Below, piece by piece: positions 1 to 64,000 of a stretch of 64,000 bases of DNA. Source of the stretch: Gordius albopunctatus (taxonomy: Eukaryota); the NCBI GenBank assembly GCA_964276515.1, contig OZ193909.1, forward strand, positions 16,740,001 to 16,804,000, read 5' to 3'. Position 1 is the first letter of the stretch. The number at the start of each line of letters is the position of its first letter. Below the pieces are notes generated by a model, which made no database searches, was not told where the DNA came from, and was given only the letters and a program-made list of their open reading frames with translations. The position numbers and the translations under genes are program-made.

Positions 1-397
1 TGTTTTAATTTAAGTGAATGGAGGGGGGGTTTCACTAAACGACACTATCAATCTAAAACTTTTCAGAGGATTGTCATTTTGATCCGTTTATCGGGTCAGG
101 TTCTGTCTGGGTACCTTACGCAACAATAAATCTGTTTTAAAAAGAAAATGATGCAAAACGAAAGTCTTTGGAGCTCAATTTAATACATCACCTATTATTT
201 TTTACAAATTGGTTTATTTTTAGCCTGCATTTAGTGTTACGATGAAATATTTGGGATCTTTTTTCATGCATTTCTAAACGTGAAACAATTGTGCATATAT
301 ACTTTTTTTAAAGTAATTACTTTTAGCTTACTTACTTCTTTAAAAATAACACTTATTAAAATTTTGTACTTATTTTATAAATTACATTTCTTTAAAG

Positions 398-1446
398 CCT
401 TGATATACGCTTGCGTGGGCATTTTCGTCTTTTCGGTGCTGTACGAAGGCCTTAAAGTATTCCGAGAGCACCTCATGTCTCATCCACCCTTCGCCAATGC
501 CCGCAAGGGTCTCGGTTCGCCCGGACGTCACAAAAAAAATTGTTGCGCCTCCGGGGCTGGAACCCTCCACGACGAAGGGGTTAGCCCTTACGCCAAGATG
601 AACGACGTCGAGTCTCGCACCCCGACCCACTTCGCCATCGAACGCGGCTTTAAATCGTGCGATTGTCGATCTAGGTCAGTAAACATTGCTAATAAGGAAA
701 GTATATAAAGAGTTTACTCAAGCCATAAACTTATTAACGCGTTTCCTGGGGAAATTTAGTTTTTAATCGAAACCACTGTAATCAGCTATTCAATTAAAAA
801 TTATAAAAATGTATTAGTTTTGTTAAAATTATTAATGAATTTGTAGTCAAAATCTTTGGTCTCCAACTAAAGAAGGCTATTTTAGAGCAAACACTAAACA
901 ATTATTTTAACTAAACACGAAAATGTATTAATTTGATTAAAATTAAAAACAAATTTTTATTTAAACTTAGGTTTACAGCTAAAAAGACCCTTTTTAGACC
1001 AATATGTATCGCGACATCATTAGTTTTATGGAACAATACACCCCCCCCTCCCACCCCTTTTGGGATGCAAATCAAACTTAAATTATAATTGTCATGTATT
1101 TTGTAAATAAAAATCTCGTACACATTCTTCTGCAGACAATTCCGCTCTTTTAAATTCCTAATTTGCTCGGTATGCCAAACCTAAAAGTTTAGAGCCTTTT
1201 GCAGAGGATAATTCCTAGTTTTTACTTCTTTTCCATTGCAGTCCCGCCTTTTCCATCCTGGATCACGGTTTGCAATCCATCCTACACATCATACAAACCG
1301 GACTCGGGTTCATGTTGATGCTCATCTTCATGACTTTCAACGTTTGGATGTGCTTCTCCCTTTTGCTGGGCGCCGGGGTCGGTTACTTTTGTTTTGCTTG
1401 GAAACGCAAAATCGCCATTGTCGACGTCACTCAACACTGCAATTGA
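398..1446 (+). CDS. SLC31A1: Copper transporter CTR1-like (SLC31 family), paralog A; last two exons 398-674 and 1242-1446, 5' exons outside window
   Basis: Exon 398-674 gives LIYACVGIFVFSVLYEGLKVFREHL (CTR TM1). The AG|GTCAGT donor joins in phase to the ttgcag acceptor at 1241. The last exon reads ...LHIIQTGLGFMLMLIFMTFNVWMCFSLLLGAGVGYFCFAWKRKIAIVDVTQHCN*, with MxxxM, GxxxG and a tail resembling human CTR1 VVDITEHCH. Confidence 0.92.
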
Positions 1447-4400
1447 TGACAACAACAACAACACACACGATATTCACTTTGGTTTTTTTTGTGTTTAATG
1501 TAGAGCACGCAGCAGTATAACAATAAAATTTTTAATATTTATGAAACGTTGTCCTAAAGTGAACGAAAAACGGTCCAAAATCGATTTCCACGAGCAAAGC
1601 GTTCAAAAATTTGTATAAATTCACCCGCGTTTTCCAATAGACGCCATGGCGATATTTTTTACTTTTTAAAAATCAGCTTTAAAATTAAGTAAAAGAGCTA
1701 ATTGATTACAAATGATCCATTTTTCTAATTCCTGTGCACATATATTAATATATACATTACTTATAAGCACTCTTACTCGTAATTGTATACATGCACTGAA
1801 TCAAAACGCCTATGCGATTTTCATAGGTATATTTTATGTGTGAAAGGTAATTTTCCCAAGGTTTAAAGGCCATATATTTGACTGACCTTTATTTTTATTT
1901 TTTCGCTCGTTTAGTGTTTTTTATCATCATTTTTTGAATCGAAATCGTCACTTTTTTGTCATCGCGACTTAATATTACCCAAGGTCAGTTGTTTGTTTGA
2001 AATTTAATCGCGTATGGATTTTTTGTAATTTTCCAAAATTTATGATAATTCTGTTTATAAAATTTGTTAATGTTACTCATATGGAAAATGTCTATGTAAT
2101 ATATATAACGTTATCTGTTTTATAATTTGGTTAATAAAGGTATCCTAGTAATATATACAAATTTTATGGTTTAAATATATGCCGTGGCAAAAAATATCGA
2201 AATCTTGATATTGAAATAGTAAATTTTGTAAAATCAACCATCTAATTTTACCCTTCTAGTATTAATTTCTTATCTTAAATTTACAAGCTAGTATAGTTGT
2301 CAGAGACCAAAAAAGCCCTCTTTTTTATTTGATGTGTAATGTTTATTAATCCTAGTTTAGATTTAAAAAATACGATCATTAATTTTTTTAGTTCTTGGAA
2401 ATTATAAATGAATCGCTGCTAAAAGTTCAAAAGAATTTCGGGCCGAGCACCTCTAATGATTTGTGCATGATTAGACCAACATTTAGAAGGGATCGGGTGG
2501 ACAAAGCTATGAAATCAGAACCGGCCAGGTTATGGCTTAAAATTTTTTACAAATCTGATATCATAGTTATATATGTAGAAAAATGATTTAATTACGCTTT
2601 GCTTGTCTAACTGTCATCGGCTACCTTTCGGGACCCTGGCTTTTTAGAAACTTTCAACAAAGTTTTTGAGGCAGAGCTTATCGCTCTTTGGATGATTACT
2701 AAGTTGAACTGTATAAAATATTCCATTCTGTCATATCCTAGTTCAATCTTTTTTAATTTTTATAAAAATTGGAAAACTATCGTAACATTATATTGCCTAA
2801 ACATATTATATATAGAGAGGGGTGCAAATAAAATAATTTATAGGTCGCCAATCTGACCTGACTCTTTGCGCCCAGTCCGACCCCGCTCTAAATAAAAAGA
2901 TGACCAGCGGTTTATCTCAGCCAAGGAAGAATATAAAAAAATGATTTTGGATATAAATATCACAAACCATGTTCGAAGATTAAAATTATAGAAAAGATAC
3001 CGGAAACGAGTACGAATCTTAATAGAATCTTTATGATGGATTTGTCTAAAACTACTTGAGAATTTAAAATATTCATATTTGAATCAATTCAACTCAAATT
3101 TTAAATTTTTCTAACCGTGTTATTTAACAATGTGCTATCCTTGTAGGACTATAAATGCATCGAATGTTGGGGAAAAAATTTAAATTCAGCGTAAAAATGT
3201 ATTTTTTGGATCAAATATGCCTTTACTTGTTTAGGACATATTTTTGTCCAGTCTGGTCGAAAAAAAGGATGTGCCCCACTCTCCCCTCCAACCAATTTAT
3301 TTTGCTGAGGCAGGCCGGATCGCGCATTCTTTTTAATTTATATCATATGAACTGTAAACATCTAATATAGTCACCTAATTTTATACGTCCTAAAATTATT
3401 ATAATAAAAATTATTTTTTACTAATTATTCTACGTAACGTATGACTGTATAATTTTATAAATATCTAAAAAAGTGAAATTATAAATTTTTTAAAATATTC
3501 CATCATATAAAGCAGCGTTATTATAATTTATTCAATTAAATTAAATGTAGTGCCAATTCAAAAAATATCGTAAAAAAACTTTTTGCTTATACCATTTTGT
3601 TCTAATACTGGTATTAAATATAAGCAACGGTCAGAATTAATTTGCTAAGAATTATATAGCCAATTTCGCAATTATCCGATCTAGAATTAAAACCTAGACA
3701 AGTTGCCCAAAGGAAATATATAAGGTAATGAATTCGGTAGAAAATCAATAATGGAATTTGAGCCCGGGCAAGGGCGAAAAAAGTAAGGACAATCATCGGT
3801 CATTAGGTGAGCTATTTGCGAAAGCAAAATAAAAGTCTTTTACAGAAGCATAAGTCCACAGGCATTAACACCCCGTACAAGTTTCCACTGAAATTATTCA
3901 AAAATTACAGTTTAACAGGGCGGACGGAATGAACGGACAACTAAAAGCGAGCCCATAAATTGTATAGCAATTAATTTCAAATATACACTCGCTTCTAAAC
4001 TCAAATTCCACTCTCTTTTCCACCCATATAGGATATATTGAGAGCCACGAGAGATTAAATTTCAACCTCATTAATTCTAGCATAAAAGGCGATTTCTACA
4101 TGGCTAAAACTTATAAATAATGTATTGTAGAAAACTGTCAAACGTCAACACCTATATCCATATTTTGGTACATTTTAGGAATTAAAACTCTACACCTGGT
4201 CAAGCCGTAGTGACATAATGACTCCTAAATTTATTTTAATATATTAAAGATGATAACATGAGTGTAAATATAAAAATAATGCCGGAATTATTTAGATGGT
4301 CCGTGGCGCTATTTAATTTTACCCATACACGCATAATTATTTCAAGTGCTGTGCATATAGCCTTCTCAAGCTATATTATATATCATAAGAAACAAAATTT

Positions 4401-5283
4401 GTCCTATATGATAGCTTTAACCTTTTAATCTGACATTTGCTTCACAAGTTTTATAAAATTTTCAGCAAAACTTCATTTCGTTCTAAAAATTCAAGAATAT
4501 CATAGATGCCTGAGATTATACCTATATTGAAACGAGTCTTGTGATAACTATTGGACTCAAAAAACTTTTCATAGGAAATTGACAGACTTAAAACTAGGCC
4601 TTAAAACTTATCATTAAATTTTTATAAAAAATATATAATTTTTAGATTTAAGGTATTTACAAGTGCCTTTTATGCTGGATGTAATTATTTTTGTTATTTA
4701 AATAATTTCATTTACAATTAAGGATATTTTATTGCCAATGGGTTTATATTTATGATGAAAAATATTTTAATGTCAATGGGGGGGGGGGGTCCCGTATAGG
4801 CCAATAAAACAATAGACCGCCGAAAAGCTAATAATTTTTTAGCAAGTATAGAAACCGCCATTTTGTTGGAAATTGTAACCAAAAAACATAATTCAACATT
4901 ATTTATTGTCTTATTCTACATATTTTTTAAATTTATAGATTAAGCTAATAGTCTTATTTTATTTCTTAATGAATATATGGTATAAAAGTGGAAATATACC
5001 TGTGGTTAAGTTTTTCCTTAAAAATGGCAGCTATAATAATGTCGAAATGATTTTAATAGTAAAAATCAGCTGTTCAGCAGTCTATGTTTTTATTAGTCTA
5101 TGGTATGTATGTATAAGCCCCGATGACAAACAAGAGCTTAGCTAAATCGTCAAGCTAAGATTGAGTCCCATCTGACACCATAGGTGCATCTCGGGCCTTA
5201 TTAGTCTATGGGTTCCCCTTATTATTCGCCCCACGACGATCATTTGTATCGCTACGCCGCTGAAGTGGAATCGGACACTTGAA

Positions 5284-8200
5284 ATGCACCACGATATGGA
5301 GTAACATACAATGTCTTTTAAATTCAATTTTTTTGATAATAACACACCGAAAACCGTAAATAATAAAATAACAACTAAATATAATGCCGAAATAATTGAT
5401 TTTTATTGTGACAATAATTTGGAAATGTCACTAACGTCATCAGTTGGTCTGAAGTATTTGCCATCATATAATTATTCAAATTTTTCTAAAATACATCCTG
5501 GGATAGCCATTTCTGACATAATTCCTGATGAGTATGAAGGTGGATATAAGATTTGGGAATGCACCTATGATTTATATAATTATTTAAACAAAATGGATTT
5601 CAAACAAAAACATGTTTTAGACCTTGGATGTGGTTCTGGTTTTTTAGGAATTTTGGCACTTAAAAATAATGCAGAAGGAGTTACTTTTCAAGATTATAAC
5701 AAAGATGTTTTGCAAAATTTTACTATGCCCAATATTAAATTGAATATTGATACTATTAAGTATGATAAATGTATTTTTGTTGCTGGTGATTGGATAAGCA
5801 TAATTGAAAAGAAGGTGTTTGAGAAAAAATTGGATGTTATCTTAACATCTGAAACAATTTATAATCCTCAGAACAACTTAAAATTATATGAACTATTAAA
5901 ACATTCTTTGCAAACAAATGGCCAGATATTCATTGCAGCTAAATCACATTACTTTGGCATAGGTGGTAATGTAAAAAGTTTTTTAGAGTTAATAGACAAA
6001 GACAACTATTTTGATTACAATATTTGTTGGAAATCAATTGATGGAGTGCCACGTTTAATTATTCTTTTAAAATGTTCTTTAACAGGATGATGAAAAATTA
6101 TTTCCATTTTGGAATGAATGATATCATTCTCTTCAAAAATTGGAAGCCTACCACTACTGGAGGTAGTGAATTAGAATCTATTTTTGTTATAATTAACCCT
6201 TGATTACATGTTCTTGCTCAATAAATTTATTTTAAAAATTATTCTGTTTCTTTTTGATTATAATTAATTTTGTGACAAAAACTTTTTTATATATGAATTA
6301 ATTAATTTAGGGCAGTTCAACGCATCAAAAAATATTTATAAAGATGTTAATCTTTCAATTTTATTTTAGCTTAAATTTCTTGCCACCTCTTTACATCAAA
6401 TTTTTACACCTTTTATTAAATATTTGAGCATTTATTTTTTGTAATATAGATTTTATAAGGTATATAAGTTGATTATACATTACTATATGATTTAAATAAA
6501 CCCAACTCGAATATAAAATAAATATTTTTTACAGATTACAAATATAGCTTTTAAATTTCAGCTCATCCTCCATATCAACAATAATTTTTTTATCATAATT
6601 TTAGATTTTATTTTAATATTAAAACTTAAATGAATTTTACTATTATATAGGTAAATCTGATTTTTTTATTCTATATTTATAAGGTAAATTAATTCAAATA
6701 TAAAATTTGCCAAAAAGTTTTATTAATAAAAGTTGAATTCAGGTCGGGCCAAAAATGAAAAATTGGTTGGGCCCGGCCAAAATAAAAAGTCCTGCTTGGG
6801 CGAAAATAATTTATTTCCCAGGTCTCTATGCGTAGTACAACTAAAATTATGTTTTATTCCACAGAAACAATGCAATTTATGTTTATCCCTCAATCAAAAT
6901 AAATGTTTTTGAATTATCCTTTAAACTTTTAAAAAGGGACATCTTGCTTGCCAGATGTGAACAAAGCATTATTGCTTACATTTATTTTAGCCAGTTTAGG
7001 TAAGAAAACTAAAAGCTATATACCTTTAATTTTAAACAATCCCGAGTTTAGAGTGCATGAGTGTATAGTAGTTGTAAAAAGGACTGCCTTTTCTCTTAGT
7101 CGCTTTCCAGCCTTAGTCAAAATTTTAAAAAAAATAGACCAGATTCGCCCGTTAATCAACAAAACCTAGGCGTTTTTACAACACTAGTTTATAGCAACAA
7201 AAGACACTATATACCTGATACACACGAGTTGATGATCAAAATATTATTACAAATGGTAGAAAGACACCTAATTGAATTTTTAATGGTTTAACCATAGAGG
7301 TTAGAAACTTTTTCATACTACTATTTTTTGGGATTCCTTCTTTATGATAGACTTCTGTGATTTCAAATTTTAAAATGCTTTTTAAAAAATGAGACGTTAT
7401 TAATATCTTTGTCAGAATTAAAAATGGAATTCTGTGTGATATGAAAAGGATTTCTTGTTTTGATAAAAATGTGAAATAGGGCGAAAATAGGTAAATTATC
7501 ATTAAACAATGAAACTAAAAATTTAGAAAGTACCTATATTTTACTCAAGATGAAAGTTTTAACTAAGCACTATTAATAGCTTCACATATTTCAAGGGCCC
7601 GGAATTTTTATATTTTTGATAAAGAACTCAGCTCGGCCCAGAACTTTACGGACCATGGGTAGCTAACTAAGTGCAGTCTCTACCAGTATTGTAAAAACGA
7701 CTGGATTGTATTTGGTCGACCTGATTTTAGTCGTTTTACAGCACTAGTCTCTACACTCGTATGCGGTTGTGATTATTAGTTAGGCAGCGGATTTTAATCC
7801 TGAAACTTTTTAGTTTCTGTATCAAGAGGTTTAATAGCATTTAGGTAGGACGTTTTTACTAGAGTCTAAAAATGCTTAGTTTTGCCTTATTTGCTTCCTC
7901 TTCAGATCCCAAATATTATTTATTCTTTTTACATTAGTCTATAGTGTGGTTTTTTAGTTAAAATACAGAGCTCTTTCTCGGTGTATAAATTGATTTTAAG
8001 CCACAGAGGCCCACTACTTTCGTATCAAAATTTTTAATAAAATTCTTGTCATCTACTCCGACAAATTAACGTAAAATTTCTCAAATTGTTTTTACAAAGC
8101 TCATAAACCGCTATTGTCTTCACTTAAGACTTTCCATAAATATATGAGTTTGCCTGCAAGAAAGTTTCAAAATAATTTTTGCGTGTTAACGCCTGAAGCA

Positions 8201-10769
8201 AAGATTTTTAGGGTGCGCGATTCGAAGCAAAAATTTAGGACATTAATTTATTAAGTGTGTTCTATATAATGCATATGTTTGGCTTTTTTATAATTGACTT
8301 GATAGAACAAATTAAAAATAATATATATTTCCCTATTATCAACTCAAAGCATTTGTAATTGATGCTCGAATTTTCGTTTCGCGCTCATCACGAATGCCCC
8401 ACTAAATTGTTGGTTTGGTCCTTTAACAGCCCATCTCTTAATAACGAATTGATTGGGGTAAATTTAATAGCAAGTAGAGGCAGCAGCGGGCCGACTTTTT
8501 AAATTTAAAGCAAAAATTAATAAATATATTTCCATTTCACGTCGTTCGCTGCTAAATTAGGCTGGGCTTTAGAACTAATCAGATACGAAGGTAGTCCTAG
8601 CAAGTATTCTTGTAAAAGTTATTTGTTAAAATTTTTTGTTATTGTTAATTCGTCTTCCTGTTTTTGGACCAAAATCGGGACTATTGAGTCAGTAAAGAAG
8701 TTAAGTATGGCTAAATTAAATTGTGATACAGCTGCGTGTAAATGTTAATTTATAAGGTTGAATTAATTCCATTATCAATTCACGCGATAAAGGAATCGAA
8801 TGCTCTTCGTAGTGCTGATTTGAGATTTTTATTATTAATCAAATTTTAGCCATAACTTTAATAAATTGCAAAAAAATTTTGGATTTATAGGAGGTTGGGG
8901 GTGGGCGCCTCTTCCTGCCTCCCCCCTTAGCTAACTTCAGGCTAATAATAATTTTGAATATATACCATTATTTTGGTAGATATTGCCTCTTCGTAATTTT
9001 TTATATGATTAAATAACCCTCAACTTTACGGTAGAATTTGTGGGTGCTTGCGTGGCCATCATGTTAGCGGGCGTGGTCCACGAAGCCCTGAGGCATGGGC
9101 GGGTTCGGTTGACTCATTATTCGCGTTGTTTATGCGCCGTCGTTGCCGTGACAACCGCCTCCGACCCCGGCGGGCGTGAAGATTCTACCTCTCCCTTAAC
9201 TCCGGTCGGAACCGCCTCTCATACGGTCAGCTGTTGTGATCGATCAGCTGATGACTGCGTAAGGGGCAAAACGCCGTCTTTCCCCTACGTAACTTACGCA
9301 CCAACCGGACTAGGATCTTACGCGCCTTTCGATGGGTACTACGCTATGTATTTTGGTGTTATTTAAGAATTTTAAAGTCTGCCTCCTGAAATTCTAAAGT
9401 TCTTAAATAAATATTCTACGCAACAGAGTAGTTTTTATTAATAATTTGTTGAGTTCGCACCATGGGCTTAGCCAGGTTTTGGATAAGGGGGGGGGGCGAA
9501 AACTGTTTAAGCCCAATTAGGGGGGGGGCAAAACATTATTTTTTAATTATTAAGGGTTTCTGTATTGAAAAATATTTTCTTTTTATTTAGCCTTGTCCCC
9601 CCCCCTTGGCTACGCCCATGGTTCACACACTAGATAAGCTTACGAGCATGCGTCAATGATTTAAAATTTTATCACAACCTTGGCCTTTGTCGTGTTTAAA
9701 AAAATAACTCGATAGGTCTGTTCCATAAAAGCGCCAGTATCCATGTTAATGGTTTAAAAGGGATCATAACAATGGTCATGGGTCCATTAATTACTATCGA
9801 TTCAATCGCTGTGCAAAAAAACTATTTGAATCTTTAACAGCGAAAGTTTTATATATACATAATTTGAAATTGATATATTTTTGATTTATTAAAAATTTGA
9901 CACGTTGCACTTAAAATCTAAATTTGCATTTCTTTTTAATGAGTTATGGACTCAAATATTAATTAAAGAATTTATTGACCTTGTTTTTCAAATTGGAATA
10001 TAAATGTGCTGTATTATTAAATATCGCGAAATAAATTGAAACATCATTTTTTACTTTTTAGCTATTAAAATCAATCAAAAGTCCCCGCATTCTCGCGATG
10101 ATTTGACTTTTTGACCTTTGACAAATGGTCCGAGTGAAGAATAAAAAAGCAGACGATTTTCAATAAGCAAATGTCTTAATTTACATTCCCTTATTTAATT
10201 ATTTGATTTACCAAATATACCATTATTTATTAATTTTAATATAATGTACATGAAACATTACTTATTAAAAATTTTTTCGGTGACTTTAATGAAACAAGAA
10301 TATTTAAAGTCACTGTAACTCATCCATGGGCGTAGCCAGCGTTGGAATTAGAGGGGGGCAACAATGTTTTAGGGAGGGGAAAAATGATCATTTGTTGAAA
10401 TTTTAGCCAAATTTTTGGATTTAGAGGGGGTAAGCCGCCCTTCACTGCCCCCCCTCTTTGCTACGCCCATACAGTCATCCATGAAAACCGTATAAATTAA
10501 TGCCTAGACTTGGTCAATCAAGAAAATGGCGACCTTACCCATCATATTACATAGCGCTAGGACAAACTGTGCTGTACGCCCTACACACGACGCTCAGTTT
10601 TGGACTCATGTTGATATTCATGACTTTCAACGCTTACCTTTGCGGCTCCGTTATAGCCGGGCTCACTTTAGGCTACTTCATTTTCGTAGAAATTTTACCG
10701 GGCCGACTTATAGCTGGGTCTGATGTCATAACCACTCTGCAGACCATGGATCAACCATGTTGTCACTAA
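5284..10769 (+). CDS. Copper transporter (SLC31/CTR family), paralog B; exons 5284-5300, 6086-6162, 9035-9335 (or 9347), 10508-10769; ~218 aa
   Basis: All junctions are GT-AG and phase-compatible (657 nt total). Protein: MHHDMEMMKNYFHFGMNDIILFKNWKPTTTGEFVGACVAIMLAGVVHEALR...LMLIFMTFNAYLCGSVIAGLTLGYFIF...QPCCH*. It shows a His/Met-rich N-terminus, the FHFG..ILF..W motif, MxxxM, GxxxG and a C-terminal CCH. Confidence 0.88.
5311..6090 (+). CDS. METTL18: Histidine protein methyltransferase 1 homolog (METTL18/Hpm1-like), single exon, 259 aa
   Basis: N-terminal MSFKFNF, SDIIPDEYEGGYKIWECTYDL, SAM-binding VLDLGCGSG, FQDYN, GDW, DVILTSETIYN and AAKSHYFGIGG, all hallmark METTL18/Hpm1 motifs. Confidence 0.93.
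   Translation: MSFKFNFFDNNTPKTVNNKITTKYNAEIIDFYCDNNLEMSLTSSVGLKYLPSYNYSNFSKIHPGIAISDIIPDEYEGGYKIWECTYDLYNYLNKMDFKQKHVLDLGCGSGFLGILALKNNAEGVTFQDYNKDVLQNFTMPNIKLNIDTIKYDKCIFVAGDWISIIEKKVFEKKLDVILTSETIYNPQNNLKLYELLKHSLQTNGQIFIAAKSHYFGIGGNVKSFLELIDKDNYFDYNICWKSIDGVPRLIILLKCSLTG
6220..6225 (+). promoter_or_regulatory. Candidate polyadenylation signal for the METTL18 transcript, in CTR-B intron 2
   Basis: AATAAA ~130 nt after the METTL18 stop, followed by T-rich sequence; the motif is common in AT-rich DNA. Confidence 0.4.
7684..7746. mobile_element. 63-bp hAT-type mini-MITE
   Basis: Imperfect TIRs CAGTATTGTAAAAACGACT / AGTCGTTTTACAGCACTA; perfect 8-bp TSD GTCTCTAC. Confidence 0.8.
9461..9620. 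mobile_element. MITE, CATGGGCGTAGCC family
   Basis: TIRs CATGGGCTTAGCCA / TGGCTACGCCCATG; flanks gttcgcac/gttcacac (7/8 TSD). Confidence 0.8.
10325..10471. mobile_element. MITE, CATGGGCGTAGCC family
   Basis: CATGGGCGTAGC ... GCTACGCCCAT, internal G/C tracts, degenerate TSD. Confidence 0.75.
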
Positions 10770-10845
10770 CTTCATAGCGAGAAAAGCAGTAAATGGTAAA
10801 TGAATAAATTTTTGTTATTTAAATACAAATGTTTTTGTATAATTG

Positions 10846-10987
10846 CATGGGGCAACCAAAAGGGGGGGGGGCAGGGCTCTCTCGCCCTCCCTCTAAATCC
10901 AAAAATTTATTAAAATTGTGGCTTAAATTTCAAAAAATGTTTGTTTTGCCCCCGCCCCCTCTAATTCCAATGCTGGCTACGTCCATG
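10846..10987. mobile_element. MITE, CATGGGCGTAGCC family
   Basis: Degenerate TIRs; flanks tataattg/tataagtg; reverse-orientation homolog of the 10325 copy. Confidence 0.75.
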
Positions 10988-11196
10988 TATAAGTGCAGTC
11001 CTCTCTATGGCGGTGGGCAGAATATTGTAACCGATTTGGATAGATTTTACTTGGGATAGCTTATTTTGATTTCGTCATATACCTTATTTGGGTTGCATCT
11101 GAGAATTTATTGAGTTTCGTTGAAATGGAAATGACGCAATAGGGAGGGAGATGTTGGTTAGCAGAACAGGTTAAATATTTACATGTAAAGTATATA

Positions 11197-11485
11197 CAGT
11201 CAAAACCGTTTAATTGCAAAGGCTTGAGCCTGAAATTTTATTTCGCTATTAACCGATATTTCGCGAATAAACGATGGGGAAAAAAGTATATGTACCATAT
11301 TTTATATAATTATCTGGTTGATTTAAGGACTCGAAAATGTTTGTGAATATCCGATATTGTACTATCAAGCGATTTGTCAATAAACGATGTTTTTATTAAT
11401 ATTATCGTTTAAAAAAAATGGTGGTTAACTTCACGATTAAAAGATTTTTGCGATAATCCGATTTGCGATTAAAAAGTTTCGACTG
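11197..11485. mobile_element. Tc1/mariner-pogo type MITE
   Basis: TA-CAGTCAAAAC ... GTTTCGACTG-TA: CAGTC termini with TA TSD. Confidence 0.75.
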
Positions 11486-12110
11486 TATATACACTAACGT
11501 CTGCTCCTTATTTTGTTTGAAATAATGAACGCAGTTTTTATTATTTTCTACAATTTGTAGATTTTATATTTAAATCGTTATTCAAAAGGTTTTATTTGCA
11601 ATCATGCACTTTATTAGGTTGCTAATTCATTTATATTTATTGTTTATTAAATTAGCCCATAGCACTAGTTTTTAATTTTTTATATTTGTAATATCTTAGT
11701 TTAGAAATCATGACATTAGTTTTCAAATGCAGGGTTTTAAACTTTGATGATAACTATAAAATTGAATTATAAAAGAACGTTTCTTATTTATTTTTTGACG
11801 ATGTAGAAATTTTTTGAATCTATTATATTTGGAACTATTTAGAATTGAAGAACAATTTTGTACTCTTCCATACAAAAGTCCTATGTAGCCTTTTCACAAA
11901 GCATGGTCACTATGCAAACATTTTCATCAATAAACCATATCTTCTTATATACAAATAGATATAAATAATATGTATACTATTTTTTGAATTTTGCATCTTT
12001 TAATCATGTATTGAACGTTATTGATATAACCACATAGGCCGAAAGTTCAAATTTATAACCGCTCATTCTTGTTGGATATAAATATTTATATACTATTATA
12101 CATTTTAAAG

Positions 12111-15100
12111 ACTGTTCCTTTTTTTAAATATACGAATCTCACATTTTATCAAGCCTTGGCTCCGCGGCGACTAGGTCTTGTTAGTTAGCATTACACAACG
12201 TGCCTTAGCATTTATATTGATTTATACCGTCCATTCATATCATGCATTGATAAAATCTTTTATAAATTATCATAGATACAAATATATAGTTTTATCAAAA
12301 GAATTAATATTTGGAAAAACATTTACTACATATCTTTTAAGTTAAACGAGTCTATTATTATTTATTTTGCAAATTGTTGTGTGTTATTGCAAAATTCTGT
12401 TTTTATGGAGAAAAAAATATAAATTGAAGTTTAAAGACTTAAAAGTTTAGTCTGGGCAGAAAATTGCTTTAATAAATTTGTTTGCTTTTATGACTGAGTT
12501 AGTTGAAGTTTTATCTCATTAAAAATGTAAATTTTTAATTACTTTCTCCTGATTAAATTTATTTTTTCAGGTGATTAATTAAAGGCCCTCGTGGGAAGGG
12601 GAAGGGAAGGGGGAACTAAACTCATCTATACTCCGTATAAAAGTAGCATATTTGCTATGCAATTTATGGGCGAGAATAGGGGGGGGGGGTATTAAATGCA
12701 AAATGATTAGTTAATTATTTATAACAATTTTCCATCACTTTGGCCAGTGGTGATCTTTTATAATGGTTAGCAGACAGCCAAATAACTAACCTATAATTAT
12801 AATGAAGAAAAAAATTGATTTTAATCTCACTTTGGCCAATGATCATTTTTTCATTGTAGAGTAGCCAGCGGACCGCCAAAAAGCCATATTATCAATGGTA
12901 TTAACAAGAACAATATATTAATTTAATTTAAAAAAAATAAAAATCTTGTCCTCTCCGGGTATCGAACCAGCAATTAAGAATCTGCCCTCGCCAGGATTCG
13001 AACCCACATCAGTAGAGGCATAGGCTTTTGTAGGAGGGGGGAGCACAGGGACCCATATCAGTAGAGGCATAGGCCCTTGTAAGGGGGGGGCATAGGTAAT
13101 TATCAATGTTAACCTATACGACTTCAAAAACGTAAAAAAGAATTTCGAATCACAATTTGGCCAATGGTCATTTTTTTATTGGTCAGTAGCCAGCGGAGGA
13201 CCAAAAAGCCATATTATCAATGGTATTAACAAGAACAATATATTAATTTAATTTAAAAAAAATTTGTCCTGTCCGGGTATCGAACCAGCAAGTCAGAAAG
13301 TTGAAAGGAAGGACAACGGACGGAGGGACAACAAAAAGCGAGCCCATAAATTGTATAGCAATTAAAAATGTGTTAGCAAGCAGCCCTTCCCTTTTTATAT
13401 ACACTTTAAGTTGCTAAAAGAATTAGTTCCAAGTATATAAAATTTGTTGATTTTTGAAATCCCTATGCCCCTTGTGCTCCAGAAATATCTCATTAAACAA
13501 AAAGAATTGTTTTTTACAACATGGCCCTTTAACAAATAAATGCCCCTAATCAGGGAAGCTCGCTCCCCCAGACATTATATGTCCACCATCTACCTTAATA
13601 TTGGATGATAACATTAATTTTAGCCCTTCTGGTACAGATATTCTTAATCTAATACCTCATCAAACCTACTATACCACAAATGAAAAAAATTACATGACAT
13701 GGAGCAGAGCCTTTTTATCTCAAGCATTCCCACCAACCATATCCAGAATTCGAAGGGGGCCCGGGCGTGCATGCAACAGTTTTTAATAAACTTACTTAAC
13801 AATATTATTTCTCTCCCTCAGAACCTATCCTATTGGGAGAAATTATTTAAATTCTCTTTTTACATTTTATCTATTCCTCAAGAAAAGGAAGCAAATATCA
13901 TTCATAATATTAAACAATTAGTTTTAAATTTTGACAGTCAAAACAGCCCTCCAGCATATAACATGGATAGAAAGGAATCCCAAATATTAACCCATAAACA
14001 AAAAGCGAATAAAATCTCTATAAAAATTCACTCATTCAACATCAAAAGCGCAATGAAATACCTTGAAGAAGACAATTCATTTTTGAATCCTTCACAAAAA
14101 TCATATGAAGAAATGGAGTCTATCGTCTACTTACCGATCGCCCTCGCAACCTTCAGATATTTCTTTTAAGTCATCAGACATTCGAGATGCCATCTTATCC
14201 TTTCCTCTATGGATTCTGCAGGTGGTCTCGACGGCATAAAACTAATTTTTTTAAAAGATCTTATAACAATTGATAATAATAACTCCTCCATCTTATAGAC
14301 TTACTCACCAAATTTTTTAACCTTTTAGTCAATGGGAGTATATCTAAAGAAATAACGCCCATAGTCTTTGGAGCTAAGCTTTTAGCTATTAGGAAGGCCG
14401 ACAATTCAGCCAGGCCTATCGGCGGTGTCTTCCGAAGAATTATTTCTAAATTAATTTTCTCGGCGATCAAACCAATATTGACCCCTACTTTAATTCCGCA
14501 TCCACCAGGCTTCGGGGTCAAAGGAGGGTGCGAGATAGCTACCCATGCCGCACGCTTAACCCTGGAACACCTCCTTCTAGGTGACTCCTTTATAAAACTG
14601 GATTTTAAAAATGCTTTCAAGAGCATTCGCCGCACTGCTTTCATTAATGAATTTATAAATCTATTTCCCCAATACACCAACTACATCATTTTAAGTTACG
14701 GATGTCCTTCGATTTTGAAATTTGGAGAATTCTTCCTTGCATCCGCAGAAGGGATCCAACAAGGCGACCACCTAGGCCCCCCTTTATTCTGCTTGGCTAT
14801 AAATTACCTAATTAACGAAATTAACAAACATTGTAAACTCACCCTTAATGTCTGGTATCTAGATGACGCCACTCTTGTTGGCACCCCTGACAACCTAGTC
14901 CAAGCACTAGAAGTAATACAAGCTTTCTTCCCCACTTTAAACTTATGTTTAAACGCTTCTAAAAGTGAAATATATTCTGACTTGGATACCATTCATCCAA
15001 AGTTTTTTGACTTTGCCAAAATTAAAAAAGACAATATCTATGTTTTAGGCGCACCTATAGGAGGCCCTGAATGCCTCAAAAAAATTTTAGACAAAAATCT

Positions 15101-18100
15101 CTCTTCTTTAAAAACCAAATTAGACATTTTTAAATCTATACCCTCTCATCATTCCTTTTTCATTATAAAAAATTATTACAACATTAGCAAAATTTTATTC
15201 TGCTTCCGCTCCACACAAGCTTTTTTATTTAAAGAAGTTTTACACGACTATGAAAACTTTTTTAAATCCACTCTTGAATCAATTTTAAATATTTCTTTTA
15301 ACACCAATACTTGGCTTCAAGCCACACTTCCCACAAAATCCGGTGGTCTAGGTATTCGCTCACCATCTGCGATTTCCCTAGCCGCGTTTATTTCTTCCTC
15401 TCTATCTTTTAAACATCATATTAACGACCTTGTCCCATTCCCACTTAATCCCTCCATAAATCAAGCCCTATCCTTATGGAATGAGAACGTCAACGTAGGA
15501 GCTAATATACCACAATCATACGCTCAAAAAGATTTGGATGCAAGTTTGGTGTAGCGGTCCGTTGCTTACCTTCTCTCGCCATGCGACGCCAAACAGCATT
15601 GCAATCTTAGGTCATTGCCTTTCGACCAATCAGCCATGAATGGCTTGAAGCTTACCCTAGTAAGTTTTCGGGAATGTCTTTAGAGAACCCTACACTATCC
15701 TACAATATAGCCCTCCGCTTGGGCTGTAAATACACGTCTCCATACCCCTGCCGGCTTTGTAATTCACTTGTAGATGAGGAAGCGCGTCACCCTCTGTATT
15801 GTAAATTTAACAAAAGCCGGTATGGTAGGCACCAAAAAATAAATACACTGCTTCAAGCTGCCCTCAAACGGGCAAAAGTTCCTTCGATCCTTGAACCTTC
15901 AGATCCCTCTCTCGAAGTGCGGATGCGTCCGGACTGTTCGTCACTTATCCCATGGGACAAAGGCCTTTTCCTAAAATGGGACTACATCTGTATTGACATA
16001 TTTTCCCCCTCCAACGATACTCACGACCCCCTAGGATCGGCAGAGCATCGGAAATCCTTAAATTATTCAGCTTTATCCCAAACCTCGATTTTTATTCCTA
16101 TCGTCTCATCGTGCTCAGGATTTGGGAAGAGCGCATTAATTTTTTTTAAAGAACTCAATAAACGCTCGCCCCCTTGTAAAATATCGAATAGTTTTTTACT
16201 ACGACAATCAATTGCCATCGCGATCGCTAAATCTAATTTTTATTCTTTGATAGATTCAATGCCCATTCTCAAAGATGAAGAAACGGATATTGAGTTTTAA
16301 TCATTTTTTTATAAATGTTTTTGTTCTTATATCTTTTTAACAATTCCGCTCAATATTTAATACTTTTTATTTAATAAAGCAAAAAAAAATTGTGATTTGT
16401 TGATTTAGATATTACTAAAAAATGAAACAAAAACTATAGTGAATTTGTCATATCTAATCACAACAGCTTGAATTTATTCTTTATTTAAAATATTTTTCCA
16501 TTAAATATAAAATGGTTTTCTCGCTACCTTTCGTATGAAAATAAAAGAACTCGTTCAAATAACCATTTTAAATTTAATATATATTTAACTCAAGTATATA
16601 TCTGTTTAAATTTTTGCAAAACTTTATGCATCATATATAAGATTTAATTATATTTATTAGCATAAATTAAAAGGAACGACAAACTTAAATTAAATAATAT
16701 TTAGGAGAACTTAACATTAAACAATAAGACTAATATAATAGTTAGTTTTGTATCGTCATAGCCTAAAATCTACAGTAATAAAATGAAGAGATAGTAGAAA
16801 AACACCTTAAAATTTGGTTTAATGAAGTCGTTTACAATCTATCAAACCCCTGATCAAAAGTGTTGGAATGGCCCCCTGTCCGAGTGCCTCTTAAAGTCTC
16901 TTATTAATGGCGCTTCGGCAGAGGAACTTCCAGCGCTTAGGAGCTTAGCTCCACGCTCAGGTCACGAATGACCCGAAGCTTTCCCAAGTCGTAACCTCGG
17001 TCTACTATTATCGAACAACGATATCCGAGGCCTAAGATTATGACAAAATAGTTGCTGAAAAAATTTCTTAACTTTGCAATAATTCCCTAAAATCGAATGG
17101 CCATCATGGTCTACACTGTAATAGCAACAAAGCCCGGTATCTTTGACATACCGTGGTTAACAAACTTATAATATCCCCTCTATTCTTGAACTCAGGCCTC
17201 TGTGAAGATAGCAAACAACCCGTTGGCCAATCTATAGGCGTTTGGGAAAAAGGACTCATTTTAGCATGGAACTATAGATGTACTGACGTATTCGCCCCAT
17301 CTTATCACAACAAATATCCCCTGTCCACTGGAAATTTTCAATTACTCTGAAATTAACAATACTATAATTTTTGGTTCCATTGCGACAACCACCCTAACAA
17401 CCTTTGGCCTCCAAGCCTTACAAATTAAGAAAATAGGGAAAGTTGTAATATAAAAAAACTTCGTAAAAATAGCAAAAAATCACGAAACGTGGAAACGTTT
17501 CTAAAAGCGCGCGTTATATTTATTTAAGTATATGGTGATGTATTACGGTCTCTAGAATATTTATTGGTTACAGATTTATATATTGTAAAAAAAACGGGCG
17601 TAGTTGAGTAAAAAATTGAGACACAAATGACAAAGCAATCATGGAAAAAAGTTTAACGCGAAAAGTAGCACCATAACGATAAATAAGTACAAACAACGCA
17701 GTATAAATAATCCGCTAGATGGCGCCAACCAAATTAAAAAACATGGTTCCCGCTGTCGTAGTGTGATAAAAAGTGTTTACAAACCATCTACAATGCTAAG
17801 GCAATAATCTGGCCAAATTTGGTGGCAATCGGTTGAGAACTTTAAAAGTTATTAGCGTACAAAAAAACGTGACTTAGATTTATATATATATAGATTATTT
17901 GAAAAAATCGTTGAAAAGGATTATTTTTTCATTGTTTTTTAAGCTGCTAAAATAATGAAACATAGCCCCGACAATTTTAAATTTAAAACACTTTACTTTA
18001 CGAAGGAGAAAATCAACTTTTTTATTTCCGTTTTTTCCTTTATCTCACATAAATATTAATAATATATTTTTACAATAATTTTGAGCGATTTCCTTTTCAG

Positions 18101-18523
18101 AGCTACATTCCCCGTGATGAAATTTGATATTATCATAAACCGGTATTAAATTGAAATTTGAGCAAATAATCTATGTTAAACCTTTTTAATGGCGCTGCTC
18201 TTAAAATTATGAAAAATAAAATATTTCAAAATTTATTAATTCGTAACACATCTCGAATTAAAATTAATTCGTCTTAGCCGGTTTAATTTTAGCAACCTTG
18301 CTTTTATTTTTGAACATTGAATTATTCATCTTAATATATCTCCAAAACGGAAAATTGGTTTAGTTTGCTCTTATTAAATTTTAGATACAAGGTTGAAATA
18401 AACAAAATTACAACTTTGTGGAATGAACTTAATTTTTCCGAGAAAAGGCCTCACTTAAATTTAATTGGGGAAAAATCTGTTTTGTTTTATCCTGGTGTTT
18501 ATTTTTGTAAGGCGTTATTTTAG
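12111..18523 (+). CDS. Possible partial orphan gene; candidate exons 12111-12179, 12276-12340, 18101-18142, 18385-18523
   Basis: AG/GT-bounded segments join in phase: TVPFFKYTNLTFYQALAPRRLGL-IQIYSFIKRINIWKNIYYISFK-ATFPVMKFDIIINR-YKVEINKITTLWNELNFSEKRPHLNLIGEKSVLFYPGVYFCKALF*. No start exon found; some donors are weak. Confidence 0.3.
12584..13364 (-). mobile_element. Non-autonomous Helentron/DINE-1-like (HINE) element
   Basis: Subterminal inverted repeat TTGCTATGCAATTTATGGGC / GCCCATAAATTGTATAGCAA, GGAC-type microsatellite near one end, internal tandem duplication; homologous to 37484-38690. Confidence 0.6.
14478..15554 (+). pseudogene. Reverse transcriptase fragment of CRE-like element
   Basis: YLDD catalytic motif; frameshifted from the upstream RT segment and ends in a premature stop. 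Confidence 0.85.
15674..16300 (+). pseudogene. Zn-knuckle/RLE endonuclease fragment of CRE-like element
   Basis: CRLC...HPLYC...RH...PSILEP...RPDC...WDKG..LKWDY. Confidence 0.8.
16850..17440 (+). pseudogene. Older 3' remnant of a CRE-like retroelement (copy at ~25439-26029)
   Basis: Broken frames give EAFPSRNLG, GHHGLHC and VWEKGLILAWNYRCTDVFAPSY, parallel to the RLE region of the neighbouring element. Confidence 0.7.
17480..17894 (-). mobile_element. Possible non-autonomous Helitron fragment
   Basis: Minus strand begins A|TCTATATATATATAAA, resembling a Helitron 5' TC end; no clear 3' hairpin-CTRR. Confidence 0.35.
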
Positions 18524-18690
18524 TTTGTTTTCGTCTTAGATAATTTATGATGCAATTAACTATCATCAATGTACTTAATTTTTCCAAGAAACTACCATAA
18601 ATTTGTGTTTATCAATTACTATTTATATAATAATACAACTCCATAAAACATTTATATCGAATTTTCAACTACTATTTGTACACATTTAAA

Positions 18691-21600
18691 ATGAATTCCC
18701 TATTAATCCTAATGATATTTTACCCTTATGTTAAATCCCTTTGTAAGTGAAATTATTTTAAAATCTTATATATATTATATATTCTTTTACCTTGTATGTT
18801 CCACCTTAATTTTAAGATATAAATGGGCACTACAATAAAGGTAAAAAGTTGATTTCAATTAATATTCATTTATGCCTTTAAGGTTTAACACTATATCACC
18901 ATAGTAATTTCGCCCGATATATGGTAATAGATAGGGTCGGATATACGAACCCTATATTTTATTTAACTATAGAAAATACGACAGATAAAGATTTGGAAGT
19001 AATTTAACATAAACCCTATAAATCAAAGCACACCTGGGCGTAGTGCCCCCCCCTCTAAATCCAAAATTTTGTTGAAATTTATGGAAATTCCAACTAAAAT
19101 TTCAAAAAAAGCTCATTCTGACCGTCCTTAAATCATTATTGCCCTGCCTAAACCATTTTTTCCCCCACCCCCCTCTAATTCCAATGCTGGCTACTACGCC
19201 CATGAAAGCATATATAAATTATTGTATTACATTTTTTATTAAGTGTTTGTGTAAATTATGATGATGACTATAAAATTTGTGTATAGGTACCGGCATTCAA
19301 CGGTATTATTTCCTTGAATCATTATTCAGCAAAACAATTCACAATTATAATTGTCCCTGTTGTTGATGGTAAACCCAGGCTAGATTTAAGAATGTCGACC
19401 AATACCAAAATAAGTAAAAAAACTATCTATCATACAAATAGATATAATAATACTTATTTGTTGGATGTAAAATCGTATTTTATTGCATTCTTTTTTTAAA
19501 ATCTTTTTGTAAATTAACTCGGTAAAGTAATGATGTAACCTCCATGGTTTTCAGGGGGCACAGAGCGTCAGTTGCCCCCTCAAATCCATTTTAAAAAGTA
19601 GTAAGTTGCTTTAAAAATGGCAGAAATCAGATCGTGTTTTTATAAAAGGCACAAACAAATTATGTTAATACACAAACGGAATGCGTTTACAGTGGCGAAA
19701 ATGAGGGGTCTGCTTCTTAATTAATAACTAAATTAAATGGGTTAAAATATTATATTTTAATTACAGCAAAGACTTTAAGACACTTATAAAAACATCGAAA
19801 CATAATATATAATACATCCAATTTTTAGATTTAATTTTTGACAAAATGCGTTGTAAAATTTCCAAATATGATTGTGAAAATTGCTATAAAAAACTTGTTT
19901 GGACATTTATTTCCCTTGAAAACACCAGACAGCCTCAGGAATTAGATAACTAAGCGATTTAATCATTTATCTTATTTGTCTGAAAGTTTCTGCTAGAACC
20001 CATCACGGTTTGATAACTAAATTGCCTGCCAAGGCCAGCCAGAACCCTTTAATTGTCCAATTCACTAATGCTGTCTGAACAGCCGGGCCCAAAATGACGA
20101 TTTTCAATTTCAAGCATTAATTTTGTCTTCTTTTCAAAAAATTTTGATCTGATTCTAGAATTTATATAAATATAGAGGTGACAAAAAATAGTATATTATA
20201 TAAAAAATCGCACTATGGTGCTCACCCAGGCCTACTTAAAAACCTATTTAGAACGGTAGTCTGACCGACCCCTTACTAGTGGTGGGAAAAAGTTAGGCGT
20301 GAGTCACGCCAAGGTCAGGTTAGAGGTTCCTTGAAAACCTCTAACCTCTTTTAAAGCGCTAAAACCTGCCTCAAGGTTAGAGGTCAAAATTAACCTAAAA
20401 ACCTCGAGGTCAATTAGAAGCTTAGAGCTTACGTCAGAGCGTAAAATTAACCTAAACGCTTAGGTTAATAAATATTGACCTAGCCTAAAGGTTTAGATTA
20501 ATTTAACTCACCTAAGGTCAATTTTCTTTTATATACTGTAAAATTTCAATTCAACTGCGGTCTTTTAGCACCTTGTCTGCTATATTTTTTACATATATAA
20601 TAAATAATAGAAATTTTACAATTTATTCCAATTAAAAGTAAGGCAAATTAAACTAAAAATATAATATAATTTTAATCTATTTCAATTCTTTAATTTTTAA
20701 GAAAAAATTGCGATTTGGGTTTTTAATACATATCTACCTCTATCGAGTGTTTTATTTTTAATTGCCACCATTTTGTAACATATTCGTTTTGTGTGCAATG
20801 CCATGTAGCGTGCGTGGCGTGACTGACTGTGACTGATGATAGTTTGCTAATTTTTATTTATTTGCTAAGTATTTAAATTATATGCTAAGCATTATTCAAA
20901 TATATTATGCTAAGTATTTAAATATATGTTAGGTTAATAAATAAAAAATTATCGAAATCATTGCAAATAAAACTTTGCCCTTTTTATCTTTTTTTAATAC
21001 TCACCTGTTTGATTAAAATTTCTAGCTTAAAATTAAAAAAATAAGCATTTTAATTAAAAAACTTAGAAGATCAAAATAAAAACTTATCAATTTAATGAAA
21101 AAAACTAAGAATTTTAAAGTGATGGTAGTCTGTTATGATGATGTTAGTTGCGTCGGGTTAGTTAATAGTGTTGAGTGGGGCCGTGGGGTCACGCTACATG
21201 GCACACAAAAGAAATATGTTACAAAATGGTGGCAATTAAAAATAAAACACTCGATAGAGGTAGGTATGTATTAAAAACACAAATCGCAATTTTTTCTTAA
21301 AAATTAAAGAATTGAAATAGATTAAAATTATATTATATTTTTAGTTTAATTTGCCTTACTTTTAATTGGAATAAATTGTAAAATTTCTATTATTTATTAT
21401 ATATGTAAAAAATATAGCAGACAAGGTGCTAAAAGACCGCAGTTGAATTGAAATTTTACAGTATATAAAAGAAAATTGACCTTAGGTGAATTAAATTAAC
21501 CTAAACCTTTAGGCTAGGTCAATATTTATTAACCTAAGCGTTTAGGTTAATTTTACGCTCTGACCTAAGCTCTAAGCTTCTAATTGACCTCGAGGTTTTT

Positions 21601-22359
21601 AGGTTAATTTTGACCTCTAACCTTGAGGCAGGTTTTAGCGTTTCTAAAGAGGTCAAGGTTTTTTGGAAAGCCTAACCTAACCTCTTAGGTTGCGTCGGCA
21701 AAACCTGAGGTTTTCCCATCACTACCCCTTACCCTAGTGGGCCCAGCAGCGAGCCCGAATTTTTGGTTGTTTAATTTTTGCTTTTAATTACAAATAAAAT
21801 GGAGGGAAATTTTTTTGCCAGATTTCCCACCCCCCTTGTGAAAATCCTCGCTACGCGCCTGGCGTTTTATGATTCATTTTTTTTATTGGTTAAACATTTT
21901 TTTAAATACCCACTCTTTTATTATCATTTTTACATCTATTTGGGGGCATTCAATTAAAAATCTAAAGATACTTCTTAGCATAGCTCATCTACTCAACTAA
22001 TTTAGAAGAAAGGGGTTGTTATTATCTTCTAAATTATATCATTAACCTACAATTTATTTACTAATTTCTAATATACTCAACTAATATTTCACATATAAGC
22101 CCGATAAAAAGACTTATATTACCATCAGTTTTTTAATTGCAAGGTATTTCAGTATCGCACCATAATTTGTATTTTGACCAGAAACCCATTTTTTTATTTA
22201 GGTGCAGATGATTATAAGATTATGAAATGGGAATTAAAGCCCCACAACAAATCACACGCTTATCTTGTAGTGAATCCAAATAACTATTCATCCAAAAGAC
22301 ATCATTCCACCTTTAATTATACAATTATTAATAATTATGGCTACTACAGGACGCACGAG
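18691..22359 (+). CDS. Orphan gene exons 1-5 in duplicate copy 1 (18691-18742, 18817-18840, 18883-18923, 19287-19368, 22202-22359)
   Basis: Same exons as the complete model at 27280-34462. Confidence 0.6.
19033..19204. mobile_element. MITE, CATGGGCGTAGCC family (copy at 27622-27793)
   Basis: CCTGGGCGTAGT ... ACTACGCCCATG; flanks aaagcaca/aaagcata. Confidence 0.75.
20277..21724. mobile_element. Foldback-like hAT non-autonomous element
   Basis: TIR TAGTG(G/A)TGGGAAAA, perfect 8-bp TSD CCCCTTAC, ~450-bp internal inverted arms (~20357-20812 / ~21190-21640). Confidence 0.9.
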
Positions 22360-23972
22360 GTTTATTTTTTTTATCATATAAGAATCTGCATAACATAACA
22401 TTACATATTTAATATTTTCATATTTTTAAGAACTCTGGACAAACTTTATTCAAAATTTAAAACTGCCTAGTGTGCTTTACATTTACTTGAATTTTAAAAA
22501 AGCATGTTTTGTAATTGATTAATTGTATGAATTAGTTACGTGTAACCATCCCAAGCATGCAGACAGACTTTCTACTTGATTGGTTTTAATTTCGGTTGAT
22601 ACTTGACATACACTATTATATCGGCTGTATACATGACAACAGAATAGGTTCAATTTCTCTATTTCCAATAATTTATAAATTAAAAGCTTTATTATTTCCC
22701 TCAAAGCCCACCTAAGCGTCTATGGTGTCCATTCAAATCCCTCCATTTATTAAGAGTTTTCCACTAAGCTTATTAGTACGAAAAAAATAATATTTTAAAA
22801 AATATGGAGTCTTGTTTTAACTATTGGCTCTAGTTTAAATCAATCTAATTCCACCCGGGGCCAATCTTTTTCCACCTCGAAATATTTACTTTCATAAACA
22901 AAGATGAACCTTTATATACGTGTCCGCGAATTAAATAATAATAATTATAGCTACAATTAATGGGCATCTAAAAATAAATACCAGAATCCGATTGGTCTAC
23001 TTTTTAAATAGAATCTATTTTTTTATTTTAATACACAACTAAATCACCGAAATTCGCTCAAGCAAAATTTTACATTGATCACGATGTTCTATTTCATTGG
23101 GCAATGATGAACCGCTGATGAGTCTATAACCGTCATCAACAGGCATTTAGTTTTATTCACTATCATTAACTTGAAACACTATTAATTAAAATTTTTGCTT
23201 CTTTAAATCTTCCGCCAAATTCCTACTTTTTTTGGTCATTTTAACAATAATTTAAGACCTCAATATTTTTAGGCTAGTTAATAACTTTAGCCGCTACAAT
23301 TTAATGCAATAAGAAGACCGTCTGTTCTAGAGATCTGACCGGGCAGGCCCGGCCGCGGATACGGACTGGCTTTTAATCATAAAAATTTGAATGGGCCGGG
23401 CCCGGACGGGCTTAACAATCAATGGAACGGGCTCTGTCGGGCCTGAGATTTTTTAGCGGGCTTGAACGGGCCAGAGATTATATAAACGGCCATGGAATTA
23501 TAAAGTTCCTTAAAAGTCGGACAATTCCATAAATATATGATTTTTATTAAATATATAGATTACTAATATCTCTATTTTTTTAAACTCAAATTTTTGTATA
23601 TCCTGTAGCTTTCCTTCTTTTTCAAGCGCTAAATTTAACTTTAAAACATTTTTATTCTATCTGGTATCTGCTATGGTTTTTGTTTACATAATCTAAGATT
23701 ATAGCTTCGTATAATCTTTTATAAGTAAGTTCAATTTTAAAGTTTAATACTCTCGTGTAATTTTATTAAAGTTTTTTAATTAAATGGTATTACTGAATTC
23801 TAACTTCTTAGGTTTATTAACTTAAATTAATCAAATAAAAGTAAATTGTTGAAAGTGGAATATTCTCATGTAATATTTTATAGTAATCTAATGGTAGTAG
23901 GGGAGACCGGGGCCTAAATAGCCATAAAAAACTCTCTACTACTATTAATCATTTATTATTTTTATAAAGAGA

Positions 23973-24580
23973 CGTGGGCGTAGCCAGGTTTTGGATTAGG
24001 GGGGGAAGGGCAAAACGTAAACTTTTTTTTAATTTTTAAGGGTTTTTGCATTGAAAATTTTTTTTCGCCATTTAGGCTGACCCCCCCCCCGGCCAGAGGT
24101 TTGAACACGCCAAAAATAAAATCGGGTTCGTGTTCGGTTTTGGCATAAATTTTGAAATCGGGTTCGTGTTTGGGTTTAAGGAATTGGGTTCGGGTTCAAG
24201 AAATTATATTACACTAATAATACATTTTTACCTTCAAAAAAATATTGAATAGTTAACTTAATTTTTAAATAGCACCTAATTAAATCAATTATATATATAA
24301 TACTTACAAATAATTCTTGAGATAATTAGTATTGATTAATGAATGAAAAATGGCGGAAACATAAAAATATTGAAATTAAAATCGTATGCTTTTCGTTACA
24401 TTGTCATGATAGAGAAAACTGAGATATTCAATTCACAGTATATTTTTGAATTAAAAATCGGGTTTTAAGGCTATTTTTAAAAATGGGTTCGGGTTCGGGT
24501 TCTGTTATACATTGGGTTTTACCCGGTTCGGGTTCAGGGATTCGGGTTCGGGACAAATCCCCCCCCTGGCTTCGCCCATG
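23973..24580. mobile_element. CATGGGCGTAGCC MITE carrying a nested GGGTTC-repeat element (copy at ~32561-33174)
   Basis: Perfect TSD TAAAGAGA; insert at ~24094-24560 with (GGGTTC)n subterminal repeats sits inside the poly-C tract. Confidence 0.8.
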
Positions 24581-24929
24581 TAAAGAGAATTACATATTTT
24601 GTGAAGGTGAGAGATAAATAAATGTAAAAATTAAGAAGCGTAAATATTGGGAAAACATTTTGCTATGGCTAATGAATTATATATACAGATAGTTATGCCG
24701 ATGTTCTGTCGTATTATAAAAAACGATTCGCGATTATCATGGGATAGTAATGAGATTTGTTTCCCTATTTTTGTTGAAAAGTTGTATGAAAATACCTGCC
24801 AGCGCCATTTATATAAATATAAAACTGCTCATTAATCATTGAAAAATAACTTGAAGTCTAATAAATTAAATTAATTGTTACATGATTCTCTAATTCAGTT
24901 AGTATCCGGCATAGGGTTAAAATCATAAA

Positions 24930-25129
24930 NNNNNNNNNNNNNNNNNNNNNNNNNNNNNNNNNNNNNNNNNNNNNNNNNNNNNNNNNNNNNNNNNNNNNNN
25001 NNNNNNNNNNNNNNNNNNNNNNNNNNNNNNNNNNNNNNNNNNNNNNNNNNNNNNNNNNNNNNNNNNNNNNNNNNNNNNNNNNNNNNNNNNNNNNNNNNNN
25101 NNNNNNNNNNNNNNNNNNNNNNNNNNNNN
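24930..25129. other. Assembly gap (200 N)
   Basis: Run of N of round length. Confidence 0.99.
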
Positions 25130-28100
25130 ATAAAAGAACTCGTTCAAATAACCATTTTAAATTTAATATATATTTAACTCAAGTATATATCTGTTTAAAT
25201 TTTTGCAAAACTTTATGCATCATATATAAGATTTAATTATATTTATTAGCATAAATTAAAAGGAACGACAAACTTAAATTAAATAATATTTAGGAGAACT
25301 TAACATTAAACAATAAGACTAATATAATAGTTAGTTTTGTATCGTCATAGCCTAAAATCTACAGTAATAAAATGAAGAGATAGTAGAAAAACACCTTAAA
25401 ATTTGGTTTAATGAAGTCGTTTACAATCTATCAAACCCCTGATCAAAAGTGTTGGAATGGCCCCCTGTCCGAGTGCCTCTTAAAGTCTCTTATTAATGGC
25501 GCTTCGGCAGAGGAACTTCCAGCGCTTAGGAGCTTAGCTCCACGCTCAGGTCACGAATGACCCGAAGCTTTCCCAAGTCGTAACCTCGGTCTACTATTAT
25601 CGAACAACGATATCCGAGGCCTAAGATTATGACAAAATAGTTGCTGAAAAAATTTCTTAACTTTGCAATAATTCCCTAAAATCGAATGGCCATCATGGTC
25701 TACACTGTAATAGCAACAAAGCCCGGTATCTTTGACATACCGTGGTTAACAAACTTATAATATCCCCTCTATTCTTGAACTCAGGCCTCTGTGAAGATAG
25801 CAAACAACCCGTTGGCCAATCTATAGGCGTTTGGGAAAAAGGACTCATTTTAGCATGGAACTATAGATGTACTGACGTATTCGCCCCATCTTATCACAAC
25901 AAATATCCCCTGTCCACTGGAAATTTTCAATTACTCTGAAATTAACAATACTATAATTTTTGGTTCCATTGCGACAACCACCCTAACAACCTTTGGCCTC
26001 CAAGCCTTACAAATTAAGAAAATAGGGAAAGTTGTAATATAAAAAAACTTCGTAAAAATAGCAAAAAATCACGAAACGTGGAAACGTTTCTAAAAGCGCG
26101 CGTTATATTTATTTAAGTATATGGTGATGTATTACGGTCTCTAGAATATTTATTGGTTACAGATTTATATATTGTAAAAAAAACGGGCGTAGTTGAGTAA
26201 AAAATTGAGACACAAATGACAAAGCAATCATGGAAAAAAGTTTAACGCGAAAAGTAGCACCATAACGATAAATAAGTACAAACAACGCAGTATAAATAAT
26301 CCGCTAGATGGCGCCAACCAAATTAAAAAACATGGTTCCCGCTGTCGTAGTGTGATAAAAAGTGTTTACAAACCATCTACAATGCTAAGGCAATAATCTG
26401 GCCAAATTTGGTGGCAATCGGTTGAGAACTTTAAAAGTTATTAGCGTACAAAAAAACGTGACTTAGATTTATATATATATAGATTATTTGAAAAAATCGT
26501 TGAAAAGGATTATTTTTTCATTGTTTTTTAAGCTGCTAAAATAATGAAACATAGCCCCGACAATTTTAAATTTAAAACACTTTACTTTACGAAGGAGAAA
26601 ATCAACTTTTTTATTTCCGTTTTTTCCTTTATCTCACATAAATATTAATAATATATTTTTACAATAATTTTGAGCGATTTCCTTTTCAGAGCTACATTCC
26701 CCGTGATGAAATTTGATATTATCATAAACCGGTATTAAATTGAAATTTGAGCAAATAATCTATGTTAAACCTTTTTAATGGCGCTGCTCTTAAAATTATG
26801 AAAAATAAAATATTTCAAAATTTATTAATTCGTAACACATCTCGAATTAAAATTAATTCGTCTTAGCCGGTTTAATTTTAGCAACCTTGCTTTTATTTTT
26901 GAACATTGAATTATTCATCTTAATATATCTCCAAAACGGAAAATTGGTTTAGTTTGCTCTTATTAAATTTTAGATACAAGGTTGAAATAAACAAAATTAC
27001 AACTTTGTGGAATGAACTTAATTTTTCCGAGAAAAGGCCTCACTTAAATTTAATTGGGGAAAAATCTGTTTTGTTTTATCCTGGTGTTTATTTTTGTAAG
27101 GCGTTATTTTAGTTTGTTTTCGTCTTAGATAATTTATGATGCAATTAACTATCATCAATGTACTTAATTTTTCCAAGAAACTACCATAAATTTGTGTTTA
27201 TCAATTACTATTTATATAATAATACAACTCCATAAAACATTTATATCGAATTTTCAACTACTATTTGTACACATTTAAAATGAATTCCCTATTAATCCTA
27301 ATGATATTTTACCCTTATGTTAAATCCCTTTGTAAGTGAAATTATTTTAAAATCTTATATATATTATATATTCTTTTACCTTGTATGTTCCACCTTAATT
27401 TTAAGATATAAATGGGCACTACAATAAAGGTAAAAAGTTGATTTCAATTAATATTCATTTATGCCTTTAAGGTTTAACACTATATCACCATAGTAATTTC
27501 GCCCGATATATGGTAATAGATAGGGTCGGATATACGAACCCTATATTTTATTTAACTATAGAAAATACGACAGATAAAGATTTGGAAGTAATTTAACATA
27601 AACCCTATAAATCAAAGCACACCTGGGCGTAGTGCCCCCCCCTCTAAATCCAAAATTTTGTTGAAATTTATGGAAATTCCAACTAAAATTTCAAAAAAAG
27701 CTCATTCTGACCGTCCTTAAATCATTATTGCCCTGCCTAAACCATTTTTTCCCCCACCCCCCTCTAATTCCAATGCTGGCTACTACGCCCATGAAAGCAT
27801 ATATAAATTATTGTATTACATTTTTTATTAAGTGTTTGTGTAAATTATGATGATGACTATAAAATTTGTGTATAGGTACCGGCATTCAACGGTATTATTT
27901 CCTTGAATCATTATTCAGCAAAACAATTCACAATTATAATTGTCCCTGTTGTTGATGGTAAACCCAGGCTAGATTTAAGAATGTCGACCAATACCAAAAT
28001 AAGTAAAAAAACTATCTATCATACAAATAGATATAATAATACTTATTTGTTGGATGTAAAATCGTATTTTATTGCATTCTTTTTTTAAAATCTTTTTGTA

Positions 28101-31100
28101 AATTAACTCGGTAAAGTAATGATGTAACCTCCATGGTTTTCAGGGGGCACAGAGCGTCAGTTGCCCCCTCAAATCCATTTTAAAAAGTAGTAAGTTGCTT
28201 TAAAAATGGCAGAAATCAGATCGTGTTTTTATAAAAGGCACAAACAAATTATGTTAATACACAAACGGAATGCGTTTACAGTGGCGAAAATGAGGGGTCT
28301 GCTTCTTAATTAATAACTAAATTAAATGGGTTAAAATATTATATTTTAATTACAGCAAAGACTTTAAGACACTTATAAAAACATCGAAACATAATATATA
28401 ATACATCCAATTTTTAGATTTAATTTTTGACAAAATGCGTTGTAAAATTTCCAAATATGATTGTGAAAATTGCTATAAAAAACTTGTTTGGACATTTATT
28501 TCCCTTGAAAACACCAGACAGCCTCAGGAATTAGATAACTAAGCGATTTAATCATTTATCTTATTTGTCTGAAAGTTTCTGCTAGAACCCATCACGGTTT
28601 GATAACTAAATTGCCTGCCAAGGCCAGCCAGAACCCTTTAATTGTCCAATTCACTAATGCTGTCTGAACAGCCGGGCCCAAAATGACGATTTTCAATTTC
28701 AAGCATTAATTTTGTCTTCTTTTCAAAAAATTTTGATCTGATTCTAGAATTTATATAAATATAGAGGTGACAAAAAATAGTATATTATATAAAAAATCGC
28801 ACTATGGTGCTCACCCAGGCCTACTTAAAAACCTATTTAGAACGGTAGTCTGACCGACCCCTTACTAGTGGTGGGAAAAAGTTAGGCGTGAGTCACGCCA
28901 AGGTCAGGTTAGAGGTTCCTTGAAAACCTCTAACCTCTTTTAAAGCGCTAAAACCTGCCTCAAGGTTAGAGGTCAAAATTAACCTAAAAACCTCGAGGTC
29001 AATTAGAAGCTTAGAGCTTACGTCAGAGCGTAAAATTAACCTAAACGCTTAGGTTAATAAATATTGACCTAGCCTAAAGGTTTAGATTAATTTAACTCAC
29101 CTAAGGTCAATTTTCTTTTATATACTGTAAAATTTCAATTCAACTGCGGTCTTTTAGCACCTTGTCTGCTATATTTTTTACATATATAATAAATAATAGA
29201 AATTTTACAATTTATTCCAATTAAAAGTAAGGCAAATTAAACTAAAAATATAATATAATTTTAATCTATTTCAATTCTTTAATTTTTAAGAAAAAATTGC
29301 GATTTGGGTTTTTAATACATATCTACCTCTATCGAGTGTTTTATTTTTAATTGCCACCATTTTGTAACATATTCGTTTTGTGTGCAATGCCATGTAGCGT
29401 GCGTGGCGTGACTGACTGTGACTGATGATAGTTTGCTAATTTTTATTTATTTGCTAAGTATTTAAATTATATGCTAAGCATTATTCAAATATATTATGCT
29501 AAGTATTTAAATATATGTTAGGTTAATAAATAAAAAATTATCGAAATCATTGCAAATAAAACTTTGCCCTTTTTATCTTTTTTTAATACTCACCTGTTTG
29601 ATTAAAATTTCTAGCTTAAAATTAAAAAAATAAGCATTTTAATTAAAAAACTTAGAAGATCAAAATAAAAACTTATCAATTTAATGAAAAAAACTAAGAA
29701 TTTTAAAGTGATGGTAGTCTGTTATGATGATGTTAGTTGCGTCGGGTTAGTTAATAGTGTTGAGTGGGGCCGTGGGGTCACGCTACATGGCACACAAAAG
29801 AAATATGTTACAAAATGGTGGCAATTAAAAATAAAACACTCGATAGAGGTAGGTATGTATTAAAAACACAAATCGCAATTTTTTCTTAAAAATTAAAGAA
29901 TTGAAATAGATTAAAATTATATTATATTTTTAGTTTAATTTGCCTTACTTTTAATTGGAATAAATTGTAAAATTTCTATTATTTATTATATATGTAAAAA
30001 ATATAGCAGACAAGGTGCTAAAAGACCGCAGTTGAATTGAAATTTTACAGTATATAAAAGAAAATTGACCTTAGGTGAATTAAATTAACCTAAACCTTTA
30101 GGCTAGGTCAATATTTATTAACCTAAGCGTTTAGGTTAATTTTACGCTCTGACCTAAGCTCTAAGCTTCTAATTGACCTCGAGGTTTTTAGGTTAATTTT
30201 GACCTCTAACCTTGAGGCAGGTTTTAGCGTTTCTAAAGAGGTCAAGGTTTTTTGGAAAGCCTAACCTAACCTCTTAGGTTGCGTCGGCAAAACCTGAGGT
30301 TTTCCCATCACTACCCCTTACCCTAGTGGGCCCAGCAGCGAGCCCGAATTTTTGGTTGTTTAATTTTTGCTTTTAATTACAAATAAAATGGAGGGAAATT
30401 TTTTTGCCAGATTTCCCACCCCCCTTGTGAAAATCCTCGCTACGCGCCTGGCGTTTTATGATTCATTTTTTTTATTGGTTAAACATTTTTTTAAATACCC
30501 ACTTTTTATTATCATTTTTACATCTATTTGGGGGCATTCAATTAAAAATCTAAAGATACTTCTTAGCATAGCTCATCTACTCAACTAATTTAGAAGAAAG
30601 GGGTTGTTATTATCTTCTAAATTATATCATTAACCTACAATTTATTTACTAATTTCTAATATACTCAACTAATATTTCACATATAAGCCCGATAAAAAGA
30701 CTTATATTACCATCAGTTTTTTAATTGCAAGGTATTTCAGTATCGCACCATAATTTGTATTTTGACCAGAAACCCATTTTTTTATTTAGGTGCAGATGAT
30801 TATAAGATTATGAAATGGGAATTAAAGCCCCACAACAAATCACACGCTTATCTTGTAGTGAATCCAAATAACTATTCATCCAAAAGACATCATTCCACCT
30901 TTAATTATACAATTATTAATAATTATGGCTACTACAGGACGCACGAGGTTTATTTTTTTTATCATATAAGAATCTGCATAACATAACATTACATATTTAA
31001 TATTTTCATATTTTTAAGAACTCTGGACAAACTTTATTCAAAATTTAAAACTGCCCAGTGTGCTTTACATTTACTTGAATTTTAAAAAAGCATGTTTTGT

Positions 31101-33526
31101 AATTGATTAATTATATGAATTAGTTACGTGTAACCATCCCAAGCATGCAGACAGACTTTCTACTTGATTGGTTTTAATTTCGGTTGATACTTGACATACA
31201 ATATTATATCGGCTGTATACATGACAACAGAATAGGTTCAATTTCTCTATTTCCAATAATTTATAAATTAAAAGCTTTATTATTTCCTTCAAAGCCCACC
31301 TAAGCGTCTATGGTGTCCATTCAAATCCCTCCATTTATTAAGAGTTTTCCACTAAGCTTATTAGTACGAAAAAAATAATATTTTAAAAAATATGGAGTCT
31401 TGTTTTAACTATTGGCTCTAGTTTAAATCAATCTAATTCCACCCGGGGCCAATCTTTTTCCACCTCGAAATATTTACTTTCATAAACAAAGATGAACCTT
31501 TATATACGTGTCTGCGAATTAAATAATAATAATTATAGCTACAATTAATGGGCATCTAAAAATAAATACCAGAATCCGATTGGTCTACTTTTTAAATAGA
31601 ATCTATTTTTTTATTTTAATACACAACTAAATCACCGAAATTCGCTCAAGCAAAATTTTACATTGATCACGATGTTCTATTTCATTGGGCAATGATGAAC
31701 CGCTGATGAGTCTATAACCGTCATCAACAGGCATTTAGTTTTATTCACTATCATTAACTTGAAACACTATTAATTAAAATTTTTGCTTCTTTAAATCTTC
31801 CGCCAAATTCCTACTTTTTTTGGTCATTTTAACAATAATTTAAGACCTCAATATTTTTAGGCTAGTTAATAACTTTAGCCGCTACAATTTAATGCAATAA
31901 GAAGACCGTCTGTTCTAGAGATCTGACCGGGCAGGCCCGGCCGCGGATACGGACTGGCTTTTAATCATAAAAATTTGAATGGGCCGGGCCCGGACGGGCT
32001 TAACAATCAATGGAACGGGCTCTGTCGGGCCTGAGATTTTTTAGCGGGCTTGAACGGGCCAGAGATTATATAAACGGCCATGGAATTATAAAGTTCCTTA
32101 AAAGTCGGACAATTCCATAAATATATGATTTTTATTAAATATATAGATTACTAATATCTCTATTTTTTTAAACTCAAATTTTTGTATATCCTGTAGCTTT
32201 CCTTCTTTTTCAAGCGCTAAATTTAACTTTAAAACATTTTTATTCTATCTGGTATCTGCTATGGTTTTTGTTTACATAATCTAAGATTATAGCTTCGTAT
32301 AATCTTTTATAAGTAAGTTCAATTTTAAAGTTTAATACTCTCGTGTAATTTTATTAAAGTTTTTTAATTAAATGGTATTACTGAATTCTAACTTCTTAGG
32401 TTTATTAACTTAAATTAATCAAATAAAAGTAAATTGTTGAAAGTGGAATATTCTCATGTAATATTTTATAGTAATCTAATGGTAGTAGGGGAGACCGGGG
32501 CCTAAATAGCCATAAAAAACTCTCTACTACTATTAATCATTTATTATTTTTATAAAGAGACGTGGGCGTAGCCAGGTTTTGGATTAGGGGGGGAAGGGCA
32601 AAACGTAAACTTTTTTTTAATTTTTAAGGGTTTTTGCATTGAAAATTTTTTTTCGCCATTTAGGCTGACCCCCCCCCCCCCCCGGCCAGAGGTTTGAACA
32701 CGCCAAAAATAAAATCGGGTTCGTGTTCGGTTTTGGCATAAATTTTGAAATCGGGTTCGTGTTTGGGTTTAAGGAATTGGGTTCGGGTTCAAGAAATTAT
32801 ATTACACTAATAATACATTTTTACCTTCAAAAAAATATTGAATAGTTAACTTAATTTTTAAATAGCACCTAATTAAATCAATTATATATATAATACTTAC
32901 AAATAATTCTTGAGATAATTAGTATTGATTAATGAATGAAAAATGGCGGAAACATAAAAATATTGAAATTAAAATCGTATGCTTTTCGTTACATTGTCAT
33001 GATAGAGAAAACTGAGATATTCAATTCACAGTATATTTTTGAATTAAAAATCGGGTTTTAAGGCTATTTTTAAAAATGGGTTCGGGTTCGGGTTCTGTTA
33101 TACATCGGGTTTTACCCGGTTCGGGTTCAGGGATTCGGGTTCGGGACAAATCCCCCCCCCTGGCTTCGCCCATGTAAAGAGAATTACATATTTTGTGAAG
33201 GTGAGAAGAGATAAATAAATGTAAAAATTAAGAAGCGTAAATATTGGGAAAACATTTTGCTATGGCTAATGAATTATATATACAGATAGTTATGCCAATG
33301 TTCTGTCGTATTATAAAAAACGATTCGCGATTATCATGGGATAGTAATGAGATTTGTTTCCCTATTTTTGTTGAAAAGTTGTATGAAAATACCTGCCAGC
33401 GCCATTTATATAAATATAAAACTGCTCATTAATCATTGAAAAATAACTTGAAGTCTAATAAATTAAATTAATTGTTACATGATTCTCTAATTCAGTTAGT
33501 ATCCGGCATAGGGTTAAAATCATAAA
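25130..33526 (+). repeat. ~8.4-kb duplicated segment, copy 2
   Basis: Matches 16541-24929 with a few SNPs/indels. Confidence 0.97.
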
Positions 33527-34462
33527 TAAAATTTATTATAATCGCGCAATTAAATGAAAGGTTTTTATGGTTTTACTAAGATTTTAACTTTTAAAGTATA
33601 GAAAATAACGGATTTTTCGCTAATCTTCGCGGTCTCCATGCAATAAATATTTAAAATGAAAAATATTTTGATTTATTTTAGGACTACAATACACTTATCC
33701 CTTTGCCAGATTACCACGAATTTTACAGCATTGACTTTACCAGCACTCAGTATCCCGTTCACCACCAAAACCTGCTATTATTTCGACCAAGTATGACTAA
33801 AATGATATAATCAAAATAAAAATTGATACTACCGTGGCCTATGTATTGACCCTTGTTGTTAAATAACAAAACAAAAAACTTTGGATCTTTCCTGATTGGT
33901 TGCAAACCTTAAAATATTTATATCCCTGATAATTTTAGAAAGTAAAAGGTCTTTTTACAATGAAAATACAATTTAAACTCATCTACTAGATATTTTATAG
34001 TTTTAATAAAGGATGTCGTATTTTTAAGTCATCGAAATTTTAAAACAATCTAAGCCATATTAGTGTTGTTGATGTTTTAATGTTAAAAGTCTAAAAAAGT
34101 CTTTACAACTAAGTCTAATCAAATGTTAGTAAACAATTTAATCATAAACCCTTGCATTCTTAGTTATAAATAATAATAAGTACATTTTACACCTCAACAA
34201 ATTTCCCTGTATATAAGATGAGTTATGCTGTTTTATAGTAAGGACGGAGATATTTCAATAAAAAATGCTGAGTAGATTTTTAGTTACATATTTGGTTTTA
34301 TTAGATAAAAGTGTTGTTGCCGATGCCTTAATTAATACCTACGTCTCAGCCAAGGAGGAATTTATGCTAGTTTCCGAATATATGGTGGATCATAGCAAAC
34401 AATTTGTGCCAAGGAAGTACAAAACTTATACAGATTCTATCGAATATTATATTGAAAGTTAA
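27280..34462 (+). CDS. Unknown, possibly secreted 207-aa protein; exons 27280-27331, 27406-27429, 27472-27512, 27876-27957, 30790-30947, 33682-33790, 34305-34462
   Basis: Six GT-AG introns, all phase-compatible, give a 624-nt ORF: MNSLLILMIFYPYVKSLYINGHYNKGLTLYHHSNFARYMVPAFNG...GADDYKIMKWELK...RTHEDYNTLIPLPDYHEF...TDSIEYYIES*. No family recognised. Confidence 0.68.
28866..30313. mobile_element. Foldback-like hAT element (duplicate copy)
   Basis: Same TIR, TSD and arms as 20277-21724. Confidence 0.9.
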
Positions 34463-34731
34463 GGAGAATGCATATAATATGATTACATTAAATTATCCGT
34501 TGACTGTAGGCGATTTTCGATTTTTAAAATCAAATATTCATATTGATACTCTATAATAAATGTGGGTAAATAAAGCAAAAAAAAACAACAATGTTTAACT
34601 GCGAAGATATTTAACGCGGTCATTCACGGCCACTATATGATTATGAGTATTGATTTCGTAGCTAGCCAAAATTTGAAAAGTATTTTAATTGTTATATAAA
34701 TAAATGGGTTAAATTTATTATAGGATAGCTT

Positions 34732-34899
34732 CATGGGCGTAGCAGCCAGCATTGGAATTACAGGGAGGCAATAATAATTTAAGGAGGGGCAAAATGATCA
34801 TTTTTTGAAATTTCGCCATATTTTAAATAAATTTCAACATATTTTTGGATTTAGAGGGGGGCAGCCGCTTGTCCCTGACCCCCCCTGACTACGCCCATG
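34732..34899. mobile_element. MITE, CATGGGCGTAGCC family
   Basis: CATGGGCGTAG ... CTACGCCCATG; degenerate TSD gatagctt/aatagttt. Confidence 0.75.
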
Positions 34900-36574
34900 A
34901 ATAGTTTCATAAAAGATTTTAAGTCACCTACAAACACTTGGAAAGATAATTTTCATTGTTTAAATAAAATTTTAGACAAAATCTTATCCCCCATCATTAT
35001 AAGATTTTTGATTAAGATTGTGCAAATTGCTATGAAAAGAAAGTTGATTCGGACATCCCCGTGAAAACACCAGACCCTCCCAATAGTGATGGGAAAAACC
35101 TAAGTTTTGCTAGCCTAACCTTATAGCATAGTTTCAGACTTGATTAAGTCTTTTTTAAAACTATTGGTTAGGTTTTTAAAAACCTTCAAAGTCTAATTGG
35201 CGCGCTAACCTATATAGATAGGCATTAAATATCTCAAAATCAACCTAAAACCTTAGGTTAATATTTTAGAGAAACCTGAGAGCTAGTGGTGTTAAATTGC
35301 TTACTTGCTTCAACTCCACACGAGAGCACGCATAATGCTCGCTCGTTAGCACAATGAGTGCTCATGCTCACTGTTCGGTGCACTAGGCAAAACAATAGCA
35401 ATTAAAAATGCTCGAGAGGCGAGTCGAAGCAGCAAAATCTGTTGAAGCATTGAGCAGATTGCCCGAGCATTAAACTCGATCAGATAGCAGATTCAATAGA
35501 AGCAATTGCTATGAGTTAGTAACTTTAAATATTTGCTCATATTATTATATATCATAAATAAATTAAGAACTTTGCCCCCTCCCTTTTTTGTCCCGTTGGT
35601 TTCCTTCCTATAGCCCCTTTTTTAACCCTCTTTTTCACCCGAGGGGGGGGGTTTCTCCTTACCCTCTTTTTCACACGGGCCCCCCTTTTTTACCCTCTCC
35701 CGGTGAGTGATAGCTGATAGGGTAATAAGGGGAGGGGGCAAATAACCCCTCCCCCTCGCTATAATAACCAAAATTCTGATTTACTGCTTTGTGAATTTCG
35801 TTTGCCATTTGTCTAGGTTGTTGCTTTATAATGGATGAATGCGAACTAGTTAAATGATTCTCCGCAAGACTATTGCTTACTTCTACTTTATCTGACCCCG
35901 GCCAAAGGCCAATATTCATTTTTATTTTTGTGCCTGCAGGTTTTGGCATTTATGGTTTCTTAGCTTCAAATATGAAAAAAATAAATTTCGTGGTTGAAAT
36001 CAAATAACAATGGCCGCTGGCTGATTTTAACTTTTTTAGACCTCGCCCGAGCCCAAGATCCATTATTGTTTATGGGCTCGACTTACCTTTACATATAAAT
36101 TTTATTTAGCAATTTGTTTAGGTTGTGCCTTTATAACGGATGAATGCGGAATTGGCTATATAATTCCCTGCAAATTAATGCTGAGTTGCTTTCTTTAATT
36201 GCTATTAATTTTGTTTCTTATTTTCGTTAATCTTTTTTTCATTTCTTTCTTCTGATCCCGGCTCGGAGCCAAACTTTATTGACTACCCAATTTTTTGGTC
36301 GGTTTATATTTATTTTTAATTACAAATAAAATAGGTTTAAAATTATTCTGGCAACTTCCCGGCCCCCCCCCCCCCACCTTGAGAAAATCCTGGCTTCGCG
36401 CCTGGTCCTTGATTATTATAAGAAGCTTTAATAATAGGTATTTTTAATGTGAAAACGTAAGGAGTTCACGATTATAGTAGCGATAAAAATTTTTAGAACC
36501 TTAAAAATAAATTTTTATATTATTTTATTTAGGGGTAGCCCTATAATATCTCATACCGTTTGGTGTGCCTTAAC

Positions 36575-37000
36575 CATAGACTAGATAGACTGCTCATGCC
36601 ATATGTTGCATATGGTTAATTGCGTGTCAAATTTTCCTCCATTTTGAAGAGGACAACTGGTGTATTTTAACCATGTAATTTTGCCCTATAACAGTCAATT
36701 TACCTTCCTCACTAGTTTATAAATTAAAATCAATAAATTAATATTATACAAAATAGCAATTAATATTGATGGCGCTATATTAATAAACAAACTTTAATCG
36801 AATTTTTTACATTTTTAATTATGATGTTATTAATATCTACCCAATTCAATATTTTTTTATTTACCTTTTTAAGATGATTTAATTTGCGAAAATTACGAAT
36901 TTCTATATGATCACCAGTCACCACTTTACAATGTGCCTTTCAAGATGGAGGAAAAAGGGTACACATTTTGTGCGTTGATGAGCAGTCTATCTAGTCTATG
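36575..37000. mobile_element. 426-bp MITE with P-element-like termini
   Basis: Perfect 23-bp TIR CATAGACTAGATAGACTGCTCAT; perfect 8-bp TSD GCCTTAAC. Confidence 0.88.
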
Positions 37001-37483
37001 GCCTTAACTTAACTCATAAAACCCTTTGCAATAGCATTGACAAAATCTTATATCCACAATTTCTAAATTTCTCCAAATTAATTATTGTCTTTATACGGTT
37101 GTAGTAGATTTTTTAGATTGTGACCCATTATTGTAATTCTAAATTTTAAAGATTATGCATTGATTTGAAATTCTAAAGTGCATTTGTTTGTAACATTAAA
37201 TATAATTTTGTTTTGGGTATGGCTATCTACATCTAAGTGTAACCGTTTAAGTGACAAGCCTCAATCTCGTCTCGACAAAAATTCGTCACCACTTCAAAAA
37301 AATTACTTCAACAAATAAATTTGCCCCTCCACTATTTGAATTAGGTATTATTTAAATGACAAATTAAAAGAAAACAAAAATGACAAAGGTTTTATTTAAA
37401 AAACAAACTTGATCATTACTTTAACCGACAATATAAGGATATTTTTCATAGACAAAGATAGTTATTAATAGTTAAATTAAAAA

Positions 37484-38690
37484 CTCGGGCCTTCGGCCCT
37501 CGTGGGAAGGGGGAACGAAACTCATCTATACTCCGTATAAACGAAGCATATTTGCTATGCAATTTATGGGCGAGAAAGGTCGGAAGAGGCAGAAATGCCT
37601 ATAGAGGGGTATTAAATGCAAAATGATTGGTTAATTATTTATGCAAATTTTCCATTTAATTAAAAAAATTGCCCTCGCCGGGATTCGAACCCACATTAAA
37701 TAGAGGCATAAGCCTTTGTAGCACAGGGACCCATATCAATAGAGGCATAGACCCTTGTAGGGGAGTGCATAGGGAAATTATCAATGTTAACCTATTCAAA
37801 AACGAAAAACGAAAAATTTGGATTTATTTAGCTAATGGTCATTTTTCATTAGTCAGTAGCCTGCGGACGGTCAAAAAGTCATATTATCCATGGTATTAAC
37901 AAGTACATAATATGAATTTAATTTTAAAAAAAATAAAAAAATTTTGTCCTCTCCAGGTCTCGATCCTAAACCTGCAAGTCAGTAAGCTGTTCGCTATAAC
38001 CACTCATACCATGCTGGTATTAAAATTGTAGAATTTTTTATGTTATTTATATAGATAATGAAATAATAAAATTGTTTTTTATATTTATTATATAATAAAA
38101 TGAAACAATAATAGAAAATCAATATATTATAGATAATTTAACAAAAATTGAGGGATTCAAATCTTTAACGAATTTTGGGTGAACCGCAAATTTTTTGTCT
38201 AAAAACATTTTGGTGACCCAAGCAATTGTATTAGATGCTTCGTAATCTTTCAAATCCTTAAAATCTTGATGCATCTCTGGGGGGGGGATGTCGACGTTTC
38301 AGATCATTACAACGGTCTATAAATACATACGAGTCAAAAAAAACGAAAATTGGCCAATGGTCATTTTTTTCCATTGGTCAGTACCCAGAGATGGTCTATA
38401 AATACATAAGAGTCAAAAAAAACATAAAAAAATTTCAATCACAATTTGGCCAATGGTCATTTTTTTCATTGGCAAGTAGCAAGCGGAAGGTCAAAAAGTC
38501 CTAGTATCAATGGTATTAACAAGAACAATAAATATTAAAAAAATTGCATAGCAATTAATTTAATTAAAAAAATTTTTTGTCCTCTCCGGGTCTCGATCCC
38601 CAACCTTGCAAGTCGGGAAGCTGGTGTAAATAACTTGGTGGACGACGGACGGACAACAAAAAACGAGCCCATAAATTGCATAGCAATTAA
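37484..38690 (-). mobile_element. Non-autonomous Helentron/DINE-1-like (HINE) element
   Basis: Terminal hairpin GGGCC-TTC-GGCCC, subterminal inverted repeats, GACG microsatellite; homologous to 12584-13364. An end fragment also occurs at ~3948-3975. Confidence 0.62.
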
Positions 38691-39569
38691 TAAATATAGC
38701 AGTTTCTATAATATCAAATTATTAAATTTATATGTTTCTGCTAAATAGAAACTGACATATTAACCTGTAAGTTTACATATATATTATAGTCAGTTACATA
38801 TTTGAGCTAGCTGACCTTTAATATTGGCGGATGATAAAAGTAAGGCTTTGATGTAATATTTCAAGGCAAGAGTTTCAGGCCTTTGTGATAACCACCATCA
38901 ATTATAGCCTAACATATCTATGAATAACATTAACAATTCCCGAAAATATATCTATGAAGAACATTAATTATGAGGGTAAAAATCTTTTTAAATATTTATT
39001 GCATGTTTATTATAACGTTATAAAAATCACATAGGTGTCACAGGATATTTTTATCATCATTTATAGCATATTTAATTGGCTAAATATTTAAACGTTCTAA
39101 AATCAAAGGTTATAACAGACATAGGAACACCAGAGTGTTGAGATTTTTATTAAATTGCAGTTATTTTATAACAAAAACGTTTATAGTTAAAACCATTTTA
39201 TAATCCAAAATATTTACTTAATCCATTTTAAATATTTTTCAATAAAATTAACCAGGTCTGGTATAAAAAATAAAGAAAGTCATTATAAATAAGTAACTTG
39301 GTCAGTTACGTTGCACAACTATATAATATAAACTTTAGATCTAAAATATTTCTTTTCCATAAAAATTCCACCCCCTTATGTACGGCACTGCAATAACATT
39401 TGTTAATAAATCTTATGCGCATATTTGCCACTTTTAAGGAAAATGCATTTTCAATATTTTAAAAGGTAATGTAGAAGGCTTAATGAATGTCATGATGTGA
39501 TTTTTCGTTCGACTATTTTACTTGTCTATTCATGATTTAATTTTTTAGGTTTTTGTATAGTAGAACAAT

Positions 39570-39736
39570 CATGGGCGTAGCCAGGTTTTGGATTAGGTGG
39601 GGGGGGGGGGCAAAACGTTTAAAAGTTTGATTAGGGAGGAGAAAAACATAATTTTTTTAATTTTTAAGGCTTTTTGAATTGAAATTTTTTTCCATCTTTC
39701 CCCCGCCCCCATGTCCCCCTTCTGGATACGCCCATG
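39570..39736. mobile_element. MITE, CATGGGCGTAGCC family
   Basis: CATGGGCGTAGCCAG ... CTGGATACGCCCATG; no TSD seen. Confidence 0.7.
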
Positions 39737-39951
39737 TTAGGCAGGTCAAGGTGTTGCTGGTCTGTCTAGAAAATCTCAAATCATTGCCCCCAAATTAAAT
39801 ATTTTGCTTAATTCGGGATAAATTTAAAATTCAGGATTTAAAATGTGTTAGTTATATACTATTTCATCTAAACTCATTTAGTACTTTTATGATAAAATAA
39901 TGTTGTGGATATAAATATATGATAAATACATTATTTAATAGAGCCAAGGCC

Positions 39952-41392
39952 TAGTGATGCGGAAAAACCGAGAAAAATCTCGGTGAGACGAGAATTCAAA
40001 AGATGGAGTCGAGATCGAGACGAGAATTTTGATGTCGAGACGAGATTTTATCGGCGAGATCTCGACTTTTTTATCGTTATATTTTAGTAAATTATTGTTT
40101 ATTTTAATTTGCATGATTTACATTTAAGGTATTAAGTGTAAATCAATACGTATGGAATATATTTGACATTAAAAAAATTCCTGTAAATATTATATTTTTT
40201 GCAGGATTTACCTAAGTATGGTTGACCCTTAGGGTATGTGAATAATTTTATAATATCTTTATCACATGATTAAATGCATAGCATTACTAAATATTACAAA
40301 ATTATAGGCTTAGAATGAGTTCTGATTGAATAGTAAATATATAAACAAAGAATATTTATATTTCGCAGTTATTCATCCTGCATAATGCGGTAATTATAAA
40401 TTGGTGGTCAATCAGCTTGAATAATTAAACTAGTTAAGCTAAGGTGACTCGAAATTTTTTAGCACCCGCTTAACGATTTCAAAAGTACAATAGATTATTT
40501 AATGACACCGCAATAGATTAATTCTAAGCATGAGTTTTCTAGAAGTTTTATGCTTCAACTATATTCGATAAATATCTATTTAATGTCAAAGTTAGTTAGA
40601 ATTGGAAGATAATTATTTGGAATATAAATTTGATTTTAATGATTTTTGGCATAAATTTAAATACGTGCAATTTAGAGTTTAAAACCTCATATTCCTAATC
40701 CTATAATAATGCTGCTTTTATTGTTGTTTCTATTCGTTTTTATATGTGCATCTAGTTATCAATTCTGTAAATAATAATATTATCCATTAAAAGTCACTCG
40801 CACATTGTGGTTTATAACGCTATAGTAAACATGCAATGAACACTATGGGCTATAATTAATAATGGTACTAATGGACTTCAATGTTTGCCTTAAGTATGTT
40901 AAGGTCTACTTTGAAGCTTTAGCCAGGGTTAATAAAGGGTCTCAATTTGCTAAATTGTGCAACTAAGTCAACTATAACCGAAATTTATTATTGTCTAAGT
41001 CTATATAGTTGACAAACACGGTGATTTGATACAAACGTTATAATTTGCTAGAACAATAAAATTTAATTTTCTATACTTCAAATTTATTTATAGTATTTTA
41101 GTCTGCACTTTCCATAGAAAATGTTATTTTTTTGAATGAATTCATATCTTTATATTGTCAATGAGATGTCGTGTCCCGCTAAATCTTTAAAAAGTTTGTG
41201 TATTAAAGTTTATCAAAAAATATAAAAATTTGAAAACTTATTTAATATTTTTAATAAAACAGAGAAATTTTTATTCCGTATATATTTTTTTTAAAAAGTC
41301 GAGACGAGACGAGATTGAGATTTTCATAATCGCTGCCTAGACGAAACGAGATTTTGTTTACGAAACCGAGACGAGACGAGATCGAAACACTA
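39952..41392. mobile_element. Non-autonomous hAT element
   Basis: TAGTG...CACTA termini, CGAGA subterminal repeats at both ends, perfect 8-bp TSD CCAAGGCC. Confidence 0.88.
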
Positions 41393-42883
41393 CCAAGGCC
41401 CTAGAAGCCAGTCCTGCTTTATTGAATAAGTTAAATTAACTATTAGATGAATCGCACTTAAATAGATTTAATATTTAATTTACTTGAGCTTGCGATTTTT
41501 TAAAGCATATTATATAATAGATATGGACTTGAAAAGGTATGAGCTAAAGCAAAGCTGGTGTTAGGTATACCTGAAAAAACTATTTAGAAAAATATTTACT
41601 CTTAATATCCTAAATATTAAATGAAAATCTTCCTTGTTATTCAAAATCTAAAGCCGGAATTTCACTGCATATAGTCTGGTCTCAAGGTTTAAATTCTCTC
41701 TCAATTTTGGCTCGATTTTTAAAATTCTCGTCTCCTTTAATCCCTAAAAACTAAAACTTTAACGCAGTCGAGAATTCTTTGCACCACTAACAGGTATAGT
41801 TCTTAATTCAAATAAATTAATGTTCAACCCCACCCCCGTACCAAAAGGTACAAAGCGAGCTAGCCTTTTTTAATGCAACCTATATGGCTACGGCATATTT
41901 TTTTTTATCTAGCATTCTTAAACTTGCTCTTAACCAAGCTCACACACCCCTCGGTCAAATTGTTGGGACCCAGGTGATAGAGGGGCGCAGATTTACCGTA
42001 CTAAATTCAAAGCACTTAAATCAAATTGCGAAATCCCATTGTCTTATTTCACATAGAGAACTTCTACTTTTTGCTAGTACACTTATGCACTATTGTCAAA
42101 ATTTACTTAACAAGTAACCATCTACAGTGAGAAACACAGTCCGTTTTTAACTTTGAAAGATTATGAAGTCTCTTCTCCAATGACTCATGTCTCATGACAG
42201 GTCATCTTTTCAATATGGCAAGACATGAGTGGATTTAAGTTTGTACTCCCGAACCTATTTCTGTTTGTTGTCGACATTATTAATCATCATATTTACATAT
42301 CTAAAATATGTATTAATGTCTGCCTTTTTTGCTAATCAATTTTTGAAACAGTGAACTCTTAAAATTATTACTGTCTGTTTTTGAAAATGAACCACTAAAA
42401 TCTTGTTTACAACTCCTGAGTAAGTTTTATGCAAAAGATCTATATAGGATGTCGGTTAAAATTATCATAAATAATAACGAGACACTGCTATATCGTCCTA
42501 CATGTATATAGTTTTCATATTAACACCCTAAAGATACCTCACATCCAACTCTCGCCAAAAAATAATTTATTATAATAATGCAAGCCTTAGTAGCCAATAA
42601 TTTTTAAACCTTCCATAGCTTTCAAAGTCCTATAAATTGTTCGTCAAAATCAGAGGTAGTAATTTAAAACTTCCAATTTTGTCTTTCGCAATTTATCAAT
42701 CACCCGTAAATATTTGTGCATAAAGATTTATAGTTTGGCGACTAGCAAACAAATTAATTTGGTAATTTATTATAATGCTATTTATTAGTACTACACGTAA
42801 TACTTTTACTAAATAACACTGAGCGCTTTACTATTGTATAATAAAATAATTTAAATTTATTTAGTCATAATATCAGATTATTA

Positions 42884-43384
42884 ATGAGTTACAAGCCACC
42901 TACCCTAATTTCGTATGAAAATTCTTCAGAAGATGAAGATACTATAAAGGATAAAGCTGTCCATAGTTATTATTCTCGTACAGTATTTGAAACCAATATT
43001 GATGAAAATAACATTTTACAAGTGACAAGCATTAATGAAAGTTCTTTGACAAATGATGTATGTACATCACCTAGATCTCAAGCTTTAATTGATGGCAACA
43101 TGTTTGAGAAAAGGATGTTTGATATTAATTTGAAATCATCAGAAAATCCTCTTACAAATGATTTTGAATATACTGAAAATAATAATTCTGATATTAAAAG
43201 TTATGAAGAGATTATTACTCCAACCAAACATAAAAGTGCAAGTGTTTCATCAGAGAGAATAAAGTTTGATATATCTGGTAAATAATATATTTTCCTTTGT
43301 ATCGTATTAAATCTAATATTATATTTTGCTTAGATTCAGATAAAGAAAACAATGAAATCATCGATAATCTTCAAAATACCACTA
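42884..43384 (+). CDS. Candidate upstream/alternative first exons of SAP30BP (42884-43277, 43334-43384)
   Basis: MSYKPPTLISYENSSEDED... acidic N-terminus; 56-nt GT-AG intron in phase; strong phase-1 GTAAGT donor at 43385. Confidence 0.6.
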
Positions 43385-44023
43385 GTAAGTTTTAAAAGCA
43401 TAACATATTTTAATAATAAAACTATTAAATAATATTATGCTATGTATAAATACATAAAACTCTACAACTTTAAAAGCTTGTTATGTTAGGTATTTTTTTA
43501 ATATCAAATAATTTGCCTTTCCTACCTAAATTATTAAATATTAACTTAAAAATTATCTTATCAATGATTAACATTAGGTTGTCACTTTCTCATGATTTTT
43601 TATATGATCAAAAAATATTTATTGACCCCTCTAGGCTATGTTTGTTTAGATAAATTATCTTTAAAAAAGCTATTGACCTGGAATATTTTCCTGCATCAAT
43701 TTTTATGGGCAAATCCTTTTAATTTTTTTGAGGATGTCCACATATATTTATGTTATATTTAAAACAAAAGGGCTTAATAACTAGATGTTTATGTTAAAAA
43801 AAACTTGACTCTTCCATAAAAGATTAAGAATGAGCCAAGGCTTTTAGTTGCCCTTTTTTATCAAAGTACAAAGTAGGTAGCTATTTATATTTTGATTTCT
43901 GAAAATAACTTGTAACATTAGTTGACACTTGGAATTTCATAAATGAAACCTTTATAAAAATTCCTGGTTTTGATTATCGCGTGGGTAGAACGTAAGAAAA
44001 AGCCCTCCTCGAGGAAAAACGAA

Positions 44024-47000
44024 ATGACTTCACTCAAGCGCCTCGTTTCTTACGGCGAGGGCGCAGGTGATACCACGATCCACGACGACGAAGACGAAGA
44101 AGAATCACCCTCAGGATCTTCTTCACCCCCCGACGACTCGTCACCACCCCCCGCCGCTGCCTCGCCTCTTCCCCTATCTCAACGCGATCGCATCTTAGCG
44201 AGCGCCGAACAACAGCTGATAGAATCAACGGAAATCCTCAAACACGAAGTACAAATGGCGAAATGCCGTAAAGAAATTGAGCTTTATTTATAAAAATGTG
44301 TTGTTTTTTATTAATAAAAATTCCAAAAAACATAGCAAATACATTATATATACGCCTTTCTTTTTTAATTAAAATAACATGCTAAATACTTAATGGTTAA
44401 TAAATATCCTTTCTTTTCCCATAGTTTTGCCTATAAATAGCTAATGCTAAGTTTTATTGATAGTTATTTTTAATATTTGGAATGATAGGCGGGTCTGATT
44501 TTTAATCGTTTAAGCCTCCAATGATATAAATGCAGTATAGCTGTTTGTTACACTTGGTGGTCAGTTTTTTTAAAGATTGGATTAGGCACCATGCCTGGCT
44601 ATTTGAATATGTAAAATATTTTCAATCTTAGTGATAAAAAGTTTTGTATTTTAAAGATAAAGCCTATACCTTTCTGACCCTATTTAAACTGTTTGTAACA
44701 GTAAAAATGAATAATTTTGGAGCTTGCAGTTGTTGAATAACATCTAATGGTTATCGTTAAATGCCTACTGAATATTATTTCTACATTTATTTGACACTTG
44801 GCTAATATATTTGTGATGTATAAACCTAATTCTATAGTTTTAACTTTAATAAATTAAAATATTTCAAATTTTATTCATTTTTAACCTTGTTGTTATAGGT
44901 GGAAGAAGTTGACCAAATTGAAGTTAACGAGATAAGGCCTCCGCCCCCTGCGCCATCCGTTGGCAGGAATCGTGACACATCTGGCAATTGGTCCGATTAC
45001 ATTTTTGATGAAGACGAGGGGGATAACTTCGGTACATTTAAATCGATATCATTCTTAGCCTTAGAATAATTTTGCAGGGACTTAATGATTAACTGTATAG
45101 GGGTATTGATAATGCGCCTTAATAATTGAATACTCTCAAGGAAATCTATACATATACATGATAATGCGTGCTACCTGAGAAAAAATGTCAAAAGAATGGA
45201 ATAACATCATCAATTGCTTATTGATGAATCAATCAATTTACGTCTATAGATTTGCCGTTTTGGTAAAAGTAGTTTAAATTTTAACAACATAATAAAGGAT
45301 TATTAATTATAACTATTTTAAAACTGTTTTGGCCATAACATAACTAATTTATTTTTACGCTAATATATCGTCTGCTTTGTTAAGTTGTGCATGGTAGCCT
45401 TGTTTATGTTTGGTAGAACTATTAAATACCCTTATCCCATTGTAATGAGTTGTGCCATTTTATTCATTGCAAACGCGCTTAAGCAAATTTCTATCTAATA
45501 AAAGATGTATTTAGCTGATTTAGTTTTGTATAAAAAATGCTTGTTGGTGAAAAATGTTTATTAAATTTTTTATAATGGATTATTTCTATTACAATTTAAA
45601 CAATGATAAGTTTAAATAATCAAACTCAATGATCAACAAAAATTTGATTCATAGAATTTTAAAATTACGGATTGGACTTACGCTTAAAAAACTAATTTTG
45701 GATCGGTAATTTATTAATTACCTGTAAATTCTCATGTTTGATTAAACGTCAACACCTATTCCCTATAAACAAAGGCGTGGGGGAGTTGGACAAAGGCGAG
45801 GGGGCCACGGAAGATGGAGTTTTTTCCCTTCAAACCGATGCCTCCACCGCTCTACACACATCAACCTCCGCCGTTTCAACTGGCGCTCAGCCCAAAGACC
45901 CAGCAGCCACAGGTTCAGAAATTTTGCTAGATCAATTCGGAAACCCCATAACTCAAGCGACCCTCACAAAAGCACCTCGAGTATTTTGGGACCCGCTCGG
46001 TCCGGTCTGGTCTTTAGCCGCGGGCCTACAGAAAATCTATGGCAACGACCCGACCTCCATCGAAAGGCCCGTAGACGAGTTGTTGTCCGAACCGCCAGGG
46101 CGCTGTTCCGAGGCGCTTCAAGCTAAATTTCGCACTTTTTACGAAAGAGCTGCACGAGAAGCCCGCTCCGACCCGAACGCCTTTAACGCTGTTGACGGCT
46201 CCGTTAATGCAGGTTTGTTAAACATTCCCTATTATTTTGAGTTAAAAACGCTAGATGTTAAAGTTTTTAATGACTGAAAACTTGGCGGGCCCTCTTACAT
46301 CGTTATGACACTCTTACAGTTTTACTATTAAACAAACCAAATCTGTGCAAGTTATTTTGGAATTTTATATATAGATTCGGGTAATGTGTATTTAAATTGA
46401 AAAAAAATTCTCAAAATTTTCAATATAGCCTTTTTTTATATTTTTTTTGCAAATTTGTAGTGAAATGAATCTTGTGATAATTTTAAACCAATAAGTTAAT
46501 TGTATTGGGTTACCATAAACGATTAGTTGCCATATAATGATTCTTAAAATTAAGGTCGTCGATTTTGTGTTTGTCAAGTTTTCAGGGTGAAATAATTTTT
46601 GTAGATAAAAATAATTAACTTTATTTCGTTATCATAAAAACGGTTAGTTGCCCTATTCGACCTAAAAAATCAACCTAAATCCCTTATTTAACGATGCCAG
46701 GCTCTTCGCTCGACATGAACGCGGTGATATGCGACAACAAAGCCTTTCGCAACCCGAGTATCTACGAAAAGTTGTTGCAGTACTGCGACATAGACGACAG
46801 CGGCACAAACGCTATTCCCGACCCAGCCTATTTTGCCTCCCCCACCCCGGGCGTCAAAAAGCGTGACGCTCCCGACTCCAAAGGCGGCATTTACAACGTC
46901 AAGCGTGCTACCGGGAAACGCTTGTGGGCGGCAGCTTCGTTTTACGAAGAGCTGGCGCGTGCCCAAAAGGCCGAGATGGAACGTTGGGAAAAGGAACGCA

Positions 47001-47324
47001 CGATTCAACGCTCTGCCCTTAACGCTGCCGCTCCCACTTGCGCCACAGCCTCTTCCTCGGTCAGCCTGCCTACCATCAATAGCGCTCCACCCGTTACGGG
47101 CGCCCCCGTAATCGGCACTAGCGCCAGCGTTTCTATCCACGAGCGCTCTAGCGTCAAACTCGAATTTCGAAAGGTAACACACGGCTAATGCTCGCTAACC
47201 TGTCATTTTCAGTATTGCCATCAAACAACCATATTTATCTAGTAATTTATATTATAATTCCATTAGTGTCATGTGGTCGGAATGAAGGTTTATGTCCTTT
47301 TTTTTCTTTTAGGCGAATTCCTGA
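44024..47324 (+). CDS. SAP30BP: SAP30-binding protein (HCNGP); exons 44024-44248, 44899-45031, 45775-46212, 46701-47173, probable last exon 47313-47324
   Basis: EPPGRCSEALQAK, DMNAVICDNKAFRNPSIYEKLLQYCDIDDSGTN and SFYEELARAQKAEMER match the HCNGP domain; junctions are in phase. The last exon is uncertain. Confidence 0.9.
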
Positions 47325-47963
47325 CTAAATAATTGAGGCGACGTTAAATAATATAGGCGCAACCAGCTATGCTTAATGTAAAATAATAATTAACATGACT
47401 TTAGCCTAATAAGTACTAGTTGCCTTGCAATAAATTTGTAATTGGCGCTAACGAATTTCGTCCACGAATTATGAATACTTTGTGGAAGTAATTTATGGCG
47501 TTTATAACGTATTCGGTCTAAGTAAAACGAAATGAGAATCGTTATAATATTTTTTTTTATATAAATTGGATGCTTTGGTGATTTGCATAGACCATTTTAA
47601 ACTTGGTCCTTGAAAGGCGATATTTTTTCGGGTTAATTCCATTTTGCAGAATTTTCCCTTTTAAAACCCATTCAAACTTAAAATCAACCAAAACTGATAT
47701 TGAAATGAGAACAAAATTATAAATGCATTTAAAAAACGTTGGATCTTATGGTTTTGCAAAATATTTTTGATAAATAGATGCACTTTTTGGGGTTTGCATG
47801 GGCCGGCCCGCAGGTCCAAGCCCGGCCCGCGGGCCGTGCCGGGCCTAAAATAGAGCAATCAAAAAGTGCGGGTCGGGCTTGGGCTTTGAAAAGTATAAAA
47901 ATTGGAATTTATTTAACTATACTAACAAAAAAATTCACTAATTAGTTTAACAATATAAAAATT

Positions 47964-48985
47964 TAGTGCTGTAAGTGAACGCGTTCAAATTTTATGAACG
48001 CGTTCATGAACGGCGTTCTTTTATTTTTTGGTGAACTTTGAACGTGAACGCGTTCCTTTTTTGATGAACGCGTTCGAATTTAACGTTCGTTCAATTTTAA
48101 AAACCCTTTTTTGTTTTTATTTATTTGAAAATTGATGTCAATCCAAATTTTTAACAAAAAAGTATTATAATTTTTAATCAGCTGTTTTTACTGTTTCTTA
48201 TACCAATTCCGAAATACTTTTAACATACTATAACGTGCAAAAGAAGATAAGATTAAAGTTAATTAGTTTGATATTATTAATTATAGTTTAATTTATAGGT
48301 TAATATGGACAATCATAATATTATATCGTCGTCATCTTCAGATTCTGAATATTCAAAATCAGCAGATGAATTGAAATTGCCATGGCCAAAATATGAAAAA
48401 TATTTTTCACTCGTTTCATAAAAAAGATCAAATTCAATAATTAAAATGAACCTATAAAGAATAAACTTTTAGTGTTATTGAAACCCCTAGAATTGATAAT
48501 GAATGAGCTGTCAATTCCGAGATATCATTTTTTGGCGAGGAAGGATGATATCTTGTCGCAATTTTTTGAAGCGAGGGACAAAACATTAAAAGTTTTAATA
48601 AATTTCCTCTGAAAAATTTGTTTATTAAGTATAATACTCCAATCCCCTCATCTTCCCCTGTGGAGCAGGTTTTTAGTATAGGTAATGCTGTATTAACTGC
48701 CAAGCGTTCCTGCTTATCAGAAGACAATTTTGAAAAACAATTATTATTAAAAATAAATAAGAAAATAGATTATATTGATTTATAATTATATTGTCGAAAT
48801 AAATACTATTATTGTTTATCATGGCTATTTATTGTATTAAAAAATATACGACATTTATTTATATTAAATTAAACTTTAAAAAAATGTATCATAAAATTTT
48901 GAACGAACGTGAACGCGTTCCTTTTCTTTTTAGACGAACGTGAACGTGAACGCGTTCGATTTTTTTACAAATGTTTACAGCACTA
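47964..48985 (+). mobile_element. Internally deleted hAT transposon nested in another hAT remnant
   Basis: TIR TAGTGCTGTAA/TTACAGCACTA and GAACG subterminal repeats. The + strand ~48603-48784 encodes FIKYNTPIPSSSPVEQVFS...KRSCLSEDNFEKQLLLK (hAT C-terminal dimerisation domain). AAAATT-containing direct repeat at the flanks. Confidence 0.85.
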
Positions 48986-48989
48986 AAAA

Positions 48990-49766
48990 TTTAATTTTCC
49001 GAACAACGATCTGGTGGAAATCATTATGTTAAAAATGATAAAATAATCAGTTTTTTATCTGGCAAAGATTTATTGGAAAACTTGAAGACATTTCCATAAA
49101 ACATATCATGCTATTAATTAATATGCTTTCACCTTATGAAAAGGCAAGTATCGAGTTAGAAGCGCATAAGACACCAACACTCTATAAAATATTATCCTTT
49201 TATAAAAAGCATCGCAAATTTGTTTCCAATGATGATCCTGTTGCCTTAAAGATCTACAAATTGAAGTCAAGAGCCCAAACTATGCTAATTTCAAAGTCAA
49301 ATATCGATATTTATCGTAAAATATTAACCTTTCTAGTTTCTTAGTTTAGCTCGTTAGCTACCCGAATATTGAAAAAGCTTCTAAAAAAACTATGTTAACA
49401 GATTTTGATGATTTAAGAAGATCGTGGCTCTTGAATAGATCTTCTTGCATAAGTCGTTCAACCTAAAGTGATCCAGCTTAGGTGGGCAACACTAAGGAGT
49501 TCATATTTTCTATTTGGGACGATGATGAAACGGGGAAAAAACCTGAAGATGCTAAGCTAGATGTAATTATATGGTGGAAAGAACACCAACTTATGCTACC
49601 AAACTTAACAAAATTAGCTGGTCAGTTTTTGTCAATTCCAGCCAACAATTCTACGTGTGAACGCACATTCAGTAAGGCAAGTCGCCTTATAGCACAGAGA
49701 AGAACGAAATTATTGCCTGATAAAATAGATGGTCTATTATTTTTAAATGACAATATTAAATTGTAA
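48990..49766 (+). pseudogene. Degenerate hAT transposase C-terminus; GGGCC-repeat left-end region at ~47800-47885
   Basis: PYEKASIELE...PTL; WWKEHQLMLPNLTKLAGQFLSIPANNSTCERTFS...RRTKL (hAT dimerisation domain). Confidence 0.85.
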
Positions 49767-49865
49767 TTTTTAATTAAAACCGATTTTATTTGCTATAGCT
49801 AAATTATTTTTTGAACAATACAAAATACTTTTTATAAAAATAAATAATTTTGAAACAACGTATAC

Positions 49866-52800
49866 GGGCTATTCCATGACATATCAAAACGGTTTCGGCC
49901 CACCATCTCAGATCGAGCTGATTTTTTGTGAGAATTTAGACCCTATAGGAAATAGTAATTTCTGAAAATTTTAACCATTTTGGGCCAATACTTTTTAAGT
50001 TATGGACGCTAAAATGGCCAAAATCACGCTCGAGTGCGTTTTACAAATTTTACTATTATTGCCATAATTTCAAAAGTATTGGTTCTAGCTTCGTAAATTT
50101 TATTGCATTTTAATCCTTATAAAATTCTCTACCAGAAAAATGTAACCTAAAACCTCAAACTTTTGTGGTTGAAGTTTTGTGGTTAAATTTGTGGAAAACC
50201 AAAAAAACTTACTTCGCCACCAGCTATAATCACCAAATTCACCATGGGGATTCCCCTATGTCCAAATATCAAATTTCTAAAATAAAAAGTTTGGGGACGG
50301 CTATGAGGTGGTCAGGAAATCGAAAAAACACTAATAAATTAAATTAATTTATAGGTGGCGCTATAAACAACTATTGCGAATCTGATATTTTAACTATACT
50401 TTATTATTAAAGGGCCACATAAAGATATATCTGATAAATAAACAAAGTTGGAATATAACCTTATGAAAAATTCTTAAATATTGACTTAATTAAAAACAAA
50501 TTAAGGGAATTCGATATTACATTATGACTTTTTATCTAAATTATACAGGGTTAGATTACAATTGCTTGGTTTTTTATTGCCTTAAAAGATATAAAATCGC
50601 AGCTGGCACATCATCCTAGCTTTCTACAATTAAATGATTAAGGCCATATGTGCAACAACGCTATTAATTAAAGCACAAAATCGATGTCCTATTAATTTTA
50701 TTTGTTTCAACTGGCTATAATTTCATTAAATACTTTAATTTTGTGTCAATTAATTTCCATGCATAAAACCACTTATTGTTGTAATCCATTTAAGACCCAT
50801 AAAGGTAAAATCAAAGGAATAAGAAATGTTTCTAAATGGATGACCTTCTTAGATCCCAATGCGAAATTATGTGACACATGTCGCAAATTAATTTATCAAC
50901 GCCGGGATATTCCAAATATTAATCCGTCTGTTGATCCTTCTTTCTCCCCCCCAATAAATGAAATTATAGACAAAGCAGGACCATCTATTCAAGCCCTTAA
51001 TACCTCATTATCTATGATTGCCGAATCGCCGATTAAAATGAAGAGATTCGTAGAAAAAAAATATCCATCAAGAAAATTAGCAAAAATTAAAAAAAGCCTT
51101 GCCACAACCTTGGAAATCGTCGAGGAAAACAATCAATTATCGGTCGATTCTGAATTACTAGATAGTATGAAATCTAGTTTTCATTCATTAAACAAAAGTA
51201 ATAAATATCGGATTCTAACACTACTCCCCGATAGTTGGACGGCCCAAAAAATCAAGACAATTTTTAATGTTTCATACTATATGGCAAGACGGGCGAAAAA
51301 ATTGAAATTAGAAAAAGGAATTTTATCTACCCCAAATCTGCAGCCAGGTAAAACATTAAGCAGTTTTGAGATAGAATTAGTCGAGCAATTTTATTTATCA
51401 GATGATTTCTCCCGAGTAATGGCAGGAAAGAAAGATTTTATTTCTATGCTTGTTAATAAGAAGAAGACTAAAGTGCAAAAACGATTAGTTTTATTAAATC
51501 TGAAAGAACTTTATTTACAATTTAAAGAAGCGAATCCCAGTGTTCAACTTGGCTTTTCAAAGTTTGCAGAGTTAAGGCCCAAAAATTGCATTTTAGCGGG
51601 AGTAAGTGGCAGTCACAATGTCTGTGTTTGCCAATACCATCAGAATGTCAAATTAATGATGATCGGAGCAAATTTTAATAAATTAACTAGCAATGACATG
51701 TACCCTCTCAAAACATATAAGGATATATTAGCAAAAATTATTTGTAATCCGCCTCTACCACTTTGTTATTTAGGAAAGTGTTTACATTGTCCAGGTGTCA
51801 TTAATATTAAACAACGAATATCAGAAATATTTAAATCGTCAGATATAGAATACATAAAATATAAACAATGGCTAAGTGTAGATAGGACAACCCTAGAAAA
51901 TTTAAATAAACATAGTGAAGATTTTCTAGAGGATTTTTGCGAGAAAATTGGTCATTTATTATATCATTCCTTTATAGCCGAACAACAAGCAATGTTTTTA
52001 AAAAATTTGAAGCTTAACTTAAATTGCTCTGAAGTAATAATTTTAAATGATTTTGCGGAAAACTATAGTTTTGTGGTGCAAGACGCGGTTCAGGCCTATC
52101 ATTGGACCAATGTCCAGGCCACAATACATCCCTTTGTTGCTTACTATAAAAAGGGCGATGAATTGAAATGTGCAACATTCATTATGATATCCGAATGTCT
52201 GCAGCATAATACTGCCAGCTATAGCGCATTTCAAAAACGTTTTATAAACTTTTTATTGCAAGAGCTAGATTTTCAACCAAACAAATTTTACTATTTTTCA
52301 GATGGATCCGCCGCACAGTATAAAAATCGAAAAAATACAATCAATTTATGCCATCACATTGATGACCACGGTATTAAAGCAGAATGGCATTTTTTTGCAA
52401 CTTCCCATGGCAAAAGTCCTTGCGATGGTGCTGCTGGTACTCTGAAACGTTTGGCTTACAAGGCGAGTTTACAAAAACCATTTGAAAATCAGATAACACA
52501 GCCTTTCGAATTGTTTGAATGGGCAAAAAGAAGTTTAACAAACATAAGTTTTGGGTATATGTCAAATGACGAGGTTAAACAAGAGGAATTGAGACTTGTT
52601 TCAAGGTTCAATCGGGCGAGACCTATAGCTGGAATGCAAAAATTACACGCGTTAATACCGATTGATAGAAAGAGTGTAAAAACAAAGACATATTCAAATT
52701 CGAATGAATATTTTAAGGAAGAAATTCAACGAGCGGATGAAATTGATTTGGCATACCTAAATGGTTATGTGGCATGTAAATACCAGAGCAAATGGTGGTT

Positions 52801-53852
52801 AGCTCTGGTAGTTGGCAAGGATTTAATTAATGAAAATATTGTCGTCCACCTTTTACATCCCAATGGTCCATCCAAGTCATTTTTTTTCCCGCCAAAATTA
52901 GATAAAATAAACATTAAAAAATCGGATGTTATAATGACAATGTCTCCGTACACAATCACGGGACGTAGTTACACACTTTCTGCACAAGAAATGGATTTGG
53001 CTACTACGCAACTACATAAAATGTAGCTTGAGAAGCAATTTATTATTTATTATAATAAAGAATATTTATACAATTTTTATTGAACATGAATTAGATAATA
53101 AAAATTATTTATTACGGTATATCTTTAACGAATGTTCGAAGACAAAGTTTACCCTAACCCTGTATAATTTAGATAAAAAGTCATAATGTAATATCAAATT
53201 CCCTTAATTTGTTTTTAATTAAGTCAATATTTAAGAATTTTTCATAAGGTTATATTCCAACTTTGTTTATTTATCAGATATATCTTTATGTGGCCCTTTA
53301 ATAATAAAGTATAGTTAAAATATCAGATTCGCAATAGTTGTTTATAGCGCCACCTATAAATTAATTTAATTTATTAGTGTTTTTTCGATTTCCTGACCAC
53401 CTCATAGCCGTCCCCAAACTTTTTATTTTAGAAATTTGATATTTGGGCATAGGGGAATCCCCATGGTGAATTTGGTGATTATAGCTGGTGGCGAAGTAAG
53501 TTTTTTTGGTTTTCCACAAATTTAACCACAAAACTTTAACCACAAAAGTTTGAGGTTTTAGGTTACATTTTTCTGGTAGAGAATTTTATAAGGATTAAAA
53601 TGCAATAAAATTTACGAAGCTAGAACCAATACTTTTGAAATTATGGCAATAATAGTAAAATTTGTAAAACGCACTCGAGCGTGATTTTGGCCATTTTAGC
53701 GTCCATAACTTAAAAAGTATTGGCCCAAAATGGTTAAAATTTTCAGAAATTACTATTTCCTATAGGGTCTAAATTCTCACAAAAAATCAGCTCGATCTGA
53801 GATGGTGGGCCGAAAATCGTCTTTTTTTTGACGAAACGACATGGAATGGCCC
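49866..53852 (+). mobile_element. Full-length DNA transposon with ~690-bp TIRs, Sola2-like
   Basis: GGG...CCC termini; near-identical inverted arms ~49866-50554 / ~53156-53852 flank one intact ORF. Family assignment is from memory of motifs. Confidence 0.8.
50759..53026 (+). CDS. Intact DDD-type transposase (755 aa from ATG 50759)
   Basis: N-terminal CCNPF..H/CDTC, central CVC..H/C...C..C zinc motifs, and candidate catalytic DFAENY, FSDGSAAQYKN and SHGKSPCDG. Confidence 0.85.
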   Translation: MHKTTYCCNPFKTHKGKIKGIRNVSKWMTFLDPNAKLCDTCRKLIYQRRDIPNINPSVDPSFSPPINEIIDKAGPSIQALNTSLSMIAESPIKMKRFVEKKYPSRKLAKIKKSLATTLEIVEENNQLSVDSELLDSMKSSFHSLNKSNKYRILTLLPDSWTAQKIKTIFNVSYYMARRAKKLKLEKGILSTPNLQPGKTLSSFEIELVEQFYLSDDFSRVMAGKKDFISMLVNKKKTKVQKRLVLLNLKELYLQFKEANPSVQLGFSKFAELRPKNCILAGVSGSHNVCVCQYHQNVKLMMIGANFNKLTSNDMYPLKTYKDILAKIICNPPLPLCYLGKCLHCPGVINIKQRISEIFKSSDIEYIKYKQWLSVDRTTLENLNKHSEDFLEDFCEKIGHLLYHSFIAEQQAMFLKNLKLNLNCSEVIILNDFAENYSFVVQDAVQAYHWTNVQATIHPFVAYYKKGDELKCATFIMISECLQHNTASYSAFQKRFINFLLQELDFQPNKFYYFSDGSAAQYKNRKNTINLCHHIDDHGIKAEWHFFATSHGKSPCDGAAGTLKRLAYKASLQKPFENQITQPFELFEWAKRSLTNISFGYMSNDEVKQEELRLVSRFNRARPIAGMQKLHALIPIDRKSVKTKTYSNSNEYFKEEIQRADEIDLAYLNGYVACKYQSKWWLALVVGKDLINENIVVHLLHPNGPSKSFFFPPKLDKINIKKSDVIMTMSPYTITGRSYTLSAQEMDLATTQLHKM

Positions 53853-56827
53853 ATTTACCAATTGAACATGATTTTAAAAGTTGTTTTTATCGTTTTGAAC
53901 TGACCCTAAGTACTTTACTAAGTTTATACAAGATTTTAAGCTAATTGTTGTAATAACTCTATTATTCCCACATTTGCTAAAATTGACTTGTGGACCATTG
54001 TAGGGATGACAAAAATCAAGCGTACTATTTTTAAGCCACCCTACACTGCAGGTTGCCCTGTTCTGTTGGGTTCCATTCATCTCCTTTTTCCTTGATTGGG
54101 GGGGGGCGTTAAAATTTAGGGTGGCCCGTCAACGTGCCGAATTGAATGTCGCAATGTTAAAAAATGTCCCCCAACAAAAAAGCATACTAATCATTTAATT
54201 TCTAATTAAAGTTATTATTTAGGTATTTTTTATAATACAATTGGTAATCATTATAAAAGGTATACTCAATTTAGGGCCTCCTTTATGATAATGGGGAGAT
54301 GTTTTTGGCGAGTTGATAAGCCACCCTAAATTTAGTATATTTTGCAATTATTTTAATACATCGACCATTAACCGATTGAGTACCACCCCACTTTTTCTTT
54401 GTTTCTCCGGCTTAAACATTGACCTATAAGGCAATAGACCGACAAGACAACCACCTGATTTTTGCCCTAAAATTATCGAGTGGTGAGATTTTTTCGTTGT
54501 GCGCGATTGTGCAGGTATAATTGCGAAAGTTATGGGATAAATATGATAACACAAAGGATTGTCCCGGGGAAAGTTTAGCATTTAATAATTCAACAAAATA
54601 AAAAACGTTTATAGTTTGTTAAAAGGTACGTCAAACGCGGTGGCTTGCAGCCCTAATTAGCTGGTCGCTAAACTAATAGTCCATCCGTGGTCTTAATGAA
54701 TATCAATGAATCCTCAATTTTAGACCCCTAACAGTCGCGCGTACTTATAATTTTAACCTCAAAATTATTATTGTCGTGTAGAGGAAGGACTCTCTTGGGT
54801 CCAATTAGTTAAGGAGGAATAGTATATGGTTGGTGACGTAGTCGCCTTTTCCTACGCTATCGCATTACTTAATTTTAACGAAGAAAAACCTTTCCTATTT
54901 CCTATCCTATATTATTTTAACCTACCTACATTTCCCCCTTTTACTAGCGATGGGTTGGTTTGCCAAGGGAAATTTTAATTTTTTAATATTGCGTGTTATG
55001 TATTATAATTATAAGTATGCAATGGCTTAGCAGGGAGGGGCCGCTGCCCCCCTCTAAATCCAAAAAATTGTTGAAATTTTACATGGCTCAAAGTCAATAT
55101 ATTAACTATTAGAGACCTGCAACGGGCCTGTTTAGGTCAGTCGGCCCCGTAATAAAAATTTAAAAGCCCGGCCCGGGCCCGACTGGTTACGCCGATGCAG
55201 CTACGCTTCTTTATACGTGAAATTTTACCTTTTTTGTCCTCCATTTTTAAGGTCAACAATTTATTCCTACCTTTGGCTGTTTTAGGCACAACTTTGATAT
55301 TTTTTGTCAGGGACAATTATATTTTTGGTACTGTTATTCCTTTACCAAATTACAAAAAAAAATAATGTCATAATAGTTAAAATCTTGCAATTTCGCTTGG
55401 GGGACAGAAAGCCGGGTTATTTATCGTATGAGCGGCGGTCTAAGGGGAATTATTAGCATAAGTGCTTGAGGGTTCGTGTCGTGTGTAAGTTTACCGACTA
55501 AATTATATTTGTGCTTCGGTCGTCATTGTGGTAATTGAATCACGTAGGCACTATTTTAGAGGCTGGGTATGATCGAGTGTATGAGAAATAGTATTATATA
55601 TGGAATTTTTTAAGCAATTCAGTATTTTGGTTACTGTACGTATTTTCAATCAACGCGGAAATATGTTTTAAGGATTTTTTTAGTTCGTCGTTTGGGGGGA
55701 AGAAATTGAGGCTTCCCTCAGATTTTTGCTGAAAATAATTAATATGTATGCTATGAAAGAAGGTAAAATACTAAAAATACTCTATATCGTTTTGATGGGT
55801 ATAGATAGAGAGCCTAACAAATCTTAAAAATTGGCTGTAGTAGCTGCCCCCCTTCAATAAGCATCGATATATTATCAAGTTTTAAATGGGATGATATGTG
55901 TGCAATGCAATAGATGGAAAAAACGTGAGAAAGAAATAAGATTTCATTTTGCATTTAATCATGTTATATTGGGGTTTGTACCAAAATTTGCCAATAAGAG
56001 GAGATTAGGGTGCTACCCCCACCACTGCGCTTACATAATACACCTCGAGGTTCAAAGGCACTCTCTTTAAACAAACACAGAGGTATTTTAGGTTTACGCT
56101 CCAAGTGCCCCCCCTACCTTAGACTTTTGCCCATTAAAACCATTTAGTGAAGAAGGCTTAACGAAAATTCCTTCCTTTTTTCCAGTGTTGAAAATTGTGA
56201 TATCAAGGTAAGTCGAATGAGCCGGTCCTACGCCAATTCAAGGAAAGAAGAATGTTCGTACTATATTGACGTTTGAACGTCAAGATCCACATTTTTACTA
56301 CAATGAAGCGCAAATTGATTTACTCTTATGAACGTAGATAAAATCCTTATTAAATAGAGCAAAATGTACGGCAAGAGTTTGAAGAGTTAAACAAAATATT
56401 TTCGTTTGAAGAGTCACAGATACTTGTATTGTTTTAATTTAAGTGAATGGAGGGGGGGGGTTTCACTAAACGACACTATCAATCTAAAACTTTTCAGAGG
56501 ATTGTCATTTTAATCCGTTTATCGGGTCAGGTTCTGTCTGGGTACCTTACGCAACAATAAATCTGTTTTAAAAAGAAAATGATGCAAAACGAAAGTCTTT
56601 GGAGCTCAATTTAATACATCACCTATTATTTTTTACAAATTGGTTTATTTTTAGCCTGCATTTAGTGTTACGATGAAATATTTGGGATCTTTTTTATGCA
56701 TTTCTAAACGTGAAACAATTGTGCATATATACTTTTTTTAAAGTAATTACTTTTAGCTTACTTACTTCTTTAAAAATAACACTTATTAAAATTTTGTACT
56801 TATTTTATAAATTACATTTCTTTAAAG

Positions 56828-57876
56828 CCTTGATATACGCTTGCGTGGGCATTTTCGTCTTTTCGGTGCTGTACGAAGGCCTTAAAGTATTCCGAGAGCA
56901 CCTCATGTCTCATCCACCCTTCGCCAATGCCCGCAAGGGTCTCGGTTCGCCCGGACGTCACAAAAAAAATTGTTGCGCCTCCGGGGCTGGAACCCTCCAC
57001 GACGAAGGGGTTAGCCCTTACGCCAAGATGAACGACGTCGAGTCTCGCACCCCGACCCACTTCGCCATCGAACGCGGCTTTAAATCGTGCGATTGTCGAT
57101 CTAGGTCAGTAAACATTGCTAATAAGGAAAGTATATAAAGAGTTTACTCAAGCCATAAACTTATTAACGCGTTTCCTGGGGAAATTTAGTTTTTAATCGA
57201 AACCACTGTAATCAGCTATTCAATTAAAAATTATAAAAATGTATTAGTTTTGTTAAAATTATTAATGAATTTGTAGTCAAAATCTTTGGTCTCCAACTAA
57301 AGAAGGCTATTTTAGAGCAAACACTAAACAATTATTTTAACTAAACACGAAAATGTATTAATTTGATTAAAATTAAAAACAAATTTTTATTTAAACTTAG
57401 GTTTACAGCTAAAAAGACCCTTTTTAGACCAATATGTATCGCGACATCATTAGTTTTATGGAACAATACACCCCCCCCTCCCACCCCTTTTGGGATGCAA
57501 ATCAAACTTAAATTATAATTGTCATGTATTTTGTAAATAAAAATCTCGTACACATTCTTCTGCAGACAATTCCGCTCTTTTAAATTCCTAATTTGCTCGG
57601 TATGCCAAACCTAAAAGTTTAGAGCCTTTTGCAGAGGATAATTCCTAGTTTTTACTTCTTTTCCATTGCAGTCCCGCCTTTTCCATCCTGGATCACGGTT
57701 TGCAATCCATCCTACACATCATACAAACCGGACTCGGGTTCATGTTGATGCTCATCTTCATGACTTTCAACGTTTGGATGTGCTTCTCCCTTTTGCTGGG
57801 CGCCGGGGTCGGTTACTTTTGTTTTGCTTGGAAACGCAAAATCGCCATTGTCGACGTCACTCAACACTGCAATTGA
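56828..57876 (+). CDS. SLC31A1: CTR1-like paralog A, duplicate copy (exons 56828-57104, 57672-57876)
   Basis: Same exons as 398-1446. Confidence 0.88.
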
Positions 57877-60800
57877 TGACAACAACAACAACACACACGA
57901 TATTCACTTTGGTTTTTTTTGTGTTTAATGTAGAGCACGCAGCAGTATAACAATAAAATTTTTAATATTTATGAAACGTTGTCCTAAAGTGAACGAAAAA
58001 CAGTCCAAAATCGATTTCCACGAGCAAAGCGTTCAAAAATTTGTATAAATTCACCCGCGTTTTCCAATAGACGCCATGGCGATATTTTTTACTTTTTAAA
58101 AATCAGCTTTAAAATTAAGTAAAAGAGCTAATTGATTACAAATGATCCATTTTTCTAATTCCTGTGCACATATATTAATATATACATTACTTATAAGCAC
58201 TCTTACTCGTAATTGTATACATGCACTGAATCAAAACGCCTATGCGATTTTCATAGGTATATTTTATGTGTGAAAGGTAATTTTCCCAAGGTTTAAAGGC
58301 CATATATTTGACTGACCTTTATTTTTATTTTTTCGCTCGTTTAGTGTTTTTTATCATCATTTTTTGAATCGAAATCGTCACTTTTTTGTCATCGCGACTT
58401 AATATTACCCAAGGTCAGTTGTTTGTTTGAAATTTAATCGCGTATGGATTTTTTGTAATTTTCCAAAATTTATGATAATTCTGTTTATAAAATTTGTTAA
58501 TGTTACTCATATGGAAAATGTCTATGTAATATATATAACGTTATCTGTTTTATAATTTGGTTAATAAAGGTATCCTAGTAATATATACAAATTTTATGGT
58601 TTAAATATATGCCGTGGCAAAAAATATCGAAATCTTGATATTGAAATAGTAAATTTTGTAAAATCAACCATCTAATTTTACCCTTCTAGTATTAATTTCT
58701 TATCTTAAATTTACAAGCTAGTATAGTTGTCAGAGACCAAAAAAGCCCTCTTTTTTATTTGATGTGTAATGTTTATTAATCCTAGTTTAGATTTAAAAAA
58801 TACGATCATTAATTTTTTTAGTTCTTGGAAATTATAAATGAATCGCTGCTAAAAGTTCAAAAGAATTTCGGGCCGAGCACCTCTAATGATTTGTGCATGA
58901 TTAGACCAACATTTAGAAGGGATCGGGTGGACAAAGCTATGAAATCAGAACCGGCCAGGTTATGGCTTAAAATTTTTTACAAATCTGATATCATAGTTAT
59001 ATATGTAGAAAAATGATTTAATTACGCTTTGCTTGTCTAACTGTCATCGGCTACCTTTCGGGACCCTGGCTTTTTAGAAACTTTCAACAAAGTTTTTGAG
59101 GCAGAGCTTATCGCTCTTTGGATGATTACTAAGTTGAACTGTATAAAATATTCCATTCTGTCATATCCTAGTTCAATCTTTTTTAATTTTTATAAAAATT
59201 GGAAAACTATCGTAACATTATATTGCCTAAACATATTATATATAGAGAGGGGTGCAAATAAAATAATTTATAGGTCGCCAATCTGACCTGACTCTTTGCG
59301 CCCAGTCCGACCCCGCTCTAAATAAAAAGATGACCAGCGGTTTATCTCAGCCAAGGAAGAATATAAAAAAATGATTTTGGATATAAATATCACAAACCAT
59401 GTTCGAAGATTAAAATTATAGAAAAGATACCGGAAACGAGTACGAATCTTAATAGAATCTTTATGATGGATTTGTCTAAAACTACTTGAGAATTTAAAAT
59501 ATTCATATTTGAATCAATTCAACTCAAATTTTAAATTTTTCTAACCGTGTTATTTAACAATGTGCTATCCTTGTAGGACTATAAATGCATCGAATGTTGG
59601 GGAAAAAATTTAAATTCAGCGTAAAAATGTATTTTTTGGATCAAATATGCCTTTACTTGTTTAGGACATATTTTTGTCCAGTCTGGTCGAAAAAAAGGAT
59701 GTGCCCCACTCTCCCCTCCAACCAATTTATTTTGCTGAGGCAGGCCGGATCGCGCATTCTTTTTAATTTATATCATATGAACTGTAAACATCTAATATAG
59801 TCACCTAATTTTATACGTCCTAAAATTATTATAATAAAAATTATTTTTTACTAATTATTCTACGTAACGTATGACTGTATAATTTTATAAATATCTAAAA
59901 AAGTGAAATTATAAATTTTTTAAAATATTCCATCATATAAAGCAGCGTTATTATAATTTATTCAATTAAATTAAATGTAGTGCCAATTCAAAAAATATCG
60001 TAAAAAAACTTTTTGCTTATACCATTTTGTTCTAATACTGGTATTAAATATAAGCAACGGTCAGAATTAATTTGCTAAGAATTATATAGCCAATTTCGCA
60101 ATTATCCGATCTAGAATTAAAACCTAGACAAGTTGCCCAAAGGAAATATATAAGGTAATGAATTCGGTAGAAAATCAATAATGGAATTTGAGCCCGGGCA
60201 AGGGCGAAAAAAGTAAGGACAATCATCGGTCATTAGGTGAGCTATTTGCGAAAGCAAAATAAAAGTCTTTTACAGAAGCATAAGTCCACAGGCATTAACA
60301 CCCCGTACAAGTTTCCACTGAAATTATTCAAAAATTACAGTTTAACAGGGCGGACGGAATGAACGGACAACTAAAAGCGAGCCCATAAATTGTATAGCAA
60401 TTAATTTCAAATATACACTCGCTTCTAAACTCAAATTCCACTCTCTTTTCCACCCATATAGGATATATTGAGAGCCACGAGAGATTAAATTTCAACCTCA
60501 TTAATTCTAGCATAAAAGGCGATTTCTACATGGCTAAAACTTATAAATAATGTATTGTAGAAAACTGTCAAACGTCAACACCTATATCCATATTTTGGTA
60601 CATTTTAGGAATTAAAACTCTACACCTGGTCAAGCCGTAGTGACATAATGACTCCTAAATTTATTTTAATATATTAAAGATGATAACATGAGTGTAAATA
60701 TAAAAATAATGCCGGAATTATTTAGATGGTCCGTGGCGCTATTTAATTTTACCCATACACGCATAATTATTTCAAGTGCTGTGCATATAGCCTTCTCAAG

Positions 60801-61713
60801 CTATATTATATATCATAAGAAACAAAATTTGTCCTATATGATAGCTTTAACCTTTTAATCTGACATTTGCTTCACAAGTTTTATAAAATTTTCAGCAAAA
60901 CTTCATTTCGTTCTAAAAATTCAAGAATATCATAGATGCCTGAGATTATACCTATATTGAAACGAGTCTTGTGATAACTATTGGACTCAAAAAACTTTTC
61001 ATAGGAAATTGACAGACTTAAAACTAGGCCTTAAAACTTATCATTAAATTTTTATAAAAAATATATAATTTTTAGATTTAAGGTATTTACAAGTGCCTTT
61101 TATGCTGGATGTAATTATTTTTGTTATTTAAATAATTTCATTTACAATTAAGGATATTTTATTGCCAATGGGTTTATATTTATGATGAAAAATATTTTAA
61201 TGTCAATGGGGGGGGGGGGTCCCGTATAGGCCAATAAAACAATAGACCGCCGAAAAGCTAATAATTTTTTAGCAAGTATAGAAACCGCCATTTTGTTGGA
61301 AATTGTAACCAAAAAACATAATTCAACATTATTTATTGTCTTATTCTACATATTTTTTAAATTTATAGATTAAGCTAATAGTCTTATTTTATTTCTTAAT
61401 GAATATATGGTATAAAAGTGGAAATATACCTGTGGTTAAGTTTTTCCTTAAAAATGGCAGCTATAATAATGTCGAAATGATTTTAATAGTAAAAATCAGC
61501 TGTTCAGCAGTCTATGTTTTTATTAGTCTATGGTATGTATGTATAAGCCCCGATGACAAACAAGAGCTTAGCTAAATCGTCAAGCTAAGATTGAGTCCCA
61601 TCTGACACCATAGGTGCATCTCGGGCCTTATTAGTCTATGGGTTCCCCTTATTATTCGCCCCACGACGATCATTTGTATCGCTACGCCGCTGAAGTGGAA
61701 TCGGACACTTGAA

Positions 61714-62592
61714 ATGCACCACGATATGGAGTAACATACAATGTCTTTTAAATTCAATTTTTTTGATAATAACACACCGAAAACCGTAAATAATAAAATA
61801 ACAACTAAATATAATGCCGAAATAATTGATTTTTATTGTGACAATAATTTGGAAATGTCACTAACGTCATCAGTTGGTCTGAAGTATTTGCCATCATATA
61901 ATTATTCAAATTTTTCTAAAATACATCCTGGGATAGCCATTTCTGACATAATTCCTGATGAGTATGAAGGTGGATATAAGATTTGGGAATGCACCTATGA
62001 TTTATATAATTATTTAAACAAAATGGATTTCAAACAAAAACATGTTTTAGACCTTGGATGTGGTTCTGGTTTTTTAGGAATTTTGGCACTTAAAAATAAT
62101 GCAGAAGGAGTTACTTTTCAAGATTATAACAAAGATGTTTTGCAAAATTTTACTATGCCCAATATTAAATTGAATATTGATACTATTAAGTATGATAAAT
62201 GTATTTTTGTTGCTGGTGATTGGATAAGCATAATTGAAAAGAAGGTGTTTGAGAAAAAATTGGATGTTATCTTAACATCTGAAACAATTTATAATCCTCA
62301 GAACAACTTAAAATTATATGAACTATTAAAACATTCTTTGCAAACAAATGGCCAGATATTCATTGCAGCTAAATCACATTACTTTGGCATAGGTGGTAAT
62401 GTAAAAAGTTTTTTAGAGTTAATAGACAAAGACAACTATTTTGATTACAATATTTGTTGGAAATCAATTGATGGAGTGCCACGTTTAATTATTCTTTTAA
62501 AATGTTCTTTAACAGGATGATGAAAAATTATTTCCATTTTGGAATGAATGATATCATTCTCTTCAAAAATTGGAAGCCTACCACTACTGGAG
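61714..62592 (+). CDS. CTR paralog B exons 1-2, duplicate copy (61714-61730, 62516-62592); continues beyond window
   Basis: Same sequence as 5284-5300 and 6086-6162. Confidence 0.82.
61741..62520 (+). CDS. METTL18: METTL18-like histidine methyltransferase, duplicate copy
   Basis: Identical translation to 5311-6090. Confidence 0.92.
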   Translation: MSFKFNFFDNNTPKTVNNKITTKYNAEIIDFYCDNNLEMSLTSSVGLKYLPSYNYSNFSKIHPGIAISDIIPDEYEGGYKIWECTYDLYNYLNKMDFKQKHVLDLGCGSGFLGILALKNNAEGVTFQDYNKDVLQNFTMPNIKLNIDTIKYDKCIFVAGDWISIIEKKVFEKKLDVILTSETIYNPQNNLKLYELLKHSLQTNGQIFIAAKSHYFGIGGNVKSFLELIDKDNYFDYNICWKSIDGVPRLIILLKCSLTG

Positions 62593-64000
62593 GTAGTGAA
62601 TTAGAATCTATTTTTGTTATAATTAACCCTTGATTACATGTTCTTGCTCAATAAATTTATTTTAAAAATTATTCTGTTTCTTTTTGATTATAATTAATTT
62701 TGTGACAAAAACTTTTTTATATATGAATTAATTAATTTAGGGCAGTTCAACGCATCAAAAAATATTTATAAAGATGTTAATCTTTCAATTTTATTTTAGC
62801 TTAAATTTCTTGCCACCTCTTTACATCAAATTTTTACACCTTTTATTAAATATTTGAGCATTTATTTTTTGTAATATAGATTTTATAAGGTATATAAGTT
62901 GATTATACATTACTATATGATTTAAATAAACCCAACTCGAATATAAAATAAATATTTTTTACAGATTACAAATATAGCTTTTAAATTTCAGCTCATCCTC
63001 CATATCAACAATAATTTTTTTATCATAATTTTAGATTTTATTTTAATATTAAAACTTAAATGAATTTTACTATTATATAGGTAAATCTGATTTTTTTATT
63101 CTATATTTATAAGGTAAATTAATTCAAATATAAAATTTGCCAAAAAGTTTTATTAATAAAAGTTGAATTCAGGTCGGGCCAAAAATGAAAAATTGGTTGG
63201 GCCCGGCCAAAATAAAAAGTCCTGCTTGGGCGAAAATAATTTATTTCCCAGGTCTCTATGCGTAGTACAACTAAAATTATGTTTTATTCCACAGAAACAA
63301 TGCAATTTATGTTTATCCCTCAATCAAAATAAATGTTTTTGAATTATCCTTTAAACTTTTAAAAAGGGACATCTTGCTTGCCAGATGTGAACAAAGCATT
63401 ATTGCTTACATTTATTTTAGCCAGTTTAGGTAAGAAAACTAAAAGCTATATACCTTTAATTTTAAACAATCCCGAGTTTAGAGTGCATGAGTGTATAGTA
63501 GTTGTAAAAAGGACTGCCTTTTCTCTTAGTCGCTTTCCAGCCTTAGTCAAAATTTTAAAAAAAATAGACCAGATTCGCCCGTTAATCAACAAAACCTAGG
63601 CGTTTTTACAACACTAGTTTATAGCAACAAAAGACACTATATACCTGATACACACGAGTTGATGATCAAAATATTATTACAAATGGTAGAAAGACACCTA
63701 ATTGAATTTTTAATGGTTTAACCATAGAGGTTAGAAACTTTTTCATACTACTATTTTTTGGGATTCCTTCTTTATGATAGACTTCTGTGATTTCAAATTT
63801 TAAAATGCTTTTTAAAAAATGAGACGTTATTAATATCTTTGTCAGAATTAAAAATGGAATTCTGTGTGATATGAAAAGGATTTCTTGTTTTGATAAAAAT
63901 GTGAAATAGGGCGAAAATAGGTAAATTATCATTAAACAATGAAACTAAAAATTTAGAAAGTACCTATATTTTACTCAAGATGAAAGTTTTAACTAAGCAC

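What the first reader, a model, noticed from the sequence alone, without database searches (positions are those of the whole stretch)
5284..6225. METTL18 ORF fills intron 1 of a copper transporter gene on the same strand: a candidate splice-or-retain two-protein switch
Seen: ATG CAC CAC GAT ATG GA|GTAACA at 5284-5306 and tgttctttaacAG|G ATG ATG AAA at 6086 splice in frame to MHHDMEMMKNYFHFGMNDIILFKNW. The 785-nt intron (5301-6085) is occupied from its 11th base by the 259-aa METTL18 ORF, whose last codons double as the 3' splice site and whose TGA lies in exon 2, overlapping the CTR ATGs (ATGATG). The same GTAACA donor appears at my predicted SAP30BP junction (47174). Known: CTR proteins start with His/Met-rich copper-capturing tails followed by an F.FG..LF..W motif. 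Inference: with only 10 nt between donor and METTL18 ATG there is no room for a separate promoter in the intron, so one unit probably makes CTR (spliced) or METTL18 (retained).
Basis: partly seen in the sequence, partly recalled or inferred. Interest (0 to 1): 0.92.

Follow-up and report, generated by a model that had tools for sequence, protein, structure and literature searches.

The report
Methyltransferase gene fills copper-transporter intron
An intron-free gene for the methyltransferase METTL18 lies on the same strand inside the front end of a copper-transporter gene, with its stop codon overlapping a transporter Met codon; a horsehair worm appears to keep the same pairing, so one transcription unit likely makes either protein by splicing out or keeping that stretch, although no RNA data confirm it.

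Summary
A 259-codon, intron-free METTL18 ORF (5311-6090) starts 10 nt after a GT donor. Its last codons carry the AG acceptor of a copper-transporter (CTR-B) exon, and its TGA overlaps that exon's first ATG. The His/Met mini-exon (5284-5300) is in the right phase and rare by chance (7-13 of 3000 simulations; threshold chosen after seeing it).

New evidence: in the horsehair worm Gordionus, METTL18 and the CTR-B orthologue carry consecutive accession numbers. Their protein ends fit the same overlap: equal tail length, acceptor-compatible residues, same MMK start. The pairing is therefore probably old.

Unspliced, exon 1 becomes a 6-codon uORF. No AG lies before the METTL18 ATG, so METTL18 cannot be spliced onto exon 1. 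An AATAAA in intron 2 could end its mRNA.

Against: only DNA-like runs exist. The Gordionus CTR-B models lack a His-rich first exon, and the donor is weak. Start-site choice or a dicistronic/trans-spliced message remain open. Nothing supports copper regulation.

Verdict: a real, unusually tight variant of the known shared-5'-end nested gene (ChAT/VAChT, NUP62/IL4I1). Splice-or-retain is the best guess, about 50%.

The parts
5240..5245 (+). Initiator-like TCATTT in a GC/CpG-rich patch (5211-5300) just downstream of a genomic repeat that ends near 5197; candidate shared start region (weak)
   Evidence: arthropod Inr consensus recalled from memory; CpG o/e 1.44; loose ends at 5197
5284..5300 (+). 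Predicted coding exon 1 of CTR-B (MHHDM plus 2 nt); if unspliced it is a 6-codon uORF ending at TAA 5302-5304, in frame with METTL18 and 6 nt before its ATG
5301..6085 (+). Predicted intron 1 (785 nt); weak donor, 4 of 9 matches to the consensus; no AG before the METTL18 ATG
5311..6090 (+). Intron-free METTL18 ORF, 259 aa, authentic start (first 7 residues identical to the Gordionus protein); GC3 0.22, intron-like composition
6055..6085 (+). Branch-like TTAAT (6055), T-rich tract and CAG acceptor, all inside METTL18's last codons
6086..6162 (+). CTR-B exon 2 (starts G ATG ATG; Ctr N-terminal motif; phase-1 donor at 6163); first ATG overlaps the METTL18 TGA; would be 3' UTR in the METTL18 mRNA
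6220..6225 (+). AATAAA 57 nt into intron 2 with a T-rich stretch downstream; candidate METTL18 polyadenylation signal
9035..9347 (+). CTR-B exon 3 (first membrane helix and loop); 3' end unresolved, phase-2 donors at 9336 or 9348
10508..10769 (+). CTR-B last exon (MxxxM and GxxxG helices, ends CCH); acceptor inferred
61714..62655 (+). Second copy of the locus, identical over 5100-6300, part of a 99.93% duplicate of 1-7570
398..1446 (+). Neighbouring paralogue CTR-A, last two exons (398-674, 1242-1446; copy at +56430); its 5' exons are not in the window

Best explanation
The METTL18 ORF and the CTR-B exons overlap on one strand, and one pre-mRNA starting shortly upstream of 5284 likely yields either protein by alternative processing. 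If intron 1 (5301-6085) is removed, the His/Met mini-exon joins exon 2 in frame, splicing continues to exons 3 and 4, and the product is a copper transporter with a short metal-binding tail. If the weak donor is not used, the intron stays and the transcript would be cut at the AATAAA in intron 2. METTL18 would then be translated by ribosomes that leak past, or reinitiate after, the 6-codon uORF left by exon 1. Because METTL18's last codons are the branch, pyrimidine tract and AG, and its stop lies in exon 2, one molecule cannot give both proteins by normal scanning. Origin (inferred): an intron-free METTL18 copy came to lie in the first intron of a duplicated CTR gene and took over its promoter, before the split from Gordionus. 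Shown: sequence anatomy, protein identities, neighbouring accession numbers and compatible protein ends in Gordionus. Inferred: start site, the 5300^6086 junction, retention, the poly(A) site, translation route and origin.
For: Exon 1 is the only >=4-His/Met ATG..GT mini-exon in the non-redundant window and is in the right phase; 7-13 of 3000 by chance. It supplies the Met/His run that precedes the FHF motif in homologues such as P0144, P0149 and P0162. Gordionus METTL18 is CAK9290137.1 and the CTR-B orthologue is CAK9290138.1/139.1, on the same 93.7 Mb record. The two METTL18 tails have the same length from the conserved Arg (12 residues) and both end in residues compatible with NYA-GNA-stop. 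Of 113 other homologues, 9 share the length, 6 share the residue pattern and 0 share both. The Gordionus tail allows more pyrimidines than any of the 113 by maximal codon score, and 4 of 113 reach it by mean score, as expected if it doubles as a 3' splice site. Both CTR-B proteins begin MMK(N/D)YFHFG at the overlap. METTL18 has intron-like composition: GC3 0.22 against 0.40-0.66 for five CTR exons; GC 0.27 against 0.29 for intron 2. The donor is weak, 4 of 9 against 5-7 of 9 for seven other inferred donors, and no AG lies between donor and METTL18 ATG. A fly-like METTL18 locus is split over several frames by introns (L001), so the intron-free state is not universal.
Against: No RNA evidence for the junction or for a shared start. 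Both Gordionus CTR-B models (212 and 211 aa; the 212-aa one is also the RefSeq protein XP_065325147.1) start at the exon-2 Met codons with no His-rich exon 1, although that annotation used RNA-seq (passages of 10.1101/2023.06.26.546503). The RefSeq METTL18 model starts at an internal Met. The retained mRNA has two upstream ATGs, one in good context (G at -3 and +4), and a 6-nt gap to METTL18, much shorter than the 39-140 nt optima quoted in PMC10275272 (passages; those figures are for reinitiation after premature stops). The weak donor also fits 'not a donor'. The window's own tail is not unusually pyrimidine-rich (36 and 26 of 113 reach it). The two species' end residues are one base change apart at each codon, so descent alone explains part of the match. 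The spliced tail would be short: only 5 of 41 homologues have the motif within about 10 residues of the start. 17 ATG..GT phase-2 options exist in 4000-5320, and the exon-1 frame is open upstream to 5176 without an ATG, so a longer or different first exon is possible. An AATAAA at 5362 inside the ORF must be ignored.
Confidence: 0.5

Rival explanations
1. Start-site choice rather than a splicing decision. CTR-B is spliced from exon 1 as proposed, but METTL18 mRNAs start further downstream, inside exon 1 or at the donor (about 5287-5305). They lack the CTR ATGs, and their 5' exon is too short to splice. One broad promoter, two start-site groups.
For: It removes the uORF problem (two ATGs and a 6-nt gap). 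The METTL18 ATG has A at -3. The GC/CpG-rich patch runs up to 5300. Rat VAChT has its own promoters inside the ChAT intron (reference title and passage in PMC3053374).
Against: It leaves a METTL18 leader of at most about 25 nt. The only Inr-like word found is upstream, at 5240 (weak). No start-site data.
Confidence: 0.25
2. Exon 1 is not used. CTR-B begins at the exon-2 Met codons, either by termination-reinitiation on a dicistronic METTL18-CTR message (AUGA overlap), or after trans-splicing or splicing of some other upstream exon to the AG at 6085.
For: The ATGA overlap appears kept in both species. The Gordionus CTR-B models start exactly there. AUGA overlaps drive reinitiation in caliciviruses and influenza B (passages of PMC10275272). 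Some Ctr database entries start just before the motif (4 of 41 within 6 residues; these may be truncated models).
Against: It leaves the in-phase His/Met mini-exon as a 0.2-0.4% coincidence. The Met-Met is expected from the Ctr motif anyway. No UGGGA word lies within 500 nt upstream of the stop (the TURBS core word is recalled from memory). The acceptor-like signal in the Gordionus tail argues against pure reinitiation, though not against trans-splicing. No paper on spliced leaders in Nematomorpha was found.
Confidence: 0.2
3. One of the two genes is silent or decaying and the overlap has no regulatory meaning.
For: No expression data; CTR-B is divergent (best hit E 1.7e-8 among 1.84 billion representatives).
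Against: Both frames are intact, and both have orthologues in Gordionus (METTL18 118 of 250 aligned residues identical; CTR-B exon 2 80%, exon 4 65%).
Confidence: 0.05

Closest known systems
Cholinergic gene locus (VAChT/unc-17 inside the first intron of ChAT/cha-1)
   Same: Unrelated gene on the same strand in the host's first intron; a common 5' exon; a binary processing choice. The mouse VAChT ORF is a single exon (passages of PMC3053374; PMC3875643).
   Different: There the shared exon is untranslated, and in C. elegans the nested gene has three further exons of its own; the two products work in one pathway. Here the shared exon would be coding for the host and a uORF for the guest. The guest has no acceptor of its own, fills the intron, and overlaps the host's 3' splice site and Met codon. 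No functional link between the products is known.
NUP62 / IL4I1_2 of eutherian mammals
   Same: [quoted passage not shown]
   Different: The NUP62 ORF is a spliced terminal exon after shared non-coding exons. METTL18 would need intron retention, or a start inside exon 1, and shares bases with the host's splice site and exon 2.
C. elegans unc-60 (UNC-60A/B)
   Same: A common first exon that carries the start codon, with a splice/polyadenylation switch between two products (passages of PMC3875643).
   Different: The two products are paralogues and both are spliced from exon 1.
AUGA stop-start overlap with termination-reinitiation (caliciviruses, influenza B)
   Same: Upstream stop and downstream start share the four bases AUGA (passages of PMC10275272).
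   Different: Those need a TURBS element; no UGGGA word lies near the stop here, and the overlap coincides with a splice acceptor.
METTL18/Hpm1 histidine methyltransferases and SLC31/Ctr copper transporters
   Same: Ordinary members by sequence. METTL18 methylates a histidine of ribosomal protein RPL3 (search listing and abstract starts of PMC9177149 and PMC8034639).
   Different: Only the gene arrangement is unusual. CTR-B is a divergent paralogue with Asn where most homologues have Met just before the YFHF motif.

Membership tests
METTL18/Hpm1 | Class I methyltransferase of the Methyltransf_16 family, best match to METTL18 | tested here: met
   54.9 bits vs cut-off 21; only PDB hit at 1e-10 is human METTL18; named hits are histidine protein methyltransferase 1 homologues
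METTL18/Hpm1 | Conserved N-terminal M..FxFxF start | tested here: met
   103 of 121 homologues start so; first 7 residues identical to the Gordionus protein
METTL18/Hpm1 | Methylates an RPL3 histidine | not testable with these tools
   needs an assay
Ctr/SLC31 copper transporter (CTR-B) | Pfam Ctr domain across exons 2-4 in order | tested here: met
   profile positions 2-23, 22-58 and 98-151; exon 4 alone 57.8 bits vs cut-off 25.3; exons 2 and 3 alone below cut-off
Ctr/SLC31 copper transporter (CTR-B) | MxxxM and GxxxG helices, Cys/His C-terminus (motif roles recalled from memory) | tested here: met
   read from the exon 4 frame
Ctr/SLC31 copper transporter (CTR-B) | His/Met-rich outer N-terminus | tested here: inconclusive
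   present only if exon 1 is spliced; absent from the Gordionus models
Shared-5'-exon nested locus (ChAT/VAChT, NUP62/IL4I1 type) | Unrelated ORF on the same strand within the host's first intron | tested here: met
   conditional on exon 1 being the host's first exon
Shared-5'-exon nested locus (ChAT/VAChT, NUP62/IL4I1 type) | Both mRNAs carry the same 5' exon | not testable with these tools
   no RNA run listed
Shared-5'-exon nested locus (ChAT/VAChT, NUP62/IL4I1 type) | Nested gene joined to the shared exon through its own splice acceptor | tested here: not met
   no AG between 5301 and 5311; it works like this class but by retention or start-site choice
Shared-5'-exon nested locus (ChAT/VAChT, NUP62/IL4I1 type) | Arrangement conserved in relatives | tested here: inconclusive
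   consecutive accessions and compatible protein ends in one relative; its DNA could not be read
TURBS-type termination-reinitiation | Stop and start within 20 nt | tested here: met
   ATGA overlap at 6087-6090
TURBS-type termination-reinitiation | 18S-complementary TURBS word shortly upstream of the stop | tested here: not met
   TGGGA only at 5499 and 5554 (word recalled from memory)

The most novel reading that the evidence does not exclude
The splice-or-retain choice is a copper-responsive switch. Low copper favours the weak donor and makes the importer; sufficient copper favours retention and makes METTL18. The His/Met exon doubles as a uORF that tunes METTL18 output, coupling copper uptake to histidine methylation of the ribosome through one 17-nt exon.
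Probability: 0.07. Interest if true: 0.85.

Novelty: new variant of a known kind. Interest (0 to 1): 0.55.

Why it matters
If confirmed, this is a very compact case of two unrelated proteins from one transcription unit. A whole enzyme ORF serves as an intron, its last codons are the 3' splice site, and the host's first coding exon becomes its uORF. It would show intron retention used to make a separate essential protein rather than to silence a gene. It gives a small, fully testable minigene for how a weak donor, an intronic poly(A) site and a uORF set the ratio of two products. It also warns that annotation pipelines truncate both genes at such loci, as the Gordionus models may show. Same-strand nested genes with a shared 5' end are already known, so the class is not new, and no link to copper is shown.

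Tried and rejected
RNA evidence: no RNA holder listed. The two runs are contigs that cover introns and intergenic DNA evenly and show no joint at 5300^6086; this says nothing about expression. No whole genome is held.

Relatives' DNA: the metagenome scan gave 1 locus from 153 candidate stretches, a fly-like METTL18 with introns and only about 20 nt of downstream flank, so it cannot test the neighbourhood. Gordionus DNA is in no collection on hand.

Protein searches: a search with part of CTR-B exon 4 among longer proteins found nothing (60 candidates). The two-exon profile found CTR-A but not CTR-B of Gordionus. The full HMMER search found it. No search for fused METTL18-Ctr proteins was run. 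RefSeq numbers of the three Gordionus proteins are not adjacent (XP_065312754, XP_065325147, XP_065313395); only the submitters' numbers are. That these follow genome order is my assumption, supported by the CTR isoforms and paralogues being consecutive.

Structure and repeats: no special RNA structure around exon 1 and the donor (z 0.44). No informative repeats at the locus. The sigma-70 scan does not apply to an animal.

Literature: 'METTL18' with 'copper transporter' gave 2 papers, neither about such a locus by title and abstract start (listing only). The combined nested-gene terms gave 0. Nematomorpha with spliced leader and trans-splicing gave 0. The library lacks most subscription papers, and no supplements were read.

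Earlier scan notes near this place, by sequence and by the specific words gave nothing.

Rejected: the 47174 GTAACA as support for the donor (junction unverified); the second copy at +56.4 kb as independent evidence (identical sequence).

Full report
1. The observation. ATG at 5284 opens MHHDM plus two bases, followed by GTAACA at 5301. The METTL18 ATG is at 5311. The acceptor CAG ends at 6085, the next exon starts G ATG ATG, and the METTL18 stop at 6088-6090 overlaps the first of these ATGs. The intron would be 785 nt.

The 259-aa ORF is an ordinary METTL18: Pfam Methyltransf_16 at 54.9 bits, 1007 homologues among 1717 candidates with named hits called histidine protein methyltransferase 1, and human METTL18 as the only solved structure at E<=1e-10. 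Its start is authentic: 103 of 121 homologues begin M..FxFxF, and the first seven residues equal those of the horsehair worm Gordionus protein CAK9290137.1 (the 121 are the best 120 of 1007 hits plus one cluster member).

The downstream exons form a Ctr copper transporter, here CTR-B: 6086-6162, 9035 to about 9340, and about 10508-10769 match Pfam Ctr positions 2-23, 22-58 and 98-151 in order. Both CTR paralogues have their best matches in Gordionus and METTL18 has it among its top five, so the window is probably from a related nematomorph (inference).

2. Is exon 1 more than chance? In the 47.8 kb non-redundant window, both strands and three phases, only one ATG-initiated, stop-free mini-exon with at least four His/Met ends in GT. 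It is this one, in the phase that exon 2 needs. Simulated sequence gave such an exon in 7, 9 and 13 of 3000 trials; with three His/Met, in 170, 137 and 264 of 3000. The rule was chosen after seeing the exon, so the true odds are somewhat weaker. Joined to exon 2 it restores the Met/His run that precedes the FHF motif in homologues. Against it: the donor matches the consensus at 4 of 9 positions, versus 5-7 for seven other inferred donors. Seventeen ATG..GT phase-2 options exist in 4000-5320. The exon-1 frame is open upstream to 5176 without an ATG. The resulting tail is short: 5 of 41 homologues have the motif within about ten residues of the start.

3. What the unspliced form looks like. Exon 1 then reads MHHDME and stops at TAA 5302-5304, in frame with METTL18 and 6 nt before its ATG. 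There is no AG between 5301 and 5311, so METTL18 cannot be spliced onto exon 1. It needs retention or a start site inside exon 1. Its 3' UTR would be exon 2, and an AATAAA at 6220 with a T-rich stretch behind it lies 57 nt into intron 2. A branch-like TTAAT at 6055 and the T-rich tract lie in METTL18's last codons. METTL18 has GC3 0.22, against 0.40 for exon 2, 0.49-0.66 for four other CTR exons and 0.34-0.66 for four SAP30BP-like frames; its overall GC of 0.27 is like that of intron 2, 0.29. A fly-like METTL18 locus is interrupted by introns (L001), so the intron-free state here may be derived (inference from one locus).

4. Conservation. In Gordionus the submitters' accession numbers run METTL18 CAK9290137.1, CTR-B CAK9290138.1 and 139.1, CTR-A CAK9290140.1 and 141.1, all on one 93.7 Mb record. 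Orthology is clear: window exon 2 is 80% identical to Gordionus CTR-B and 39% to CTR-A; exon 4 is 65% against 44%.

The protein ends fit the same overlap. Both METTL18 tails have 12 residues from the conserved Arg and end Thr-Gly or Ile-Glu, which can be coded NYA-GNA-stop, giving a YAG acceptor and an ATG over the stop. Of 122 aligned rows, 116 have the Arg; leaving out the window and two Gordionus rows gives 113, of which 9 share the length, 6 the residue pattern and none both. The five residues before the last one in Gordionus allow more pyrimidines than in any of the 113 by maximal score, and 4 of 113 reach it by mean score. The window's tail is unremarkable, reached by 36 and 26 of 113. 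Gordionus CTR-B begins MMKDYFHFG where the window has MMKNYFHFG. With METTL18 only 118 of 250 residues identical between the two, the pairing is probably old. This rests on protein ends and numbering, not on DNA, and descent explains part of the match.

The same records count against a conserved coding exon 1: both Gordionus CTR-B models start at the exon-2 Met codons, in an annotation built with RNA-seq (passages of 10.1101/2023.06.26.546503). Gene predictors often miss a 17-nt exon across another gene (own knowledge), and the RefSeq METTL18 model is itself cut short at the front, so this is moderate evidence.

5. Mechanism. Best (0.5): one pre-mRNA. Splicing of intron 1 gives CTR-B; retention with cleavage in intron 2 gives METTL18, translated past or after the uORF. 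Rival (0.2): exon 1 is unused and CTR-B starts at the overlap, by reinitiation on a dicistronic message or after trans-splicing. AUGA overlaps do this in viruses (passages of PMC10275272), but no TURBS word is near. Rival (0.05): one gene is dead; both frames are intact and conserved. No RNA run is listed, so none of the first three can be separated here. Nothing links the choice to copper.

6. Assembly caveat. Window 1-7570 recurs at 56430-64000 (99.93%) and 16541-24929 recurs at 25130-33526 across a 200-N gap. The locus 5100-6300 is identical in both copies. A 5000-base contig of run X1 fits 55152-60151 with no difference or gap, across five places where the first copy differs, which suggests those differences are assembly errors. 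Whether the repeat is a real tandem or a false duplication is not settled. A 1293-base contig spans 5179-6471 without a difference, so the locus itself is sound.

7. Comparison with known systems. The class is known: VAChT in the first intron of ChAT with a common 5' untranslated exon (passages of PMC3053374; PMC3875643); NUP62 as a retroposon sharing the IL4I1 promoter (abstract and passages of PMC1198218); unc-60 with a shared start-codon exon. Unchecked notes from this scan list several more same-strand nested housekeeping genes in other animals, which lowered my novelty estimate. What differs here: the guest has no acceptor of its own, the host's coding exon is the guest's uORF, the guest fills the intron, and its last codons are the host's splice site. 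Searches for METTL18 with copper transporter and for the nested terms showed no report of this pairing by title or abstract start; the library is incomplete.

8. Verdict. A real feature, probably conserved, and a new variant of a known kind. The splice-or-retain reading is the most likely single mechanism but is unproven. Interest 0.55; 0.85 if a copper-responsive switch were shown (probability about 0.07).

Noticed in passing
window 398-1446 and 56828-57876 (CTR-A): CTR-A has only its last two exons in the window. A profile of the Ctr N-terminal motif scores Gordionus CTR-A 37 bits and window exon 2 39 bits, and nothing else in the window above zero. Its acceptor is in the same phase as CTR-B exon 3, so exon 2 could in principle also feed CTR-A about 50 kb downstream. 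A missing piece of assembly is at least as likely, since Gordionus CTR-A has its own long His-rich N-terminus.
   Followed up: partly
window 1-7570 / 56430-64000 and 16541-24929 / 25130-33526: Two near-identical duplications (99.93% and 99.80%), one flanking a 200-N gap; probably assembly overlap, but a recent tandem of about 48 kb is not excluded. The Gordionus order METTL18, CTR-B, CTR-A matches the order within the repeat unit.
   Followed up: partly
window 42885-47190: SAP30BP-like gene (Pfam HCNGP) with two separate frames that each look like an N-terminus, at 42885 (AT-rich) and 44024 (GC-rich): possible alternative first exons or a partial duplicate. Its last exon is unclear after 47174.
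   Followed up: no
window 5208-5282: A 24-codon ATG frame with an HDDH word ends one base before the ATG at 5284 and has a phase-2 GT at about 5246; a second possible uORF or alternative first exon.
   Followed up: partly
window 13684-16300: Non-LTR-like retroelement with a reverse transcriptase frame (RVT_1, E 1e-19) broken into several frames; high copy in the runs.
   Followed up: no
window 49893-53815: 776-codon ORF with no Pfam hit between 662-nt inverted repeats (99.5% identical): a probably recent DNA transposon; hAT fragments lie at 48570-49766.
   Followed up: no
P0121 / P0005 and P0335 / P0190 (Gordionus records): The RefSeq METTL18 model starts 37 residues inside the full protein, and the two CTR-B models differ by one Met; both may reflect annotation trouble at an overlapping locus.
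   Followed up: partly
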